Below, in pieces: positions 1 to 64,000 of a DNA stretch of 64,000 bases. The DNA lies in contig JAJFII010000111.1 of NCBI GenBank assembly GCA_021775095.1, positions 36,801-100,800 on the forward strand, written 5' to 3'. Position 1 is the stretch's first letter. Each line of letters opens with the position of its first letter. A program made the translations under genes and the position numbers. The notes beneath the pieces are model-generated. The model was not told the DNA's origin. It ran no database searches and worked only from the letters and a program-made list of their open reading frames with translations. This stretch comes from Rhodospirillales bacterium. GTDB lineage: Bacteria; Pseudomonadota; Alphaproteobacteria; Rhodospirillales; Casp-alpha2.

Positions 1-426
1 CCGATAGGATGTGCTGACCGGCGGATATTCCTGACCGCCATAGGTCAGACCCGCCGTATGTGAAAGCAGGTCGTGAATTGTTATGTCCCTGTGGGCGGCG
101 ACCCTGGCGGCGTGAGCGGTGCCGGTTGAGTTAAAAACATACAAATTTGCTAACGCCGGAATATATTTTGCGACCGGATCCGTGAGCGCCAACCGTCCGT
201 CTTCCATGAGCATCAGGACCGCCGCACAGATAACCGGTTTGGTCATGGAATAAATTCGAAAGATCGCATCGTCGATCAACGGCCGCTGGCGTTGCAGATC
301 CATGAAACCGTAGCGCAGGCGAAAGGCCATTTGATCCCGGCGATATATGGTAATCTCGGTATTTGCCAATCGATGGCGGTCGACCAGGTCTTTGGCCCAG
401 GATTCAAGGGGCGCAAATTGGCCCAT
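1..426 (-). CDS. serine hydrolase / beta-lactamase-family protein (partial; N-terminal 142 aa, continues past window start)
   Basis: Absent from the ORF track because it has no stop codon in the window. Manual reverse translation from the ATG at 426-424 gives MGQFAPLESWAKDLVDRHRLAN...FRIYSMTKPVICAAVLMLMEDGRLALT. The S-x-x-K motif (SMTK) is typical of the class C beta-lactamase/esterase fold. Confidence 0.65.
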   Translation of the reverse strand, partial: MGQFAPLESWAKDLVDRHRLANTEITIYRRDQMAFRLRYGFMDLQRQRPLIDDAIFRIYSMTKPVICAAVLMLMEDGRLALTDPVAKYIPALANLYVFNSTGTAHAARVAAHRDITIHDLLSHTAGLTYGGQEYPPVSTSYR

Positions 427-434
427 GAAACCGG

Positions 435-1613
435 TTATTCTGCGGCCGCGGCCTGCGGACGGCGCAGGATAAAGGCGGCAGCAACCATGACAATGGCGAT
501 AAGGCTCAGGGTTTGGAACAGGGTTGTAAATCCGTCGGCCCATTGATGCATGCCGGAGATCATCGGTATGGCCAGGGCACCGACGCTTAGATTCAACAGG
601 TATTTTACGGAAAAAACACGGCCCCGGTGGGAATCCGGAACGTAGCGGGTCAGAACCGTATCAATAATCGGGATCTGACCAAAGACACAGGCCATGAGAA
701 ATAACGAAGCGGCAAACAACAGGGGGCCTTCGGCCAATGCCAGCAGCGGCAATATAACCACTTGAGTTCCCAAAATACCAATTAACAGGGACTTTGCCGA
801 ATATTTATCGACCGCAGACCCGGCGGCGACCTGGGCAAAGGAGGCAACTGCATAAACCAGCGAGGCCAGTGCGGCGAAGCCAATGGAACCGGGCAGGTCC
901 GCAGCAAAACGTTCTTCAAACAGTTTGGGCAGCGCAACGGTCGACGAGCTGAAAATAAGGCCGGAAATGAGGGTTATAATACCCAAAGAAACCAAAACCC
1001 GTTGCCACCCCACCTGAAAATCCGCCTGGCCCGCAGTAGGCGTTTTGTCCTTTGGCCCGACCGGTTTGTCGGCCGGAACCATTTTCCAAAAAATCAGGCC
1101 GACCAGGATACAGAGGACGCCGGGACCGATGAAGGCACCCCGCCAGCCAAAGGCCAGCATCAGGGCACCGACAACCAGCGGTGCCGCAGCAACGCCCATA
1201 TTTCCGCAGACCCCGTTGACGCCAATTTTTTTGCCCGGTTTGTCGACGCCTTGTACCAGCATGGGAATGCCGACGGGATGATAGATCGCGGCAAAAAATC
1301 CAATTGCCGTTAAGCCAATGGTCAGCTCGAGGATCGTTGTGCTAAAGGCGGTAAGTGTCGTTGCCACACCGATGCCGACAAAAAACAATGTCATGTAGCC
1401 GTGTCGGCCCCGGCGGTCACCCAGCCAACCAAAGGGCAGGGACATGGCCCCGTAGAGGACAAATCCGGGCGTTGCAATGAGAATCATTTCGCCATAGGAC
1501 TGAGCAAACTCGTCGGCCATGGCGATCACCGCCGTTGCATAAATCAAAATCAGCATGTGATCAAAAAAGTGCCCTAAGTTCAGGAACAGTGTTTGTCGTT
1601 GGTCCGTGCTCAT
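435..1613 (-). CDS. MFS transporter
   Basis: 392 aa ORF with about 12 hydrophobic segments. The GWLGDRRGRH loop between TM2 and TM3 is a typical MFS signature. Confidence 0.85.
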   Translation of the reverse strand: MSTDQRQTLFLNLGHFFDHMLILIYATAVIAMADEFAQSYGEMILIATPGFVLYGAMSLPFGWLGDRRGRHGYMTLFFVGIGVATTLTAFSTTILELTIGLTAIGFFAAIYHPVGIPMLVQGVDKPGKKIGVNGVCGNMGVAAAPLVVGALMLAFGWRGAFIGPGVLCILVGLIFWKMVPADKPVGPKDKTPTAGQADFQVGWQRVLVSLGIITLISGLIFSSSTVALPKLFEERFAADLPGSIGFAALASLVYAVASFAQVAAGSAVDKYSAKSLLIGILGTQVVILPLLALAEGPLLFAASLFLMACVFGQIPIIDTVLTRYVPDSHRGRVFSVKYLLNLSVGALAIPMISGMHQWADGFTTLFQTLSLIAIVMVAAAFILRRPQAAAAE

Positions 1614-1798
1614 TTAAGGGTATCCAAAACGGGTTTTGAGGAATTACGGCTGGATTGCCGAGGCAAGATACCGGGGTTGGCGGGAACCTGCAAATGGCTA
1701 TTCGAAAAGGTCCTTGAATGTTCCGCCAAATCTGCCAAATAGGGAAGCTAAATCTTATGTTCCCCTGATTATCTTGTCGCTTTTGTAAGGACAACTTT

Positions 1799-3580
1799 GT
1801 GGCCCGTTCCTCACTCCCTGACCGGCCGAAGGGCCGTGATCTGCGCACCTTGAGACGGGCCTGGGGGTTTTTGCTGCCTTACCGGGGGCGGGTTTTTGGT
1901 GCCGCCGTTGCGCTCGTGGTAACCGCCGCTGCCACATTGGGTTTGGGGCAGGGTTTGAAAACCCTGATCGACAGTGGATTTTCAGGTGGTGATGCGAGCG
2001 CCCTCAATCAGGCGCTGGTTTTTCTGATTGGCCTTTCGGTTGTCATGGCGTTTGGGACCTACGCCCGATTTTATCTGGTATCGTGGTTGGGAGAGCGGGT
2101 TGTCGCTGATCTCAGACGAGCGGTATTCGACCGGGTATTGGCCCTGCACCCGGGGTTTTTTGAGGTCACAAAAACCGGCGAAATTTTATCCCGCCTGACC
2201 ACCGATACGACCCTGCTGCAATCGGTTATCGGCTCATCGGCATCGATGGCCCTGCGCAATGCCCTTAATTTCCTGGGCGGGTTGGTCATGCTGTTCGTGA
2301 CCAATGCCCAGTTGGCTGGGTTGGTTCTGCTGGTGGTTCCGCTGGTTGTTGTGCCAATTCTGGTGTTTGGCCGTCGGGTGCGCAAACTGTCGAGGGCCAG
2401 CCAGGACCGGGTCGCCGATGTCGGAGCCTTTGCCGAAGAAACCTTCAATGCGATTCGCACGGTACAGGCGTTCACCCACGAACCCGAAGATCGCCGCCGT
2501 TTCGCCGGCGAAGTTCAAAACGCCTTTGCGACGGCACTTCGCCGGATCCGGGCCCGCGGCCTGTTGTCGGCAGTGGTTATCCTGCTGGTGTTTAACGCCA
2601 TTGCGGTCATTTTGTGGGTCGGTGGTCGCGGTGTGATGGCTGGCGAAATCAGCGGTGGAGAACTTGCGGCCTTTATTTTTTATGCCGCAACGGTGGCCTT
2701 TTCCGTGGGTATAATCAGCGAAGTTTTTGGTGAATTACAGCGCGCCGCCGGGGCGACCGAACGGTTGATTGAATTGCTCGAGGAAGAACCGGAAATTGTC
2801 GCCCCCGATCAGCCGCTCAAATTGCCCGAACCTGCCGAAGGGCGGGTTCGATTTGAAAAGGTAACCTTCCATTATCCCTCTCGTCCCGACAGGCCGGCCC
2901 TTCGTCAGTTTTCACTGGATGTGCGACCTGGAGAAACGGTGGCGTTGGTCGGGCCTTCCGGGGCCGGTAAAACCACGGTATTTCAGTTGTTGCTGCGGTT
3001 TTATGACCCCGAACAGGGACGTGTGATGATCGACGGTATTAACCTCAGATTAGCCGCGCCACTCGATGTCCGTGAACGGATCGCCCTGGTTCCCCAAGAC
3101 CCGGTGTTATTTGGTGCGGATGGGTGGGAAAATATTCGATTTGGACGGCCCGATGCGTCGGACGAAGAGGTTCGCAGCGCCGCTGAAGCGGCGGCGGCCG
3201 CGACCTTTCTTGATCAGTTGCCCGATGGATTTTCGACCTTTTTGGGCGAGAAGGGGGCGCGCTTATCCGGCGGTCAAAGGCAGCGTATTTCCATTGCCCG
3301 TGCCGTGCTTCGCGATCCGGCAATCCTGCTGCTCGATGAAGCAACATCGGCATTGGACGCGGAAAACGAAAGATTGGTACAGACCGCCCTGGAAAATTTG
3401 ATGGGGGGTCGAACTACCTTGATTATAGCCCATCGCCTGGCAACGGTGCTCAATGCGGACCGCATTGCGGTCATTGATAAGGGCCAAATGGTTGCCATCG
3501 GGACGCACGGCGAACTGTTGAAATCGAACCCCTTGTACGCCCGACTTGCGGCCTTGCAATTTGGTCTGGATGACGCTTAG
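1799..3580 (+). CDS. ABC exporter, fused permease/ATP-binding protein (ABCB/MsbA-like)
   Basis: 593 aa. N-terminal 6-TM domain, then Walker A GPSGAGKTT, signature LSGGQRQRISIARA and Walker B ILLLDEATSALD. GTG start. Confidence 0.9.
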   Translation: MARSSLPDRPKGRDLRTLRRAWGFLLPYRGRVFGAAVALVVTAAATLGLGQGLKTLIDSGFSGGDASALNQALVFLIGLSVVMAFGTYARFYLVSWLGERVVADLRRAVFDRVLALHPGFFEVTKTGEILSRLTTDTTLLQSVIGSSASMALRNALNFLGGLVMLFVTNAQLAGLVLLVVPLVVVPILVFGRRVRKLSRASQDRVADVGAFAEETFNAIRTVQAFTHEPEDRRRFAGEVQNAFATALRRIRARGLLSAVVILLVFNAIAVILWVGGRGVMAGEISGGELAAFIFYAATVAFSVGIISEVFGELQRAAGATERLIELLEEEPEIVAPDQPLKLPEPAEGRVRFEKVTFHYPSRPDRPALRQFSLDVRPGETVALVGPSGAGKTTVFQLLLRFYDPEQGRVMIDGINLRLAAPLDVRERIALVPQDPVLFGADGWENIRFGRPDASDEEVRSAAEAAAAATFLDQLPDGFSTFLGEKGARLSGGQRQRISIARAVLRDPAILLLDEATSALDAENERLVQTALENLMGGRTTLIIAHRLATVLNADRIAVIDKGQMVAIGTHGELLKSNPLYARLAALQFGLDDA

Positions 3581-3673
3581 CCCCAGTGCCGTAACGATTG
3601 GCGATCCGGGTAAATTTACGCTAAAATAAAATTTCTAAGGCTTTCCCGTTCGGATCGTATAGGGGGATTAAGA

Positions 3674-4486
3674 ATGCATAGGGCATTTGCACAGGGACGC
3701 GTTGCTGTCGTGACCGGGGCGGCCAGTGGTATCGGACAAGCCGCCTGTAAAAAATGCGCAAATCTTGGAATGACGGTTTGTATGGTCGACATAACCGCCG
3801 AGGCGCTGGGCGTGGCCGCCGAGGCCCTGAGCGGGCAGGCGGAGATATTGCCGGTGGTCACCGACGTTAGCGACGGGGCGGCACTCATCGCCCTTGCCGA
3901 GCGGGTTCGCGGGGCCTACGGCGACGTCGGCGTCCTCATGAACAATGCGGCGGTTCGTAATCCGGCGGGTTGCTGGACCGGATACAAGGACTGGCAAAAA
4001 ACCATGGACGTCAATCTTTGGGGGGTGGTCAATGGCGTTCAGGCCTTTGCACCCGGTATGATCGCACAGGATCAGGCATCTGCTATCATTAATACGGGCT
4101 CCAAGCAGGGGATCACAACCCCCCCTAATAATCGGCCCTATAATGTGGCCAAAGCGGCGGTCAAAAGTTATTCGGAACTGTTGCAACATGAACTGCGCAA
4201 CAGGGAAAACTGCCAGGTCACGGCGCACCTGCTGATTCCCGGATGGACGACAACGGGCAGTGCCGAGCCCAAGCCGGGGGCCTGGTTACCTCGACAGGTG
4301 GTCGATAGGATGCTGGCTGGTGTTGCCGCGGGCGACTTTTATATCCTTTGCCCTGACGGAGAAACGACGGCGGAAATGGATCATCAAAGGATTCTTTGGG
4401 GAGCCGGCGATATTATCGAAAACCGGCCGCCTCTGTCACGCTGGCATCCGGACTACAAATCGGTTTTCGACGTGCAGACGTCGTGA
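3674..4486 (+). CDS. SDR-family oxidoreductase
   Basis: 270 aa. Contains the TGAASGIG Rossmann motif, NNAA, and the Y-x-x-x-K-like YNVAKAA. Confidence 0.85.
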   Translation: MHRAFAQGRVAVVTGAASGIGQAACKKCANLGMTVCMVDITAEALGVAAEALSGQAEILPVVTDVSDGAALIALAERVRGAYGDVGVLMNNAAVRNPAGCWTGYKDWQKTMDVNLWGVVNGVQAFAPGMIAQDQASAIINTGSKQGITTPPNNRPYNVAKAAVKSYSELLQHELRNRENCQVTAHLLIPGWTTTGSAEPKPGAWLPRQVVDRMLAGVAAGDFYILCPDGETTAEMDHQRILWGAGDIIENRPPLSRWHPDYKSVFDVQTS

Positions 4487-4606
4487 CCGATTCGGCGGCA
4501 GGGAAAAAGATCATTATTACCTGTAAGGCAGCTTATGGGTACGCTTGTACTGAGGCCGGTGACGGAGTAAATTGCCCCGAAAAATTGCATACAAGGTTAT
4601 TCAATC

Positions 4607-6352
4607 ATGCCCCGTGAAGGTGCAAATACCAGGCGACTTTCTGATGTCCGCTTGCGGGCAAGTGACGCGCCGCATAAGGTTCAGATTGCGCAGATTTTGG
4701 TAAAAGGAGCCTATGTGCCGTTGATTACCCCGCTTGCCGTTGCCGGCCTGATGATTTGGGTGTTGCGGCATTCCGTACCGAGCCCACATCTGGCTGTTTG
4801 GGGCGGGTTGATCGTTGCCGTGTATGGTTTCAGGTATGCCCTGTTTCGAAAACCGGCGTCCTATCTGGTAATCTGGAAATTTCCCTTCCTGCCCCTGTTC
4901 GCATTTCTCGCGTTCCTGTCAGGTGCCCTGTGGGGCAGTGCAGGGATCCTTTTTTTTGACCCCCAGCAGTTCCAGTACCAAGCGCTTTTGGCCTTTTGCC
5001 TTGGCGGCCTCGTCGCCGGTTCTCTGGCCAGCTACGCCAGTTGGCCCATGGCTTTTTTTGCTTTTTCCATCCCGGCGCTTTTGCCCCTGTCCGTACAGTT
5101 AATTCGCCAGAACGACGAAGTTCAGGTTGTCATGGGGCTTATCCTGTTGCTGTTCGGTGCCGCCCTGTGCCTTTTGGCGCGCATTATAAACCGGTCGTTT
5201 TTGCAGAGCATGGATTTGCAATCCGCATTGGGCCATAGCGAAGGGCGATTTAGAGGGGTCTTCGAAAGCAGTCCGGCCGGCATGATGTTGATGGATCTGG
5301 ACGGCGAAATACTGATGGTCAACCGGTCTTTTGGCCAACTCCTGGGGTATCGACCGGAGGAACTTTTCGGGCGTAATTGGCGCGACATTTCCCACCCGGA
5401 TGAAATCGCACCGATTGAATTGCTGGATCAAAAATTGATTTCCGGTGATCTTGCCAATTTGCTTGTCGAAAAACGATTCCTTCACAAAGACGGCCGCGCC
5501 ATATGGACCGATATCGCGACCAGTTTGATTGAACATCCTCACCAGGGTAAGGCCAGTCTGTTGCGGCAGGTTTTTGATATCACGGATTTAAAGTCCGTCG
5601 AACGGATGAAAAACGAATTTGTTTCTACGGTCAGCCACGAACTGAGGACGCCCCTGACGTCAATCGAGGGGTCCTTGGGGTTGATCCTCGGCGGGGCTGC
5701 CGGCGAGATTTCGGAAAGTGCCCGGGAGATGACGGTCCTGGCCAGTAAAAACAGCCGGCGGCTGATTAATCTGGTTAATGATTTATTGGACCTGGATCGG
5801 ATGGAATCCAATGATTTACCCCTTTCCTTCGAACTTGTGGATGTCAATGAACTGATTCTCGATACCATTGAACAAAACAGGGGGCTGCTCAACGAGGTCG
5901 GCGTGACACTTCTGTACGCCGCTGTCGATGAAAAAGTTTGTGTCATCGGCGATCGCGGTCGCCTCGGTCAGGTACTGACCAACCTGATATCTAACGCGGT
6001 GAAATTTTCACCGGAATCGGGCGATGTTGATATCACACTGAAAAGACAAGGGGCGCAGCTTCGAATTACCGTAATCGACCAGGGAGCCGGTGTTCCCGAT
6101 TCCTTTAGAGCCTCAATCTTCGACCGTTTTAGCCAGGCCGACGCCTCGGATACCAGGACCAAAAGCGGGGCCGGGCTTGGCTTAAGCATATCAAAGTCGA
6201 TCATCGAAAAACACGCGGGCAACCTCGATTTTCAATCACAAAGTGGAAAGGGTGCATCATTTTATTTTGAACTGCAGGAGTGGAGCAGTTCTGAACCGGT
6301 CACCGATGCCATTGAAAAGCTGCGGGCAAACGGGTTGCGCCCGGGCCGCTGA
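4607..6352 (+). CDS. membrane-bound PAS sensor histidine kinase
   Basis: 581 aa. Multi-TM N-terminus, PAS region (GRFRGVFESSPAGMMLMDLDGEIL), HisKA H-box [12 protein letters not shown], and HATPase N/G boxes (NLISNAVKFS, DQGAGV, GAGLGLSI). The exact start is uncertain. Confidence 0.85.
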   Translation: MPREGANTRRLSDVRLRASDAPHKVQIAQILVKGAYVPLITPLAVAGLMIWVLRHSVPSPHLAVWGGLIVAVYGFRYALFRKPASYLVIWKFPFLPLFAFLAFLSGALWGSAGILFFDPQQFQYQALLAFCLGGLVAGSLASYASWPMAFFAFSIPALLPLSVQLIRQNDEVQVVMGLILLLFGAALCLLARIINRSFLQSMDLQSALGHSEGRFRGVFESSPAGMMLMDLDGEILMVNRSFGQLLGYRPEELFGRNWRDISHPDEIAPIELLDQKLISGDLANLLVEKRFLHKDGRAIWTDIATSLIEHPHQGKASLLRQVFDITDLKSVERMKNEFVSTVSHELRTPLTSIEGSLGLILGGAAGEISESAREMTVLASKNSRRLINLVNDLLDLDRMESNDLPLSFELVDVNELILDTIEQNRGLLNEVGVTLLYAAVDEKVCVIGDRGRLGQVLTNLISNAVKFSPESGDVDITLKRQGAQLRITVIDQGAGVPDSFRASIFDRFSQADASDTRTKSGAGLGLSISKSIIEKHAGNLDFQSQSGKGASFYFELQEWSSSEPVTDAIEKLRANGLRPGR

Positions 6353-6413
6353 GAACGGCTTCAGGGAAGACGCGCTCTTGGCCTTTGGTTGGGCGACACC
6401 AACCGGCACAGTT

Positions 6414-6764
6414 TCAGAGATTGAGTTTCGGTCTTTTTTTACCGGACCAACCACTTTCCAAATCTTCAAAATGTTCGTTAATTTGCTCGACATCGCGGCT
6501 TCGTCGTTCCGCCTCGCTAATGATCTCCTTTTTCAGAGACGTGTTCTCAAGCTTGAGTGCGATGATGTCTTCCTGCAACGCGGCAATGGTGTGGTCGTTG
6601 GTTGCCGCCAGTTTTATCATTTCCGTCGCATGATCTTTTACCAAAGAGGTGGCTTCGCCGAGGGTTTTTTTCGAAACTTCACTGGCGGCCCAGACCGCCG
6701 TCAAGGCGACGGCGACTGCGAGAAGGGAGAGGGTAATGGCAATGGTCATCAAGGGGCTCCACAA
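6414..6764 (-). CDS. hypothetical small membrane-anchored coiled-coil protein
   Basis: 116 aa with one N-terminal TM helix (MTIAITLSLLAVAVALTAVWAA) followed by a charged, heptad-like region. I recognise no family. It overlaps a spurious opposite-strand ORF. Confidence 0.4.
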   Translation of the reverse strand: MWSPLMTIAITLSLLAVAVALTAVWAASEVSKKTLGEATSLVKDHATEMIKLAATNDHTIAALQEDIIALKLENTSLKKEIISEAERRSRDVEQINEHFEDLESGWSGKKRPKLNL

Positions 6765-6980
6765 GCAGTCATTGTTTTTGGATGTGCGCTATTTTTGGCG
6801 ATTTCTCTCCCGTTATCAACTGACAATAACAAATTTGAGGACAATTTCCGAACTCGGGGGCGGTAACGCCCCGGAGGGTTGTTTTTGGATAAACGGTACG
6901 GCTTCCCTATCGGCTATTCTCTTGGGGCTTTTACGGTTACCGTGGTTGTGGGATTGTCCGCGCTTTCGGGCGATGACGAT

Positions 6981-8150
6981 CTACCGGACCGATCGCCGGA
7001 TAAGCAAGTCCTTGGATATTTCAGATATGCGAGACAATCCGCACAGGCCCATGGCCATGTCGATTTCCTGGGCATAAATTTCTAAGACTCGCTCGACTCC
7101 GGCCTGGCCGGCGACCGCGACCCCCCACAGCTGCGGTCGGCCGATTAAACAGGCGGTGGCACCCAGGGCCAGGGCTTTGACGACGTCGGTGCCGCGCCGA
7201 ATGCCGCCATCGATCAACACCGGTACCTGACCTTTGACCTGGTCGGCGATGGCGCCGAGGGCGTTGGCCGTGGCAATTGCACCATCCAATTGGCGGCCAC
7301 CATGATTTGAAACGATAATGCCGTCGACCCCCAGGTCGATGGCTTTTGCCGCGTCCTCAGGGTGCAGTATACCCTTAATCAACAGGGGTTTTTTCCAGAT
7401 CCGGCGCAGCCACTTGACATCGTCCCAATTCATCGCCGGGTCGAGCATTTCACCCATCCGCGCCGCCAGGGTCGACAGGTCCGCCGTCTCGTTGGGCCGT
7501 TGATAATTGCCAAAAGTCATGCCTTTTAAGGCATGGCGCATGCGCCATATCCAGCGGTACCGCGAGATCATGCCTAGGTAGGCCTGCCAGTCGAAGGTTG
7601 GCGGTATGGTAAATCCGTTTTTCAGATCCCGTTCGCGTTTGCCAGGGATCTGGTTGTCGATTGTCAATATCAGCGCATCAAAGTTAGCGGCCTCGGCCCG
7701 GCGGCAAAACTCCTCCGTAAATTGCCGGTCCTTATATATAAAAACCTGCATCCAGCGAGGCGATGCGGATGTCGTCGCCAATTCTTCCATGGTACAGGTT
7801 GAACCGTGGCTGAGACAGAACACGGTTCCTGCGGCCTTTGCCGCCAGGGCCGTTTGACGTTCGCCGTCGGGCCAAAACAGACCCGACAATCCGGTCGGTC
7901 CGACCAGCACCGGCAGGGCCAAAGTATCACCAAATAGCGTAATCGACAGGTCCCGGCTGGCCGCCCCACGCAGCGGCCGTGGGATCATGGAAAAGCCATC
8001 GAAAGCGCTTTCGTTCTGCCGGAGGGTTTTTTCATCTTCCGCCGCACCGTCGGCAAAATCAAAAATCGGCTGCGGCAGTTCGCGGCGGGCCCGTTGGCGC
8101 ATGGTCTGGATGCTGTATATCTTTTTTAAGGTTTCCGGCGTCATGGCCAC
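6981..8150 (-). CDS. FMN-dependent alpha-hydroxy acid dehydrogenase/oxidase (L-lactate dehydrogenase LldD-like)
   Basis: 389 aa. Family-typical blocks SNHGGRQLD and IDGGIRRGTDVVKALALGA. Confidence 0.9.
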   Translation of the reverse strand: MAMTPETLKKIYSIQTMRQRARRELPQPIFDFADGAAEDEKTLRQNESAFDGFSMIPRPLRGAASRDLSITLFGDTLALPVLVGPTGLSGLFWPDGERQTALAAKAAGTVFCLSHGSTCTMEELATTSASPRWMQVFIYKDRQFTEEFCRRAEAANFDALILTIDNQIPGKRERDLKNGFTIPPTFDWQAYLGMISRYRWIWRMRHALKGMTFGNYQRPNETADLSTLAARMGEMLDPAMNWDDVKWLRRIWKKPLLIKGILHPEDAAKAIDLGVDGIIVSNHGGRQLDGAIATANALGAIADQVKGQVPVLIDGGIRRGTDVVKALALGATACLIGRPQLWGVAVAGQAGVERVLEIYAQEIDMAMGLCGLSRISEISKDLLIRRSVR

Positions 8151-8505
8151 CTACAATTCCTTGATCAGATTAAGTCCTGACGCTTATCCCTGCGAAAAGC
8201 AGGCGGTCGTCGTCCTGTGCAATCGTGTTTACCCAAAAGGCTACCTAGGCAAACGACCCAGCGCAAGGACATGTCGCTATTGCCGTAAATTCCAACCGGC
8301 CAGCGCTATTCCCCTCTGGTGTTATTGCCGGAGCTTTAATAACATGGCCCTTCTGATGCACTGTCGCCAAATGAACCGGAAAAGTGTCGCCGCGCAAGGA
8401 GAGTAACTTATCGGGCCTGGGCGAATTGTCAGGTTGCCAAGTCCACCGCCCCTCCCTTCACAACTTTTGATAACCGAACCTATAACTGACAGAAAAGAGC
8501 TGACC

Positions 8506-9195
8506 ATGATTGAAGAACCTCCCGTCTTAACCCTGCGTCGCAATTTCAACCGGCCGACGGCGGCCCAGGTGGCGGCCCTGAAAGGCGTGCAAACAGGATT
8601 TGTTGTCGACGCCATGGGCGGCCGGGGCGCCCTCGACGGCATCATCAAACCGGTGAGCGATGACCAATCGGAATTTTGTGGTGTTGCTGTGACCTGTCAT
8701 GCCGGACCGGCGGATATTATGGCGCCATTTGCGGCGATCGAAGTTGGTGGTCCCGGCGACATAATCGTTGTCGCGACAGATGGTTACGTGGCGACGGCGG
8801 TCGCCGGCGACAATATGTTGGGGATTGCCCAAAACAGGGGTATCGAAGGATTTGTTACCGACGGTTATGTGCGCGATGTGATTGGTATCCGGCGGGTTGG
8901 CTTGCCCTGCTTCTGTGCCGGTGTCACGCCAAACTCGCCGGCCTGCCACGGGCCAGGTACGGTCGGTCAAAATATTGTCCTGGGCGGGGTTTCGGTCAAT
9001 TCCGGCGATATTATTCTTGGGGATTTGGACGGGGCCGTGGTCGTTCCCCTGGCGATGGTCGACGCGGTCATCGCCCGACTGGAAAGTGTCCGGGCCGCCG
9101 AAGCGGATTTGGACGGCAAAGTCCGGGGGGGGTTGAAAATTATGCCGTTCATGGAAGAAATTTTTAAGAGCGGAAAAATCAAAGAAATCGACTGA
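8506..9195 (+). CDS. RraA-family protein (4-hydroxy-4-methyl-2-oxoglutarate aldolase / oxaloacetate decarboxylase-like)
   Basis: The ORF is open from 8434. I place the start at the internal ATG at 8506 (MIEEPPV). The GDIIVV...GDNMLGIAQNRGIEGFVTDGYVRD block is typical of RraA/HMG aldolase. Confidence 0.8.
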   Translation: MIEEPPVLTLRRNFNRPTAAQVAALKGVQTGFVVDAMGGRGALDGIIKPVSDDQSEFCGVAVTCHAGPADIMAPFAAIEVGGPGDIIVVATDGYVATAVAGDNMLGIAQNRGIEGFVTDGYVRDVIGIRRVGLPCFCAGVTPNSPACHGPGTVGQNIVLGGVSVNSGDIILGDLDGAVVVPLAMVDAVIARLESVRAAEADLDGKVRGGLKIMPFMEEIFKSGKIKEID

Positions 9196-9370
9196 CCTCC
9201 GCCCTTGCGAACGGCCGCCGAACCGGGTGGAACCCTAACTATCGGGCGTTCTGACCAGGGCACTCGACGGCAGTAAACCCGGAATAGGGATGTCGTATGG
9301 TTGATCAACCGGCCGCTCCATGTTTTCTGCTGCGCCACTGTATCCCAAGGCACGGACCCTTGATTTTTGT

Positions 9371-10321
9371 TCAGGGACCATCACCAGGCGGTTTTTCTGT
9401 ATCCAAACCGAACTGGTCATGCAAAATATCGAGCAGGTCCTGCAACAAGGGATAGACAAGACTGGTCTTTCGATAAACCACTCCCGACTGAAAGGTCCAG
9501 GGACTGATCCCGACGGGCAGCGGGTAAACATCGAAGGATTTTGCCAGGGACAGGAGCGGCGATGGCAGGCAGGTAATCATATTCGATAATCTTAATGATT
9601 CGAGGACCGTTGTAACGGAATCGACCGACAGGGCCGGTACCGGAAAGCGTAGGTTATTTGACGTGAAGAGCAGGGCGATACGTTCATGAAGTTCCTTGTC
9701 CAATCTGAACATGGACCACGGATATGAAGTCATGTCTTCGAGGCCGACCCGGGTTTGACCGTGCAGCCTATGGTCCCGATGGACGAGAAAATAAGTCTGG
9801 ATGGTCGACAGGGGTTCACAAATAAAATCGTCTTCGTTCTGGGCAATTGTATTCAATGACCCCAGTCCGATATCGATTTCACCATTCGCAAACTGTTCAG
9901 CAAATTGTGGTCCTGAGCTTCGTCGAATGGTGAAATGGGCCGACGGTCGGGTTTTCTGTAAATTGACCAGGATTTGCGGCAACAGGACGGATGACCAGGC
10001 GGCTCCCGCACCAATGTTTAAACTACCCGATTGACCACTTGCCATTTCAGCAAGTTCCCGTTCAATCAGGTCACATTCGGCTTCGATTCGACAGGCCCGC
10101 ACATACAAGCTGTCACCAAATTTTGTCAGGGCGACGCCACGCACCGACCGGTCAAAAAGTTTTACGCCTAAGTCGGCTTCCAGTTGCTGAAGACTTTTCG
10201 ATAGGGCCGACTGTGTCACGGAGACCTGCTTCGACGCCCGATGCAGGTTAAGGGACCGGGCGGCGGCAAGAAAGTGGGTCAACATTCGCAAGGAGCGGAG
10301 CATGTGATGACTTTTTTTCAT
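9371..10321 (-). CDS. LysR-family transcriptional regulator
   Basis: 316 aa with an N-terminal HTH (LTHFLAAARSLNLHRASKQVSVTQSALSKSLQQLE). Divergent from the tctB-tctA-sulfatase-tctC operon. Confidence 0.9.
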   Translation of the reverse strand: MKKSHHMLRSLRMLTHFLAAARSLNLHRASKQVSVTQSALSKSLQQLEADLGVKLFDRSVRGVALTKFGDSLYVRACRIEAECDLIERELAEMASGQSGSLNIGAGAAWSSVLLPQILVNLQKTRPSAHFTIRRSSGPQFAEQFANGEIDIGLGSLNTIAQNEDDFICEPLSTIQTYFLVHRDHRLHGQTRVGLEDMTSYPWSMFRLDKELHERIALLFTSNNLRFPVPALSVDSVTTVLESLRLSNMITCLPSPLLSLAKSFDVYPLPVGISPWTFQSGVVYRKTSLVYPLLQDLLDILHDQFGLDTEKPPGDGP

Positions 10322-10430
10322 CGAAAAGAGAAATTATCTCGATTTTTTTTCATAAATGCAATTGTTATTGTCCTGCGGTCCGTCCGGCTTTGTGTTCCGG
10401 GTTTCGGGCTCAAGCAGGGGAGGCAAAAAT

Positions 10431-10904
10431 ATGCTCCGCAATTTAACTGGCAACACACAGAGTCTGATTACAGGTTTGATTCTGCTGATGGTTGGTGTCG
10501 CCGTACTTGTCAGTGGCTGGTCCTATGAGATCGGTACCTTGCGCCGCATGGGACCCGGTTATTTCCCAATGATCCTCGGTGCCTCCCTATGTCTGATTGC
10601 ACTGCTTATTGTCACCTTGGAAAGGCGCGAGACGGATAAGGGCCTGTCTAAGGGTGCCAAAACCCCCCGCCCTCTGTTCAGGCGACCGCTATTTTTGATC
10701 CCGCTGGCAATTCTGTCTTTCGCCCTATTGCTGGAATCCTGGGGGCTGGTCCCTGCGGTGTTGGTCTGTATTGGAGTCAGCGGTTTTGCCGAGCGTCGAA
10801 ATCGCTGGCCTGTCGTGCTGGCGGTCGCTTTTGCCATGGTCGTGTTTACCGCCCTTGTCTTCGTCTATGGCCTGACCATCCCCATGCGTCTGCTGGTCTG
10901 GTAA
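10431..10904 (+). CDS. tctB: tripartite tricarboxylate transporter small membrane subunit TctB
   Basis: The ORF is open from 10356. The ATG at 10431 is preceded by GGGGAGG. It has four hydrophobic segments and the YEIGTLRRMGPGYFP motif typical of TctB. Its stop directly abuts the tctA ATG. Confidence 0.75.
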   Translation: MLRNLTGNTQSLITGLILLMVGVAVLVSGWSYEIGTLRRMGPGYFPMILGASLCLIALLIVTLERRETDKGLSKGAKTPRPLFRRPLFLIPLAILSFALLLESWGLVPAVLVCIGVSGFAERRNRWPVVLAVAFAMVVFTALVFVYGLTIPMRLLVW

Positions 10905-12419
10905 ATGGGATTGTTGGACAACATATCGCTCGGTTTTGAAGCGGCCTTTACGGCCCAGAAACTTCTGTACTGTTTTTTTGGTGTGTTCATGGGCATGTTG
11001 ATGGGGGTGTTGCCCGGTATCGGTGCCATGGCGACCATATCCATGCTGATGCCCATTACTTTTTATGTACCTCCCGATGTTGGCCTGATCATGCTGGCGG
11101 GTATCTATTATGGCGCCCAATACGGCGGGTCCATCGCATCGATATTGCTGAATCTGCCGGGCACGCCGTCGTCGGCAATCATATGTCTCGACGGTTATCC
11201 CATGTCGCGCCAGGGTCGAGCCGGACCGGCAATCTTTTTGACAACCTATGCCTCCTTTGCCGGAAGTTTTTTTGCCATATTCCTGTTGCTCACGGTGGCA
11301 CCGCTGGCGGCCAGACTGGCTTTGAGTTTTGGCGCTTCGGAATATTTTTCAATGATGATTTTGGGTTTGATAGCCGCCGCGTCACTGGCTCAACACGGGG
11401 TGCTGCGAGGTTTGGCCATGGTTATTGTCGGCCTCATTCTGGGTTTGGTCGGCAGCGACGTGGCATCAGGAACCTATCGATTTACTTTTGGCACTCTGGA
11501 ATTGGCGGATGGTCTCAGCATCATTGCCGTTGCCATGGGTTTGTTCGGGGTGGCAGAGGTTATGGCCAATCTGATGACGGGTCAGGATGATCGACCGCAG
11601 TCCGGTACGGTAAGAATTCGTGATCTGGTGCCGACGCGCGCAGACATGGGACAAACGACGGGACCGATTGCCCGCGGCGGCGTTTTAGGCGCGATCCTTG
11701 GCATTCTCCCCGGAACCGGCGCGTCGATTGCGGCGTTTGTCGCCTATGGTTTTGAAAAACGCCTTTCCAAAACGCCTGAAAAATTTGGCACCGGTCATGT
11801 GCCGGGGATTGTCGCTCCTGAAGCTGCCAATAATGCCGCAGCCCAGGCCGCTTTCATCCCCACATTGACCCTGGGAATACCGGGAGACGCGGTTATGGCG
11901 TTGATGATGAGCGCCTTAATCATCCACGGTATTCAGCCGGGGCCGGCGGTAATTCAGGAACATCCCAGCCTTTTCTGGGGACTGGTCGCCAGTTTTGTTA
12001 TTGGCAATGTGATGTTGTTGGTCATGAACCTGCCAATGATTGGCCTGTGGGTGCGGATCCTGACAATTCCCTACCGAATTTTATACCCGATTATCCTGGT
12101 CCTGGTGTGTATCGGTGTTTATGCCGTCGGCAATAGTGTTTTCGACGTCTTGCAGCTGATCTTTTTCGGGTTTGTTGGTTATCTTATGATCCAAATCCGC
12201 TTGGAACCGGCGCCATTGCTCCTGGGTTTTGTTTTGGGACCTTTGTTGGAGGAAAATTTTCGCCGGGCTCTAATTTTGTCGCGCGGTGAACTTTCCATAT
12301 TCGTCGAGCGCCCCATTAGTGCCGGTCTGCTTTTTGCCAGCCTTGCGGTCGTAATCTTATCGATGGTTCGATTACGATCAAATTCCAAGTCACCTGATGT
12401 TCCGGCGGGAGGCCGTTGA
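10905..12419 (+). CDS. tctA: tripartite tricarboxylate transporter large permease TctA
   Basis: 504 aa polytopic protein. It shares long near-identical blocks with the second TctA in the window (GVLPGIGA, YYGAQYGGSIASILLN, PGTP). Confidence 0.9.
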   Translation: MGLLDNISLGFEAAFTAQKLLYCFFGVFMGMLMGVLPGIGAMATISMLMPITFYVPPDVGLIMLAGIYYGAQYGGSIASILLNLPGTPSSAIICLDGYPMSRQGRAGPAIFLTTYASFAGSFFAIFLLLTVAPLAARLALSFGASEYFSMMILGLIAAASLAQHGVLRGLAMVIVGLILGLVGSDVASGTYRFTFGTLELADGLSIIAVAMGLFGVAEVMANLMTGQDDRPQSGTVRIRDLVPTRADMGQTTGPIARGGVLGAILGILPGTGASIAAFVAYGFEKRLSKTPEKFGTGHVPGIVAPEAANNAAAQAAFIPTLTLGIPGDAVMALMMSALIIHGIQPGPAVIQEHPSLFWGLVASFVIGNVMLLVMNLPMIGLWVRILTIPYRILYPIILVLVCIGVYAVGNSVFDVLQLIFFGFVGYLMIQIRLEPAPLLLGFVLGPLLEENFRRALILSRGELSIFVERPISAGLLFASLAVVILSMVRLRSNSKSPDVPAGGR

Positions 12420-13996
12420 TGGCCAGCAAACAACCTAACTTTCTGCTCATCAGTACGGACCAGCAACGGGCAGACTATCTGGGATGTTATGGTGCCAAGG
12501 TGCTGCAGACGCCGTTCATCGATGGTCTGGCAGCGCAAGGCGTGCGGTTTGAAAACGCCTTCGTTGCTTCGCCGGTCTGCATGCCTAACCGGGCCAGCCT
12601 GATGACCGGGCGCATGCCATCGCTCCATGGATTACGCCATAATGGACTCAATTTGCGACTGAATACGGTGACCATCGCAGATGTTTTGGCCCGGGCCGGT
12701 TGGCAAACCAGCCTGGTCGGTAAAGCTCATTTCCAATGTGTGACCAACAACCCACCACTGCATGAACGGCCGGCAACGGATCGGATGAAGCCGGTAATTC
12801 CTGAAGCCTTACACGCCGACGCGGGGCGCTATGATCAGGAGCTGGTGGACAACTGGCAGCGGGATCGGGACCATGACTTGAGTTATCCCTATTACGGATT
12901 TGATAAGGTCGATCTTGCCGTCGGCCACGGAGATCTAGTGGAGGGTCACTATGGCTGCTGGCTCGCTGAGCGATGTTCCGACCCGCACAGCCTGCGTGGT
13001 CGCACCAATGCCCTGGCCGGCGATGGCAGACCGGCACCACAGTCTTGGCGTACGGCAGTACCCGAAGAGCTCTATTCGACCCGGTACATTGAAGAAAAAA
13101 CCAACCAGCGCCTGGCCGACTATGCGCATCGGTCAGAACAACCGTTTTTCCTGTGGGCGTCTTTTTGTGATCCCCATCATCCGTTTACACCACCAGGCCG
13201 TTACTGGGACATGTACGATCCCCGGGAGGTCCATTTGCCTGAAACTTTTTACAATCAGGACAGATCCGGGTTTCCGGCAGTTCTTCAACAGCTTCGAGCC
13301 AGTGGCCTTGCCAATTTGGCTGGAACTTCAGCCATTGCGGTCAGCGAAGCCGAACTGCGTTCAGCCATCGCCTTGACCTTCGGAATGATCACCATGATTG
13401 ACGATGCCGTTGGGTCCATACTGGCGAGATTGCGTCATCTGGGGCTGGCGGAAAATACAATTGTTGTTTTCTTCTCCGATCATGGCGATTTGATGGGGGA
13501 ACACGGTTTATTATTCAAAGGGCCGCTGCACTATCGGGCATTGGTGCGCACGCCTCTTATCTGGGCCGATGGCCGTTTACCCCAGGGTCGGGTGCACGAA
13601 CCTTATGTGAGCGCCATCGATTTGCCGGCATCGCTGCTAAAAGCGGCCGGGGTCGCACCGTTTAATGGCCTGCAGGGAATACCGTTTATCGACCAGCACG
13701 GGCAACTTCAATCGGTACGCACCCGTGTGATGATCGAAGATGAAATCCAGGCGTCCGTTCCGGGTCATGAGGTGCGCGGTCGGGTGCGCACCCTGCTGGC
13801 CGACCAGTGGCGGTTGACCCTGTACGATGGCATTGAACAGGGGGTTCTCCATGACCTGAGCAGGGACCCGATGGAAATCCACAATCTGTGGGATGACAAC
13901 GGGTCTGCGGCGGTACGCGCGACCCTGACGGAGACCCTGTTGCGACAGATGATATTACATTCGGAAACATCGCCGTTTCCGAACTACGCAGCCTAG
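12419..13996 (+). CDS. sulfatase (Cys-type arylsulfatase family), no signal peptide
   Basis: About 525 aa. N-terminal PNFLLISTDQQRAD, active-site signature SPVCMPNRASLMTG (C-x-P-x-R), and later FFSDHGD. Its ATG overlaps the tctA stop (TGATG). Confidence 0.9.
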   Translation: MASKQPNFLLISTDQQRADYLGCYGAKVLQTPFIDGLAAQGVRFENAFVASPVCMPNRASLMTGRMPSLHGLRHNGLNLRLNTVTIADVLARAGWQTSLVGKAHFQCVTNNPPLHERPATDRMKPVIPEALHADAGRYDQELVDNWQRDRDHDLSYPYYGFDKVDLAVGHGDLVEGHYGCWLAERCSDPHSLRGRTNALAGDGRPAPQSWRTAVPEELYSTRYIEEKTNQRLADYAHRSEQPFFLWASFCDPHHPFTPPGRYWDMYDPREVHLPETFYNQDRSGFPAVLQQLRASGLANLAGTSAIAVSEAELRSAIALTFGMITMIDDAVGSILARLRHLGLAENTIVVFFSDHGDLMGEHGLLFKGPLHYRALVRTPLIWADGRLPQGRVHEPYVSAIDLPASLLKAAGVAPFNGLQGIPFIDQHGQLQSVRTRVMIEDEIQASVPGHEVRGRVRTLLADQWRLTLYDGIEQGVLHDLSRDPMEIHNLWDDNGSAAVRATLTETLLRQMILHSETSPFPNYAA

Positions 13997-14037
13997 GGCC
14001 GGATATGGGATCCGGTCAACAAACGGAGGACGAAACA

Positions 14038-15018
14038 ATGAAGGATCTAAAACAAGTGATTATGGCATCGGCAGGTGCCCTTGTTCTGGCGACAATTTTG
14101 GCAGGGCCGGCGACAAGCGCATACCCGGAGCGACCGGTAACGCTGGTCGTTGGTTCCGTTCCGGGCTCGGGCCCGGACGTTTTGGCCCGCTCTATGAGTG
14201 AAGAATTTTCGCAGGCCCTGGGTCAGCCGGTCATCGTCGAAAACAAACCCGGTGCCGCCGGGAATGTCGCTGCGGCACAGGTTTCACGATCGAAACCGGA
14301 TGGGTACCGAGTTTTTATTGGCACCATTAATATGGCAATCGCAACCTGGTTGCCAAAAACCCCACCATTTGACCCGGCCACGGACTTTGCGGTTGTTGGC
14401 CGTGTGGCATCAATTCCAAACGTCATCGTGGTTTCACCAAAACTGGGGGTGAAATCAATCGAGGACTTTATCGCGATGGCCAAATCGAAACCGGGCCAAC
14501 TGAATTATTCAAGCCCTGGCGTCGGCTCTCTCCAGCATATGGGAACAGACGCAATGTCCAACATCAATGGGATAAAACTCGTACATGTGCCCTACAAGGG
14601 TGGTAAAGCTTCAACCACGGCGGTCTTGTCCGGCGAGGTGGAGATGTTTATGGCAGGAATGCCGCCTGCCATTCCCCACATTAAGGGCGGCACACTGCTT
14701 GCTTTGGCGGTTAGCAGTGCCGAAAGATTTCCATTGCTTCCGACGGTGCCAACTTTGGCAGAAACAGTGATGCCCGGTTATTCAGCGGAAGCCTGGTACG
14801 GTCTTTTTATGGCCAAGGGTACGCCTGCAACTATTGTCGAGACCGCCAACAAAGCACTTAATAAAGCGCTGTCGAACGCCATGGTTATAGAACGGTTTAA
14901 GGCCGCCGGGGCGGCCGTCCAAACCAGTACACCGGGCGCATTTGCCAAATTCGTCGCCACCGAATCCAGTCGCTGGAAGAAAAACCTGGAAGAGCTTGGG
15001 CTCGCAGGAACGCGCTAG
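14038..15018 (+). CDS. tctC: TTT periplasmic substrate-binding protein (TctC / Bug family)
   Basis: The ORF is open from 14005. The ATG at 14038 follows GGAGGA. It has a signal peptide (ASAGALVLATILAGPATSA) and the Bug-family blocks ENKPGAAGN and VPYKGG. Confidence 0.9.
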   Translation: MKDLKQVIMASAGALVLATILAGPATSAYPERPVTLVVGSVPGSGPDVLARSMSEEFSQALGQPVIVENKPGAAGNVAAAQVSRSKPDGYRVFIGTINMAIATWLPKTPPFDPATDFAVVGRVASIPNVIVVSPKLGVKSIEDFIAMAKSKPGQLNYSSPGVGSLQHMGTDAMSNINGIKLVHVPYKGGKASTTAVLSGEVEMFMAGMPPAIPHIKGGTLLALAVSSAERFPLLPTVPTLAETVMPGYSAEAWYGLFMAKGTPATIVETANKALNKALSNAMVIERFKAAGAAVQTSTPGAFAKFVATESSRWKKNLEELGLAGTR

Positions 15019-15033
15019 CGCCGGTTTACCTGT

Positions 15034-15062
15034 CCGGCTGTGGGTAACTGCAGCCGGTTTTT
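15034..15062 (+). terminator. rho-independent terminator after tctC
   Basis: Stem CCGGCTG (15034-15040) pairs with CAGCCGG (15051-15057) around a 10-nt loop, followed by TTTTT (15058-15062). Confidence 0.6.
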
Positions 15063-15293
15063 ATATAAGGCCAGAGAGGATTTGTCGACCTGTGAGCCTG
15101 GCCCGTGAACCTCAGTACAATCCGTCACGAGGCGACCGCGTGCACCGGAGGTTACGCGGTCTTTCCCTCTTATTAAAAAGCCTTTACACTTTGTGACCTT
15201 ATGTGATCGCCGTAAAATAATGGGTGCGGCCGGTCGTTGAAGGGCTGCGCCCCTTATTCGTGCATACCGCTACCTATTTAGAAGGACATTTCC

Positions 15294-16094
15294 ATGCGTC
15301 TGACCGAGCAAGAGTTAGAGACCTTTGACAAGGACGGTTATCTGTTCTTTCCGGGTAAATTTTCGCCTGAAGAGGCGGCGCTTTTGAAAGGCGAAGCGGA
15401 TGTGGTTTACGCCATGGACCGCAAGGAAGTCTGGCGTGAGAGTTCGGGCGTTGCCCGCACAGCCTTTGCGGCCCATCGCTACAACGAAGGGTTCCGCAGA
15501 TTGGGTGCCCATCCGCGCCTGATAGAGCCGGTCGAACAGGCCCTGGGGGGGCCGGTTTACATGCATCAATATAAGGTCAATGCGAAAGCTGCCTTTGATG
15601 GCGATGTCTGGCAGTGGCACCAGGATTATGGCACCTGGAAACGCGACGACGAGATGCCCGAACCGCGCGCCATGAACATTGCCGTCTTTCTCGATGATGT
15701 GACGGCGGCAAACGGCCCCCTGTTGTTTATTCCCGGCAGTCACAAGGTTGGTGTGGTTGCCGCTGGACATGACCTGGAGACGACGTCTTATCCGTTGTGG
15801 ACCTTGGGCCGCGACACGGTGACGGAATTGGCAGAGCGCGGCGGTTGTGTGGCTCCGACCGGTCCGGCTGGCAGCATGCTGATGTTTTCGTCGCTGTTGG
15901 TGCACGCCAGTCCACCGAATATTTCACCGTTTGACCGCACGATCGTTTATTTGTCGCTATGTCATGTGGATAACCACATTCGTGCCTTTAACAGAGATGA
16001 GTGGATTGCCCACCGGGAATTTGACCCCATCCAGGCGCTGGAGGACAGCTGTCTGACGGATCTCGTAAACCAACGGCGCCAAGCCGCCGAATAG
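15294..16094 (+). CDS. phytanoyl-CoA dioxygenase (PhyH) family Fe(II)/2-oxoglutarate dioxygenase, ectoine-hydroxylase-like
   Basis: 266 aa. WQWHQDYGTWKRDDEMP resembles the EctD signature block with the H-x-D iron ligands. A distal His lies in LLVHAS. Confidence 0.8.
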   Translation: MRLTEQELETFDKDGYLFFPGKFSPEEAALLKGEADVVYAMDRKEVWRESSGVARTAFAAHRYNEGFRRLGAHPRLIEPVEQALGGPVYMHQYKVNAKAAFDGDVWQWHQDYGTWKRDDEMPEPRAMNIAVFLDDVTAANGPLLFIPGSHKVGVVAAGHDLETTSYPLWTLGRDTVTELAERGGCVAPTGPAGSMLMFSSLLVHASPPNISPFDRTIVYLSLCHVDNHIRAFNRDEWIAHREFDPIQALEDSCLTDLVNQRRQAAE

Positions 16095-16239
16095 GTTTTT
16101 CCACCGGCCTGCAGGGGCCTGTTATCTGGTCGGTCACAAGTACCATAGATCGCTGTCGCCATTGGCCGGCGCGGCGATTTCCGCGATTGGGGTCTAATCT
16201 CTGATCGGTTAAAAAGTGAACCGCTGTCGCACTGGATGG

Positions 16240-16830
16240 TCAGTCGGCGATAGGTGCTTCAATCTTGAGGTGACTGCGGATCAGTTTTTCTGCGGCGCTG
16301 CGGGCCCGGGACGCGGCACCTGGGTCGCCGGCTACATAACACATGACAATAGCGCCTTCCATCAACAGCATTAACTCGTCGGCCAGTTCGTCTGGATGCC
16401 TGACGCCGATGGCCGTCGCCAGTTCACGCAAATATTTCAGAACCAGGACCTTATGTTCCGCTGATGCCAGATGAATGGGGTCATCCGGTGCGCCAAATTC
16501 CGCCGATGCGTTAATGAACATACAACCGCTAAACGCGGCGTCGGAGAACCAGTCCTGCAGGGTGTCGTAAACCGCCAGCAGGCGTTCCTGTGGCGACGCC
16601 GCCCGGCGTTCAACGGAGCGCATGAACCAGTTGCGAAATTTTTCATCGCGCCGCCGCAGGGTCGCCAAAATCAGTTCATCTTTAGATTTAAAATGATTGT
16701 ACAAAGTCATCCGGGCAACGCCGGCTTTCTCGAGGATTTTGTCGATGCCGGTGGCATGAAACCCGTTCTGACAAAACAGATCGAGGGCGGTGTCGATAAG
16801 CTGGTCGCGTTTACCGGAAGCCATGGGCAC
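16240..16830 (-). CDS. TetR-family transcriptional regulator
   Basis: 196 aa with the N-terminal HTH LFCQNGFHATGIDKILEKAGVARMTLYNHFKSKDEL. Confidence 0.9.
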   Translation of the reverse strand: MPMASGKRDQLIDTALDLFCQNGFHATGIDKILEKAGVARMTLYNHFKSKDELILATLRRRDEKFRNWFMRSVERRAASPQERLLAVYDTLQDWFSDAAFSGCMFINASAEFGAPDDPIHLASAEHKVLVLKYLRELATAIGVRHPDELADELMLLMEGAIVMCYVAGDPGAASRARSAAEKLIRSHLKIEAPIAD

Positions 16831-16997
16831 TCCACTATCTGCTAAATGGATAGAATAATCAGTATAATATTTTATAGGAACTGCTCATAAAAAGTAAATA
16901 AATAATTTTTATTTCTCAAAAATACATAATAATTTTCCGTTAAAATGTTTTAAAACAACTAGTTATAAAAAATCAACGGAAAGGGAAAAATTACCTG

Positions 16998-17027
16998 TTG
17001 ACGATATAGACCGATCAGTCTATAAAT
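16998..17027 (+). promoter_or_regulatory. sigma70-like promoter with embedded palindromic operator (candidate TetR site)
   Basis: TTGACG (16998-17003), a 17-nt spacer, then TATAAAT (17021-17027). The perfect inverted repeat TATAGAC-N6-GTCTATA (17005-17024) fills the spacer. Confidence 0.5.
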
Positions 17028-17071
17028 TTACTTTCAACAACCTCATAAGATCCCTTCAACCTCAAAATTGG

Positions 17072-18064
17072 ATGACACTCATGTTAAAACTTAATGCCTT
17101 AATCCCTTCAATCAGCCGCTTTGCTTTGCTCGCTGCTGTTGTCAGTGGGATCGGTTTGGCCGGCGTGACCGCCCCGCCAGCCCGGTCTGCCGAAATCGCC
17201 GTCGGCGAAACGCGCCATAAAACCGTTTCGGTTGATGGCCTCGAGATATTTTATCGCGAAGCCGGGCGCGCCGATGCGCCCACATTGCTTTTGTTGCACG
17301 GATTCCCGACATCGTCACAGATGTTCAGAAACCTGATCCCGGCCCTAGCCGACCGCTATCATGTGGTCGCCCCGGATTATCCAGGATTCGGTAACAGCGC
17401 CATGCCGTTGGTTCATGAGTTTGACTATTCCTTCGATAATCTGGCCCGGGTGATCGACGGGTTTACCGAAAAACTGGGCCTCGCCCGGTATAGCCTTTAT
17501 GTCATGGACTACGGCGCACCGGTGGGATTTCGCCTGGCAACGGCCCATCCGGAACGGATCCAATCTTTGATCATCCAGAACGGCAATGCCTATGAAGAAG
17601 GGCTGGCCGCCTTTTGGGACCCGTTCCGCGCCTATTGGAAAGATCGCACCGACAAAACCGCCGAACCCTTGAAAGGATTTCTCAATCTGGCTGCGACCAA
17701 GTGGCAATATACCCATGGCACCCGCAATCCGGAACGCCTGAGTCCCGATGCCTGGATCACCGATCAGTATTTTCAGGACCGGCCCGGCAACAAAGCCATT
17801 CAATTGGAGCTGTTTTATGATTATGGCTCGAACCCGGCGCTGTATCCCAAATGGCAGGCCTATCTGCGCACCCATCAACCGCCAACCCTGATTGTCTGGG
17901 GTAAAAACGATGTGATTTTCCCGGCGTCTGGTGCGCACCCCTATAAACGGGATCTGAAGACCCTCGAGTTCCATTTGTTAGATACCGGGCATTTTGCTTT
18001 GGAAGAGGAAGGTGCGTCCATCGCCGGCCATATTCGGCGTTTCCTGAAAACCCATATTTCCTAG
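17072..18064 (+). CDS. alpha/beta hydrolase (epoxide hydrolase / haloalkane dehalogenase-like), secreted
   Basis: 330 aa with a signal peptide. [34 protein letters not shown] is a typical alpha/beta-fold N-terminal block. The nucleophile elbow is at VMDYGAP. Confidence 0.85.
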
Positions 18065-18134
18065 TTCCGCCCCGGGGAACGGCATCGACACTGCCGTTCC
18101 CCAGCCTTAACCAAACAGACCTTGGAGAGACCCC

Positions 18135-18740
18135 ATGCCAACTTACAGCAGCGACATCGCCTTCAGCCCCGCCGTCAAACGCCTGCAGGAAATTCGCGGG
18201 TCGCGCCAGGGCTACGCCAAAATGGAGGAAGGCGGTGGTTGGCAGACAACCGTCTCGGCCGATCTGGCGGGTTTCATCGGCACCCGTGACTCGTTTTATC
18301 TGGGCACTGCCAGCGCCGACGGCCAACCTTATATCCAACACCGGGGCGGCCCTCGAGGATTTCTTAAAGTCATCAATGAGACGACCCTTGGTTTCGCCGA
18401 CTACCGGGGCAATCGGCAATATATTTCTGCGGGTAATCTTAGTGAAAACAACAAAGCCTATCTTTTTCTCATGGATTACCCGAACCGCCGGCGGGTTAAG
18501 ATTTGGGGCCGCGCGCGGATTGTTGAAGATCCGGAACAGGCGGCCGGGCTCGTTGGCCCGGGCGGTTCGGCCGTTCCTGAACGGGCAATATTGATTGATG
18601 TCAGTGCCTGGGATGTCAATTGTCCACAGCATATAACACCACGCTTTACGCAAGCCGAAGTGGAAGCCGAAGTGGAAGCCCAAGTGGCCCCACTCAAGCA
18701 ACGGATTGCCGAGCTTGAAAGCCGACTATCCATCGCCTAA
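18135..18740 (+). CDS. pyridoxamine 5'-phosphate oxidase-family (FMN-binding split barrel) protein
   Basis: 201 aa. The blocks DSFYLGTASADGQPYIQHRGGPRGFLKV and ADYRGNRQYISAGNL match family members as I remember them. Confidence 0.8.
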   Translation: MPTYSSDIAFSPAVKRLQEIRGSRQGYAKMEEGGGWQTTVSADLAGFIGTRDSFYLGTASADGQPYIQHRGGPRGFLKVINETTLGFADYRGNRQYISAGNLSENNKAYLFLMDYPNRRRVKIWGRARIVEDPEQAAGLVGPGGSAVPERAILIDVSAWDVNCPQHITPRFTQAEVEAEVEAQVAPLKQRIAELESRLSIA

Positions 18741-18818
18741 GGCGCACCCCTATGAGCCGTCGGTCCGCCAGCCCCTATTCCCGGTTGCTCTTTAACCCAT
18801 TGAACGAGGAACACAAAC

Positions 18819-19283
18819 ATGTCACGTCCCCCCGTACCGCCTTTTACCGCTGAGACCGCGCGTCTTAAAATCAGAGCCGCCGAAGATGCCTGGAACAGCC
18901 GTGATCCGGCAAAGATTGCGCTGGCTTATTCGATCGACAGCCGCTGGCGAAACCGCACGACATTTGTTAACGGCCGGGCCGAAATAACGGACCTGTTGAC
19001 CGACAAGTGGCAACGGGAACTGGACTATCGCTTGATAAAAGAACTCTGGGCATTTACCGAAAACCGCATTGCTGTTCGTTTTGCCTATGAAAGCCGGGAT
19101 CAGCAGAACAACTGGTTCCGGTCCTATGGCAATGAAAACTGGGAATTTGACGATCACGGGTTAATGCGTCAGCGTATGGCCAGCATAAACGATTTACCGA
19201 TCGTCGAATTCGAACGCAAATTTCACTGGCCCCTGGGCCGACGGCCCGATGATCATCCGGGGCTTTCCGATCTGGGCCTTTAA
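18819..19283 (+). CDS. DUF1348-family (NTF2/SnoaL-like) protein
   Basis: 154 aa. The blocks [38 protein letters not shown] and [17 protein letters not shown] are highly characteristic of DUF1348. Confidence 0.85.
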
Positions 19284-19353
19284 TTTACTCAGGGGTTAAT
19301 AACTGATCCCGGTACCGCCCAATTGGTTCCCATTCATAAGAAGGAAAATCTAC

Positions 19354-20700
19354 ATGTCAGATCAATACGATGTAATTATTTTAGGCGGCGGAAATGCCGG
19401 CTTTGGGGTCTCGGCTATTGCCGCCGAAGCGGGTAAAAAAATCGCCTTCATAGAAGAACGAGATTTCGGTGGCACCTGTCCAAATCGCGGCTGCACGCCA
19501 AAGAAAGTTCTGGTGGCGGCAGCCCACGCCCTGGACGAAATTGAAAGGGCCGCAGTTCACCATATTGATGTCGGCAAAGCGAAACTCGACTGGGCCAAAC
19601 TGATCCGCCGGGAAAAGGAAATGATCGCTTTTATTCCTGACGCAATGACCGGTGTCGCCGAAAAACGCGGCGACGTTTATCGCGGTACGGCGAAGTTTGT
19701 TGGCCCTAACACCATTGAGGTCGATGGCCGGATTTTGCATGGCGACAACATTGTCATCGCCACCGGTTCGAAGACCCGGTCGTTGCCGATTCCGGGTAAT
19801 GAATTGATGATCACGTCAGATGATGTGCTCTCCGAACAAGCCCAACCGGCCGACGTGGTTTTCATCGGTGGCGGCGTAATAGCCATGGAGTTCAGCCACG
19901 TTTATGCCCGGGCCGGGACCCAGGTAACGATCCTCGAAGCCATGCCCCGGCTGCTGCCCCGGGTCGACGTCGATGCCGTCGCCGCCATTCAGGCGGAAAG
20001 CGAGCGCATTGGAATTACCGTTCAAACATCGGTCACCGTTAAGGCTGTAACGAAAGTTGGCGACCGACTTCGGGTAACTTACGAAAGTGACGGTCAGGAA
20101 CAATCCCTTGAGGCTGAGCGGGTGATCAATGGGGCCGGTCGGGTGGCCAATGTTGAGGGCCTTGATCTGGATGCCGGCAAGGTCGCCCATGATCGTATTG
20201 CCGTCGAGGTGGATGACTACCTGCGTTCAACTTCCAACCCGTCTGTTTGGGTCGCTGGTGATGCCCTAGTCAATTCCCCTCAATTATCGCCCATCGCTTC
20301 CTACGAGGGCCGTATTGTCGGCCAGAACATTGTTAACGGTCCGACCGTTAAACCGGACTATCAAGTGATCCCGTCGGGCATCTATACGGTACCGGCGCTG
20401 AGCACCGTCGGCCTGACGGAAGAGCAGGCAAAACAGTCGTCGGCCGATATTAAAATCACATCGAGTGAAATGACCGGTTGGTTTTCCGGCAAGAGTTACG
20501 GTGAAACCGTCGCTTGGGCCAAGGTCCTGGTCGATCAGTCGGCCGACCGGATCGTCGGCGCACATCTGGTCGGCCACCAGGGAGAGGAACTGATACATCT
20601 TTTTGCCATGGCCATGCGGCACGGCATTAAGGCCAGCGCTCTGAAGGATGACATGTTTGCGTTTCCAACATTTTCGTCGGACGTAAAAAACCTGTTCTAA
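19354..20700 (+). CDS. class I pyridine nucleotide-disulfide oxidoreductase (glutathione reductase / dihydrolipoamide dehydrogenase family)
   Basis: 448 aa. FAD motif GGGNAGFG, redox-active GGTCPNRGCTPKK (C-x4-C), a second Rossmann motif GGGVIAMEF, and a C-terminal dimerisation region. Confidence 0.9.
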   Translation: MSDQYDVIILGGGNAGFGVSAIAAEAGKKIAFIEERDFGGTCPNRGCTPKKVLVAAAHALDEIERAAVHHIDVGKAKLDWAKLIRREKEMIAFIPDAMTGVAEKRGDVYRGTAKFVGPNTIEVDGRILHGDNIVIATGSKTRSLPIPGNELMITSDDVLSEQAQPADVVFIGGGVIAMEFSHVYARAGTQVTILEAMPRLLPRVDVDAVAAIQAESERIGITVQTSVTVKAVTKVGDRLRVTYESDGQEQSLEAERVINGAGRVANVEGLDLDAGKVAHDRIAVEVDDYLRSTSNPSVWVAGDALVNSPQLSPIASYEGRIVGQNIVNGPTVKPDYQVIPSGIYTVPALSTVGLTEEQAKQSSADIKITSSEMTGWFSGKSYGETVAWAKVLVDQSADRIVGAHLVGHQGEELIHLFAMAMRHGIKASALKDDMFAFPTFSSDVKNLF

Positions 20701-20776
20701 GCATCGATTGCCAGGCAGAACATACCCTCACGGACCGGCCAGGGGGAGGCCCCGTCGCTGCCTGACAAAGTGCCTG

Positions 20777-20805
20777 TTGACATAAGGTGTATATACACAT
20801 AAAAT
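20777..20805 (+). promoter_or_regulatory. sigma70-like promoter of marR with palindromic operator
   Basis: TTGACA (20777-20782), a 17-nt spacer, then TAAAAT (20800-20805). The perfect 12-bp palindrome GTGTATATACAC (20787-20798) sits in the spacer. Confidence 0.5.
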
Positions 20806-20831
20806 TGAACTGAAATAAAAGGAACTCAACA

Positions 20832-21275
20832 GTGTCTCGTCGAAAAGAAAAATACCAGCGCCTTGCCGATTGTTCCTGCGACAGGATCCGGCGGTCAGCT
20901 CGTCAGGTCACGCAGCTATATGAAACGATGTTGCGCGAGGTCGGGATCAAACCCAGCCAGTTTACCATTCTCGCGACCCTTGCCAATAGCGGTACCATTG
21001 CCCTGTCTCCGCTCGCCGATCAACTGATGCTGGACCGTACCGGCCTGACCCGCAATCTCGCGGTGCTGGAACGCAATGGCTGGGTGCGTATCCAACCCGG
21101 CCCGCACGACCAGCGCCAGCGGGTAGTCGCTTTATCAAATTTGGGTTTTGACAAACTTGATCAGGCAATACCCCATTGGCGACGGGCCCAGCAGGCCCTT
21201 TCAAAAAAAGCCGGTGAAACCACCCTTGTGGACCTGCGCGAAAATTTACTGAAAATCAGCAAACAATTGAGTTGA
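20832..21275 (+). CDS. MarR-family transcriptional regulator
   Basis: 147 aa. Winged-helix region with LTRNLAVLERNGWV and DQRQRVVALSNLG. Confidence 0.9.
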   Translation: MSRRKEKYQRLADCSCDRIRRSARQVTQLYETMLREVGIKPSQFTILATLANSGTIALSPLADQLMLDRTGLTRNLAVLERNGWVRIQPGPHDQRQRVVALSNLGFDKLDQAIPHWRRAQQALSKKAGETTLVDLRENLLKISKQLS

Positions 21276-21292
21276 TTTTTTTTCTCAATAAA

Positions 21293-21305
21293 GGTGCATA
21301 TACAC
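21293..21305 (+). promoter_or_regulatory. second copy of the MarR-box motif upstream of the downstream membrane-protein gene
   Basis: GGTGCATATACAC matches GGTGTATATACAC (20786-20798) at 12 of 13 positions. Confidence 0.4.
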
Positions 21306-21349
21306 TAAATATCAGAAACAGAAAAACCTCAAGGTAGGAGAATTACAAG

Positions 21350-21850
21350 ATGCAACCCCTGGAAATATTCTGCCTGCAATTTTTATTGAGCCTTGTGCTC
21401 TTTGCACTATTTGCCAAGTGGTATTTGTCGCCGTGGCTGGCGACCAAACCAACCCGGGTGGCGCTGGCACTGCTTATCCTGCCCCACACCTTCCGTCACA
21501 TCGGCTTAACCTTTCTGACACCCGCCGGAGCCCTGCCAACCTTGCCCATGGATTTCGCTGTCGCAGCGGCCTATGGTGATTTGCTTAGTGGTTTGCTGGC
21601 GCTGCTGGCTGTGGTCGCTCTGCGGGGTCGGTGGACCGGGACGCTGGCATTGGTTTGGCTGTTTAATTCGGTCGGGACGATTGATCTCTTCAACGCCCTG
21701 CGGCAAGCCGACGCGGTCCCGCATTTCACTGCCAGCTGGTACATACCAACTTTTCTTGTGCCCCTGTTGCTGGTGACCCACGCCATGGTCTTTATCCGGC
21801 TTGTCAAGGCCAACGGCACCCGCCTACTACCCGTTGCTCCTTCGCCCTGA
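21350..21850 (+). CDS. hypothetical integral membrane protein
   Basis: 166 aa with 4-5 hydrophobic helices, preceded by a GGAG RBS. I recognise no family. Confidence 0.6.
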   Translation: MQPLEIFCLQFLLSLVLFALFAKWYLSPWLATKPTRVALALLILPHTFRHIGLTFLTPAGALPTLPMDFAVAAAYGDLLSGLLALLAVVALRGRWTGTLALVWLFNSVGTIDLFNALRQADAVPHFTASWYIPTFLVPLLLVTHAMVFIRLVKANGTRLLPVAPSP

Positions 21851-21913
21851 CCGCCGCACCTGCCCTTCTGCGCAACAGTTTGCCGATGGCCTGGCCGAGG
21901 CCCGGCCGATGAT

Positions 21914-23089
21914 TTATCTGGAAAGCCAAACCGCAGTCAGATCGTCGGGAAGGGGATCGGGAGCCTTTTCCAGGAACTCCGAGAGGACTCCATTGAGTGC
22001 CAATGCGGCATCTGAATTTTGGTGGATAGCGGCCAATGCGGCGACACCCTCAATCTCAAGGACACCAATGTCTTCGCATTCGGTTTCATACAATGCATCA
22101 CTGTACATAAACAAAAAGGATCCCTCAGGAAACGCCACTTCACGGTTTTGGTATTTGGTTTGTGCGCGAATACCCAGGGGAAAGCCGCTGCCATCACCGG
22201 TAATCACTTCGTCGGAACCGACGTGTCCATAAAGGGGAGGTGGTGCGCCAGCTGCCGAATAGATCATTAAATCATTGATAACGTCAATGACCACATAAAC
22301 CATCGTGCAGAACTGGTCGACAGGCATGACGGCCGATAGTTCTTGGTTAATGGTTTCCATATATTCTGCCGGCGAGCTTTGGCAAACCCCAAGGCGGCTT
22401 AGAAGCATATCCAGACGGAAGGTGTTGAGGGCGGCTGATATCCCGTGTCCGGTAAAGTCGGCAGTCAGAATCGCAAACCGTCCCGGGTCGATGGATTGCA
22501 CTGACCAGTAATCCCCACCAAGTTCTGACGAGGGTTTAAACAGGCTGGCCAATCGCACCCCATATTTCTGCTCGATGATAACCAGGTCGTCGGCCGTCGG
22601 AACCGCCGACGTTTGCATGGTGGCGGCAACGGAAAGTTCCATCGTCAACCGCTCATGGAAACGGGACAGTTGCTCTATCAGCAAATTGCGTTCGACCAGG
22701 TTGGTCACCCGTTCTACCAATAGGTCGCCGTTTATCGGCTTCGAAATTAAATTGGATGCGCCGGCCTGCATGATGTTATTGCGTTCATCGCGGTCATCGT
22801 GGGCGGTAACCACAAGAACCGGGAGGTCTCGGCTGTTTTCTGCGCTTCGGATCCGCGCCAAGGTTTCAAGTCCATTCATAACCGGCATGTTAACGTCAAG
22901 GATCACGCAGGCCGGCCGAACCTTGGGGATCATTTCCAGGGCGTCGACACCATTGACGGCAAACGCAATAACCGTGAACCCGGATTTTTTCAACAGGGCT
23001 TCGACAAACAGGCGGATCAGCTTCTCGTCATCGACAACCAGAATAGGACAGTTGGCGAAGCCGTCCGTTAACGGCGGGTGCTGGGGCAT
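21914..23089 (-). CDS. response regulator fused to PP2C/SpoIIE serine phosphatase (RsbU-like)
   Basis: 391 aa. REC domain (ILVVDDEKLIR...ILDVNMPVMNGLE...VTAHDD) followed by PP2C-type blocks (GGDYW, ADFTGHGISAAL, SDALYE). Confidence 0.9.
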   Translation of the reverse strand: MPQHPPLTDGFANCPILVVDDEKLIRLFVEALLKKSGFTVIAFAVNGVDALEMIPKVRPACVILDVNMPVMNGLETLARIRSAENSRDLPVLVVTAHDDRDERNNIMQAGASNLISKPINGDLLVERVTNLVERNLLIEQLSRFHERLTMELSVAATMQTSAVPTADDLVIIEQKYGVRLASLFKPSSELGGDYWSVQSIDPGRFAILTADFTGHGISAALNTFRLDMLLSRLGVCQSSPAEYMETINQELSAVMPVDQFCTMVYVVIDVINDLMIYSAAGAPPPLYGHVGSDEVITGDGSGFPLGIRAQTKYQNREVAFPEGSFLFMYSDALYETECEDIGVLEIEGVAALAAIHQNSDAALALNGVLSEFLEKAPDPLPDDLTAVWLSR

Positions 23090-23787
23090 CTGGTGGGATG
23101 TAACTCCGACGTTAAATTTTGACGGTCTGGCTGTCGGGGCATCACGGTGCGTTCCCTCGCGATAATGGGCAAGCGCACACCATGGGCCGTGGCTGGTGGA
23201 ACATAATCATAAGCGCTGCATGCCAAATCCTCTTCCCGACCATCGACCGGTTAGCGACAAAATACCACTCCCCAAAACCCCCTATTTTCGGATCCGTTCT
23301 ATGGCCTTCAAACCAGTACTTTTGGTATTCCCAAAACCTTGATCCGTTGGAATTTGAACGGCCTGCTTATTGCATAATCGAGACTAACCGGTTCTGTCCA
23401 AGGAACCAGCATTTCCCGATATTTCGATGAATTATTTTGCATGGCGGGTCCGGAGCCCAAGAGATATCGAACGGCTAATCGATTTTGATCATCCATATAA
23501 GCGGTTTGACGCTCGCCTCCGGGGGACAGGGAAGGGAGAAATCAACTTCCGTGTTTCGGGGGAATATGGTCGGCGGCCCTTCACAGTAAACGGGTTGACG
23601 AACCGATACCATTTTCTGCCATGCCGGTAAAAAATCCAGGCCGTCAGTCCCGTTGCGTTGATTGCCTGGATCCCGGGGCCAAATTCTGCATTTGGCGTAT
23701 TGAAACCTGTGTCGAGCGGGTATGGGCGGTTGCCCGGCATTTTTGTGCAAGGTAACGCCCATCCCATTCCGGATCTCGCCCCGCTGC

Positions 23788-25887
23788 CTAAGCAGCGGAG
23801 ATTTTAGTTAAAAAAGTATCTACCTGCTGGCGCAGGGTGTCCGATCTTTCGGCAACCGATTGCGCCGATTTTAGAACTTCGTTGGCGGCACTTCCCGTCT
23901 CGCCCGCAGCTTGAGAAACTCCGGAAATATTTTCCGTTACTTCGGAGGTGCCGGCCGATGCTTCCTGCACATTCATGGATATTTCCAGAACGGCTGCCCC
24001 CTGCTCAGAGATCGCGGCTGAGATTCCCGAAGAAATGGAACTCATCTGGTCTATAACCTTGGTGACGTTACCAATGGAACTGACGGATGCTTCCGTTACA
24101 TTTTGCACTTCGTCAATCTGTTTGCTGATTTCTTCCGTCGCCTTGGCCGTTTGGTTGGCCAGGTTTTTAACTTCCGATGCGACAACGGCAAACCCCTTGC
24201 CTGCATCCCCGGCCCGTGCCGCCTCAATGGTCGCGTTGAGCGCCAGCAGGTTGGTCTGATCTGCGATATCGGTAATCATCGATACCACTTCACCGATTTT
24301 ACCGACCGATTGGGACAGACCCTGGATCATTTCGTTGGCTTTGACGCCTTCCTCACCGGCCGTTTTGCTGATCGCTTCCGACTCCGATAACTGGCGGCTG
24401 ATTTCGCTACCCGAGGCACCCAGTTGCTCCGCTGCAGAAGCCACCGTCGCGACATTTGCCGATGCCTCTTCGGCTGCGGCAGCCACTGCCATAGATTGCT
24501 GCGAGGTTTGTTCGGCGGTGGTTGACATGGTTTGAGCGGATGATTCCAGTTCCGTCGATGCCGACGATACGATCGATAGGGCTTCGCTCACTTCCGAATT
24601 GAAGCTTTTTAACAATTCGTCAACAGCTTCGCCGCGTTTGACGCGGTTCTCATTGGCTTCGCGCTCACGTTCCGCCATCTCATCGTTTTTAATCATGTTT
24701 TCTTTGAAGACCTGGACCGCCGCCGCCATGCGGCCGATCTCATCCGACCGATTGACACCCGGGATCTCAACCGATTTATCGCCGCCGGACAACGCGCCCA
24801 TGGCGTGTGTCATTCGGTTTACCGGACCGACAATCGACCGGATAATAAGCAGGGCAATAAATGCCGCCAGAACCAGTCCGGTGGCAAGCAGACCCCATTC
24901 CAGGGATAACAGGGTATTGACGGCACTGGAGTTGGCATCCACATCTTTTCTTAGCAGGTTCTGTTGATTGCGTTGCATGCCGCCGGTGCGCACGCCTTGC
25001 TCGTTGGCTGCACCCAATAACATGTTCAACAGCGTATTCGCCCGGGGTGCGGCTTCGGTGACAAGGGTGAAATTGGCCATGTTCCATTTATCCGATCCGC
25101 GAATGTCGAACATTTTCTGCGGCAGGGGTGAGAACGCCGTGCGTTTACTTTCGAACGCCGTGAACGCCTCCTGTTGGTCTGTCGACAGGTTCGCAACCTG
25201 CCCGGCAAGATCGGCAAACCGTTTGCTGTTCTTTTGCCAAAGGGTGGTGAAGTTTGTCGCAAATTTTTCATCGCCAGTTAACAGATAGGCACGGATATTG
25301 GCGAGGCCAAGTCCGAGAGTGCCGCGGGTGTCGGCCACCATCCCGAGAATTTGCACACGATCTCCGCCCGTGCCCCCTTTCCCCTGCAATTCCAGGTCGA
25401 TAATTTTTGAAATGCTGGCGATCATGACAGCTGCCAGGGGTGCCGCTTCTTCGACCAGCACCAGTGTGGCCGGTTGTTCGCGTGGGGTTTTTGCGATGTC
25501 TTCGACCTGTTGCTGGGCGGCGCGGAATTCGTTGATGATGCCCTTAAAAACCTGCAGCTTTTCGACGTTTTTCGGGTTGGTCCACTGGCTTGACAGGACA
25601 TCCATTTGACTGATGGTTTTGTCAACATTGGCCCAAATTTCGGCCCGTTGTTTTTTGAAATCATTGGCACCGGTCAGCATATAACCGCGTAGGGCGGCCA
25701 GCGAGGCGTAGATGTCTTTGACCATGGTGGCGCTTGACGCTGCCGTTGGCATCCGCAGGTCAACGATCCGGGTCGCTGTTTTATCTATCGCCGTAACCTG
25801 CCAAATGGTTATCCCGACGGCCAGGGTAATAATGACAGCCATTGCTGAAAACCCGGCGATCAATCTGCCGCTGATATTTAAATTCAT
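23788..25887 (-). CDS. methyl-accepting chemotaxis protein
   Basis: 699 aa. TM1, a periplasmic helical sensor of about 300 aa, TM2, HAMP, then the conserved signalling hairpin ([37 protein letters not shown]). Confidence 0.9.
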
Positions 25888-26486
25888 TTCTTCGCCCTCC
25901 GTTTGAGTTCGTCATGAGGTCCACAGAAACGTTCGAACTGGGTCAAAGCAGGGAGGCGCTTTTCATGACGTTAACTAAATCAGTACCCGGTCGTCCTGGT
26001 CATTAGCAAAACCAACTCTCTACTCCTAGTGGAGTTTTGGTTGGCAGACGACTTTCGATATGTAATTTCTTATTTCCAAGTGTAACCAGCCTGTTGGATT
26101 TCGAAGCGGAGCGGCCGCGCCATCAACAGGGCGCAGGGTCGGTCAAAGATTTAGGATTGTGGCGACTTATGGCGGCCGGAACGACCAACGAAATACCGAT
26201 AGATCCTTATGGTGCTTTTGACATTGGCAAAGGTCTTCGACGGTTCCAACCCTGGTTGATCGGGCGATGGCAATCGATATTGCCGAATTTTTGCACGGCG
26301 TTTGCGTAGGCCTGCCTGGTGCCAGGAATAGGCAACACGGTGAGACCTTGGGATTCCTTTAAAGGCCTGTTATCCTCGCCCGATAAATTGAAATGGGTTG
26401 TAATTTTTATATGGGCCCATATGGTTGCAACCCTATCGCGCCGAATTGTGAATCCCCGTCAGGTCGTTGAATTTAGGCGATATACA

Positions 26487-27644
26487 ATGAATAAAGAGGA
26501 CCAAGTCCACGGCGCACTGTTAAAACGTATTTCCCAGTTGGAAAGCGAGTGCGAAACATTAAGGACGACCAAAGCCCAGTTTAATGACGTTATTGCAAGC
26601 CTGAACGAAGGATTTGCTTTTTTTGATGCGGAAGATCAACTGGTCGTATGCAATCAAAAATTTCGCGATTTGCGGCCTGGTTATGACGACCTCATTAAAC
26701 CAGGAATTCGTTACGAAGAATTTCTTAAATTACCAAATGACGCGATGCGACTGGAAGACATTGATAACCGCGATGAGGCCTGGTTCAAAAAGCGTGTGGA
26801 GCACCATCGCAACCCAACAGGACCGAAATACCGGGCCCTGAAAAATGGCCATCATGTTCAAATAAATGAAATCAAAACACCGGGCGGAGGCATTGTTTTC
26901 ATTCGGACGGATATTACCGAGCTGATTAATGCCAGACAGCTTGCAGAAGCTGCCAGCCGGGCAAAGTCGGAATTCCTCGCCACCCTGAACCATGAAATGC
27001 GCACCCCCCTGACATCGGCCTTAGGTAGTCTGGGGCTGCTGAATGCCATACTGGAAAAAGATATGCCCGAAGACGGGCAGGAACTTCTGCAAATCGCCAT
27101 AAGAAACAATGAATCCTTGCTGCGATTGGTGAACGAGTTGCTCGACTATGAAAAAATATTGTCTGGCAACATAAAAATAAAAACCAGCCGCCATGACATT
27201 GGCGAGCTCACTGCAAAAGTTGTCAAAGAGAATGTTGGATTTGCCCACACCCACGCGGTTAATTTTGTTGTCAAAAAAGATAACGTACCGTTTTTTGCAA
27301 AGGTTCAAAAATATCGATTTGAGCAGATATTAAACAATCTTTTATCCAACGCAGCCAAATTTTCCGAAGTCGGTAGCGACATAATCATTTCCGTTGAACA
27401 GGATAATCAGCTCCTGTTCGTCAAAGTTAAGGATGCCGGACCTGGTATCCCTAAGGATTTTGAACCGGAAATTTATCAACCTTTTACTCAGCTGGACGCG
27501 TCCTCGACACGCAAACACGGCGGTACCGGGCTGGGCCTTTCGATCAGTAAAACATTGACAGAACTGATGGGGGGAACTCTTGGTTTCCAAACGGAAGTCG
27601 GAGTTGGCAGCACCTTTTATCTGGCCTTCCCCGCCATGAAATGA
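26487..27644 (+). CDS. cytoplasmic PAS sensor histidine kinase
   Basis: The ORF is open from 26319. I prefer the ATG at 26487 (MNKEDQ). H-box LNHEMRTPLTSA, N box LLSNAAKFS, and G boxes DAGPGIP and GTGLGLSI. Visibly more AT-rich than its neighbours. Confidence 0.85.
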   Translation: MNKEDQVHGALLKRISQLESECETLRTTKAQFNDVIASLNEGFAFFDAEDQLVVCNQKFRDLRPGYDDLIKPGIRYEEFLKLPNDAMRLEDIDNRDEAWFKKRVEHHRNPTGPKYRALKNGHHVQINEIKTPGGGIVFIRTDITELINARQLAEAASRAKSEFLATLNHEMRTPLTSALGSLGLLNAILEKDMPEDGQELLQIAIRNNESLLRLVNELLDYEKILSGNIKIKTSRHDIGELTAKVVKENVGFAHTHAVNFVVKKDNVPFFAKVQKYRFEQILNNLLSNAAKFSEVGSDIIISVEQDNQLLFVKVKDAGPGIPKDFEPEIYQPFTQLDASSTRKHGGTGLGLSISKTLTELMGGTLGFQTEVGVGSTFYLAFPAMK

Positions 27645-27734
27645 CCGCCGGAGATCGAGGGATTGCTGGTCTGCCCGGTCGGCTTTTTATCAACTGAATT
27701 CGTCGGGTTTGAAGCTCATGCGCATTGCGCTGGA

Positions 27735-29222
27735 TTAATCGTCCTGGGCTTTAAACGACGACCACAAGGCCCAGGCGAGAACCAGCGCCGCCGTCAGTAA
27801 AAAACCGGCACTTATGGGACGCTCGAGAAAAACCATGAAGTCGCCCCGCGACAGCAGCAACGAGCGTCGCATAAATTCCTCGATCATCGATCCGAGAACA
27901 AAACCGATCAACAGCGGCGCCGGCTCAAAGTGAAATATCCGCATGAGATATCCCATGACACCGAACACCAGGGTGACCCAGATGTCAAATATCGAGTTGT
28001 TGATGCTGTACACACCGACACAAATCAGCACGACAATGGTTGGATACATCAAGTAATAGGGGACCCGCAACAGCCGTACCCAGATCCCGATCAGGGGAAT
28101 ATTGAGAACCAATAACAACACGTTGCCGATCAAAAAACTGACGATCAGTCCCCAAAACAAATCGGCGTGTTCTGTCATCAATTTCGGGCCGGGAATGATG
28201 CCGTGGATCATTAGTGCGCCAAGCATCAGGGCCATGGTTGTGCTGCCGGGGATGCCCAGGGTCAATGTCGGTATAAACGCCGTTTGCGCCGCCGCATTGT
28301 TTGCCGATTCCGGGGCCATGACACCTTCAATGGCGCCCTTGCCAAATTGTGCGCTGTTTTTGGAGACCCGTTTTTCGATGGCATAACCGATATAGGAGGC
28401 AACGGTTTGACCGGTGCCGGGCAGGGCACCAAAGAATGAACCGATGGACCCGCCCCGTAAAACCGGGCCGATGGAACGAACCCATTCGTCTCTTTTTGGC
28501 AAAAACGAGGCAAAATTAATTTTATATTCCTTGCGTTCGATCAAGTTGCCGTGGATCGAGATGACAACCTCCGAAATCCCAAACAGCCCCATGGCGACAA
28601 TCACCAAACTGACGCCATCGCGCAGTTCAATAATGTCACCGGTAAACCGTTCAACGCCGGTATTGATGTCGACGCCGACGGTGCTCAACATGACCCCGAC
28701 GGTGACCATTAAAATGCCCTTGAGGGCACCGGACTGGCTAACAATCGACGCCGCAATTAATCCCAATACCATGACGGAGAAATATTCAGTCGGGCCAAAG
28801 GACAGGGCCACGGCGGACAACAGGGGAGACAAAAGGGTCATCACCAGAACGCCCATAATGCCACCGCAAAACGACGCAATTGCGGTCATAAACAAGGCGA
28901 CACCGGCGCGCCCCTGCTGGGCCATGGGATGGCCGTCCAAACAGGTGATCGACGCCGACGGTGTACCCGGAATGTTAAGAATAATGGAGGCGATGGAGCC
29001 GCCGTATTCAGCCCCGTAATAAACCCCGGCCAGCATGACCAAAGCGGTTGCCGGTTCCAGATGGAACGAGACCGGCAATAACATGGCAACGGCGGCCAGG
29101 GCACCAATTCCCGGCAGGACGCCGATAAACGTTCCGAGGGTGACGCCAACAAAACAGAATAATAAATTGGTTGGTGAGAACGCGGTCTCGATGCCAAGCG
29201 CGAGATTGTTTAACAAATCCAT
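27735..29222 (-). CDS. tctA: tripartite tricarboxylate transporter large permease TctA (second copy)
   Basis: The ORF is open to 29246. The ATG at 29222 (MDLLNN) lies just past the tctB stop. It shares long blocks with the TctA at 10905. Confidence 0.9.
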   Translation of the reverse strand: MDLLNNLALGIETAFSPTNLLFCFVGVTLGTFIGVLPGIGALAAVAMLLPVSFHLEPATALVMLAGVYYGAEYGGSIASIILNIPGTPSASITCLDGHPMAQQGRAGVALFMTAIASFCGGIMGVLVMTLLSPLLSAVALSFGPTEYFSVMVLGLIAASIVSQSGALKGILMVTVGVMLSTVGVDINTGVERFTGDIIELRDGVSLVIVAMGLFGISEVVISIHGNLIERKEYKINFASFLPKRDEWVRSIGPVLRGGSIGSFFGALPGTGQTVASYIGYAIEKRVSKNSAQFGKGAIEGVMAPESANNAAAQTAFIPTLTLGIPGSTTMALMLGALMIHGIIPGPKLMTEHADLFWGLIVSFLIGNVLLLVLNIPLIGIWVRLLRVPYYLMYPTIVVLICVGVYSINNSIFDIWVTLVFGVMGYLMRIFHFEPAPLLIGFVLGSMIEEFMRRSLLLSRGDFMVFLERPISAGFLLTAALVLAWALWSSFKAQDD

Positions 29223-29223
29223 G

Positions 29224-29670
29224 TCACGGCATCCGGAAGGCGGCAAAAGGAAGTTGCAGGGCGATAATAAAGATCAGCCATACGGCCAGGCTGACACATA
29301 CCGCCAAAAGGAATTTGCGACCAAAGCTCATGCGGGAGTCGGCCAAGCTGCTGGCCAGGACCGATAGCAGGGCAGCGGGCACGATGCCAAAATATTGAGT
29401 GACAAAGGCGAAGGCGACGACCCCGGCGCTAACTGCGGCGAAGGACCGCAGATCGATCGGTTCAATCGTCGCCGTTTCCACAAACGCCTTGATAACCACC
29501 GCAGCCGATAGGATCGAAACGATCACGCCCAGGACCAAGGGGAAATAGCCCGGCCCCATGCGCCGGGCCGTGCCCAATTCCATATCCAGTGATTGTGAGA
29601 CAAAAAAGAGACCCAGGGCGAGCAGCAACAGGCCACCAATCCCATTGACCCATTTTGCCGCGGACATCAT
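29224..29670 (-). CDS. tctB: TctB small membrane subunit (second copy)
   Basis: 148 aa with four TM segments and the LGTARRMGPGYFP motif, as in the other TctB. Confidence 0.75.
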   Translation of the reverse strand: MMSAAKWVNGIGGLLLLALGLFFVSQSLDMELGTARRMGPGYFPLVLGVIVSILSAAVVIKAFVETATIEPIDLRSFAAVSAGVVAFAFVTQYFGIVPAALLSVLASSLADSRMSFGRKFLLAVCVSLAVWLIFIIALQLPFAAFRMP

Positions 29671-30581
29671 AAAGCCGGCACCCTGAACTCGGGTCCGTCA
29701 TAGCTGTCGGGAATTCTAATTTGATCGTGTTTTAGGGCCCGCTCGGCGTCGGCAAGGGTTAAACGGATCTGCGCATTGACGTCCTTGCCAATGCTCAAGG
29801 TCACCGCATTGCCCTGTTTGAGCCCGATTTCGACCTTCGAAGATGGCAAATATCCCTGCTCTGCATGGTCGACGGCTTTTAGCACGGCGGCACCGATTTC
29901 TGCAATTGCCGAGCCGATAAAAATATCCGGATGTTGCTTGCACCAATCCATGGCATTGCCGATCTGATGGATACTTGCAACCCGGCAGGCCTCGATCACG
30001 CCGAGACGTGCGCCATTGAGCATGGTGAAAATAACGTCAACGTCCTGGGCAATCTGCGCGTCCGCCCAAATTTTGGTGACGTCATTGTCGTCCTGGGTGC
30101 CGCAAAAGGAAGTTAGAACCGTAATATCGGGCTTGGCAAATTTGGCCCCGGCAACATAGGCGGCGCGGCCCTTTAAACCCGGTTTTACCCGATGTCCCGA
30201 CAGGTGACCGACCACCCCGGTCTGGGAATAATGGGCGGCCAGAATTCCGGCAAGAAAAGCAGATTCTTCCTGGCGGACCTCATAACTGACTAAATTTGAA
30301 CCGGAAACCGAGCCCTGCACGACGGCAAATCTTTTATGGCTGAACTGATCTGCAATTTGCGGCGTAACCTTATCGCCCTGGCCACCAACAAAAATCACAA
30401 AATCAGAAGCCGCCGCCGTTGCCGACAACCGTTCGGCCATTATCCGTTCGTCATAGGGGACCCCGGACACAATGTCGACCTCATGGATATTTTTGCCTCG
30501 AATGGTTTCAGCGCCAGCCAGTGCGCTCGCGTTGAAACCATTGTCATGCAACTCGCCGACGAAAAATACCGATATTTTCAC
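29667..30581 (-). CDS. BMP-family (Med/PnrA-like periplasmic-binding-fold) protein lacking a signal peptide
   Basis: 304 aa. It begins MKISVFFVGELHDNGFN with no hydrophobic leader. The blocks QEESAFLAGILAA and GVVGHLSG resemble BMP/PnrA proteins. Its stop overlaps the tctB start (ATGA at 29667-29670). Confidence 0.7.
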   Translation of the reverse strand: MKISVFFVGELHDNGFNASALAGAETIRGKNIHEVDIVSGVPYDERIMAERLSATAAASDFVIFVGGQGDKVTPQIADQFSHKRFAVVQGSVSGSNLVSYEVRQEESAFLAGILAAHYSQTGVVGHLSGHRVKPGLKGRAAYVAGAKFAKPDITVLTSFCGTQDDNDVTKIWADAQIAQDVDVIFTMLNGARLGVIEACRVASIHQIGNAMDWCKQHPDIFIGSAIAEIGAAVLKAVDHAEQGYLPSSKVEIGLKQGNAVTLSIGKDVNAQIRLTLADAERALKHDQIRIPDSYDGPEFRVPAL

Positions 30582-30639
30582 TGCGCAACAGTCCCCGTTG
30601 TCATTCGAAGTGGTTCTCTCAATAGCAGACCTTAACGGA

Positions 30640-31605
30640 CTATTTTTTAGCTCCGGACGAGATGATCAGGGGTTTCCATTTTTCGATTTGCTCGGCGACA
30701 TAGGCCTGGAATTGTTGGGTGGTCTTTCGTTCGTGAACCAGACCCCAAAACTTAAACTTTTCCTGTACAGAGGGGAGTTGCACGATCTCGGCCAGTGCCA
30801 TGTCCATTTTATCAATGATATCTGGATCAAGTCCCGCTGGCGCTGTTATGCCCAGCCAGTTTTCCGCAACAATATCAAATCCCTGTTCCCTGAAAGTCAT
30901 CAGATCCGGGTTCGAGCGGGTGCGTGCCGGCGCGCTGATTGCCAAAGCCACCGTCGTCCCATCATTGATCGCCGGTATATTTTGCGGCAAAGCATCGAAC
31001 ATAATGGGAATGACACCACTGCGGAAATCCTGACGCATGGGGCGCGACCCTTTATAGGGAATGCTGACCAGTTCGATGTTCGCGAGTTTATTGAACTGAA
31101 AACCAACGACGTTACTCCATGACCCAACTCCAGAAGATCCAAAATCAAGTTTACCCGGTTCGGCTTTGGCTTTGGCGACGTATTCAGCCAGATTTTTAAC
31201 GCCCAAATCTGGCGATACAAACAGCCCGAGATAAACCGTGCCGATGTAGGAGACATGGGTAAAATCCTTAAGCGCGTCATAGGGCACTTTTTTAAATAAA
31301 GTCGGCGCGATGGAATAGGGTGCCAGGTTGGAAAGCATGAACGCGTGGCCATCGGCTTTTTCTCTTTTGAGGGCAACAGCCGCAACCGTTCCGCCGGCAC
31401 CGGGTTTGTTTTCAACGACAAACTGCTCACCAAATTTATCCGACAAATGGGTGCTGAGAAGTCGCGCCACGAGGTCACTTGAACCGCCCGGCGGGAACGA
31501 GACAAAAATCCGGACGGGTTTTGTCGGCCATTCCGCCGCTTGCAGATTTGGCCCGATAAATATCGCCAAACCCAATATCGCAAGTGTTAAAAATCTAAAT
31601 TTCAT
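30640..31605 (-). CDS. tctC: TTT periplasmic substrate-binding protein (TctC / Bug family, second copy)
   Basis: 321 aa with a signal peptide (LAILGLAIFIGPNLQA) and the Bug-family blocks ENKPGAGGT and IPYKGS. Confidence 0.9.
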   Translation of the reverse strand: MKFRFLTLAILGLAIFIGPNLQAAEWPTKPVRIFVSFPPGGSSDLVARLLSTHLSDKFGEQFVVENKPGAGGTVAAVALKREKADGHAFMLSNLAPYSIAPTLFKKVPYDALKDFTHVSYIGTVYLGLFVSPDLGVKNLAEYVAKAKAEPGKLDFGSSGVGSWSNVVGFQFNKLANIELVSIPYKGSRPMRQDFRSGVIPIMFDALPQNIPAINDGTTVALAISAPARTRSNPDLMTFREQGFDIVAENWLGITAPAGLDPDIIDKMDMALAEIVQLPSVQEKFKFWGLVHERKTTQQFQAYVAEQIEKWKPLIISSGAKK

Positions 31606-31716
31606 CTAACCGCTCCTTTTTGTCATAGGCGCCACGAAAGAACAGTCTTTACCATTAACCGGGATTGGATGTTCTAAAAAGAACAAAAAATCGCCTGTAC
31701 TGATGCCGTATTGGCA

Positions 31717-32637
31717 TCAACGGTTGCGATCTTTGCGCTCGCGCCTGGAAAGTTCTTCCGCGGCAATATTAATAAAGGTTTGGGTTGAAGCAGAAAGCGC
31801 CCGGCCTTTTCTGACCTGAATGCTGAGGTCCCTGAAGATCGGCGCGGTGTGGGTGACCGGTATGTGCACCAGCTTATTTGCCTGGAGTTCATCTTCAAAC
31901 CCAAAAACCGATTGGAAGGTAATCCCGGCACCGCGCAAGGCAAGATTTTTCATTAACTCGAGCGAACTGGATTCAACGATAATAGGGGCCGTTTGGCCAA
32001 GTGTTCTGAGCGTTGGTTCGAGCAGCGGGCGAATGGAAAGGTTTTCATTGCCCAATATCCAGGGGTAGGCAAGGGTATTCAAAAGCGTAAGTCGCGGTTC
32101 CTTTGCCAACGGATGATCGGGTCGCATAATCGCCCCAATGTGAAAATGCCCATAGGCAAGTTGTTCGATTTCCGGCGAGCTGGAGATTGAGAACGCGACC
32201 CCGACATCCGATTCCCCGTCGGCCAAAACCTGAGGAATAGAATGGGATTCCATGGTCTGAACCCTGAAGTGCAGGTCGGGATATACGCCGAGCATTTTTT
32301 CAATAACCGCAGGCAAAAACGCATGGGTCAGTCCTTCGACCGCGACGATCCCAATTTCACCCCGGCGTCCGCCCTTCAGTGCGGCAAGCTCATCTTGAAA
32401 CCGCGACGCATCCTGCAGAACGGTTGTTGTGTGGCGGGCAAAGATTTCGCCAGCCTCGGTCAGCTTAAGACCGCTGTTCAACCGTTCAAACAACGGGGCA
32501 TCAAATTCGTTTTCGAGTTTGAGAATCTGTCGGTTGACGGCTGAAGACGCGACATTGAGTTCGCGGGCCCCACCGCGGATCGAGCCGGCCCGCCGCACCG
32601 CATCGAAATAACGCAGGGCTGCCGCATGTATCCGCAT
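31717..32637 (-). CDS. LysR-family transcriptional regulator
   Basis: 306 aa with an N-terminal HTH (LRYFDAVRRAGSIRGGARELNVASSAVNRQILKLE). Same strand as, and upstream of, the second TTT operon. Confidence 0.9.
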   Translation of the reverse strand: MRIHAAALRYFDAVRRAGSIRGGARELNVASSAVNRQILKLENEFDAPLFERLNSGLKLTEAGEIFARHTTTVLQDASRFQDELAALKGGRRGEIGIVAVEGLTHAFLPAVIEKMLGVYPDLHFRVQTMESHSIPQVLADGESDVGVAFSISSSPEIEQLAYGHFHIGAIMRPDHPLAKEPRLTLLNTLAYPWILGNENLSIRPLLEPTLRTLGQTAPIIVESSSLELMKNLALRGAGITFQSVFGFEDELQANKLVHIPVTHTAPIFRDLSIQVRKGRALSASTQTFINIAAEELSRRERKDRNR

Positions 32638-33155
32638 TTTTGCCTCGTTAATCCCTGATGCTGTCGTCGCAGATTTCGCCGATCAGCGACCGTCCAGATT
32701 TATTATCAACACCCAGCCGAGAATTACCAGGGAAAGGGGCCGGGGCACCGCAGCCCGGCCAAGCAAACGCCCGGATTTGGACCTGATGGAGGAACAGTAT
32801 ATGTATATGCAGTTAATTATCATCCCATTTGACGCTTATGGCAAAGCCCGACCAAAATTTCATCACCCGTCGATCTTAATCTCAAACTATTGATCTTAAG
32901 GGCAGGTATTCTTGCGCTGCTGACTGGCGGTGTTCTCTCCTTATCGGTGCAAATATCGCTGCAGGCCAGGGTTTCGGGCAACTGCCCATCGCCCATTTCC
33001 TGCAGGCCTTGTTTTGCAAGTTTATGCAGGCCTGTGAAGGTCGTTCCGGCGGCGGCGTTTAATCCATTGTTTTAATTTTCACACAGACCGTGATAGGTAT
33101 CGTTGCCAAATAAATTCTTTGTGGTGAACAGATAAATGAAAAGCCTATTTAGCAG

Positions 33156-34028
33156 ATGAAAGCGTCGGAAACAGAAAATGAATTTTCGCTGGACACAGCT
33201 TCATTTCTGCACCGGGTTCGCGACGAAATGCCACACCTTCGGCCGACGGAACGACGATTGGCAGAATTTGTCAGCAATTTTCCGGGCGAACTGGCCAGTT
33301 ATACGGCATCGGAACTGGCTCGGTTGGCGAATGTTTCCAACTCCACAGTGACGCGGCTGATTAAACGATTGGGTTATTCCAACTACGACCAGGCGCGGCG
33401 GCATGTCCGCTCGGAAAGCAAGACCGGGTCCCGGTTATACCTGACGCCAGCCGTCGCCGATCGATCGGGCCAGTCGTTGGATGAACACATTTTGCAAAAT
33501 CAGCTTAACCTAAGAAACACCTTTGCCAATATCCCGGACAAAGAGGTAAGAGCCGTCGCTAAGGCGATGTTGAGTGCCCGTAAAACCTGGGTTATCGGAT
33601 ACCGGACCAGTCACTCAATCGCCCGTTATTTTCAATGGCAAGCGACCCAGGTCATCGAAAGTATCATTGCCATTCCGGGCGCAGGCGAGACTTTGGGTGA
33701 GCACGTGGTAAGTATCTCCGACAAGGACCTGGTTATCCTTTTTGGGTTGCGGCGGCGGGTCTCTCGAATTGCCGAGATCATCGCAATTGTCAAAAAAACC
33801 AAGGCAAAATTTCTCTATATTACCGATGAAGGTGTTGAAAAAAACCGTTCGGCCGACTGGCATTTCCGCTGTGAAACACAAGCACCCGGACCGCTATTTA
33901 GTCATGTGTCCGTGATGGCCCTTTGTCACCTGCTGATCACCCGGGCAATCGAACTGGCTGATAACAATGGCCGCAAGCGGTTAACTTCCATCGAGGTTGC
34001 CAACGATTCCCTGGACGAACTCTCCTGA
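33156..34028 (+). CDS. MurR/RpiR-family transcriptional regulator (HTH_6 + SIS domain)
   Basis: 290 aa. HTH RLANVSNSTVTRLIKRLGY, followed by a SIS-like Rossmann region. Confidence 0.85.
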   Translation: MKASETENEFSLDTASFLHRVRDEMPHLRPTERRLAEFVSNFPGELASYTASELARLANVSNSTVTRLIKRLGYSNYDQARRHVRSESKTGSRLYLTPAVADRSGQSLDEHILQNQLNLRNTFANIPDKEVRAVAKAMLSARKTWVIGYRTSHSIARYFQWQATQVIESIIAIPGAGETLGEHVVSISDKDLVILFGLRRRVSRIAEIIAIVKKTKAKFLYITDEGVEKNRSADWHFRCETQAPGPLFSHVSVMALCHLLITRAIELADNNGRKRLTSIEVANDSLDELS

Positions 34029-34034
34029 AGACGG

Positions 34035-34066
34035 CTTCCCCGGGAATTTGTTTTCCCCGGGAATTT
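34035..34066. repeat. tandem pair of a palindrome-containing 15-mer
   Basis: TTCCCCGGGAATTTG occurs at 34035-34049 and again at 34052-34066. Each copy holds TTCCC-C-GGGAA inverted arms. The pair starts 7 nt after the rpiR stop and lies upstream of dctP. Confidence 0.6.
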
Positions 34067-34236
34067 GATGCCGCATCGCTCTGTCGCTAAAAAAAAGGAA
34101 CGTCCTTAAGGGCCGGTCGTTTTGAATACGAGTGAAAATATTTTACCATATATATAGATTTTGAAAATATAATTGCATATTGAATTTACCTGATCCATAC
34201 TTGCCGTTCTGCAAATTCATAAAAAGGGAAAGAGCT

Positions 34237-35265
34237 ATGTCTGTAAGTAAATTAACTTTAGCCGGGCTTGCGGCCTTTATGCTGACCACATCCGCCCAGG
34301 CACTTGAATTGAAAGTCATGGGCCAGCCGGCCGGTTCCGGATTGATTCAAAAGAACAAAGAAGAACCGTTTTTTAAGGACCTTGCAAAAAACACCGGGAT
34401 TGATCTGACGGCCAATTACCGTCCGGTTGATGTGACGGGCATTCCTGACACCGATGGACTTCGGGTTTTGCGGCGGGGTTTGTTCGATATCGTCTCCTTG
34501 CGTGGTCCCCAGGTGAGCCGGGATGAACCGACAATCCTGGGGTTCGATCTTGTCGGCCTGAACCCGACCTTTGCAAAAGGCAAAGCCAATACCGATGCGT
34601 TCTTTGCGACCGTCGATCAACGGTTGCAGGAAAAGTTTAATGCCAAACTATTGGGCGTCTGGCCGGCCGGCCCACAGGTGGTTTTTTGTAAAACCGAAAT
34701 AACCAGCCTGAAGGACTTGAAGGGCCTTAAGGTTCGTGTCGGTGACCAAAGTGTCGCCGGGTTCATTGGCGGGCTCGGTGGAACCGGCGTCCCCATGCCC
34801 TTTGGCGAAGTGCAACCGTCGCTCGCCCGCGGTGTTGTCGATTGTGCAATCACCGGTCCCGCATCCGCCAATTCCGCCGGTTGGCCGGAAGTTACCAAAA
34901 CCGTTCTGCCGTTGGCACTTCAGTTGGCGATCAACGGCTATGCAATCAATCTTGATACCTGGAACAAGTTTTCCGCGTCCGATCAAGATAAAATGCAAGC
35001 CGCATTCAGCAAACTGGTAACCGAGATCTGGGCCTATTCGGAGGAACTTTATGCCGACTCATTGCGCTGCAATATTGGCGAAGAACCCTGCGAGCATGGC
35101 AAAAAATATAAACTGAAAAAAGTTCCTGTGTCCGACAGTGATTTGATGGCCGTTGCCGCGGCGGTGAAGAAGTCATCGCTCCCCGTATGGGCGAAACAAT
35201 GCAACGCGGTTAACAGCAGCTGTGAAGCCAATTGGATGGCAACCGTTGGAAAAAATCTGAACTAG
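34237..35265 (+). CDS. dctP: TRAP transporter substrate-binding protein (DctP family)
   Basis: The ORF is open from 34180. The ATG at 34237 gives a signal peptide (MSVSKLTLAGLAAFMLTTSAQA). Followed by dctQ and dctM. Confidence 0.8.
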   Translation: MSVSKLTLAGLAAFMLTTSAQALELKVMGQPAGSGLIQKNKEEPFFKDLAKNTGIDLTANYRPVDVTGIPDTDGLRVLRRGLFDIVSLRGPQVSRDEPTILGFDLVGLNPTFAKGKANTDAFFATVDQRLQEKFNAKLLGVWPAGPQVVFCKTEITSLKDLKGLKVRVGDQSVAGFIGGLGGTGVPMPFGEVQPSLARGVVDCAITGPASANSAGWPEVTKTVLPLALQLAINGYAINLDTWNKFSASDQDKMQAAFSKLVTEIWAYSEELYADSLRCNIGEEPCEHGKKYKLKKVPVSDSDLMAVAAAVKKSSLPVWAKQCNAVNSSCEANWMATVGKNLN

Positions 35266-35307
35266 GGTCAGGACCCTGTGACATGACAGCTCCCTGGAGG
35301 CGGCAAG

Positions 35308-35862
35308 ATGAGGAATTTTGGCAATTGGTTAGGTGCAACATTCGGATTGCTGATGCTCATCTTGTCCGTCGCTGTCGCCATAGAAACGATCATTCGAAAA
35401 CTTTTCACCATATCGCTTGGCGGCGTTGATGAGCTGTCGGGTTATGCCATCGCCGTGGGAGCGCCACTTGCCTTCACCGTAACATTGATTGATCGCGGCC
35501 ATATCCGTATCAATTTATTGCACCTCCGTCTGGGGCAACGATCGCAAGCCCTGTTAAACGGAATTGCCTCGATAATGCTCGGCCTGTTGGCTGGCTATAT
35601 GCTGATCTATTCGGTACGCACGTTTCTCGAGACCCGAGAGTACAACAGCATTTCGCAAACCCCATGGGCGACGCCACTGGTCTATCCGCAATTTTTTTGG
35701 GTCGCCGCGATGGCCGTGTTCGCTGGCTGCGCCCTGTGGCTGGCCGCCCGATCTTTGCGGCTGTTGGTTAATCGCAATTGGCAAACAATCAATCTGGAGT
35801 TCCAGCCACCGTCGGTGGAAGAAGAACTCGACAGAGAACTTGACGACCTCAAACGTCGCTGA
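35308..35862 (+). CDS. dctQ: TRAP transporter small permease (DctQ)
   Basis: 184 aa with four TM segments, positioned between dctP and dctM. Confidence 0.8.
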   Translation: MRNFGNWLGATFGLLMLILSVAVAIETIIRKLFTISLGGVDELSGYAIAVGAPLAFTVTLIDRGHIRINLLHLRLGQRSQALLNGIASIMLGLLAGYMLIYSVRTFLETREYNSISQTPWATPLVYPQFFWVAAMAVFAGCALWLAARSLRLLVNRNWQTINLEFQPPSVEEELDRELDDLKRR

Positions 35863-35880
35863 TCGTAAAGGATAGAATCC

Positions 35881-37179
35881 GTGAGCATTAGTGCAATCGC
35901 CATTGGGTTTGCCGCAATGTTGGCCTTGATGATGATCGGCATGCCGGTCGCCGTTTCAATTATCACCGTCGGTGTTTTCGGCGGCTACCTGGCATTTGGC
36001 ATGCCGTTGGTTGAATCCATGGGCGGGGTCATTTGGGGCACCTTAAACAACAGCATTATGACGGCGATCCCGTTGTTTATGCTGCTCGGAGAAATTTTAT
36101 TAAGAGGCGGCATCGCCGACCGCATGTATGATGCGTTGGCCGTATGGCTCGGACGGCTGCCCGGCGGATTGCTCCATACCAATATCGGCTGTTGTGCCCT
36201 GTTTGCCGCGACATCCGGGTCTTCAGTTGCCACGGCGGCGACGGTCGGCACCGTTGCGCTGCCGGCGCTTTCGGCGCGAAATTACCCGGAACGGGCAGCA
36301 TTGGGGTCGCTTGCCGCCGGCGGCACATTGGGCATTTTAATTCCGCCGAGTATAAATCTGTTGGTCTATGGATCCCTCGCCAACACCTCCGTTGGCCAAT
36401 TGTTCATTGCCGGCATTATCCCTGGATTGGCGATGACCAGTCTGTTTCTTTTGTACATCGCGCTGTTTCACCATAGTGACGGCGACCGGCAAACCCAGTC
36501 AATTGCCCTTTCCACAAAACTGAAACTGCTGGTAAATCTGGTGCCGCCGGCAATTATTTTTCTAATTGTTATGGGCAGTATTTATGGCGGAATTGCGACG
36601 CCGACGGAATCTGCTGCCCTCGGCGTTTTGGCCGCACTGTTTTTTGTCTGGCGCAACGGCCAGCTGAACTGGCCGCTGCTGCAACGGTGTTTTATGCAAT
36701 CGGCAAGCACGACGGGAATGGTCCTGTTGGTGATTGTCTGTGCCTTGTTGCTGAATGTAACCCTGTCAATGGTCGGTGCCGCGCAGGCCGTAACCGAATG
36801 GGTGGCAACCCTCGGACTGGACCGTACGGCACTCCTTCTTTTGTTGGTTTTGTTCTACATTATACTTGGCATGTTTATGGACGCCATGTCGATGCTCGTA
36901 TTGACCGTACCGATTGCCGTGCCGATGGTGGCGGCGGTTGGCGTTGATCCGATCTGGTTTGGGATTTTTATCGTGGTGATGTGCGAGATTGCGCTGATAA
37001 CGCCACCGGTCGGGATGAATTTGTTTGTCGTGCAAGGGGTCAGAAAAGGCGAAGGCGATTTTTCCGACGTGATGTACGGTGCCATGCCCTATGTGGGGAT
37101 CATGATGATATTTGTCGGCCTGTTGGTTTTTTTCCCGGAAATTGCCCTGTGGTTGCCGACCACCATGTCTGGTGAATAA
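35881..37179 (+). CDS. dctM: TRAP transporter large permease (DctM)
   Basis: 432 aa polytopic protein. It shares blocks with the other two DctM copies (GIPPS, PPVGMNLF). GTG start. Confidence 0.9.
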   Translation: MSISAIAIGFAAMLALMMIGMPVAVSIITVGVFGGYLAFGMPLVESMGGVIWGTLNNSIMTAIPLFMLLGEILLRGGIADRMYDALAVWLGRLPGGLLHTNIGCCALFAATSGSSVATAATVGTVALPALSARNYPERAALGSLAAGGTLGILIPPSINLLVYGSLANTSVGQLFIAGIIPGLAMTSLFLLYIALFHHSDGDRQTQSIALSTKLKLLVNLVPPAIIFLIVMGSIYGGIATPTESAALGVLAALFFVWRNGQLNWPLLQRCFMQSASTTGMVLLVIVCALLLNVTLSMVGAAQAVTEWVATLGLDRTALLLLLVLFYIILGMFMDAMSMLVLTVPIAVPMVAAVGVDPIWFGIFIVVMCEIALITPPVGMNLFVVQGVRKGEGDFSDVMYGAMPYVGIMMIFVGLLVFFPEIALWLPTTMSGE

Positions 37180-37181
37180 TC

Positions 37182-37877
37182 GTGAAACCGGCAATAAAAC
37201 AGCGCGGCAGGTCAGTGCGAATCCTCGTAATTAATCCCAATACCAACAGCCAAATCACCGAACGCATAAAAATCATGGGTAACGCTATTGTTTCACCCGG
37301 AACCTCCCTGCATACGGTCAATCCGAAAAGCGGACCCCTTGGCATCCAAACATTGGCCGACCGGGCGACGGCGGAACCCCTTGTCCTTGAGATGATAGTG
37401 CAAGGGCAAAAAGCCGGCTATGATGCCTTTGTTCTGGCCTGTTTTGATGACATTGCCTTGGACGCTGCACGTAAACAGGTTAAGCAGCCGGTCGTCGGGA
37501 CCTTTCAGGCGGGCATCAATGTGGCCCGTACCATCGGCCAAAGGTTTTCGATTGTTACGACCTATGACGGGGCCGTTGCAACCATCGAAAAGTTGATAGA
37601 GACTTATGGTGTCTCTGACATTGCGAAGGTCCGTGCTGCCGGCATCAGTGTTGCTGATGCGGCCAATCCCGGCACCGGTAATGACGATCTGGCAAAAGCC
37701 TTTGACGCGTCAATCCGGCTCGATAAGGCAGAGGCAATCCTGCTCGGATCTGGTGGATTGGCGGGCCGCGCCGCATCCCTGTCTCAACAGTTTCGGGTGC
37801 CGGTTATCGACGGCACGGCGGCGGCAATCAAGTTAGCCGAAAGTGCCTTGTTAACGCCCGGCGTCTGCCCAGACTAA
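37182..37877 (+). CDS. Asp/Glu/hydantoin racemase-family protein
   Basis: 231 aa. ILVINPNTNSQITERI and the conserved-Cys block AFVLACFDD are typical of this family. Starts 3 nt after dctM. Confidence 0.8.
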   Translation: MKPAIKQRGRSVRILVINPNTNSQITERIKIMGNAIVSPGTSLHTVNPKSGPLGIQTLADRATAEPLVLEMIVQGQKAGYDAFVLACFDDIALDAARKQVKQPVVGTFQAGINVARTIGQRFSIVTTYDGAVATIEKLIETYGVSDIAKVRAAGISVADAANPGTGNDDLAKAFDASIRLDKAEAILLGSGGLAGRAASLSQQFRVPVIDGTAAAIKLAESALLTPGVCPD

Positions 37878-38114
37878 AACGCCTTGATGTCCCGTCGCGC
37901 CGACGGCATGAATTTTGGCCGCGTTGCCCGCGGGGCCCTGACCGTTTGTGGTGCGGCTTGGACGCAACCCCGTATCCATCAGTGAGCCGATGTTTTGTGA
38001 TCTGTTGCCCTGACGAGGTCAATGACAGGGCGGTCTGTTTTGCCCTATGATTTGTCGACGCCCTAAAAAGCGCCTGTTTTGTTTGTTTTACCGCCATGGC
38101 CAGGGACCCGGCTT

Positions 38115-39581
38115 ATGTCACAACGAACCGCCGTTTTCAGCAAACGTGTGCGCGACAGCGCCAGCCCCGCGCCGGTAATGGTGGCACCGGCGACCGCGCT
38201 TAAATCGGTTGTTGATGCCATGGTCGCCCACAAGGCCAGCGCCGCCCTGGTTATCGACCAACGGGGCTGCCCGCTCGGCATCCTGACCGAACAGGATATC
38301 ACCCGGCGCCTGATTTTTCGCATGGATCCGGCTACACCCGTCGCCGAAGCCATGAGTTCGCCGGTGATTTCCATTAGCGACGGGGAATACCTCTATTACG
38401 CCATCGCCCAGATGCGCCGCGCTGGGCTCCGCCACATGGGGGTGGTCGACGGCCAGGGCAAGGCCATTGGCCTGTTAACCCTGGCCCATACCATCGCCCA
38501 GGCGTCGGGCCAGTTGATGACGGAAATTGACCAGTTGACCCGTGACGATACGCTCACCGGCCAGGCCGAGCTGAAACAGGCCCAGGTCTCCCTCGCCGAT
38601 CACCTGTTGAGCGAGGCCATCCCGACCCCGGAAATCCAGGGCCTGCTGACCCGCATCAACAACGACATCTACCGCCGCCTGGTCGACAAAAACCTCAAAG
38701 CCATGGCAGCCGAAGGCCTTGGGCCACCGCCCGCCGCCTTCAGTGTCATCGTCATGGGCTCCGGCGGCCGGGGCGAAAATTATCTCTATCCGGACCAGGA
38801 CAACGGATTTATTATCGACGATTATCCGGACCCCAACCACACGGATTTTGACCGCTGGTTCATTGACCTGGCCGAACGCCTGACCGCCGATCTCGATGCC
38901 GTCGGTCTGCCCCTGTGCCGTGGATATGTGATGGCGACCAATCCGTTGTGGCGCAAAACCCTGTCCCAGTGGAAACACCAGCTGCGCCTTTGGAACACCA
39001 ACCCGACGACCACCCGCCTGCGCCTGTGTGATATTTTTTTCGATTTCCGAACGGTCTGGGGATCGCCCGAACGGGCCGACGACCTGCGCCGCTATGTGAC
39101 CAAAATAACCAGCCACAATCCGGCTTTTCTGCGCGCCATGTATGATGATGACCAGGACCACGGCACGGCGCTCGGCTGGTTGGGTCGGTTCATAACCGTC
39201 AAACAAAAGGAAGATCCCGCCTACCAGGGCTATTTAAATTTAAAACATACCGCAACCCTGCCCCTGGTCGAGGCCATCCGTCTGCTCGCCCTGCGCGAAG
39301 GCCTGGTGCAAATCGGCACCCTGGATCGGCTGCAAGCCCTCTACGCCACAGGTATCTTAAATACCAATACCTATGATTATCTGCACGGCGCCTTTTGTTT
39401 TATCTCGCATCTGTTGTTCCGCCAGCAGCTGCAAAACTTCAAATCAAATAAACCGGTGAATTATTACATCCACCCGGACAGCCTGACCAAACGGGAAACG
39501 GACATCTTAAAGGATTCCCTGAAAGCCATTGACGATCTGCGCGACCGCATCAGAGGTGAATTGACCGGCGATCTTTTTTAA
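38115..39581 (+). CDS. CBS-pair + DUF294 putative nucleotidyltransferase signal-transduction protein
   Basis: The ORF is open from 38079. I prefer the ATG at 38115. It has tandem CBS motifs, then the nucleotidyltransferase block GSGGRGENYLYPDQDNGFII and a DUF294_C-like helical tail. Confidence 0.8.
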   Translation: MSQRTAVFSKRVRDSASPAPVMVAPATALKSVVDAMVAHKASAALVIDQRGCPLGILTEQDITRRLIFRMDPATPVAEAMSSPVISISDGEYLYYAIAQMRRAGLRHMGVVDGQGKAIGLLTLAHTIAQASGQLMTEIDQLTRDDTLTGQAELKQAQVSLADHLLSEAIPTPEIQGLLTRINNDIYRRLVDKNLKAMAAEGLGPPPAAFSVIVMGSGGRGENYLYPDQDNGFIIDDYPDPNHTDFDRWFIDLAERLTADLDAVGLPLCRGYVMATNPLWRKTLSQWKHQLRLWNTNPTTTRLRLCDIFFDFRTVWGSPERADDLRRYVTKITSHNPAFLRAMYDDDQDHGTALGWLGRFITVKQKEDPAYQGYLNLKHTATLPLVEAIRLLALREGLVQIGTLDRLQALYATGILNTNTYDYLHGAFCFISHLLFRQQLQNFKSNKPVNYYIHPDSLTKRETDILKDSLKAIDDLRDRIRGELTGDLF

Positions 39582-39670
39582 CCGCCCGCCGATGGCGGAG
39601 CCATTAGGTTGGCGGCCCTGAGCCGCTTTTGTTTGCGCCTCATGGCATTTCCCTGCCCATGCCCCGGGGG

Positions 39671-40564
39671 TTAAAACTGCTGCTGCAGTTTGCGAATATG
39701 GGCAACCCCGTTCGACGCCTCAATCGCCTGGCGTGTGGTGACGATGCCCCGGGCCCGCAACAGATCCAGCAACCGCAACCAGATGGCCGCCGTCACCAGC
39801 GCATCGCCCAGCGCCGTGTGCCGACCCTCGACGGTTACGCCCAAGCGGTTGGCAATGGCGTCGAGGGTATGGTTGTGACTGTCATGGTCGAGAAAAACCG
39901 ACAACAGCAGGGTATCCAATACCAACTGGTCAAATTTTACCCCGGCGGCGGCCTCCTTGAGGCTCAGGAATTTCATATCAAAGGCCGCGTTGTGGGCAAC
40001 CAAAATTGCGTCGCCCACATACCCGTGAAAATCCGCCAGAACCTCCGCTGCCGAGGCTTCGCCGGCAACCATCTGGTCGGTGATGCCATGAAATCGAATG
40101 GACGATTTTCGGATCGCAACGCCCGGGTTGATCAGGCGCGAAAAGCTGTCGGCGGTATCGACCCGCCCGTCGCTCACCCGGACCCCGGCAATCGACACCA
40201 GCTCGTCGCCGGCGGACGGATTTAGGCCGGTGGTTTCCGTATCAAACACCACAAAGTTTAAAGATTTTAGGGCCCGCCCGGCCAGCTCGCCGGCGTGCAT
40301 GGGGTGATCGAACCCGCCAAAGTCATAAAATTCCGGTCGCGCCGGCAGGTTTTTCCGGTCTTCCAGGCGGCGGCCCAGCCAGCGGTCGAGCACCGCCCAA
40401 CCGACACCGACCCACACAATTCCACCGACGCCGACGCTAAGGCCGGACAGCTTAAGGACAAAAGCGACACCCGCCAAAACCGCCAGGCCGCCGGCCAGCG
40501 CGGCAAAAACCCAGGCGCTCAGGTGCCGCACCGGCATCTGCAACAGTCGCTCCCTGACCTTCAT
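39671..40564 (-). CDS. membrane-anchored DEDDh 3'-5' exonuclease (DNA polymerase III epsilon-like)
   Basis: 297 aa with two N-terminal TM helices. Exo I FVVFDTETTGL, Exo II AHNAAFDMKFL, Exo III HTALGDALVTA. Confidence 0.85.
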   Translation of the reverse strand: MKVRERLLQMPVRHLSAWVFAALAGGLAVLAGVAFVLKLSGLSVGVGGIVWVGVGWAVLDRWLGRRLEDRKNLPARPEFYDFGGFDHPMHAGELAGRALKSLNFVVFDTETTGLNPSAGDELVSIAGVRVSDGRVDTADSFSRLINPGVAIRKSSIRFHGITDQMVAGEASAAEVLADFHGYVGDAILVAHNAAFDMKFLSLKEAAAGVKFDQLVLDTLLLSVFLDHDSHNHTLDAIANRLGVTVEGRHTALGDALVTAAIWLRLLDLLRARGIVTTRQAIEASNGVAHIRKLQQQF

Positions 40565-40674
40565 TTCTCCGTGCCCGCCAAATCAACGCCTCCGGTTGCC
40601 AGCCCGCCCACCTTAGCACAAGCGCCGGGTTTTGCGCAGGGGTGTGGCCCACTTTACGAGCATTGAACCTTATT

Positions 40675-40697
40675 TTATCTATTTCTGGGATAGATAA
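40675..40697. repeat. perfect inverted repeat in the AT-rich leader upstream of the Cas12/TnpB-like gene
   Basis: TTATCTA (40675-40681), a 9-nt spacer, then TAGATAA (40691-40697). Confidence 0.5.
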
Positions 40698-40750
40698 TTT
40701 CGATGTTTTGTGTAATTATCATGGCGTGTCTTGCGGAATTGGGGCGAATA

Positions 40751-41482
40751 ATGCCTGAAGTTCAATCGGCGTTTCTTACTGTTAAATACAAACTGCACAA
40801 TCCGTCGCAACGCCGACGGGCGTTGCTGCTTGATGCCATGCGCCGTGCTCATTTGGGTTATGATAAGATACTGAAGGCCGTAAGGTCCGATGTTGAAGCC
40901 ATTGCCGGCATCGAAGTTCGCAAAGACCGATGGGAAGCGGAGAAGACACTCGTCAAGAAATCGCAGGACCTGGCGAAGCCATTACCCATTGGGGCGGGTC
41001 CAAAGCAAGCCATCATCGCAGATGCTGTCGCGCAAGCCGCAAGTTACGTCGAGCTGAAGCGTGCCGACGATAACACATCCTATCCGACGACCCCCCGCCT
41101 CAAGGTGGAGAAATCCGATTTTGATGGCGCTATCGACGGAATCGCAAATTCACAGTCGATCATGGAAGAAAACGAATACCGAGACATGCTGGCAAAACTG
41201 TCGCGCCCCGGTATACCGCGCCCAATTAATATCCTCAAAAATCGTGTCAGCGATGGGGCGCTATTGTTAGAAGATCAAAAAGGGCGTTTGTTCGTTTTCA
41301 TCAATCTTTTACCAAGCACCGCAAAACGAAAACACCCGGTCGATTTGACAGGTTTGATTGATACCCGTACCGGAGAGGTCATGGCGAAAAAACAGCAAGT
41401 GGAGATCTGTTCCCGCTCGAAGGTAGCCAATGGCACACAAAGAAGTTCAGGAAACAGGGGACGTTACAATCGAGCCGTTTGA
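40751..41482 (+). CDS. TnpB/Cas12-like nuclease, N-terminal (WED/REC-like) reading frame, interrupted by a frameshift
   Basis: The ORF is open from 40703. The ATG at 40751 follows GGGG. MPEVQSAFLTVKYKLHNPSQRRRALLLDAMRRAHLGYDKIL follows the strand-then-helix pattern of TnpB/Cas12f N-termini. After the A6 run at 41387-41392 the frame decays into a short non-homologous tail. Confidence 0.7.
   Translation: MPEVQSAFLTVKYKLHNPSQRRRALLLDAMRRAHLGYDKILKAVRSDVEAIAGIEVRKDRWEAEKTLVKKSQDLAKPLPIGAGPKQAIIADAVAQAASYVELKRADDNTSYPTTPRLKVEKSDFDGAIDGIANSQSIMEENEYRDMLAKLSRPGIPRPINILKNRVSDGALLLEDQKGRLFVFINLLPSTAKRKHPVDLTGLIDTRTGEVMAKKQQVEICSRSKVANGTQRSSGNRGRYNRAV
41387..41392 (+). other. A6 homopolymer at the -1 frame junction of the nuclease gene
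   Basis: The zero frame reads GCG AAA AAA CAG. The -1 frame, or an A7 allele, reads ...MAKK-TASGDLFPLEGSQWHTKKF... and runs straight into the RuvC ORF. Confidence 0.7.
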
Positions 41483-42306
41483 TTTTTGACGGCCAGGATT
41501 TTTATTTTGCCTGTACCTTTCAATTTTCGTCAGAAATCAGAGAACCGACATCCTATCTGGGCAATGACCGGGGTATTGAAATGTTGGCGGCATGGTCGGT
41601 TGTGGACGGTGACGGGAAACGGATAGATGAGGGATGGATTAGCGGCGAGCGACTTCGTTCCGTGCAGCGTCGTCAAGAACGGGACCAAAAAGAAACGCAG
41701 CGCAAAGGTAAAGTTTATAAATCCAAAACGCGGCGCCATATTGCGGATGAAGAAGTCCACAAAGCCGCGAACGAAATTGTTGCGGCCGCAGTTAAACACA
41801 ATGCGCTTGTCGTCATGGAAGACTTGAAGACGATTTCTATGGGGCCGCATCATGCGAGGCCAAAAGGCGCGCGGAAAGGCGGATTTCGCCGAATGTTGAC
41901 GCGCGCGCAATATATGAAACTAAAACATTACGTCGGCTATCGGTTGTTGGTTGAAGGGGTCCCACCCATCCGGCGCGGAAAACCAAGTTTTATTGAAATC
42001 CATCCTGCTTATACGTCCGTTACCTGTTCAAAATGCGGACATAAGGACAAGGCAAACAGGCAATCACAGGCATTGTTTATATGTACAAAATGCGGACACA
42101 AAGAAAACGCAGACGTAAATGCCTCCAGCATGGTTGCTGGCAAAGGCATTCATTTTGATACAATTATTAGAGGGAGAAAAAAGGGGCAAAAACTGAAAGA
42201 CGGCGAACAATTTTCGGTCTGGTACGCCGATTTTAAAAGCGGGGCCAGGACACATGCAAATGCGTCTTGGTCATCGGCTCCGTGTTCTGCGAGGATGGGC
42301 GTATGA
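41479..42306 (+). CDS. TnpB/Cas12-like nuclease, C-terminal RuvC + zinc-ribbon reading frame
   Basis: RuvC-I YLGNDRGIEMLAAW, RuvC-II ALVVMEDLK, then IHPAYTSVTCSKCGH...FICTKCGH (CxxC..CxxC), and RuvC-III ENADVNASSMVAGKG. This frame is already open from 41362, reading ...TASGDLFPLEGSQWH. Confidence 0.85.
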   Translation: MIFDGQDFYFACTFQFSSEIREPTSYLGNDRGIEMLAAWSVVDGDGKRIDEGWISGERLRSVQRRQERDQKETQRKGKVYKSKTRRHIADEEVHKAANEIVAAAVKHNALVVMEDLKTISMGPHHARPKGARKGGFRRMLTRAQYMKLKHYVGYRLLVEGVPPIRRGKPSFIEIHPAYTSVTCSKCGHKDKANRQSQALFICTKCGHKENADVNASSMVAGKGIHFDTIIRGRKKGQKLKDGEQFSVWYADFKSGARTHANASWSSAPCSARMGV

Positions 42307-42457
42307 CCATGGTTTTCCATGGCTTACCCGCTTTGTGGATCGAAACTTCACGATGGAAAAACCGCTACGCGCAAGCTCGTTTAACGGTCGGCATAACCGG
42401 TTTCCATCACTTAAATTGTCAATTATCGTCGCAAGAACAAAGAGTTACACCATATCA

Positions 42458-42493
42458 GGCGCGGTTACTGGCGATTTGTGGGGTAACGGTGGC
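42458..42493 (+). repeat. CRISPR-like repeat 1 (36 nt)
   Basis: Exact copy of 42524-42559. It has internal GTTAC/GTAAC 5-bp complementarity. Confidence 0.8.
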
Positions 42494-42523
42494 TCGGTAA
42501 TCGTTAACGCACCATCAAACTGG

Positions 42524-42559
42524 GGCGCGGTTACTGGCGATTTGTGGGGTAACGGTGGC
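42524..42559 (+). repeat. CRISPR-like repeat 2 (36 nt)
   Basis: Exact copy of 42458-42493. Confidence 0.8.
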
Positions 42560-42591
42560 CCAATCAATTATTCGCTTTAACCTCGCGGTCC

Positions 42592-43875
42592 CTAATCGGG
42601 TCCCATGAAAAGGTCCGGTAAAAACAATACCAGCTCGGGAATGAAGGTGATCAACATCAACACCACGGCCAGGGGAATCAACATCGGCAATACGGCAATG
42701 ACGATCCGTTCAAACGGCACGCCGCTGACACTGGTCAGGATATAAAGCCCCAATCCCATGGGCGGTGTTGCGTGACCCATGAGAATTGCCAGGGTTAAAA
42801 CGAGTCCGAAATGAACCCGGTCAATTCCGTACTGATCGACAATCGGCAGGAGGATCGGCACCAGCATCAGCTTCAACGGCACATTCTCGATCACACACCC
42901 GAGAAGGAGGATCAGTATGATGCACAAAACCAAAAAGACGTTTTTGTCCTCGGTCAGCGACAGGAAGCTGTTGGCCAGCAGTTCGGGAATGCCTTCAATG
43001 GTCAGCACCCAACCCATGGCAATCGAGTAGCCGACGATAATCATGACGACGCCGGTCATGATCGTGGTATTTGCGATCGCCGCCCAAATGGCGTCCCATC
43101 GCAAGGTCCGCAGCACCGCGCCGACGAACAAAGAATAGACACAGGCCAAAACGCCGGCTTCCGTCGCCGAGGTGATGCCGGTGGTGATCGCGGTTAATAT
43201 GATAATCGGTGCGATCAGCGCCAGGATGCCGTCCTTGCCGGTCGCGATAATCTGGGAAAACGAGGCCTTCGGTTCGCGCGGGAAGCCCCGGCGTTTGGCG
43301 ATGATCCGGTTGTAAATCATCAGCGACAGGCCAACCAATACACCGGGCACAATGCCGCCTAAAAACAGCCGGCCGACGGATACACCGGACAGGAATGCAT
43401 AGACGACGAGGGCGATCGACGGTGGAATGATGGGCCCGATGATACCCGATGCCAGGGTGATGGCGGCGGCAAAATCCGGCGGATATCCACGGTCGCGCAT
43501 GGCCTTCACTTCGACCGCACCGAGGCCCGCCATATCCGCCGATGAGGATCCGGATACGCCGGCAAAAATCATCGATGACAGGACGTTGACTTGCGCTAAC
43601 CCGGCCTGAAAATGGCCGACCAACGAGGTGGCGAAGGCAAAAATGCGGTCGGTCATGCCGACCGCGTTCATCAGGTTGCCGGCGAGAATAAAAAACGGTA
43701 CGGCGACCAGAGCCGGTTTATCCACACCTTCGAGGATTTGGGTCGGTAAAATATACAAAGAATCGGACCAGCCGAAAAACATCAGCGAGGCAATGACCGA
43801 GGCACCCATGGCAAAGGATATGGGAATACCGAGCATGATAAGGACGAAAAAGCCGCCAATGAGAAGTGTCGCCAT
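42592..43875 (-). CDS. dctM: TRAP transporter large permease (DctM)
   Basis: 427 aa polytopic protein, with DctQ and DctP immediately upstream on the same strand. Confidence 0.9.
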   Translation of the reverse strand: MATLLIGGFFVLIMLGIPISFAMGASVIASLMFFGWSDSLYILPTQILEGVDKPALVAVPFFILAGNLMNAVGMTDRIFAFATSLVGHFQAGLAQVNVLSSMIFAGVSGSSSADMAGLGAVEVKAMRDRGYPPDFAAAITLASGIIGPIIPPSIALVVYAFLSGVSVGRLFLGGIVPGVLVGLSLMIYNRIIAKRRGFPREPKASFSQIIATGKDGILALIAPIIILTAITTGITSATEAGVLACVYSLFVGAVLRTLRWDAIWAAIANTTIMTGVVMIIVGYSIAMGWVLTIEGIPELLANSFLSLTEDKNVFLVLCIILILLLGCVIENVPLKLMLVPILLPIVDQYGIDRVHFGLVLTLAILMGHATPPMGLGLYILTSVSGVPFERIVIAVLPMLIPLAVVLMLITFIPELVLFLPDLFMGPD

Positions 43876-43890
43876 AAACAGGAACCTTAA

Positions 43891-44409
43891 TTAAGGGGAG
43901 GGGTCGGCCAGCTCATCCACCCGCCCGGTGATAACGGCGCGGGCCAGTTCAAGGGCCACATCACAGGCAATCAGAAGACAACTGATGAAAAACGGCACCG
44001 ATAACCAGAAGCGTTCCATTTCGACGAATTCCGACGCGTCTCCGACCTGCAGGGCGAGGATGCCAGGCGCCTCAATCAGCAACACCGCCAGAACAAACAC
44101 CGTCACAACTTTGCCGGCGACCCATGCGGCGAACCGCCCGCCCGGGGCAAGTCGTTCGATGACAAACGTGATCGCAATATCGCGTTTGCGCCGATAGATC
44201 ACGAAAAACACAAAAAAACTCATCCATACAAACAGCACGGTGGTCCAGGGAAAGACAAAGGAAAGGCCGCTGCCGGTGACATTGCGAATGGCGATGTTGG
44301 CGGCATTACCCGCCAACATTAACGTCAAACAGAGCACGGCGATGACCAGAAACAGCCGTTCAATCTGGTCGAACCAGCGGTTCAATCTGTCAATTGTGTT
44401 CATCTGCAA
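43891..44409 (-). CDS. dctQ: TRAP transporter small permease (DctQ)
   Basis: 172 aa with four TM segments, between dctP and dctM. Confidence 0.85.
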   Translation of the reverse strand: MQMNTIDRLNRWFDQIERLFLVIAVLCLTLMLAGNAANIAIRNVTGSGLSFVFPWTTVLFVWMSFFVFFVIYRRKRDIAITFVIERLAPGGRFAAWVAGKVVTVFVLAVLLIEAPGILALQVGDASEFVEMERFWLSVPFFISCLLIACDVALELARAVITGRVDELADPSP

Positions 44410-44418
44410 GGGCCCTGG

Positions 44419-45429
44419 TCAGGGATTGTTGGCCTTGTTGACCCCGGCTCTGAACCCGGCCGGCAATTCCCCGTCTTTTTCCCACTGGTCGAGAAGCGAA
44501 GCGACCTTTGCGACAAACGGTTTTGGATCCAGGGTCGAAAAGGTTACTCCTTTGGCTTTCATCCGGGCAAACGCCTGATCGACGGAGGACTGCATGACTT
44601 CGTGACTGTAAGCCGACGCCGCCGCATGGGAGTCCAGCAAAATTTTCTGATCGGCCTTGGAGAGTTTGTCGAAGGCGGCACCGTTCATCATAAAGGCAAT
44701 GGATTGGAAAAATTCCTGCAAGCGGGTGACGTTCGGGGCAACTTCATAAAATCGCATGGACTCAACCAGCGCGGCGGGGCTGGTTACCGCCTCAATAATG
44801 CCGCTCTTCATCGATTGATAAGTCGCGGTCCAGGCCAGGGTGCGGACCTCGGCACCGAGGGAATTATAGGTCAACACACCGAGCTTGCTATTGGCCTGGC
44901 GCATTTTGAGGCCTTTAAATCCGTCAATTGAAGTGATCGGGTTCTTCGACACAACAACCCGAAAGGGGCCCCGCAAAACACCCGTGATATCGCCCAATAC
45001 ACGAACACCACTGGCCGTTTCGGCTTTTTCACGCCACCCCGTCACCAGTTCGGAATTCATGAACCGGACCCAGGATTCCCGATCATTGAAGACGAACCGA
45101 GCGTAAACCCAGGCCATCTCCTTTGCCCATTTGTTCAACCAGGCGGGGCCTTCGGCGTAAATATGAACGGTGCCCTTTTGTAATTGTTCGAGAACCGCCT
45201 TGGATTTTCCCAGTTGCTCCGAGGGGAAAACCTTGACGTTAAAGCTGCCGCCGGAGCGTCGGTTCACTTCATCGGCAAAGAACTGGAAGACCTTACCTTC
45301 CGGACTTCCCGCTGGCATCTTGCTGGCAAAGCGCCAACTTTCGGCGTTGGCCGTCGCGACAAAAGCCATGGTCGCCAGCGCCGTAACCACACCCGCGATA
45401 ATATTTTTTGTGTATTTTCCCTGTGTCAT
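44419..45429 (-). CDS. dctP: TRAP transporter substrate-binding protein (DctP family)
   Basis: 336 aa with a signal peptide (VVTALATMAFVATANA) and a DctP-like fold pattern. Confidence 0.9.
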   Translation of the reverse strand: MTQGKYTKNIIAGVVTALATMAFVATANAESWRFASKMPAGSPEGKVFQFFADEVNRRSGGSFNVKVFPSEQLGKSKAVLEQLQKGTVHIYAEGPAWLNKWAKEMAWVYARFVFNDRESWVRFMNSELVTGWREKAETASGVRVLGDITGVLRGPFRVVVSKNPITSIDGFKGLKMRQANSKLGVLTYNSLGAEVRTLAWTATYQSMKSGIIEAVTSPAALVESMRFYEVAPNVTRLQEFFQSIAFMMNGAAFDKLSKADQKILLDSHAAASAYSHEVMQSSVDQAFARMKAKGVTFSTLDPKPFVAKVASLLDQWEKDGELPAGFRAGVNKANNP

Positions 45430-45487
45430 AGCCGTTCCTCCGTGAAGATCTGGTTGATTTATCCATCAAACTCATATTTTGTGTTAT

Positions 45488-45509
45488 TTGACATATTGTA
45501 GAATGTCAA
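45488..45509. promoter_or_regulatory. inverted repeat in the dctP/gntR divergent intergenic region (candidate GntR operator)
   Basis: TTGACAT (45488-45494), an 8-nt spacer, then ATGTCAA (45503-45509). The arms are perfect. Confidence 0.45.
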
Positions 45510-45628
45510 TGATATTTTCGTAAATTCCGAATCTTTGGAAACTTTTAGAAGCTGGGTTTTAGTCCTGGATGGCGCCCCACAGCCTGGACAGGATTGATCG
45601 GCAACCCGTTGAGCGGAGGGAATTGAGA

Positions 45629-46381
45629 GTGACAAGCGGCGTTAGAACACATCCCGATACGGAAGCCTATCGGGTCTATGAACGGCTGCGTCGGGATATC
45701 CGCAGTGGCCAGATCGCGCCCGGCACTCCGCTGCGCACGGAATGGTTGAAGACGACCTATCGGGCGAGTACCAGCCCGCTGCGCGAAGCCCTGGCACGCC
45801 TGCATGCGGAATATTACGTCAGCGCCCAGGGGAAACGCGGGTTTCGCGCGGCCGAGCTGCGGCGCGATGACTATGAGAACCTGATCGAATTGCGCAACGA
45901 TCTGGAATGTCGGGCCTTACGAAAATCCCTGGCCAACCGGTCGGAAAAATGGGAGGTCCGCGTTGTCGTCGCCCACCATGCCCTGAGTAAAACCACCATC
46001 CGTGCTGTCGACGATCTTGAGCAGGTGGAAAACAGGGAAGCCCGGCATCGCCAGTTCCATCTCGCCCTGTTGAGCGAATGCGGTTCGGCCTGGTTACTGC
46101 GGGCCTACGATCAGATGGCCAGTCATGCGGAAAGATATGCCCGCATCATTCGCCGTGGCGAGGTTGAACAGGCCGGCTATTTGGAACGGGTCGACAACGA
46201 GCACCGGAAACTCATGGACCTCGCATTTGCCGGCGCGACAGAGGCGGCCATCGAATTGATGATGGCCCACCGCGCGCGAACCTATGGCAGCGTTCTCGCG
46301 GCCATGGGGCCGACCGGGATTATGACCGGCGAGGCAACAGGCTTCGACCCGGGACTTGACTACGCATCGAACGCCCTGTGA
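45629..46381 (+). CDS. GntR-family (FadR/FCD subfamily) transcriptional regulator
   Basis: The ORF is open from 45569. The GTG at 45629 follows GGAGGG by 7 nt. It has the winged HTH YERLRRDIRSGQIAPGTPLRTEWLKTTYRASTSPLREALARL and an all-helical C-terminal domain. Confidence 0.85.
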   Translation: MTSGVRTHPDTEAYRVYERLRRDIRSGQIAPGTPLRTEWLKTTYRASTSPLREALARLHAEYYVSAQGKRGFRAAELRRDDYENLIELRNDLECRALRKSLANRSEKWEVRVVVAHHALSKTTIRAVDDLEQVENREARHRQFHLALLSECGSAWLLRAYDQMASHAERYARIIRRGEVEQAGYLERVDNEHRKLMDLAFAGATEAAIELMMAHRARTYGSVLAAMGPTGIMTGEATGFDPGLDYASNAL

Positions 46382-46558
46382 CGCCCTGTGACATTATGAA
46401 GGCGTTGTGATGTCAGGTGTCGTGCGACGCCGTTTAGCCTGTGTGGCAAGGCCCCGCTGGCAAATGAGCTGATCAGGCCTGACAGGCCAGGCCTGATAGG
46501 CAATGACAGGTTGCCGCTGGTCTGCGAGTTTGTCGATGCCTGTCGCCCCGGGCCTGTT

Positions 46559-46693
46559 TCAGCGTCTTAATCCAGGGCCCAACGTAAGCGCCGTGGTCAT
46601 GCCATCTTCCTGCAGCCGAAAATAAGGGTAAAGGGTATCAACGGTTTCGACCGCATCGCCAACGATTAAAAGAACTTTTCCACCGCCGGGCAT
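46559..46693 (-). pseudogene. truncated DJ-1/PfpI-family gene fragment (44 codons)
   Basis: Manual translation gives MPGGGKVLLIVGDAVETVDTLYPYFRLQEDGMTTALTLGPGLRR*. The KVL.L....E..E..YPY.RL.E.G pattern matches PfpI N-termini, and a strong GGAGG RBS is retained. Full-length family members are about 170-190 aa. Confidence 0.4.
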
Positions 46694-46719
46694 TATTGGG
46701 ATCCTCCTTCAAATTACAC

Positions 46720-47430
46720 TTAAATCGGATTGTCCGAATGGGAGCAGGTATATTCCAGACGGTACAGGCCGGTACGTATCGGCGAACCCGCGCCGAGCCC
46801 GTGCAGTTTGTCTTCACTCAACAGACTGCCCAGGACGCGGTTCAAATCGTCTCGTCGGGCGGCTTCAATGAGCAGTGACCAACCCGGCATTTCGGTCCCG
46901 CCGCCACGTTTTTTTTTCTCCGCTGTCGGCGTGCCGGAAATTTCCAGATCCGTTTCACTCAGGTGAACCCCACAGATCCCCATTTCTTCGGAAAGCGGTT
47001 GCAACAGGTGATCGGTTATCTGGCGGACAAAATCGTCTGCTGAAATTTTTGCAGGGTCCGTATCGAAGGCATAGGTGCGCATATATCCGCCCATTCCCGG
47101 GCCAGCGCTGTAGCGCACCCGCTGCAGGGAGCGCGACACATTGGTAAAAAATTTGACGGTTTTTGTCGTCCATTCGGACGGATCATTCAGGCGCGCCAGA
47201 TAGTCAGCGCCGCCCAAGACGTCAATTGATTGCGCTTCGTAAAAGTTAAAAAACTCCGGTGTGCCTTGTTCGGCCACGTATCGGCGGCCGCGAAGAAACT
47301 TCGGAACAGCAACCCGTTCCGGCATATGTTCATGGATGTGCCACCAATAAAACTGGTCGCGACCTTCGGCCAGAATATCGTGCCAGATTGCCACAATGGC
47401 TTGCCCTGCCAAACTCATTTGATCCTCCAT
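46720..47430 (-). CDS. hypothetical protein (last gene of the ABC importer operon)
   Basis: 236 aa and soluble. I do not confidently recognise a family. Coding potential is supported by its length and its operon position downstream of the ATPase gene. Confidence 0.55.
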   Translation of the reverse strand: MEDQMSLAGQAIVAIWHDILAEGRDQFYWWHIHEHMPERVAVPKFLRGRRYVAEQGTPEFFNFYEAQSIDVLGGADYLARLNDPSEWTTKTVKFFTNVSRSLQRVRYSAGPGMGGYMRTYAFDTDPAKISADDFVRQITDHLLQPLSEEMGICGVHLSETDLEISGTPTAEKKKRGGGTEMPGWSLLIEAARRDDLNRVLGSLLSEDKLHGLGAGSPIRTGLYRLEYTCSHSDNPI

Positions 47431-47468
47431 TTTCTGGCGTTTCTGACGGCCAGGTACGCGATTGATTG

Positions 47469-48323
47469 TTACACCGGTTTTGCTCTGTTCCGTCCGCCGT
47501 GCAAAACACCTTTTGCCAGGAAGATTTCTGTTATCCTGTCGACAGCCTTTTCAAATTCCGGGTATTTTCGCGCCGCCAAGCCGCGCGGGCGTTCCAGGTT
47601 GATATCGATAATGGTTTCAATTTTACCCGGTCGCGGTGACATCACCACAACCCGGTCGGCCAACAAAACGGCCTCATCAATGGAATGGGTGATAAACAGC
47701 ACGGTTTTTTTGGTGGCCAGCCATAATTCTTCCAGATCAATTCGCATTTGTTCGCGGGTCAGGGCGTCCAGGGCACCGAAGGGTTCATCCATCATCAGCA
47801 GCGGCGGATCATGGATCAGGGCCCGAACGATGCCGGCGCGCTGCTGCATGCCACCGGAAAGTTCATAGGGATAGCTGTTTGCAAAGTCGCTGAGCCCGAC
47901 GGAACGGAGCAACTCATGCGCCCTGTCTTCGAAGTCTTTCGGGTTTAACCCGCGCATTTCAACCTGCAGCAGGACATTGTTCAATACGTTGCGCCATTCC
48001 AGCAGGACCGGTTTTTGAAACACGATTCCCAGATTGGTAATCGCCTGATCAACCACCACATGATCAACCGCTACGGAACCGGACGTGGGAAAAGTGAGGC
48101 CTGCGATCAGCCGCATTAATGTCGATTTTCCGCACCCTGATGGCCCGACGATGGCGACGAACTCATGTCGTTTAATCGACAAATCAACGCCGTCCAAAGC
48201 GATGGTTTCCTTGTTATCGCTTTGGAATATTTTGCCGACATTGTTTATTGCGATACTTATTTCTGTCCCGTCCGGTGACCCACCCGGTGATGAAGTCCCG
48301 GGCGCATCCGGGACTTCATACAT
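47469..48323 (-). CDS. ABC transporter ATP-binding protein (NitT/TauT, SsuB/TauB-like)
   Basis: The ORF is open to 48458, but that would overlap the substrate-binding-protein gene. The ATG at 48323 (MYEVPD) is likelier. Walker A GPSGCGKST, signature LSGGMQQRAGI, Walker B LLMMDEPFGALD. Confidence 0.9.
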   Translation of the reverse strand: MYEVPDAPGTSSPGGSPDGTEISIAINNVGKIFQSDNKETIALDGVDLSIKRHEFVAIVGPSGCGKSTLMRLIAGLTFPTSGSVAVDHVVVDQAITNLGIVFQKPVLLEWRNVLNNVLLQVEMRGLNPKDFEDRAHELLRSVGLSDFANSYPYELSGGMQQRAGIVRALIHDPPLLMMDEPFGALDALTREQMRIDLEELWLATKKTVLFITHSIDEAVLLADRVVVMSPRPGKIETIIDINLERPRGLAARKYPEFEKAVDRITEIFLAKGVLHGGRNRAKPV

Positions 48324-48358
48324 CGGGGCCGGTTGGTATTTGGGCAACTGTCGCTGCC

Positions 48359-49342
48359 TTACGAACCGGGGAGAAATTCGTTGGTGTAGAAAGAAGAAGC
48401 TTCGCGGGCTGTTTTCAGTCCGCGATATTCTTTCAGCAGGGACAACGTGCGGTTCCAATCATCTGCTGCACCGTAACCAATGCCTTTACCTTTGGAAGCA
48501 GGGGATTCGAGTAAATCCAGGTCAACCATTAACTGACCCTTCAGTACATCGGCGTTGACGTCGGGCTTTGATTTGACGGCGGCTGTGATGGCCGCATCGG
48601 GGTCTTTTTTAGCAGCTTCAAAAGACCGTTGCATGGCTTTGACAAACCGTTTTATCAAATCAGCTTTTTCTTTGACCGTATCTTCATGGGCGATAACGCT
48701 CAAGCCGACGGTGTTGACACCAATATCAGCAAAATTCAGTGCTGAGGCTTTGACGCCCTTGGCTTCGATCTGGAAAAACTGTGCATCGGCACTGCCGAGA
48801 AGTGCGTCGGCCTTTTTTTCGAGAACCGCAACCACTTTGGCAGCCGGGTCGACGAAGATCATGTCGATCTTGCTCTTGTCCAGGCCATTGGCCTTGATAA
48901 CGGCAGGAAAAAGTTGGGTCAAGGAATCGCCGGCCGTCACTGCCAGCCTTTTCCCTTCAAGGTCCTTTGGTGTCCTGATATTGGCATCGGCCCGGGAGAC
49001 GACGCCGAACGGCGAGATGTTCATGGGAGACATGACGGCTTTAACCGGTATGCCTTTGTTTGCCGCGATAATCATCGTCCCTGCGTCAGCGATGCCAAAC
49101 AGATCATCTTTGGCGCCAACAACTTTAACCGCAACACCGGAGCCGCGGCCTTCGTTAATTGTCAGATCGATGCCTTCATCGGAAAAAAATCCCCTTTCCT
49201 TGCCGAGATAAATCGGTGCATGGAAACCGACCAGATACCAGTTCAGGCGCAACGACACGGCATCGGCGGCTTGCGCGGGGAGCCCTGCCAACAGGGCGAT
49301 CGATACCGCTGCGGCGGCTCCGAGTAATGTTCTGCGTTTCAT
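48359..49342 (-). CDS. ABC transporter substrate-binding protein (NMT1/SsuA/TauA-like)
   Basis: 327 aa with a signal peptide (LLGAAAAVSIALLAGLPAQA). The N-terminal LRLNWYLVGFHAPIYL block is typical of the NMT1/THI5-like family. Confidence 0.85.
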   Translation of the reverse strand: MKRRTLLGAAAAVSIALLAGLPAQAADAVSLRLNWYLVGFHAPIYLGKERGFFSDEGIDLTINEGRGSGVAVKVVGAKDDLFGIADAGTMIIAANKGIPVKAVMSPMNISPFGVVSRADANIRTPKDLEGKRLAVTAGDSLTQLFPAVIKANGLDKSKIDMIFVDPAAKVVAVLEKKADALLGSADAQFFQIEAKGVKASALNFADIGVNTVGLSVIAHEDTVKEKADLIKRFVKAMQRSFEAAKKDPDAAITAAVKSKPDVNADVLKGQLMVDLDLLESPASKGKGIGYGAADDWNRTLSLLKEYRGLKTAREASSFYTNEFLPGS

Positions 49343-49415
49343 CTTATCCTCCTTGTTATCGTCTTTTGGTTAAATCCCGAAACTTTTGTTCCGGGGTGTT
49401 GTGCCCCGATGGCAC

Positions 49416-50258
49416 TTAGCTGGAAACATCAAATCGTGAGGTGTCTGAACGTTGCGAGACATGCCAGGGAATGGAAATTTTTTCGATATATTCGACGGCG
49501 TAATACACAACCAACCCGACAATCGAGAGCACCATGATGGTCGCGAATACCATGGGGGTTTCGATGTCACCGTTGTAGCGCAGAAGCAAGTAGCCAAGCC
49601 CCTTGTCCGACGCGACAAATTCTGCGACCACCGCCGCCGTCGACGAGAGTGCGGCAGCGACCTTGAGGCCGGTAAAGATCGCAGGCATGGCATGGGGCAA
49701 GCGGATTTTGCGAAAAATCATCCACGAACTGGCACCGGTAGATTTTGCCAGTTCCATGGTTTCCTCATCAATCGACTTAAATCCGGCAATGCTCGACACG
49801 ACAATTGGGAAAAACGACAGCAGGAACACCAGCAGAATTTTTGGCGTGAAGCCAAACCCAAACCAGATGATAAATAACGGTGCGATGGCGATTTTCGGGA
49901 CGATCTGCAAAAACACAATAATCGGGTAAATGGTGCGTTCCATGGTCGGAAAATAGGCAACAAAGACGGCAAGCGGAACGCTCACCGCGATGGCAATCAG
50001 ATAACCCACCAGGATTTCACTGGTCGTCACCCAGGTATTGTCGAGAACATAACGCCAGCGGCCTGAAAATTCCTGCCAAATCAAGCTCGGTGCCGGCAAC
50101 AGGTAGGATTTGACGTCAAAGGCATGAACCGCCAGTTCCCAGACCAGAAACAATATAACGAAGCTGATCAAAAACTGCCGGGCTCCCTTGAGCCGTTGCG
50201 CCCAGGCTTGCGATGGTTTGTTCGGCAGTGCTGTCGGTGATTGGGGATTGTCACTCAT
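49416..50258 (-). CDS. ABC transporter permease (SsuC/TauC-like)
   Basis: The ORF is open to 50306. The ATG at 50258 overlaps the iclR stop (ATGA). It has six TM segments and an EAA-like loop (ELAKSTGASSWMIFRKIRLP). Confidence 0.9.
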   Translation of the reverse strand: MSDNPQSPTALPNKPSQAWAQRLKGARQFLISFVILFLVWELAVHAFDVKSYLLPAPSLIWQEFSGRWRYVLDNTWVTTSEILVGYLIAIAVSVPLAVFVAYFPTMERTIYPIIVFLQIVPKIAIAPLFIIWFGFGFTPKILLVFLLSFFPIVVSSIAGFKSIDEETMELAKSTGASSWMIFRKIRLPHAMPAIFTGLKVAAALSSTAAVVAEFVASDKGLGYLLLRYNGDIETPMVFATIMVLSIVGLVVYYAVEYIEKISIPWHVSQRSDTSRFDVSS

Positions 50259-51058
50259 GCGCTTATCCGGGCCACGGTTGCTGGTTGAAAGGCGCGTATG
50301 GGCCACAGTTTGGAAAGGTGCAATGACGCCTCAATCACCAGCGGTGCCCAGCTTTCAAGCTTGTCTAATGGGGTCCGGACGGTCGGCGCGGCAACGCTGA
50401 TTGTGCCGACACACGGCGCGTCTTTGGTTGTGCCGGGAATGGCGGCGGCAACGGCACACATGCCGGGCTCGCCCTCTTCATAGGCGATACCAAATCCACG
50501 TTCGCGGGTTTTACTAATCTCCGCCATGACCAGATCCAGGTTGCGAAGGGCCTGCGGTCCGACGTCTTCCGGGTCGCCAAACCCCTGGGTCTCGACAACA
50601 TGTTTGATGCGATCATCCTGCAGCGTTGCCAGCCAGCTTTTACCGGTTGCAGTCGCCGTCAAATTCACCGTGCGCCCGTAATTGCCGTCATATCTTAACC
50701 CCCGTTTTGCGCCTTGCGCTTCCGCCGCCCAAATCAGGTTGTCGCCGTTGACCACGGTCAATCGCACGAGTTCACCGGTCTGTTCCGCCATTTTGTCGAG
50801 TTGCGGCTGACACATATCGGTAAGCCCGGTATTTGTCAGATGCTGAAACCCGAGTGCGACCAGGCGCAAAGTGAGGCGATAGCGCAGACTGATCGGGTCC
50901 TGCTCCAGATATCCCCGTTCAACAAGCTGGCTCAGTAACCGATGGGCAGCGCCTTTCGGGATGTGCAACAAAGACGCCGTTTCGCTGAGCGGGAATCCGT
51001 CCGGATTGCCCGCATGGAGCTCCAAAACATCCAGGGTTCGATCAATTTGTTGCGACAT
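50255..51058 (-). CDS. IclR-family transcriptional regulator
   Basis: 267 aa. N-terminal winged helix (LSETASLLHIPKGAAHRLLSQLVERGYL) plus an IclR effector domain. Confidence 0.9.
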   Translation of the reverse strand: MSQQIDRTLDVLELHAGNPDGFPLSETASLLHIPKGAAHRLLSQLVERGYLEQDPISLRYRLTLRLVALGFQHLTNTGLTDMCQPQLDKMAEQTGELVRLTVVNGDNLIWAAEAQGAKRGLRYDGNYGRTVNLTATATGKSWLATLQDDRIKHVVETQGFGDPEDVGPQALRNLDLVMAEISKTRERGFGIAYEEGEPGMCAVAAAIPGTTKDAPCVGTISVAAPTVRTPLDKLESWAPLVIEASLHLSKLWPIRAFQPATVARISA

Positions 51059-51263
51059 ATATTCTCACATAGGCCTATGGAACCTAATTCCATAAAACTG
51101 GAACAATGTTCCATAATCATCATAATTCGAAAAAAGAGTCAAATTTTAAATGGCAGGACACAGGCGCGCGCTGGCCGATGCGGCTCGAACGGGTGTTTGC
51201 AGCTTCAATCCTAAAAAGCGTCCTTAGATGGCGTCAATGCCAGCACCATCCATCAGAAATCGA

Positions 51264-52244
51264 TCACGATACGGGCTGTGCGTTCGCTTGTTTTTCAAGC
51301 AGGTCAAAATCGGGTTCTCCCTTGGCGTGGTTTTCGTTGCGGGCATCTATTGTCCGCACGATCATTACCAGCGCGTCGTTATAGGGCGTTGCGATGCCGA
51401 GACGTTGGCCCTCGCGGACGACGACCCCATTGAGGCTATCGATTTCAGACCGCCGACCGTCCTGCAAATGCTGCAACATCGACGGCCGGTTGAACTTGAT
51501 TTTGCAAAATTGTTTAATTGCCGTCTTCGGGTCACTCTCTGGCACGGTAATTCCTTTGGCTTTCACAATTGCCAAAATTTCTTCAATGATTTTTGTCTGA
51601 AAGGCCTCGGCGGTGGGGTACATCATGATCTCGCCAACCCGCAATCCGCCGACCGCACATAGCGCGTTGATGGCACAATTGTGGATAAACTTGCCCCAAA
51701 TGAAGCCTTCAATATCGTCGACGATTTGCGGTGTAAAGCCGGCCTCGGCAAAGGTTTTTTCGAGGGCCTGCAAGCGGGGCGTTCGGGTCTGACTTAACTC
51801 GCCAATCCAACTCAGGCCCGCATGGGTATGATTAATCAGACCGGGGCGAACAATTGCCGCACTGTGATAACTAAGCCCGCCGAGAACACTGTTTTTCCCC
51901 AAAATGTCGACAAGGATTTCGATGTTGCCGACACCGTTCTGAAGGGTCAGACAGAACCCGTCATGACCCAGGACCCGTGCGGCAACATGCGCCGCCGCTT
52001 CGGTCTGATAGGTGCTTGTCTGGATCAGGCAGGCGTCGCATTGGGGCAGGTCGGCGGCATCGCTGTAGGCTTTGACCGGCACGGAAAAATCCCCTGTGAT
52101 GCCGGTCAAGCTGAGCCCGTGGTTTCGAATGGCGTCAATCTGTTGCTGCCAGGGATCATAAAAAACAACCTCGACACCCGAGCGCGCAAGCAGTGCGCCG
52201 TACAATGAACCCATCGCCCCGGTGCCGATAATACAAAATTTCAT
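51264..52244 (-). CDS. 2-dehydropantoate 2-reductase family (PanE/ApbA) oxidoreductase
   Basis: 326 aa. N-terminal IIGTGAMGSLYG Rossmann motif and the C-terminal SMLQHLQDGRRSEID block typical of ketopantoate reductases. Confidence 0.85.
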   Translation of the reverse strand: MKFCIIGTGAMGSLYGALLARSGVEVVFYDPWQQQIDAIRNHGLSLTGITGDFSVPVKAYSDAADLPQCDACLIQTSTYQTEAAAHVAARVLGHDGFCLTLQNGVGNIEILVDILGKNSVLGGLSYHSAAIVRPGLINHTHAGLSWIGELSQTRTPRLQALEKTFAEAGFTPQIVDDIEGFIWGKFIHNCAINALCAVGGLRVGEIMMYPTAEAFQTKIIEEILAIVKAKGITVPESDPKTAIKQFCKIKFNRPSMLQHLQDGRRSEIDSLNGVVVREGQRLGIATPYNDALVMIVRTIDARNENHAKGEPDFDLLEKQANAQPVS

Positions 52245-52520
52245 GGTACGACCCCTTATTCAAAATGCACGAAAAAGTTTAGGTCGGTGACCGGCAAAAT
52301 GAAACCCCGAGGATGGTAAATGCCAAGCGCAGGTCGGCCGAAAAGCTGGCGTATTGCCCATATAGGTGTAAATCATTGGGTTTTTGCGCCGCAACTTCGG
52401 TCGTGAGTCTTCGAAGTATTTGATGGCCGCTTTGATAAGGTTTGTCCGACACCTGCCGGATCGAATCTGGCGCAACCACCGCGTCACGACGGGTGTTCGA
52501 CAAGCCTAAACAACACCAGA

Positions 52521-52808
52521 CTAAACGCCTTCGACCAAAATCATGTTTGTTTCCGTTGTTTCTTGACGCACTGATTTTGCGGGAAGGTAAATGTCTGAGG
52601 CCCACCATTCTTTTGCTTTGGTCGAATTTAGAAACTCGACCACGACCAGCCGGACTGGATTCCACGTGCCTTCCAGGCAACTCACATTGCCACCACGAAC
52701 CAGGAACTTTCCCTCAAAGGGTTCCAATGTCGGCTGGATGAGTTCGCGATTTTTTGCGTACTGTTCGCTATCTTTAACATCCACCTCGAAAATAATGTAT
52801 GCAGCCAT
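52521..52808 (-). CDS. DUF1330-family protein
   Basis: 95 aa. MAAYIIFEVDVKD...FLVRGG...VVVEF pattern. Confidence 0.8.
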   Translation of the reverse strand: MAAYIIFEVDVKDSEQYAKNRELIQPTLEPFEGKFLVRGGNVSCLEGTWNPVRLVVVEFLNSTKAKEWWASDIYLPAKSVRQETTETNMILVEGV

Positions 52809-53092
52809 AAGGTATTTCCTAAATGTCTGGAGAATTATAGGCGGGCAGATTCGTCAGGAAATCGTAAAAATCAGGCATTTCGGTCGCCATCGCCGAGCCA
52901 GTAATCCATCGAAGCTGTTGCCTTTTACGGCATCCTCGCCGTTATGACACATTGCCCGCTGGCAGGTTACACGCATGATCAAAAGTTTTATCTGAAAACT
53001 GTCTCCAGATCCCATTTAGCAAACACCGGTTTCGCCGTATAATCTTAATTCTTGAAAGTCGGCCCCGGGTCGAAACGCCTAAACCGGCATAT

Positions 53093-53338
53093 CTAGAGCG
53101 TATCTTCCCTAATTGGATTCACTGAGATCGGATAGGGGCTCCTTCCGACAAACAATCGCTCAATCAATTTTGCTCTAATGGAGCCCAAAGACGACATCGC
53201 CGGAGAGAGATCACGAATGTCTTCGTCGTCCATTTTTTCAAACTGTTTTGCAGAATTTTCAGGGCTGACGGCAAGCCTGAACATCGCAGCTTTTTGCCGA
53301 CCCGATAAGCTTCCGTAATCATCTTTTACACCTGCCAT
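53093..53338 (-). pseudogene. FliG N-terminal domain fragment
   Basis: 81 aa ORF. LSGRQKAAMFRLAVSPENSAKQFEKMDDEDIRDLSPAMSSLGSIRAKLIERL aligns with the first roughly 60 residues of FliG (LSG.EKAAI.LLALGE..A....E.LD.EEI.E.S.AM..LG.V). The middle and C-terminal FliG domains are absent, and there are no flagellar neighbours. Confidence 0.5.
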
Positions 53339-53417
53339 GAATTTTCTAACTTGTTTGGATGGGGGCGGCTGTACATCCTATTACATGGCAATGCACCTTG
53401 CCATTTCGCCAACGCGG

Positions 53418-53880
53418 TTATCCCGGCCACCTAGGGTGATGTTGATCGATGGCGAATTCGTGGCGACGTCGGACTGGCTGGTGCCCATGAAAATGCTTAT
53501 GATCGACGACGTCATGCATAGGTACCAAGTCAAACGGGTTGCGCCGCGGCCACTGCGCAACGGCAAACAGGACACTTGCCAAGGCGAATACGGCCAGGAC
53601 AAAAAAAGCAATATCCTATCCAAACCGCGCAGCGACCGAGCCCGCTGTTGAATAGGTGAGCAACCAGCATGCATGGGTCAAAGCAAATTGTGCGGCGTAC
53701 ACCCCAGCGCGGTCAGCGGCATGGCACGCCACGAGTAGAGCCGACCCGGCGATCATCACCGTCCGATCCGGCCTCTTTTTCAGCACCGCTGCCAACCAGC
53801 GACAGAATCTGGGCCGCGAAAAGATGGCGATAGACGCGCACGCCCAGCGGCGTCAGTAAACCGGCGCCTAAAGCGCGCAA
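53418..53880 (-). pseudogene. degraded MFS-transporter remnant
   Basis: Manual minus-strand translation in shifting frames. N-terminal-like: PLGVRVYRHLFAAQILSLVGSG. Then VYAAQFALTHACWLLTYSTAGSVAARFG*, followed by DIAFFVLAVFALASVLFAVAQWP...HFHGH...HEFAIDQHHPRWPG*. This resembles the first and last helices plus the His-rich tail of an MFS permease. Only about 460 nt remain, with frame breaks. Confidence 0.35.
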
Positions 53881-53887
53881 TCACCGA

Positions 53888-54700
53888 TCAGCTTGGAAAC
53901 TTCTCAACTTGGAAGTCGCGGCCACGCAGCATATCGTCGAGCGAGCCGAAGGCATTGGTGTAGTGACCGGTGAACCCGGTAGCCTCGACCCGTCGGAACA
54001 TGTCCGTCCAGTCAATAATTCCCTCGCCGGGCTGCATATGTACTTCGAATTCGCCGTTATTGTCGGCCATTCGAACCTCACCCAAAATCTCGGTCGGGCC
54101 ATTATCCAGAAAACCGGCGATCCCTTCAGGCACCAAAGTCGCATGGTTGATCGTGAAAGACCACCCAAGGTTTGGTGAGTTGAGGCGATCAAAGTAATAC
54201 ATCATCTCTTCGAGGTTATGCGCCAGATAATGCACTTCGGCTCGGTCGGGTTCCCAGTTCAGGTTTTCCAAAAGAATTCGCGCGCCCTTCTTTTCGGCAT
54301 AACCGAGGATCCGTTTGAGCCGTTCTAGTCCGACCTCCATCCGCTTTTCGACATCGTCGGTAAAGTGATAACCCGCGTGGACGACGATCCACTTGGCATC
54401 GAGACGCGCGCAGGCGTCAATGTACGCCCTGAGATATTCATCCACGGCCTCGAACATGAATGGCGAAAACTCAGAGACATTCACTGACGACAAGGTGTGA
54501 AGCCCAAGTTGAATACCATTTGCCGAGCATTTATCACGGATCGGCGTGCACCGCGCTTCGTCAAAGGACTGCAGCGCGTTGGGTTCGACGTCGATCTGGC
54601 AATCGATAAAAGTTACGTCGTTGTCGATTGCCCATTGGACGGCATCTTCGGCGGAAAGTTTTCGACCACAGTCGATGCCAATTCGGTCGCGAATATTCAT
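53888..54700 (-). CDS. sugar phosphate isomerase/epimerase (xylose isomerase-like TIM barrel)
   Basis: 270 aa. Typical pattern VHAGYHF...LLENLNWEP...H. Downstream of the third TRAP operon. Confidence 0.8.
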   Translation of the reverse strand: MNIRDRIGIDCGRKLSAEDAVQWAIDNDVTFIDCQIDVEPNALQSFDEARCTPIRDKCSANGIQLGLHTLSSVNVSEFSPFMFEAVDEYLRAYIDACARLDAKWIVVHAGYHFTDDVEKRMEVGLERLKRILGYAEKKGARILLENLNWEPDRAEVHYLAHNLEEMMYYFDRLNSPNLGWSFTINHATLVPEGIAGFLDNGPTEILGEVRMADNNGEFEVHMQPGEGIIDWTDMFRRVEATGFTGHYTNAFGSLDDMLRGRDFQVEKFPS

Positions 54701-54757
54701 TATTATTTCCTTTCGTATTGAGTCATTATCACTACTCGTTGGTATAACTTGTGACGG

Positions 54758-56047
54758 CTAATTTCGCATTATTCCGGGTAACCATGTCGCGACTGCCGGA
54801 ACCGCGATTGCAAACAACATGAAGGCTAATATTCCTAGTAAAAAAGGTGTGTTGGCCCGCAAAACGCGTATCTGATCGACATCCGCAATCTTGCCCGCGA
54901 TGATCAGGGCAATTGCCATTGGCGGTGTGACCTGGCCAATGACAACCGCGATCACCATCAACACGCCAAAGTGCAGCAGATCAATATTGTAGGTAATTAA
55001 GGTCGGCAAAATTATCGGCAGCAGCACCGGAATTAACGGATCCAGGATCATCCCGGCGACGATGGCAAGTGACACGAGAGCGAGAATTTTGAGAAATTCG
55101 CTATCGTAAACGACCACCAGGTCAATCAACCGGACCAGAAACTCCGGCACATGGGCGTTCGTGAGGCCGGCACCGAGCGCAAACGACAAACCGACAATTA
55201 TCAGCAATTCACCGCTCAACTGGACGGCATTGACGAGAACGCGATAAAGGCCCCGCAGGGTCAATACACGATGTACGAACATCGCCAGAAACATCGCATA
55301 GACGACCGCGAAGGCACCGGCCTCGGAAGGTGTAAACAAACCAACCACCAATCCGCCGACGATGATCAATGGTAAACCGAACGACAAGACCGCGCGCTTC
55401 CCGGTACGCCACACCTCATTTAGGGAGAATGCGGCATACGGCAGCCAGCCGCGTTTGCGCGCGAGATAGGCGACAATCAGCATTTGGCTGAGGGCGAGCA
55501 ACAATCCGGGAATAATACCGGCCAGGAACAAGGCTCCCAGCGACACACCGGTGACGGCCGAATACAGGATCATCGGCGAGCTTGGCGGAATCATCGGACC
55601 AATACCCGCCGACGACGCGGTCAGCGCGGCGGCGAAGTCCGCCGGATATTTATTTTTCTTCATCGCCGGAATGACAATTGATCCGGTTCCTGCGAGGTCC
55701 GCCGTCGATGAGCCGATCATGCCGCCGAAGAACATACTCGTTACGACATTCACATGTGCCAGGCCACCGCGCAGGGACCCGACGATGGCCCGGGCAAATT
55801 CAAATAACCGTCCGGATATGCCGCCGGCGTTCATCAGCCCACCGGCAAGCACAAACAGCGGCAAAGCGATCAAAACAAACCGGCCGAGACCGGACATGAT
55901 TGTCTGAGGCATGGTCAGTGCCCACGCACCTGACAGATAAAAATTCAGGAATGCCGCGCCTGCCACCGAAACCAGCATTGGTACACGCAGTACAAGCATC
56001 GCGCACAAGACCAGGATCGAGAGCCCGGCCCCCAATAGGGGTGTCAT
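54758..56047 (-). CDS. dctM: TRAP transporter large permease (DctM)
   Basis: The ORF is open to 56092. The ATG at 56047 overlaps the dctQ stop (ATGA). Polytopic, and shares blocks with the other DctM copies. Confidence 0.9.
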   Translation of the reverse strand: MTPLLGAGLSILVLCAMLVLRVPMLVSVAGAAFLNFYLSGAWALTMPQTIMSGLGRFVLIALPLFVLAGGLMNAGGISGRLFEFARAIVGSLRGGLAHVNVVTSMFFGGMIGSSTADLAGTGSIVIPAMKKNKYPADFAAALTASSAGIGPMIPPSSPMILYSAVTGVSLGALFLAGIIPGLLLALSQMLIVAYLARKRGWLPYAAFSLNEVWRTGKRAVLSFGLPLIIVGGLVVGLFTPSEAGAFAVVYAMFLAMFVHRVLTLRGLYRVLVNAVQLSGELLIIVGLSFALGAGLTNAHVPEFLVRLIDLVVVYDSEFLKILALVSLAIVAGMILDPLIPVLLPIILPTLITYNIDLLHFGVLMVIAVVIGQVTPPMAIALIIAGKIADVDQIRVLRANTPFLLGILAFMLFAIAVPAVATWLPGIMRN

Positions 56048-56652
56048 GCTCCGATTCCTCCGCCGGCCGAATTGTTGTGCCGGATCTTCCATTCGCGGTA
56101 AAATTCAGCCAGATAGGCCATCACCGCGCCGGCCGCACCAAACACAAGTGCCGACGTCGACCAGCCGACGGGCACCTGAACATACAGCGCAACGTCACCG
56201 CCGAACAAACGAACAAAGTCGACCGAGACCCATGCCATCAACCCCAGGACAGCGACATTGATAGCGAAACCAAAGTTCGCAATTGCGCCCTGGAAGCGTT
56301 GCGGGATTTTTTCAAAAAAGAAATCGATCCTGATCATTGTGCCACGCCGGACAGAGAGGAATACACCGGTCATGGCAAGCCAGGGCATTGCCATCTGCAC
56401 GATCTCTTCGGCCCAGGAGAAGCTGTAATTCAAAGCATACCGTGAGGTTGCATTGCTGAAGACAATGACGACAATTGCAACCAACGCCGTCACACCTGCA
56501 ATCTCGACAATTCGGTTTATCATTTGATCGGCAACCGGCAATCCCTCATCAGGATTACCAAGTTCCATGCGCTGAGCGGCTTCTTCAATCTTTACGGCAA
56601 TATCATCATCGACCTTGGCGGAACTCTTTCCAGAAACAGGTTCATCAATCAT
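56044..56652 (-). CDS. dctQ: TRAP transporter small permease (DctQ)
   Basis: 202 aa with four TM segments after a charged N-terminal extension. Confidence 0.8.
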   Translation of the reverse strand: MIDEPVSGKSSAKVDDDIAVKIEEAAQRMELGNPDEGLPVADQMINRIVEIAGVTALVAIVVIVFSNATSRYALNYSFSWAEEIVQMAMPWLAMTGVFLSVRRGTMIRIDFFFEKIPQRFQGAIANFGFAINVAVLGLMAWVSVDFVRLFGGDVALYVQVPVGWSTSALVFGAAGAVMAYLAEFYREWKIRHNNSAGGGIGA

Positions 56653-56788
56653 CTTAAATGTCCGGCTTGCAGCAGCTGAACGCGACCGGTCGCTTCAGTT
56701 GCTGCGTTGATTTCAAATTGTCGGGAGGTGCCGCAGAAAGACAGTTGGGAAGACGCTGGCGCGCCTCCCCAAACAAAGCCTTGGTAGA

Positions 56789-57799
56789 TTATTTTGTTGC
56801 TGCGGCGACAAATTTCGCGGTGAATTCCTTACCGGCAATTTCACCAATTTTGTCAGCAATCGGCCCGGAAGCTGCCTTGAAAGCCGCAGAGTCGATATCG
56901 TTGAATTTGACGTTCGGCGCCAATTGGCGAATTTCCTTTTCGAGATTGGCATCGTTGTCCGCACCGTACTGACGGCTTTTCAGTGTCGCCGTCCGCGCGG
57001 CTTTGAGAATTTGCTCCCTCTGGCGCGGCGTTAACGAGTTGTAGCGCTTTAAGTTCATTACAAAGGTGATCGGCGTATAGACATGCCGCGATTTGGAAAT
57101 GTACTTCTGCACCTCAAACCATGAGTTCTTGCGGATATTGCCAAAGGGGTTTTCCTGGCCATCGATGACATTTTGCTGCAGGGCCAGATAGATTTCGCCC
57201 ATGTTCATTTTGATCGGTGATGCACCGAGCATCTGGAACGACAGGATCCGCGTCTTGCTGCCGGGAGTCCGGAGTTTGATGCCTTTCAAGTCCTCGGGTT
57301 TTGATATGGGACGTACATTATTCGTAATATGGCGGAAACCGATTTCGCCGTATCCAAGAACTTTCAACCCTGCGGATTTCTGGAACGACTCATCGAGTTC
57401 GTCGCCAATTGGGCCATCGAGAACGGCAGAGACTTTTTCGCGGCTGGAAAACAGGAACGGAATGTCGAAAACCGCGAACTTTGAATCCAGCTGAACGGCG
57501 TCAGAACCGATTGGAATAACATCCAATTGTCCCGTGCGGACCTGCTGCATGTGAACGATTTCATCACCGAGTGTGCCGCTGTCGAAATATTCGATTGCGA
57601 CGTCGTCGCCCATCTCAATTTTTAAGGCGTCGCGAAATGACACCAACATATGCTGCGTCGATGATCCCGGCGTGCTTTCAACGGAAAGCCGCAATTTGAG
57701 CGGCTCGGCCTGCACGGATGTCGACGCCAATAGGACAATGGAAAAAGCGGTTGCTATTCCACTGCCGAGTTTTCTGAAGTTGTTCATCTGATTCCCCAC
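56789..57799 (-). CDS. dctP: TRAP transporter substrate-binding protein (DctP family)
   Basis: 336 aa with a signal peptide (IATAFSIVLLASTSVQA). Blocks LKIRLPG-like (GIKLRTPG) and NPF. Confidence 0.9.
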   Translation of the reverse strand: MGNQMNNFRKLGSGIATAFSIVLLASTSVQAEPLKLRLSVESTPGSSTQHMLVSFRDALKIEMGDDVAIEYFDSGTLGDEIVHMQQVRTGQLDVIPIGSDAVQLDSKFAVFDIPFLFSSREKVSAVLDGPIGDELDESFQKSAGLKVLGYGEIGFRHITNNVRPISKPEDLKGIKLRTPGSKTRILSFQMLGASPIKMNMGEIYLALQQNVIDGQENPFGNIRKNSWFEVQKYISKSRHVYTPITFVMNLKRYNSLTPRQREQILKAARTATLKSRQYGADNDANLEKEIRQLAPNVKFNDIDSAAFKAASGPIADKIGEIAGKEFTAKFVAAATK

Positions 57800-57953
57800 T
57801 GTTTATATCACATTGCACCACGTACAGCCCTCAAAGGATTCGTTTTAGAGGGTTGTACTTTTTTTGGTTGCTTTAACGTCGTCAATAACAGCGCAATTCA
57901 AATTTTCACGCAAGTGAATTATATTCAATGGTCTTATGACATTCTGTCCATTG

Positions 57954-58763
57954 TCATCGGTGCGCCAAAATCAGGTGAGCTGAGGTGGGCAATGCAACAC
58001 CGTTTGCCGTTACGAATTCCGCCAATGTTTCTTGCACATCGCTGATGAAAGCGCCGTGATCCTCCGGCGACAACTGCGCGATGGCATGCCGCGTGGCGGG
58101 TGCCCCGGCCGCAACTCCGCTGACAAATTCATTTACCGACGAAAACGTCGCCGTAAATTCACCGGTATCAAAATACGTGATGTCAAAACCCGCTTTGGCA
58201 AACAGTGACCGCGCGACAGCCGGGTTTCCCATCGAAAAAGGTTTCATCGCTGGTTTGATACCGCGCGCCGCAAGCGCCTCGGCGATCGCGTAATGTCCTT
58301 TGTTGGTCGGCATTTCGTTCCACATGCTGGCAGCTAATCGACCACCTGGTTTTAGTGCCCGATGGACCGCCTTCATGGCGACGGGTGGATCCGTCACGAA
58401 CTGTGGGCCCTGCATATATAGGCACAAATCGACAGCGGCATTGTCGACCGATTGTTGTTCGGCCGGTATCACATGCCAATTCAGCCTAACATCAGCCGGC
58501 AAATTGGCGGCTTCAGCAGATTTTTGCGCCACGGCGATCATGCCGGCATCGACATCCGTACTAATGATGCAGCCCATGGGAGAGATCATCGGAGCGACAA
58601 AACGTGCGCCGATTCCGGTGCCGCAGGCGACATCCAATACGGTCTCACCGGGTTTGGGTGCGCCCAAATCGACGACCCGCCGCGCCCACGGCCCAAATAC
58701 GGCTGCCACGAGGTAATCTTCGTACGCCTGTGCGGCGGCGATACTGGCTTCGTCTGGTATCAT
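57954..58763 (-). CDS. class I SAM-dependent methyltransferase
   Basis: 269 aa. Motif I VLDVACGTGIG and post-I/II blocks (LKPGGRL). Confidence 0.85.
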   Translation of the reverse strand: MIPDEASIAAAQAYEDYLVAAVFGPWARRVVDLGAPKPGETVLDVACGTGIGARFVAPMISPMGCIISTDVDAGMIAVAQKSAEAANLPADVRLNWHVIPAEQQSVDNAAVDLCLYMQGPQFVTDPPVAMKAVHRALKPGGRLAASMWNEMPTNKGHYAIAEALAARGIKPAMKPFSMGNPAVARSLFAKAGFDITYFDTGEFTATFSSVNEFVSGVAAGAPATRHAIAQLSPEDHGAFISDVQETLAEFVTANGVALPTSAHLILAHR

Positions 58764-58827
58764 TTAATTCTTCCTTTGCCAGGTTAATCGAATGGAGACT
58801 AAACATATGCTGCGAGGCTGGACGCCA

Positions 58828-59970
58828 TTAAATATCTGCGCGCATTTCAGAAATTCTCGGCCAGTCCAGATTTACGCCAAGCCCAGGCCCATCGGGCAAC
58901 CGCAGATACCCAGGCTCGGCACGCAAGTCCTCAACAATAATATCCGCGTCGCTACCCATTGGTCGCATTGAGCCGATCTCGTGCGGCCCCGCCAAATTCG
59001 GAACCGCAGCGGCGATATGCGCCTCGGCGACCGCCGCCAGACCCATTTCAAATACGTGCCCAAGAACCGCAGTCATTCCGGCGGCGGCGAGCATTTCGGC
59101 GATCAAGCGCGCCCCATCCAGTCCGTGTTTCGTTACCTTTATCTTAATGCGGTCAGCGGCGCCAAGGCGAATGACCGTCATCGCTTCCTCGGGCGTCGCG
59201 ACCATATCGTCGGTCATGATGGGGACGTTAACGGCATTGCGGATTTCAACCATACCCAAAAAATCGCGGCGGGATATGGGTTGTTCGACATGCTCGATAT
59301 CGAAGCGTTCGATCGCCCGTATCAGGCGAATGGCCTCGGCCGGACGATAGTGGTCGTTCGCGTCGACCCGCAGGGAGATTCCAGGGCCGATCGCTTCGCG
59401 TACGGCGGCAACCCGCGCGATATCATTGGCGATGTTCTCGCCGATCTTGACCTTCACCGCGCGGAAACCAGCGGCGACCGTATCGGCGGCTCTCGTTGCC
59501 ATTCGATCAGGGGTGTCGATACCCAGAACCGTTCCCATCACCGGTATTCGGTCATTGACCCGGCCGCCCATCAAATCGAGAACCGATGTGCCCAGCGCTT
59601 TGGCCTGAAGATCATAAAGTGCATTGTTAATTCCGGCCTTCGTCCACGGGCGGCCTTTCAATACGGCATCAATCAAAGAATCACCCTTTGAACGGGAGGA
59701 CACGTCGAGCCCAACCAGGACAGGAGTAATCACGTTTCTGACGGCACCGAGAATTTCTTCCGGCAGTTCTTCGGGCTTTCCGGGCGGCGCGCAAACGATT
59801 TCACCGATCCCTTCAAGCGAGTCGTCGTCCGTCAAAATTCGAATAATGACGGATGTGTGGATCCGCGTTCGTCCTTCGGATATCTTGAAGTCCTGTTCGC
59901 CCCTGACGATGACGGGAATGGCTTCAATGCCGGTGATGCTTGGACCTGGTTCCGTCTTCATCTGTTCCAT
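58828..59970 (-). CDS. enolase-superfamily enzyme (mandelate racemase / muconate lactonizing enzyme family)
   Basis: The ORF is open to 60354, but homology begins at MEQMKTEPGPSITGIEAIPV, so I place the ATG at 59970. It has the capping domain, then KVKIG, RVDANDHY and VEQP metal-ligand blocks. Confidence 0.85.
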   Translation of the reverse strand: MEQMKTEPGPSITGIEAIPVIVRGEQDFKISEGRTRIHTSVIIRILTDDDSLEGIGEIVCAPPGKPEELPEEILGAVRNVITPVLVGLDVSSRSKGDSLIDAVLKGRPWTKAGINNALYDLQAKALGTSVLDLMGGRVNDRIPVMGTVLGIDTPDRMATRAADTVAAGFRAVKVKIGENIANDIARVAAVREAIGPGISLRVDANDHYRPAEAIRLIRAIERFDIEHVEQPISRRDFLGMVEIRNAVNVPIMTDDMVATPEEAMTVIRLGAADRIKIKVTKHGLDGARLIAEMLAAAGMTAVLGHVFEMGLAAVAEAHIAAAVPNLAGPHEIGSMRPMGSDADIIVEDLRAEPGYLRLPDGPGLGVNLDWPRISEMRADI

Positions 59971-60559
59971 CCCGTCTGTTCCGTCCCGTCGTACAATTGT
60001 TACAATGGATAATTCTATTTGACCATTTATATCAACGCGTAGTGATAATAATCCATAGGAGATCGTCCATGCACTCTTCTTCAATAGGAAGAACCAAGCA
60101 GGCGATGCGCCTCTTGGGCCACAGAGTGGCCCTGCCGGGCAGGGCCCTCTTGTTTTATAAAGAGCAGGGCTTTCGTGCGATAAGAGTGCCCTTACCGGCC
60201 ACGCCATTTGGGATGGGTCGTGACGGGGTTGGACCTTACCGGCAGAATTGAACGTCGACTTACTTGGTGATTGATCCGGATGCAAAACAGTAACTGCGGG
60301 GTTTGCCCGGACCGCCATAGGCCTACTTAATCTTGATTTCCCTATCTTCAACAATGCCGCTCAGCCGTCAACGCTTCCATCAAACGGATACTCAGCCACC
60401 AAGTGAATATCGGCTGCGCCGTAATCAATAGTGTGAACTCAAACTCCACCGCATGCAGAATGCGGCCGACGGTTGAGTGGTCAGAGGATAGGCGATCATC
60501 TGCGGGTGCAGATCAGGGCCATTCAATCGACTTGCGAACGTTATATATCTGCAGCGTTG

Positions 60560-61414
60560 TCAGCCTGTGTCGTGGGCGACGGCGACGCCGGTTCCCAGTT
60601 CTATGATCTCTGCCGTGATCGCTTCCTGCCGGACCCGGCGCAGGGTGGCCTGAAACACGTCAAGTTCGCGTGCGATTTGACTGCCTGCGGCGGACATAGC
60701 CTCCATTCGTGCCTCGTTCTCGGCGGCAAAGGCATGAAGGGCCGCCTTGCAAATCAGGGCATGGACGTAGTCGGCGCTCAGACTGGCCAGCAAGATGTCG
60801 GCGGGAAGTTGGGTGAGCGGGGGTTCCGTTGCCTCGGACTGGAAATCTTCCAGGTTGATTGGAAACAGGGTCTGACGCTCGACCTGTGGTCGACCGGACG
60901 GCCAACTGGCATGCATAACATCAAGGCTATCGATCCGGCTTTCATCGACAGCCTGGTAAATCGCCTTGATGATCCCATCGGATAACTTCGGAATGCCAAG
61001 CGTATGCGAAGGCATTGCCGCGGACCATGCCGGTACAATGCCACGCGCCGCTGCTACCGACAGGCCACGGGATCCGACGAGAAAAGTATTTGCCAGGTCC
61101 GTTTCGTCACTGATGCTGTCCAGCACCCGCTCGCTGAAGGCCCCGGCGAACCCCTGTTCGGCCAGAAAAACCAGCAAGCCGATTTTACCCGCACCGGGAT
61201 CGCTCGAAGATGTCGCGGTATTCGATGTTTCCTGCTGAATGAGGACGCTGGAGATGGCTGTGGCAAAGGTCCTGGCATAGCTGTCGACCGCGTCAACCTG
61301 TGTTCGGGCTGTATGGGCACGGGCCGCCGCAATTCCCTTCATTGCGTTTACCACAGCGCCGAGCTGGCGAATGCCCTCGATCCTGGCGCTGACATCGGCG
61401 AGTTGTCTGGTCAT
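60560..61414 (-). CDS. atpG: F-type ATPase gamma-subunit-like protein (alternate/N-ATPase type), orphan
   Basis: 284 aa. The N-terminal helix IEGIRQLGAVVNAMKGIAAARAHTAR and the C-terminal helix LRRVRQEAITAEIIEL match the two coiled-coil helices of gamma subunits. No other atp genes lie adjacent. Confidence 0.7.
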   Translation of the reverse strand: MTRQLADVSARIEGIRQLGAVVNAMKGIAAARAHTARTQVDAVDSYARTFATAISSVLIQQETSNTATSSSDPGAGKIGLLVFLAEQGFAGAFSERVLDSISDETDLANTFLVGSRGLSVAAARGIVPAWSAAMPSHTLGIPKLSDGIIKAIYQAVDESRIDSLDVMHASWPSGRPQVERQTLFPINLEDFQSEATEPPLTQLPADILLASLSADYVHALICKAALHAFAAENEARMEAMSAAGSQIARELDVFQATLRRVRQEAITAEIIELGTGVAVAHDTG

Positions 61415-61511
61415 GTCACTGTTTCGTTTGCGGTTGTGGCTTCACCCAACGACGCGATAAGGCGCGTCATCGCTGCCGAGGCTGGCCGACGACTATTCGC
61501 AGTATACTCCT

Positions 61512-62438
61512 GTGGCGGCCGGACATCGCGTGGTCCATGGGGGCCAAACGTTTGCCGGTCCGACGCTCATCGATGCAGCTGTTTGCCGGGATCTTGAGCG
61601 TTTTATCCCGCTCGCACCCTTGCATCAGCCGCACAACCTTGCTGCGGTCAACGCCATAACCAGGGTGGCACCGCATCTTCCACAAATCGCCTGTTTTGAC
61701 ACCAGCTTTCATCGCACACAATCGAAGTTCGCGCAGCTGTTTGCGCTGCCACGGAAGTTGACCGAGGAAGGGATAATCCGATACGGATTTCACGGCCTTT
61801 CCTATGAATACATCGCTGGTGTTCTGCCAGACCATATGCACAGCCGGTCTGACGGGCGAACCATCGTCGCTCATTTGGGCAACGGCGCAAGCATGTGCGC
61901 CATGAAGAAACGGAGAAGCGTTGCTGCCAGCATGGGTTTTACCGCGCTTGATGGGTTGATGATGGGACGTCGTTGCGGGTCACTTGATGCCGGAGTGGTT
62001 CTGCACCTTCTGCAAAATCGAGGAATGACCATCGATGAGGTGCAACACATGCTCTACCGGGAATCTGGTCTTCTTGGAGTCTCCGGGATTAGCAACAACA
62101 TGCAGGTCCTGTTGGAGAGTGCTGATCCAAAGGCTCAGGAAGCCGTCGATTTGTTCTGTTACAGAGCCGCCTGTGAACTAAGTTCACTTGTGGCGCCGCT
62201 CGAAGGCCTTGATTCAATCATCTTTACAGCCGGAATCGGGGAAAACTCTCCGTACGTTCGCAAGGCAATTTGCGGACACTTGTCCTGGCTTGGCGTTAAC
62301 CTGGACACCGTTGCAAATGACGAGAATGCAACCTTCATTCACAACGCGAACTCAAAAATCGACGTGCTGGTTATTCTAACTAACGAGGAAGCTGTCATCG
62401 CTGCAGATACCCGTGATCTAATCGGTTCCTTAACCTGA
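61512..62438 (+). pseudogene. ackA: 5'-truncated acetate/propionate kinase gene
   Basis: 308 aa that aligns from about residue 88 of AckA onward (GHRVVHGG, PLAPLHQPHN, CFDTSFH, RYGFHGLSY, AHLGNGAS, FTAGIGENS, TNEE). The N-terminal ATP-binding LNxGSSSxK segment is missing, and an in-frame stop lies at 61458-61460. Confidence 0.75.
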
Positions 62439-62529
62439 TATCGAGTTTGGTTTTTAAAGAGTGCCGCAAAGCTCAGGCGATATTTCAAATGCCCCAGACG
62501 ACGTTGTATAAAACAATTCACATGTGTCC

Positions 62530-62832
62530 CAGGAGCATTCGATTGGCAACGAATTGGTGTTTCTGGGGGCCAAAACCGAGCCCTGGTACGAGCCAAACAA
62601 ACCATTCGGCCATTAGCCGGCAACGTGTCTGGAAATCTAACGGCGATTCAGAGCGTGGTGCCAAGTCAACGGACATTGCCGTTGTCCTGATTGAGATGGC
62701 CAAACTTAACGGCGTTGATCCGCAAGTCTGGCTGACCGTCATCCTGGCTCGGATCACCGATCAAATGAATCCTTACACAAAAAGGTCAATCGTATTGATG
62801 AGCTTCCGCACTGGCGTTATGCTCAAACCTGA
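62530..62832 (+). mobile_element. IS66-family transposase C-terminal remnant (frameshifted)
   Basis: The translation ...ATNWCFWG...SERGAKSTDIAVVLIEMAKLNGVDPQVWLTVILARITDQ, followed after a frame change by KVNRIDELPHWRYAQT*, matches the conserved C-terminal end of IS66 transposases (..NWLF.GS..GG..AA..YSLI.TAKLNG.DP..YL..VLARI..H....IDELLPW.). No upstream DDE domain is present. Confidence 0.55.
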
Positions 62833-62958
62833 ACGTAATATGCGAATAGTTAATCCCAAATCTGCATCACAGAATACTCGCATAATCGTATTATATGCGA
62901 CGGAGAACTATTTGGGTTGTGATTGAATCGGGATTTATAACCTTAAGGTCATCTGCCC

Positions 62959-64000
62959 ATGGAAAAATTTGATAAATTTTTCAAAGCGCGTGCCCATGTT
63001 CTCGAACATATCGTCGCTGGAGGCGATATATACAAAACGTTAGACATACTTTGCCGCGATACCGAAGACTTTGACCCGGTAATGCGTTGTACCGTCCTGC
63101 TTCTCGATCAAGAGCACAAGTGCTTGCATTCCGGCGCTGCACCGAGCCTCCCAGATTATTACAATAATGCGATTGACGGTGAAAAAATCGGCGTGGGCGC
63201 GGGGTCATGTGGGACAGCTGCCAGTACGGGTGAGCGTGTCATTGTTGAGGATGTTTATTCTCATCCCTATTGGGTGGCCTACCGCGAACTGGCTAAAAAA
63301 GTCGGTTTTCATGCGTGTTGGTCCCAGCCCATTTTTTCAAAAAATAAAGCAGTTCTGGGCACGTTTGCCATGTATTTTGACGAGGTGCGCTCCCCGACTG
63401 AACAAGAGTTGGAACTCATCCAGGCCCAGGCGAACCTAGCGAGCATCGCCATCGAACGCAAACTGTCCGAAGACGCGATTCTCGAAAGTGAAGCAAGACT
63501 AATTCTGCATATTCAGAACACACCCGTAGGGGCCATTTCATGGGATTGCGACTTCCAATGCACCGAGTGGAACAATGCGGCAGAAAATATTTTTGGATAT
63601 ACCGCTGCGGAGGCGATTGGGCAGCATGCGGCTGAAATTATTTTGCCTGCCGGTCTCAGGGAGGACGTCACCAAGGTTATTTCAGAGTTGTTAACGCAAA
63701 AAGGCGGGCGCCGAAATACCAACGAGAACGTCAGGAAGGATGGGGAAACCATCATTTGTGATTGGTACAACACGCCAATTTTCGATAGGAGCGGTAAAGT
63801 GACAGGCGTGGCATCTCTGGTCCAGGACATCACGGTTAGCAAACGCACCGAAGCGCAATTGATTAAAGCCAAGGAAGTGGCTGAAAATGCGAACAAAGCC
63901 AAGTCAGAGTTTCTCGCTTCCATGAGCCACGAATTGCGCACCCCCCTCAATGCTGTTCTCGGGTTTGCCCAGATGATGCAATTTGATCCGAAAAACCCAC
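62959..64000 (+). CDS. GAF-PAS sensor histidine kinase (partial; continues past window end)
   Basis: Absent from the ORF track because it has no stop in the window. Manual translation from the ATG at 62959 gives [22 protein letters not shown]...[20 protein letters not shown]...[10 protein letters not shown] (GAF), then a PAS region ([35 protein letters not shown]), then the H-box [23 protein letters not shown]. Confidence 0.85.

What the first reader, a model, noticed from the sequence alone, without database searches (positions are those of the whole stretch)
40751..42559. Stand-alone miniature type V-like locus: ~518-aa TnpB/Cas12-like RuvC nuclease followed by a two-repeat CRISPR array
The two adjacent ORFs (40703-41482 and 41479-42306) read together as one TnpB/Cas12-type effector.

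Protein evidence:
- The N-terminus (LTVKYKLHNPSQRRRALLLDAMRRAHLGYDKIL) has the strand-plus-helix signature that opens TnpB/Cas12f proteins.
- The C-terminal part carries RuvC-I (GNDRGIEMLA), RuvC-II (VVMEDLK), HPAYTSVTC, a CSKCGH...CTKCGH zinc ribbon, and RuvC-III (NADVNAS).
- The D/E/D triad is intact, so catalysis looks preserved.

Array evidence:
- It lies 151 nt downstream on the same strand.
- Two identical 36-nt repeats (42458-42493 and 42524-42559) bracket a unique 30-nt spacer. This is canonical CRISPR geometry.

Context:
- The 64 kb window contains no cas1, cas2 or cas4, no Y1 or serine tnpA, and no other cas genes.
- About 518 aa is larger than a typical TnpB (about 400 aa) and falls in the miniature Cas12 range.

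Together this looks like an uncharacterised V-U-like effector or a TnpB-to-Cas12 evolutionary intermediate that uses a repeat-spacer unit instead of a right-end-derived omega RNA.
Basis: partly seen in the sequence, partly recalled or inferred. Interest (0 to 1): 0.92.

Follow-up and report, generated by a model that had tools for sequence, protein, structure and literature searches.

The report
Frameshifted miniature Cas12f-like CRISPR locus
This is a small stand-alone CRISPR locus (a Cas12f-like nuclease gene, a guide-scaffold RNA and a one-spacer array) from a rare family found mostly on phages and other mobile elements, but this copy has a broken nuclease gene and the kind of system is already known.

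Summary
Two identical 36-nt repeats (42458-42493, 42524-42559) flank a 30-nt spacer. The two ORFs join into one RuvC/zinc-ribbon nuclease through a 1-nt deletion in an A-run (41387-41392).

Intact homologues of about 506 aa (70-80% identical over 97-98% of the joined protein) occur in a marine podophage, a P4-like satellite and Alphaproteobacteria MAGs. More distant members (26-39%) occur in a Planctomycetota MAG, cultured Salinibacter phages and other contigs. Where enough downstream DNA is available, most loci carry a same-strand array of period 66 (up to 13 repeats, with spacer changes at the gene-proximal end). A few have one or two repeats or none.

Its 5' anti-repeat starts at the ancestral stop codon and pairs with the 3' half of each repeat. 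Covariation supports this strongly.

The closest solved structure is Cas12f. No curated Cas12 subtype model reaches its threshold. No cas1, cas2, cas4 or tnpA was found nearby.

The window copy is degraded: a frameshift (also present in an independent assembly), a lost stop codon and a single spacer with no target found.

Verdict: a real but ordinary member of the known adaptation-less miniature type V class (Cas12f-like, V-U or TranC-like). Interest is moderate to low.

The parts
40565..40750 (+). Upstream intergenic region, presumed to hold the promoter of the nuclease gene. G+C falls from about 0.63 in the flanking window to about 0.51 in the window that spans this region.
   Evidence: No conserved left-end sequence is shared with homologous loci. 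No sigma-70 consensus match was found here. The promoter assignment is an inference.
40751..41392 (+). Nuclease gene, N-terminal part (WED/REC, 214 codons, frame 2), up to and including the A-run.
   Evidence: The start MPEVQSAFLTVKYKLHN aligns with the homologues' start. The N-terminal half alone finds 123 clusters in 1.84 billion representatives. The AF2 model of homologue P0006 shows a strand followed by a helical REC region.
41387..41392 (+). A6 homopolymer, the site of the 1-nt deletion (-1 frame change) that splits the gene.
   Evidence: The homologues have no A-run here, so this is not a conserved programmed frameshift. The truncated 259-aa product is also called in Logan assembly SRR15505512.
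41392..42270 (+). Nuclease gene, C-terminal part (frame 1) to the ancestral stop position. It contains RuvC-I (GNDRG), RuvC-II (VVMEDL), the CxxC...CxxC zinc ribbon (TNB) and RuvC-III (NADVNA).
   Evidence: Pfam Cas12f1-like_TNB scores 53 bits against a cutoff of 26.3. NCBIfam Cas12f2 scores 116, Cas12e 91 and TnpB 85 bits, all below their cutoffs. The catalytic and zinc-binding columns are conserved in the family alignment.
42268..42306 (+). Lost stop codon (TAG to TGG at 42268-42270) and the resulting 12-codon read-through into the scaffold RNA.
   Evidence: All close homologues end ...CTTAG|TCATCG...; the window has CTTGG.
42270..42283 (+). Anti-repeat (GTCATCG G CTCCGT). It pairs with repeat positions 30-36 (7 bp) and 21-26 (6 bp).
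   Evidence: RNAalifold helices 1 and 2. Helix 1 is 100% paired and 4 of its 7 pairs show compensatory changes. The same pairing covaries across the whole family.
42270..42408 (+). Core of the tracrRNA-like / omega-RNA-like scaffold: the anti-repeat plus two compound stem-loops.
   Evidence: 55 pairs, 27 with compensatory changes; 95.3% of cells paired against 37-49% in the slid controls; 0 of 500 shuffles reach the observed values. The window keeps 53 of 55 pairs. nhmmer gives a single hit in the window, 42270-42413, E 1e-44. There is no Rfam match.
42409..42457 (+). Variable linker or leader between scaffold and first repeat. It ends in the conserved ATCA.
   Evidence: Alignment A2, columns 155-204.
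42458..42493 (+). CRISPR repeat 1 (36 nt).
   Evidence: It is homologous to the repeats of 20 or more related loci.
42494..42523 (+). The single spacer (30 nt), TCGGTAATCGTTAACGCACCATCAAACTGG.
   Evidence: No match elsewhere in the window, in INPHARED phages, in PLSDB plasmids or in IMG/VR.
42524..42559 (+). CRISPR repeat 2 (36 nt), identical to repeat 1. It lies 32 nt from the stop codon of the convergent dctM gene.
   Evidence: An independent contig (L064) breaks inside this repeat.

Best explanation
The locus is a recently degraded chromosomal copy of a compact type V CRISPR-Cas module without adaptation genes. It has three co-oriented parts.

1. A gene for a Cas12f-like RuvC/zinc-ribbon nuclease of about 506 aa.
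2. A structured scaffold RNA of about 140 nt that begins at the gene's stop codon, where a TnpB omega RNA would lie.
3. A short repeat-spacer array.

Inferred mechanism, by analogy with Cas12f and TnpB:
- The scaffold's 5' anti-repeat pairs with the 3' half of each 36-nt repeat.
- The nuclease binds this duplex and uses the 30-nt spacer 3' of the repeat to find complementary DNA next to a PAM that is still unknown.
- It cuts the DNA with its single RuvC site.

In relatives carried by phages, a satellite and islands, the arrays hold up to 12 spacers and change at the gene-proximal end. That fits a role in conflicts between mobile elements or in defence.

In this window the nuclease gene carries a 1-nt deletion and has lost its stop codon, and only one spacer remains. 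The copy is therefore most likely inactive or nearly so, although its RNA part is intact.

Shown: the anatomy, the family linkage, the RNA covariation, the fold and the frameshift. Inferred: RNA-guided DNA cleavage, the PAM, the biological role and the inactivity.
For: Protein:
- The joined ORFs match intact proteins of about 506 aa at 70-80% identity over 97-98% of the query.
- The catalytic D/E/D positions and four zinc-binding cysteines are conserved.
- The AF2 model has pLDDT 84 and pTM 0.71. Its best structural matches are AsCas12f and OsCas12f (E 2e-17, TM 0.52/0.62), then Cas12e. TnpB (E 2.5e-7) and LaTranC (E 2.1e-7) rank far lower by E-value.
- The best profiles are Cas12f2/Cas14b, matching the C-terminal half only.

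Array linkage:
- Same-strand arrays of period 66 lie about 190-300 nt downstream in L001, L004, L010-12, L014-15, L017, L022-33, L045, L062 and L070.
- A 7-repeat array also follows the gene in cultured Salinibacter phages.
- Phage variants L001, L003 and L027 share distal spacers and differ in the proximal ones.

RNA:
- 55 consensus pairs, 27 with compensatory changes, and strong shuffle and slide controls.
- The anti-repeat and the repeat 3' end covary across distant clades.

Context:
- No cas1, cas2, cas4 or tnpA in the precomputed or scanned neighbours.

Degradation in the window:
-.
Against: - No protospacer was found for any of 85 spacers, so targeting, the PAM and an immune role are not shown.
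- No transcript data are available.
- The source of new spacers is unknown, because no adaptation genes are linked.
- The frameshift could still be a read-level error if the NCBI and Logan assemblies come from the same reads.
- Apart from the frameshift and the lost stop, the ORF has no other lesion, and the RNA keeps 53 of 55 pairs. Inactivation would therefore be very recent, and low-level -1 slippage on the A-run cannot be excluded.
- Some relatives have only one or two repeats (L068, L069, the soil clade), which blurs the line with omega-RNA-type elements.
Confidence: 0.8

Rival explanations
1. It is an active or recently active TnpB-type (OMEGA) mobile element. In this reading the 'repeats' are duplications of the omega-RNA 3' end at the transposon's right end. 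The DNA after the last repeat serves as the guide, directing cleavage of empty sites so that the element is retained or copied (homing).
For: - The scaffold lies where an omega RNA lies, starting at the stop codon.
- L068 has a single repeat followed by unique DNA.
- In the soil clade, two partial repeats end in a conserved terminus, after which the flanks differ between contigs.
- In L011 the last repeat directly abuts a diverged 225-nt duplicate of the purN 3' end.
- At 70-80% protein identity every locus has a different genomic context.
- One distant member reaches the NCBIfam TnpB subfamily cutoff: P0027 scores 106.8 against a cutoff of 100.
Against: - No Y1 TnpA was found next to any locus examined. 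A serine recombinase occurs only in the rearranged locus L016, about 1 kb away.
- Near-identical proteins always sit in the same context and as a single copy.
- Arrays carry up to 12 unrelated spacers with polarised turnover, and the terminal repeat is often degenerate.
- No conserved left end was found.
- Only L011 shows a duplicated flank.
- The window has one copy only.
Confidence: 0.08
2. The gene is intact and functional in the organism. The frameshift would be a sequencing or assembly error, or would be bypassed by -1 ribosomal slippage on the A-run, so the locus would be a working one-spacer CRISPR system.
For: - This is the only frame-disrupting lesion in about 1.5 kb.
- The catalytic residues are present.
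- The RNA is as well paired as in loci with intact genes.
- Homopolymers are prone to sequencing error, and lysine A-runs are known slippery sequences (general knowledge).
Against: - The same truncated 259-aa ORF is called in the NCBI record and in the Logan assembly of SRR15505512.
- The exact repaired 518-aa protein is not in the 15-billion-protein collection.
- The A-run is not conserved in the homologues.
- A second lesion, the lost stop codon, points to relaxed selection.
Confidence: 0.1
3. It is a domesticated host regulator. In this reading a guide-RNA-directed DNA binder or nuclease has been retained in the chromosome to control a host gene through its single spacer or through the flank after the last repeat.
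For: - The location is chromosomal and not on a mobile element.
- The array is minimal.
- Exaptation of TnpB and Cas12f for regulation is documented (PMC10691335).
Against: - The spacer has no match in the 64-kb window.
- The gene is frameshifted.
- The catalytic residues are retained, whereas known regulatory derivatives have lost them.
- Orthologues in other hosts sit in unrelated contexts.
Confidence: 0.02

Closest known systems
Cas12f (type V-F, including Cas14b / V-F2 profiles; solved AsCas12f, OsCas12f, SpCas12f1)
   Same: - Size of about 500 aa.
- Layout of WED, REC, RuvC and a TNB zinc ribbon.
- Best structural match (E 2e-17, TM 0.52/0.62).
- Best profile hits (NCBIfam Cas12f2 104-116 bits; PADLOC Cas12f/Cas14b 100-110 bits).
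- A tracrRNA-type scaffold encoded between the gene and a downstream array.
- Usually no adaptation genes (PMC10691335).
   Different: - Only the C-terminal RuvC half matches the profiles, and scores are far below the cutoff (116 against 450).
- Identity to solved Cas12f proteins is 16-18%.
- The N-terminal half is specific to this family (123 clusters worldwide).
- The anti-repeat starts at the stop codon.
- The family is found mainly on phages, satellites and islands of Alphaproteobacteria, Salinibacter and Pseudoalteromonas.
- Dimerisation and the PAM are untested.
TnpB with omega (right-end) RNA of IS200/IS605 and IS607 elements
   Same: - RuvC and zinc-ribbon core.
- The guide-scaffold RNA is encoded on the same strand, starting at the 3' end of the gene.
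- Some relatives have a single repeat-like segment followed by unique DNA (L068).
   Different: - Larger, with an expanded REC region.
- Not associated with TnpA, not multi-copy, and no recognisable left and right ends.
- The guide comes from an array of diverse spacers.
- The window ORF scores 85 against the NCBIfam TnpB cutoff of 100.
- The structural match to TnpB is far less significant than to Cas12f (E 2.5e-7 against 2e-17).
TranC (transposon-CRISPR intermediate) clades and Cas12-U (V-U) groups
   Same: - The concept is the same: a TnpB-derived compact nuclease with a short downstream array, a scaffold split into tracr-like and crRNA parts, and no cas1, cas2 or cas4.
- Repeats of about 36 nt and median arrays of about 5 repeats are reported for some clades (bioRxiv 10.64898/2026.03.27.714800; PMC10691335).
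   Different: - Assignment to a clade could not be tested, because no TranC or V-U reference sequences were available.
- The solved LaTranC is a far less significant structural match than Cas12f (E 2.1e-7 against 2e-17; TM 0.38/0.40 against 0.52/0.62) and a non-significant sequence match (E 0.65).
Cas12e (CasX)
   Same: - Second-best RuvC profile and PDB sequence match (91 bits; E 8e-14).
- Depends on a tracrRNA.
   Different: - CasX is about 900-1000 aa and is associated with cas1, cas2 and cas4.
- Only the RuvC region aligns.
Phage-encoded miniature Cas12 systems (Cas12p 'hacker', Cas-phi / Cas12j)
   Same: - Compact Cas12 with a short array carried by phages, presumably aimed at rival genetic elements (bioRxiv 10.1101/2025.01.20.633832).
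   Different: - Different families. Cas12p (9jfs) is a weak fold match (TM 0.34) and gives no sequence hit.
- Cas12j uses no tracrRNA.

Membership tests
CRISPR array | Two or more near-identical direct repeats of 23-55 nt separated by unique spacers of similar length. | tested here: met
   2 x 36 nt, identical, with a 30-nt spacer. This is the minimum possible, and only the family context makes it convincing.
CRISPR array | Spacer content varies between related loci, with polarised gain. | tested here: met
   Met for the family, not for the window. L001, L003 and L027 share distal spacers and differ in the gene-proximal ones.
CRISPR array | Spacers match foreign DNA (protospacers) next to a PAM. 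| tested here: not met
   85 spacers gave no match in INPHARED or PLSDB. Four exact scans of IMG/VR found nothing. The databases cover these marine and soil viromes poorly, so the result is weak.
Type V effector (Cas12 in general) | A single RuvC-like nuclease domain with the D/E/D triad, interrupted by a zinc-ribbon/TNB insertion, placed C-terminally after the WED and REC regions. | tested here: met
   Pfam Cas12f1-like_TNB is above its cutoff and RuvC_1 is just below. The catalytic and zinc-binding columns are conserved. The AF2 fold matches Cas12f, Cas12e, Cas12k and Cas12g.
Cas12f (V-F) | The curated profile is matched above its threshold (NCBIfam Cas12f2 NF049972, cutoff 450). | tested here: not met
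   82-116 bits, C-terminal half only. PADLOC Cas12f/Cas14b scores 92-110 bits for the four closer members tested and 23 bits for P0021, also C-terminal only.
Cas12f (V-F) | A tracrRNA whose anti-repeat pairs with the repeat, encoded next to the array. | tested here: met
   A computational prediction with strong covariation support. Expression and processing were not tested.
Cas12f (V-F) | An asymmetric homodimer on one guide RNA, and a 5' T-rich PAM. | not testable with these tools
   Requires biochemistry or a structure of the complex.
TnpB / OMEGA (IS200/IS605, IS607) | Association with a Y1 or serine TnpA, or recognisable left and right ends and multiple mobile copies. | tested here: not met
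   No TnpA in the neighbours of about 15 loci. There is a single copy in the window. Near-identical proteins always sit in one context. No conserved left end was found. The rearranged locus L016 has a serine recombinase about 1 kb upstream.
TnpB / OMEGA (IS200/IS605, IS607) | An omega RNA overlapping or abutting the 3' end of the gene, with the guide taken from the flanking DNA. | tested here: inconclusive
   The scaffold position fits. However, guides are array spacers in most loci. Only L068 (one repeat) and L011 (terminal repeat abutting a purN duplicate) look omega-like.
TnpB / OMEGA (IS200/IS605, IS607) | NCBIfam guided_TnpB subfamily score of at least 100. | tested here: not met
   Window ORF2 scores 85.1, P0006 71.7 and P0001 89.9. 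Only the distant P0027 scores 106.8.
TranC / Cas12-U group | Phylogenetic placement in a named clade of the TnpB/Cas12 tree. | not testable with these tools
   Reference sequences and trees were not available. The supplements of the relevant papers are not held.

The most novel reading that the evidence does not exclude
The family could be a living continuum between omega-RNA-guided and CRISPR-guided nucleases. Repeat number runs from 1 to 13 on the same scaffold.

Some members might use the unit 'terminal repeat plus flank' as a homing guide. In L011 the last repeat reads straight into a diverged duplicate of the purN 3' end. The intact purN copy upstream carries TTTC immediately 5' of the homologous site and has 5 mismatches in the first 14 nt of that site.

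This is the layout expected if RNA-guided cleavage of a naive purN allele promoted recombinational insertion of a cassette that brings its own cleavage-resistant replacement 3' end, that is, a natural 'cleave-and-rescue' or homing module.
Probability: 0.08. Interest if true: 0.8.

Novelty: new member of a known kind. Interest (0 to 1): 0.4.

Why it matters
For the organism, this locus is probably a dying remnant and matters little.

For the field, the family behind it offers several things:
- It is a rare lineage of Cas12f-like effectors of about 506 aa: about 60 clusters at E 1e-10 or better, and 123 at E 1e-3 or better, among 1.84 billion representatives.
- Its guide RNA architecture is clearly defined.
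- It occurs in cultured phages (182 Salinibacter ruber M8 phage records, where the gene is annotated only as hypothetical) and in abundant Tara Oceans phage contigs.
- It therefore gives compact candidates for genome editing.
- It offers a tractable system for asking how phage-borne arrays gain spacers without linked cas1 and cas2.
- It adds one more data point on the route from TnpB to Cas12.

None of this changes current concepts.

Tried and rejected
- **Rfam.** A scan of 40500-42700 at E up to 1 found nothing.
- **Spacer targets.** The window spacer was searched in the window, in INPHARED and in IMG/VR. 85 family spacers were searched in INPHARED and PLSDB. Three phage spacers were searched in IMG/VR. 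Nothing was found, so no PAM could be derived.
- **Empty-site comparison for the window.** The only other contigs from this organism (L064, L072) carry the same locus and break in or before the array. The exonuclease neighbour is not on record.
- **Programmed frameshift.** Rejected, because the A-run is absent from the homologues.
- **Internal repeat hairpin (GTTAC...GTAAC).** It is not maintained in L004, L011, L023 or L025 (by inspection). RNAalifold instead pairs the repeat's 3' half with the scaffold.
- **Flank duplication as a family rule.** Only L011 shows it, plus a recombinase-related rearrangement in L016.
- **Similarity of L011 spacer 2 to the purN junction.** By inspection 16 of 17 nt match. 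This is suggestive, but over the full length it is only 19 of 30, the same as background matches, so it was not used.
- **Conserved left end or promoter.** Upstream regions do not align between loci.
- **Promoter and terminator scans.** Counts were at or below the shuffle expectation, so they are uninformative.
- **Single-sequence fold of the window RNA.** z = -1.7, not informative on its own.
- **Assignment to a TranC or V-U clade.** Not possible, because the papers or their supplements are not held.
Full report
**1. The observation**

The sequence is as described. Two exact 36-nt copies of GGCGCGGTTACTGGCGATTTGTGGGGTAACGGTGGC lie at 42458-42493 and 42524-42559, with a unique 30-nt spacer between them. 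With up to 3 mismatches there is no other copy in the 64 kb, and none is expected by chance.

ORFs 40703-41482 and 41479-42306 are adjacent in frames 2 and 1. Translating all frames shows that homology passes from one frame to the other at an A6 run, 41387-41392. Re-reading one A gives a continuous 518-aa protein starting at 40751.

**2. The protein**

- The joined protein finds 47 relatives. The best 12 are intact proteins of 504-528 aa, 68-80% identical over 96-98% of the query. The window gene is therefore split.
- Nucleotide comparison shows that the homologues read ...GEVM-xx-K/R-TS-xGDLFPLEG... without an A-run. The window has a simple 1-nt deletion, not a conserved programmed frameshift.
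- The truncated 259-aa product is on record from both NCBI and a Logan assembly of run SRR15505512. That independent contig (L072) has the same two ORFs. The repaired 518-aa sequence is not on record.
- A second lesion is present. All close homologues stop at ...CTTAG|TCATCG..., whereas the window has CTTGG (42268-42270). This adds 12 codons.
- The C-terminal half matches Pfam Cas12f1-like_TNB above its cutoff. It matches NCBIfam Cas12f2 (116 bits, cutoff 450), Cas12e (91, cutoff 200) and TnpB (85, cutoff 100) below their cutoffs. The N-terminal half matches nothing. PADLOC gives Cas12f/Cas14b profiles at about 100-110 bits for the closer members, again for the C-terminal half only.
- The family alignment conserves the RuvC D/E/D positions and four zinc-binding cysteines.
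- An AF2 model of homologue P0006 (pLDDT 84.3, pTM 0.71) is closest to AsCas12f and OsCas12f (E about 2e-17, TM 0.52/0.62, 16-18% identity). Cas12e comes next. TnpB 8h1j (E 2.5e-7) and LaTranC (E 2e-7) rank much lower by E-value.
- Searching the family-specific N-terminal 214 aa against 1.84 billion representatives finds only 123 clusters at E 1e-3 or better, 61 at 1e-10 and 12 at 1e-30. The family is rare.

**3. Is the array real?**

Two repeats alone would be weak evidence. The relatives settle the question.

- The phage contig L001 (P0006) is a Tara Oceans contig of about 37 kb with terminase and head-tail connector genes. It has 13 repeats with period 66 starting 187 nt after the stop codon.
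- L004 (P0001) lies in an island with an integrase, an AlpA-like HTH protein and a primase, which resembles a P4-type satellite. It has 4 repeats.
- MAG loci from Sphingomonadales, Rhodospirillaceae and other Alphaproteobacteria, a Planctomycetota MAG and many metagenome contigs have 3-11 repeats of 36 nt with 30-nt spacers. These are always downstream and on the same strand.
- The repeats are homologous to the window's.
- Terminal repeats are often degenerate.
- Three variants of the same phage (L001, L003, L027) share distal spacers and differ in the gene-proximal ones. This is the usual signature of polarised spacer gain and loss.
- tblastn also finds full-length relatives in cultured phages. 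The 182 Salinibacter ruber M8 phage records (27% identity) annotate the gene as a hypothetical protein, and L074 has a 7-repeat array of period about 66. Pseudoalteromonas phage J2-1 (35%) has the gene unannotated and no array.
- A Pseudoalteromonas spongiae plasmid (36%) has eight 28-nt repeats upstream of the gene.
- The paper that may describe those Salinibacter isolates (not confirmed: 'OR896' does not occur in it) mentions CRISPR only once, in an unrelated context (PMC11631230).

**4.

- The DNA between the stop codon and the first repeat is conserved at the nucleotide level across loci whose proteins are only 63-80% identical.
- An alignment of nine loci folds into a consensus of 55 pairs. 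When the pairs are counted, 27 show changes on both sides.
- 95.3% of cells are paired, against 37-49% when partners are slid by 1-3 columns. None of 500 column shuffles reaches the observed values.
- The outermost helices pair the scaffold's first 14 nt (window 42270-42283, GTCATCG-G-CTCCGT) with positions 30-36 and 21-26 of the repeat. This is a repeat:anti-repeat duplex.
- The 7-bp helix covaries across the whole superfamily: CGATGAC/GTCATCG, CTGTGAC/GTTACAG, CGACGAC/GTTGTCG, CTAGAGG/CCTCTAG, CCAAAGG/CTTTTGG, GCGAAAG/CTTTCGC, CACAGC/GCTGTG and TGAAAG/CTTTCA.
- The window RNA keeps 53 of 55 pairs, as many as in loci with intact genes.
- A profile of the scaffold hits the window once, at 42270-42413. 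Rfam has no match.
- The RNA occupies the position of a TnpB omega RNA but behaves like a tracrRNA towards an array.

**5. Context**

- 50 of the 59 largest non-overlapping ORFs of at least 110 aa in the window were scanned. They are transporters (TRAP, TTT, ABC), regulators and metabolic enzymes. There is no cas, tnpA or integrase domain, no tRNA gene and no second array.
- The module of about 1.95 kb sits between a divergent RNase_T-family exonuclease gene and the 3' end of a convergent dctM gene. Its G+C is about 0.47-0.54, against about 0.60-0.63 upstream and 0.55-0.60 downstream.
- Neighbours of about 15 related loci, by precomputed Pfam, also lack cas1, cas2, cas4 and tnpA.
- Near-identical proteins always occur in the same context. 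Proteins 70-80% identical occur in entirely different contexts (phage, satellite, chromosome). This fits horizontal transfer of a small module and does not fit active transposition.

**6. Mechanism**

Shown: the three-part anatomy, the co-variation of scaffold and repeat, a Cas12f-like fold with catalytic residues present, and array turnover in relatives.

Inferred from established Cas12f and TnpB biology:
- The scaffold and the pre-crRNA are transcribed from the gene strand.
- The anti-repeat pairs with each repeat.
- The nuclease binds the duplex and the spacer 3' of the repeat guides RuvC cleavage of PAM-flanked DNA.

No protospacer was found for the window spacer or for 84 other spacers. 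The searches covered INPHARED, PLSDB and exact scans of IMG/VR. The PAM and the targets therefore remain unknown.

With a frameshift, a lost stop codon and one spacer, the window copy is most likely inactive. The lesions must be recent, because nothing else is damaged.

**7. Rival readings**

- A TnpB-type mobile element is the main rival. Three things favour it: the scaffold position, a one-repeat relative whose ORF also reads through the scaffold (L068), and L011. In L011 the last of seven identical repeats directly abuts a 225-nt, 87%-identical duplicate of the purN 3' end. The intact purN copy has TTTC just 5' of the homologous site and 5 mismatches in the first 14 nt.
- Against it: this layout is unique among the loci examined, no TnpA or multi-copy evidence exists, and the arrays hold many unrelated spacers. 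I keep it as the most novel reading, at low probability.
- A sequencing error or ribosomal slippage could rescue the gene, with about 0.1 probability.

**8. Comparison with what is known**

- Independent capture of arrays by TnpB-like nucleases is well documented. About 40 Cas12-U groups are described, with the array typically downstream, 'mimicking the location of the omega RNA', and mostly without adaptation genes (PMC10691335). About 50 such independent events are inferred (PMC12669027).
- TranC clades with 32-38-nt repeats and median arrays of about 5 repeats, some on phages, have been characterised (bioRxiv 10.64898/2026.03.27.714800).
- Phage-encoded miniature Cas12 nucleases are also known (bioRxiv 10.1101/2025.01.20.633832).
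- The present family reaches no curated subtype threshold that I could test, and I could not assign it to a named V-U or TranC clade.
- In kind it is the same thing, so I file it as a new member of a known kind.

**9. Verdict**

Interest is 0.4, and it rests on the family (rare, phage-borne, well-defined RNA, present in cultured phages). The window's degraded copy adds little.

Noticed in passing
L011:4643-4877 and 7134-7365 (Sphingomonadales MAG JACFMS010000007): The nuclease-plus-array module sits just after the purN stop codon. The DNA immediately after the last repeat is a diverged (87%) 225-nt duplicate of the purN 3' end, with a long identical core. The intact copy has TTTC 5' of the homologous site and 5 mismatches in the first 14 nt. 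This could reflect Campbell-type or RNA-guided homing insertion.
   Followed up: partly
L074 (Salinibacter phage 10_1, OR896163) 2842-5314, plus 181 other Salinibacter ruber M8 phage records: Cultured Salinibacter phages encode a distant family member (27% identity) annotated as a hypothetical protein, followed by a 7-repeat array of period about 66. The paper that may describe these isolates (not confirmed) mentions CRISPR only once, in an unrelated context (PMC11631230).
   Followed up: partly
L075 (Pseudoalteromonas spongiae plasmid NZ_CP023400) 2475-2931: Here a family member (36% identity, annotated as a TnpB family protein) has eight 28-nt repeats with period 60 immediately upstream of the gene, not downstream. 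By my recollection the geometry resembles type I-F. This may be a separate capture of an array.
   Followed up: no
L068:1167-2960 (P0021, 576 aa): The ORF reads through the scaffold, as in the window, and only one repeat-like unit follows. This is an omega-RNA-like single-guide layout, in a region with PIN/MazE toxin-antitoxin genes and an SNase gene.
   Followed up: partly
L034-L037, L040, L056-L058, L060, L061 (soil metagenomes): A clade about 33% identical to the window protein has no true array. It has two partial repeat 3' halves (GGGGTGACCAGAGG) and a conserved end (TGATGACGGACTC). After that end the downstream flanks differ between contigs, while the upstream aquaporin-like gene (NPA motifs, by inspection) is shared. 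This looks like a recombination hotspot at the array end.
   Followed up: partly
L016:3002-6163: A truncated family member is fused to a duplicate of the 3' end of a serine recombinase gene (by inspection of the translation) that lies about 1 kb upstream. This may be a rearranged IS607-like arrangement.
   Followed up: no
window 42254-42580; L001:7505-8197; L004:7505-7954: The period is 66, a multiple of 3, so arrays can stay open in one frame. Gene callers therefore predict spurious 'proteins' across the scaffold and array (for example GAVTGDLWGNGG repeated in the window ORF).
   Followed up: yes
L010 (CAXBML010000026, 'Coxiellaceae' MAG) and L018 (WJJK01000131, 'Altiarchaeales' MAG): L010 carries a protein 100% identical to P0006, the same array, and has the length (37,466 nt) of the P0006 phage contigs. 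L018 has a terminase-like gene upstream of the nuclease. Both therefore look like phage or virus sequences binned into cellular MAGs.
   Followed up: partly
window 40675-40697: A perfect 8-bp inverted repeat (TTATCTAT / ATAGATAA, 7-nt loop) lies in the AT-rich region about 55 nt upstream of the nuclease start codon. It could be an operator. It is not conserved in other loci.
   Followed up: no
window 34180-37179, 42592-45429, 54758-57799; 10356-15018 and 27735-31605: The window carries three TRAP (DctPQM) transporter gene sets and two TTT (TctABC) transporter gene sets, which suggests a versatile organic-acid-using proteobacterium. The organism was not identified.
   Followed up: no

Follow-up and report, generated by a model that had tools for sequence, protein, structure and literature searches.

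A Cas12f-like effector gene interrupted at an A6 run in a minimal CRISPR locus, probably a young pseudogene

The effector gene and its locus

In the window, which is the whole 64,000-nucleotide stretch of DNA that was analysed, a gene for a Cas12f-like effector is located between a DEDDh exonuclease gene and dctM. The gene is split over two reading frames and is followed by a structured non-coding region and a two-repeat CRISPR array. The features of the locus are as follows.

40751..41392, + strand: N-terminal 214 codons of the Cas12f-like effector, zero frame, aligning to residues 1-214 of intact relatives
41387..41392, + strand: A6 run, site of the frame break; inferred ancestor A7 (GCG AAA AAA ACA), from the relatives' Thr codon (ACN)
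41393..41482, + strand: out-of-frame tail of 29 codons (QQVEICSRSKVANGTQRSSGNRGRYNRAV) with its TGA stop at 41480-41482, from the ORF translation
41392..42306, + strand: C-terminal 304 codons, -1 frame, with a PF07282 match and conserved catalytic and Cys columns
42262..42457, + strand: conserved structured non-coding region (tracrRNA-like scaffold), conserved in 7 loci
42268..42270, + strand: TGG replacing the family stop TAG, which is TAG in 6/6 aligned relatives
42458..42559, + strand: minimal CRISPR array of two perfect 36-nt repeats and one 30-nt spacer

The zero frame at the break is that of the ORF 40703..41482 on the + strand, which reads ...TRTGEVMAKK before the tail; the listed ORF begins at 40703, and the family-typical start of the effector is ATG 40751. 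Positions 41384-41395 read GCG AAA AAA CAG in this frame, the A6 run occupying 41387-41392. The N-terminal piece, 79% identical to the intact relative P0003, comprises the first WED strand, the helical REC domain and first WED strands, and nothing in the family alignment corresponds to the 29-codon tail behind it. An open -1 frame extends from 41362 to the TGA at 42304-42306; it reads ...EKTASGDLFPLEGSQWHTKKFRK... (across the A-run also given as ...KTASGDLFPLEGSQWHTKKFRK...) and offers no usable start codon ahead of TTG 41479. The C-terminal piece covers the rest of the WED domain, RuvC-I (LGNDRG), RuvC-II (VVMEDL), the zinc ribbon (TNB) and RuvC-III (NADVNA). Joined at the A-run, the two pieces give 214 + 304 = 518 aa, and the joined effector matches a family of single-ORF proteins with both halves (E about 1e-280). 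Homology follows the zero frame through ...GEVM and picks up in the -1 frame at T.SGD..., which places the frame change within about 41384-41394. The frame break and its exact position in the effector gene are confirmed and are not a chance pattern.

These results bear out the sequence-only reading in its description of the site: the coordinates and counts that it gave for the break, the tail with its stop and the opening of the -1 frame all hold, and the 518-aa product that it obtained by one extra A or a -1 slip aligns gap-free with relatives across the junction. It had also called the gene a TnpB/Cas12-like nuclease with RuvC motifs, which agrees with the PF07282 match and the conserved D/E/D columns described below.

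At 41474-41493 a hairpin (GCCGTTTGATTTTTGACGGC) with a T-rich tail behind it resembles a terminator and overlaps the zero-frame stop and TTG 41479. It lies within conserved coding sequence (SRLIFDGQDFYF) and is therefore probably a chance match.

Profile searches, including Pfam, NCBIfam and PADLOC, matched the C-terminal piece and returned no profile for the N-terminal piece. The C-terminal piece matches PF07282 (Cas12f1-like TNB domain) at 52.7 bits, against a cut-off of 26.3, and RuvC_1 PF18516 at 23.8 bits, slightly below the cut-off of 26.2. The best NCBIfam and PADLOC matches are Cas12f2/Cas14b: the NCBIfam Cas12f2 model scores 117 bits against a cut-off of 450, over the C-terminal half only. 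The guided_TnpB model scores 88 against a cut-off of 100 for the same piece, and Cas12e and the PADLOC Cas12f/Cas14b models also match it, under their curated cut-offs. Since the curated Cas12f2 and guided_TnpB cut-offs are not reached, the protein is best described as Cas12f-like rather than as a member of a curated Cas12f subfamily. The residues expected of such a nuclease are in place: the RuvC D...E...D triad lies in conserved family columns (LGNDRG, VVMEDL, NADVNA), with D273 and D455 nearly invariant and E357 invariant in the family alignment, and the CxxC...CxxC zinc ribbon is formed by the invariant C426, C429, C445 and C448.

The fold comparison was run on the intact relative P0003 and not on the split gene of the window. 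The AF2 model of P0003 (pLDDT 86.5) finds its closest PDB folds in AsCas12f and OsCas12f (Foldseek E 1e-17 to 1e-15, TM 0.56/0.67; 1.5e-17 for AsCas12f), followed by Cas12e, and a profile search of PDB sequences agrees with the assignment of a Cas12f-like fold. Judged from motifs, profiles and this predicted fold, the gene is that of a Cas12f-like type V effector, a putative RNA-guided nuclease.

The non-coding region, ~190 nt long, overlaps the 3' end of the effector gene and reaches the first repeat of the array. Its sequence is strongly conserved across 7 loci despite saturation of synonymous sites and, between gene and array, has no Rfam match. Of the 50 pairs in its predicted fold, 18 show compensatory changes, and part of the region is predicted to pair with the 3' half of the repeat; 42262-42457 probably serves this Cas12f-like family as its tracrRNA or scaffold. 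The repeats of the array lie at 42458-42493 and 42524-42559 and enclose the spacer at 42494-42523. Repeats homologous to them are found in relatives, where an array has from 3 to 16 or more units, spaced at a period of 66. Searches with the spacer, which allowed up to 3 mismatches in the genome and looked for exact matches in IMG/VR, returned nothing apart from the spacer itself.

G+C content is 47-51% over the effector and array (40600-42600), compared with 55-63% for the genes on either side. Of the effector there is one copy in the genome and none in 5/5 same-genus genomes, and just one other genome, among 60 related ones, has it, at 40% identity; taken together, these features point to a horizontally acquired, stand-alone mini-system. 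The neighbouring dctM likewise has no orthologue in the five same-genus genomes, only paralogues at 60% identity, and no adaptation genes were found near the effector locus. On sequence grounds, the locus appears to be a horizontally acquired, stand-alone miniature type V CRISPR system, composed of an effector of about 506-518 aa, a tracr-like scaffold and a two-repeat array.

Relatives of the effector and the ancestral junction

About 40 relatives were found with the joined two-piece query, the best of them ~506 aa long, 70-80% identical and covering 97-98% of the query. The junction aligns gap-free with these proteins (TRTGEVMAKKTASGDLFPLEG versus TRTGEVMSTRTSTGDLFPLEG and others). Related DNA loci, two from genome contigs and nine from metagenome scans, were compared at the same site; a comparison with orthologues had been proposed in the sequence-only reading, and it gave a uniform answer, all 11 loci and the about 40 relatives being single-frame. 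In 11/11 loci one frame runs through the site with unrelated codons and then a conserved Thr codon, e.g., TCT ACG CGG ACC; ACG CAA AAA ACC; AAA ACA AAA ACA; CAG AAG TCG ACA; GCG GGG TCA ACA; AAA GGT AAA ACG; and TCT GGA CGA ACG. Because the relatives keep one frame, with the Thr codon conserved behind two variable codons, the sequence of the window is best explained as A7 minus one A, a state that, on this comparison, appears unique to the window's lineage. An intact allele of this lineage was found neither full-length nor as a junction-spanning fragment among 5.8 billion protein clusters.

In one member of the same taxonomic family (locus L002, G012:C1:1153927-1154688 and downstream), the effector is 40% identical and its frame is open over 566 aa; the array behind it has at least 16 repeats, again spaced at a period of 66. 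The open effector and long array suggest that active-looking versions exist in related bacteria.

A second relative, 52% identical, is also split, into ORFs of 386 aa and 205 aa (L019 2501-4363; also L020 and L021). Its break lies at a different place, after RuvC-II and without a homopolymer (ATCAATACGGTCAGCAC), and the split state recurs in 8 contigs from several sequencing runs. This copy has chromosomal neighbours, with an asparaginase gene on one side and a gene for a SpoU methylase on the other, and its array has two repeats only, the second degenerate and 92% identical to the first. From these two sequences, decay appears to recur in the effector family.

A further relative, P0027, is an N-terminal-only protein of 285 aa located beside a phage terminase gene (L022 2501-3376, L023 and L024). 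It departs from the family after ...GIMQS and then stops. The contigs that carry it come from three different samples and all end 9-41 nt past the stop; they could mark a strain-variable or assembly-breaking repeat region.

Origin and consequences of the missing base

NCBI and a Logan assembly both contain the truncated product in its exact form, 259 aa long. The Logan contig (SRR15505512_5463, L003; 3,059 bp) also has A6 and is 100% identical over the 1.76 kb aligned. It may share its source reads with the deposited assembly; it excludes an assembler or polishing artefact, but does not exclude systematic error in the reads or an A7 subpopulation in the minority. Genome-wide, homopolymer lengths decay smoothly, and one long frame gives way to another at 0.35-0.76% of homopolymers of at least five bases, compared with 0.62% at random positions in the 5.9-Mb assembly. 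With no excess of frame junctions at homopolymers, homopolymer indels are not widespread in the assembly.

If the missing A were a sequencing or consensus error, the organism would have A7 and an intact 518-aa effector, one A having been dropped in the reads or in the consensus. Homopolymers are the classic sites of such indel errors, and an otherwise intact gene, with intact scaffold RNA and repeats, would be expected under it; the Logan contig, moreover, may come from the deposited assembly's own run. Against this stand the A6 obtained by an independent assembler in a contig identical over 1.76 kb, the 113 contigs without Ns and the clean 3-kb Logan contig, which suggest accurate short reads, for which an A6/A7 consensus error is rare, and the genome-wide absence of excess frame junctions at homopolymers. 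The loss of the family stop codon, a second change specific to the window, suggests real divergence. An error is accordingly regarded as unlikely, and the sequence-only reading, which had offered it as one option, is weakened on this point: the assembler artefact is excluded by the Logan A6, and a systematic read error is the less likely explanation.

The same reading had raised a regulated shift or phase switching, under which the nuclease would be mostly off and -1 ribosomal slippage, transcriptional slippage or A6/A7 replication slippage would supply the full-length protein. Slippage of tRNA-Lys by -1 at the second AAA would indeed give an exact, family-like junction (AKK-TASGD; AKKTASG), the gene has no further disabling lesion, and A-runs are known to drive -1 shifts in IS1 (A6C) and dnaX (A AAA AAG). 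The zero-frame site is, however, G AAA AAA C and contains no X XXY YYZ heptamer, so that perfect re-pairing is available only to a single-tRNA slip on the second AAA. No 3' stimulatory RNA structure was found, the downstream sequence folding no better than shuffles (z -0.16, +1.19 and +0.44). The SD-like string GGAGAGG, 8 nt upstream of the A-run, would suit a programmed shift, but it encodes the conserved T-G-E-V codons and occurs in unshifted relatives too, and is explained as their by-product. Neither a two-frame layout nor a slippery A-run is conserved, being absent from all of the 11 related loci and the about 40 single-ORF relatives, and a relative that is broken is broken at a non-slippery site. 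At six A, the run falls short of the length at which transcriptional slippage becomes appreciable or phase variation frequent; public protein collections contain no A7 allele, and the one independent contig has A6. Slippage-controlled or phase-variable expression is therefore judged quite improbable, and the suggestion of a regulated shift or phase switching did not stand up to the unconserved site, the missing heptamer and stimulatory structure and the shortness of A6/A7.

In a variant of this idea, the A6 run would act as a leaky switch, with low-level -1 slippage or reversible A6/A7 slippage supplying just enough full-length nuclease for a stand-alone, single-spacer locus. A6/A7 is short for a contingency tract, and we consider the variant very unlikely; were it true, a potentially autotoxic effector would be held near-silent, and the locus would hold the first recoding-controlled or phase-variable type V effector. 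A two-piece enzyme, in which the N-terminal fragment would combine with a C-terminal one, started anew at TTG 41479, into an active split nuclease, is scarcely credible. The TTG at 41479-41481 does overlap the TGA at 41480-41482 (GTTTGA), and both halves are otherwise intact. Yet the TTG-started piece would lose 29 conserved residues of the WED/RuvC junction (TASGDLFPLEG...LQSSR), the N-terminal piece bears a 29-residue nonsense tail, and the architecture is seen in no relative. The split enzyme was rejected because re-initiation at this TTG drops invariant residues (G218, P222, W228 and K232).

The reading preferred here is that a real, lineage-specific deletion of one base (A7 to A6) probably inactivates the Cas12f-like effector of a minimal, decaying CRISPR locus, leaving a young pseudogene. 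Inactivation had been among the options of the sequence-only reading, and it is this option that gains support from intact relatives without a slippery site, from the A6 of an independent assembly and from another relative broken elsewhere. Breaks at different positions in orthologues had been named there as a mark of decay, and the 52%-identical relative, split elsewhere, is one such case.

Outside the frame break and the stop loss, the gene bears every mark of constraint, with a -1 frame open over 304 codons and no catalytic or zinc-binding residue lost. Compared with the nearest relative, pN is 0.138 and pS 0.769 for the N-terminal piece, and pN is 0.117 and pS 0.828 for the C-terminal piece; the low pN relative to pS indicates long-term purifying selection on both. 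Synonymous sites are saturated in this comparison (pS 0.77-0.83), hence dN/dS yields no age for the lesion. Private changes at otherwise invariant columns number 4 in the joined protein, against 1-9 in intact relatives. The stop loss adds 12 codons up to the TGA at 42304-42306, giving a C-terminal extension WSSAPCSARMGV that runs into the scaffold-RNA region. With few private changes, and the stop loss as the sole other oddity specific to the window, the lesion appears to be recent. The otherwise intact gene, scaffold and repeats fit a very recent lesion and would equally fit a gene that is still used.

We propose the following course of events. The effector gene would have lost one A from A7, turning GCG AAA AAA ACA into GCG AAA AAA CA; the ancestral A7 would have been the longest homopolymer in the gene, which makes it the likeliest site of replication slippage, the likely cause of the loss. 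Translation from the normal start would then end after 214 native and 29 nonsense residues, and the RuvC and zinc-ribbon half would be left in the -1 frame without a start codon of its own. The early stop and the displacement of this half from the frame suggest that the nuclease is inactivated. Any full-length protein would arise only through unprogrammed background -1 slippage on A6 or through rare reversion; reads would be expected to be homogeneous, and no meaningful full-length protein would be made. The outcome would be a young pseudogene within a decaying mini-CRISPR locus. A self-targeting spacer was considered as the cause of inactivation and is unsupported, as the spacer sequence recurs neither elsewhere in the genome nor in IMG/VR.

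For annotation, the window copy should be recorded as a pseudogene, without joining its two pieces into an intact effector, and mining of the ~506-aa Cas12f-like family should use intact relatives such as P0003 rather than this copy. Two independent chromosomal copies, each with a broken effector and a two-repeat array, provide a small illustration of stand-alone type V decay.

Comparison with known systems

Cas12f proteins (e.g., AsCas12f of Acidibacillus sulfuroxidans, PDB 8DZJ/7WJU/8J12, and Cas14b/Cas12f2) share with the effector family the domain order WED-REC-WED-RuvC-zinc ribbon (TNB)-RuvC. The likeness extends to a size of about 500 aa, to the predicted fold of P0003, which matches them best, and to an array whose repeats are 36-37 nt long, with a structured RNA separating it from the gene. 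Identity between the solved Cas12f proteins and the effector family is only 16-18%. In contrast to Cas12f, the window gene is frameshifted, the array has one spacer and no adaptation genes lie nearby. Of more interest than the frameshift itself are the family to which the effector belongs and the scaffold RNA conserved in it.

Programmed -1 shifts at A-runs occur in dnaX (A AAA AAG), IS1 (A6C) and IS3/IS911 (A AAA AAG). The window resembles these sites in that its A-run falls in Lys codons, a -1 shift would fuse two domains and an SD-like string lies upstream. It differs from them in that the layout is unconserved, the phase of the run does not allow a tandem-slip heptamer, no 3' stimulator accompanies it and the zero-frame product has no evident role.

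The closest parallel is with spontaneous loss-of-function mutants of cas genes (Jiang et al. 2013, PLoS Genet, PMC3784566) and with pseudogenes that arise by homopolymer indels. A selective cause, for example a spacer against the organism's own genome, did not come to light in the window, and there is otherwise no essential difference between it and these cases. As in them, a one-base deletion lies in the longest homopolymer, is lineage-specific and leaves the rest of the locus undecayed, with relatives intact. On this comparison the frameshift is probably an ordinary one, the loss of a single base in the longest homopolymer being the expected death of a cas gene.
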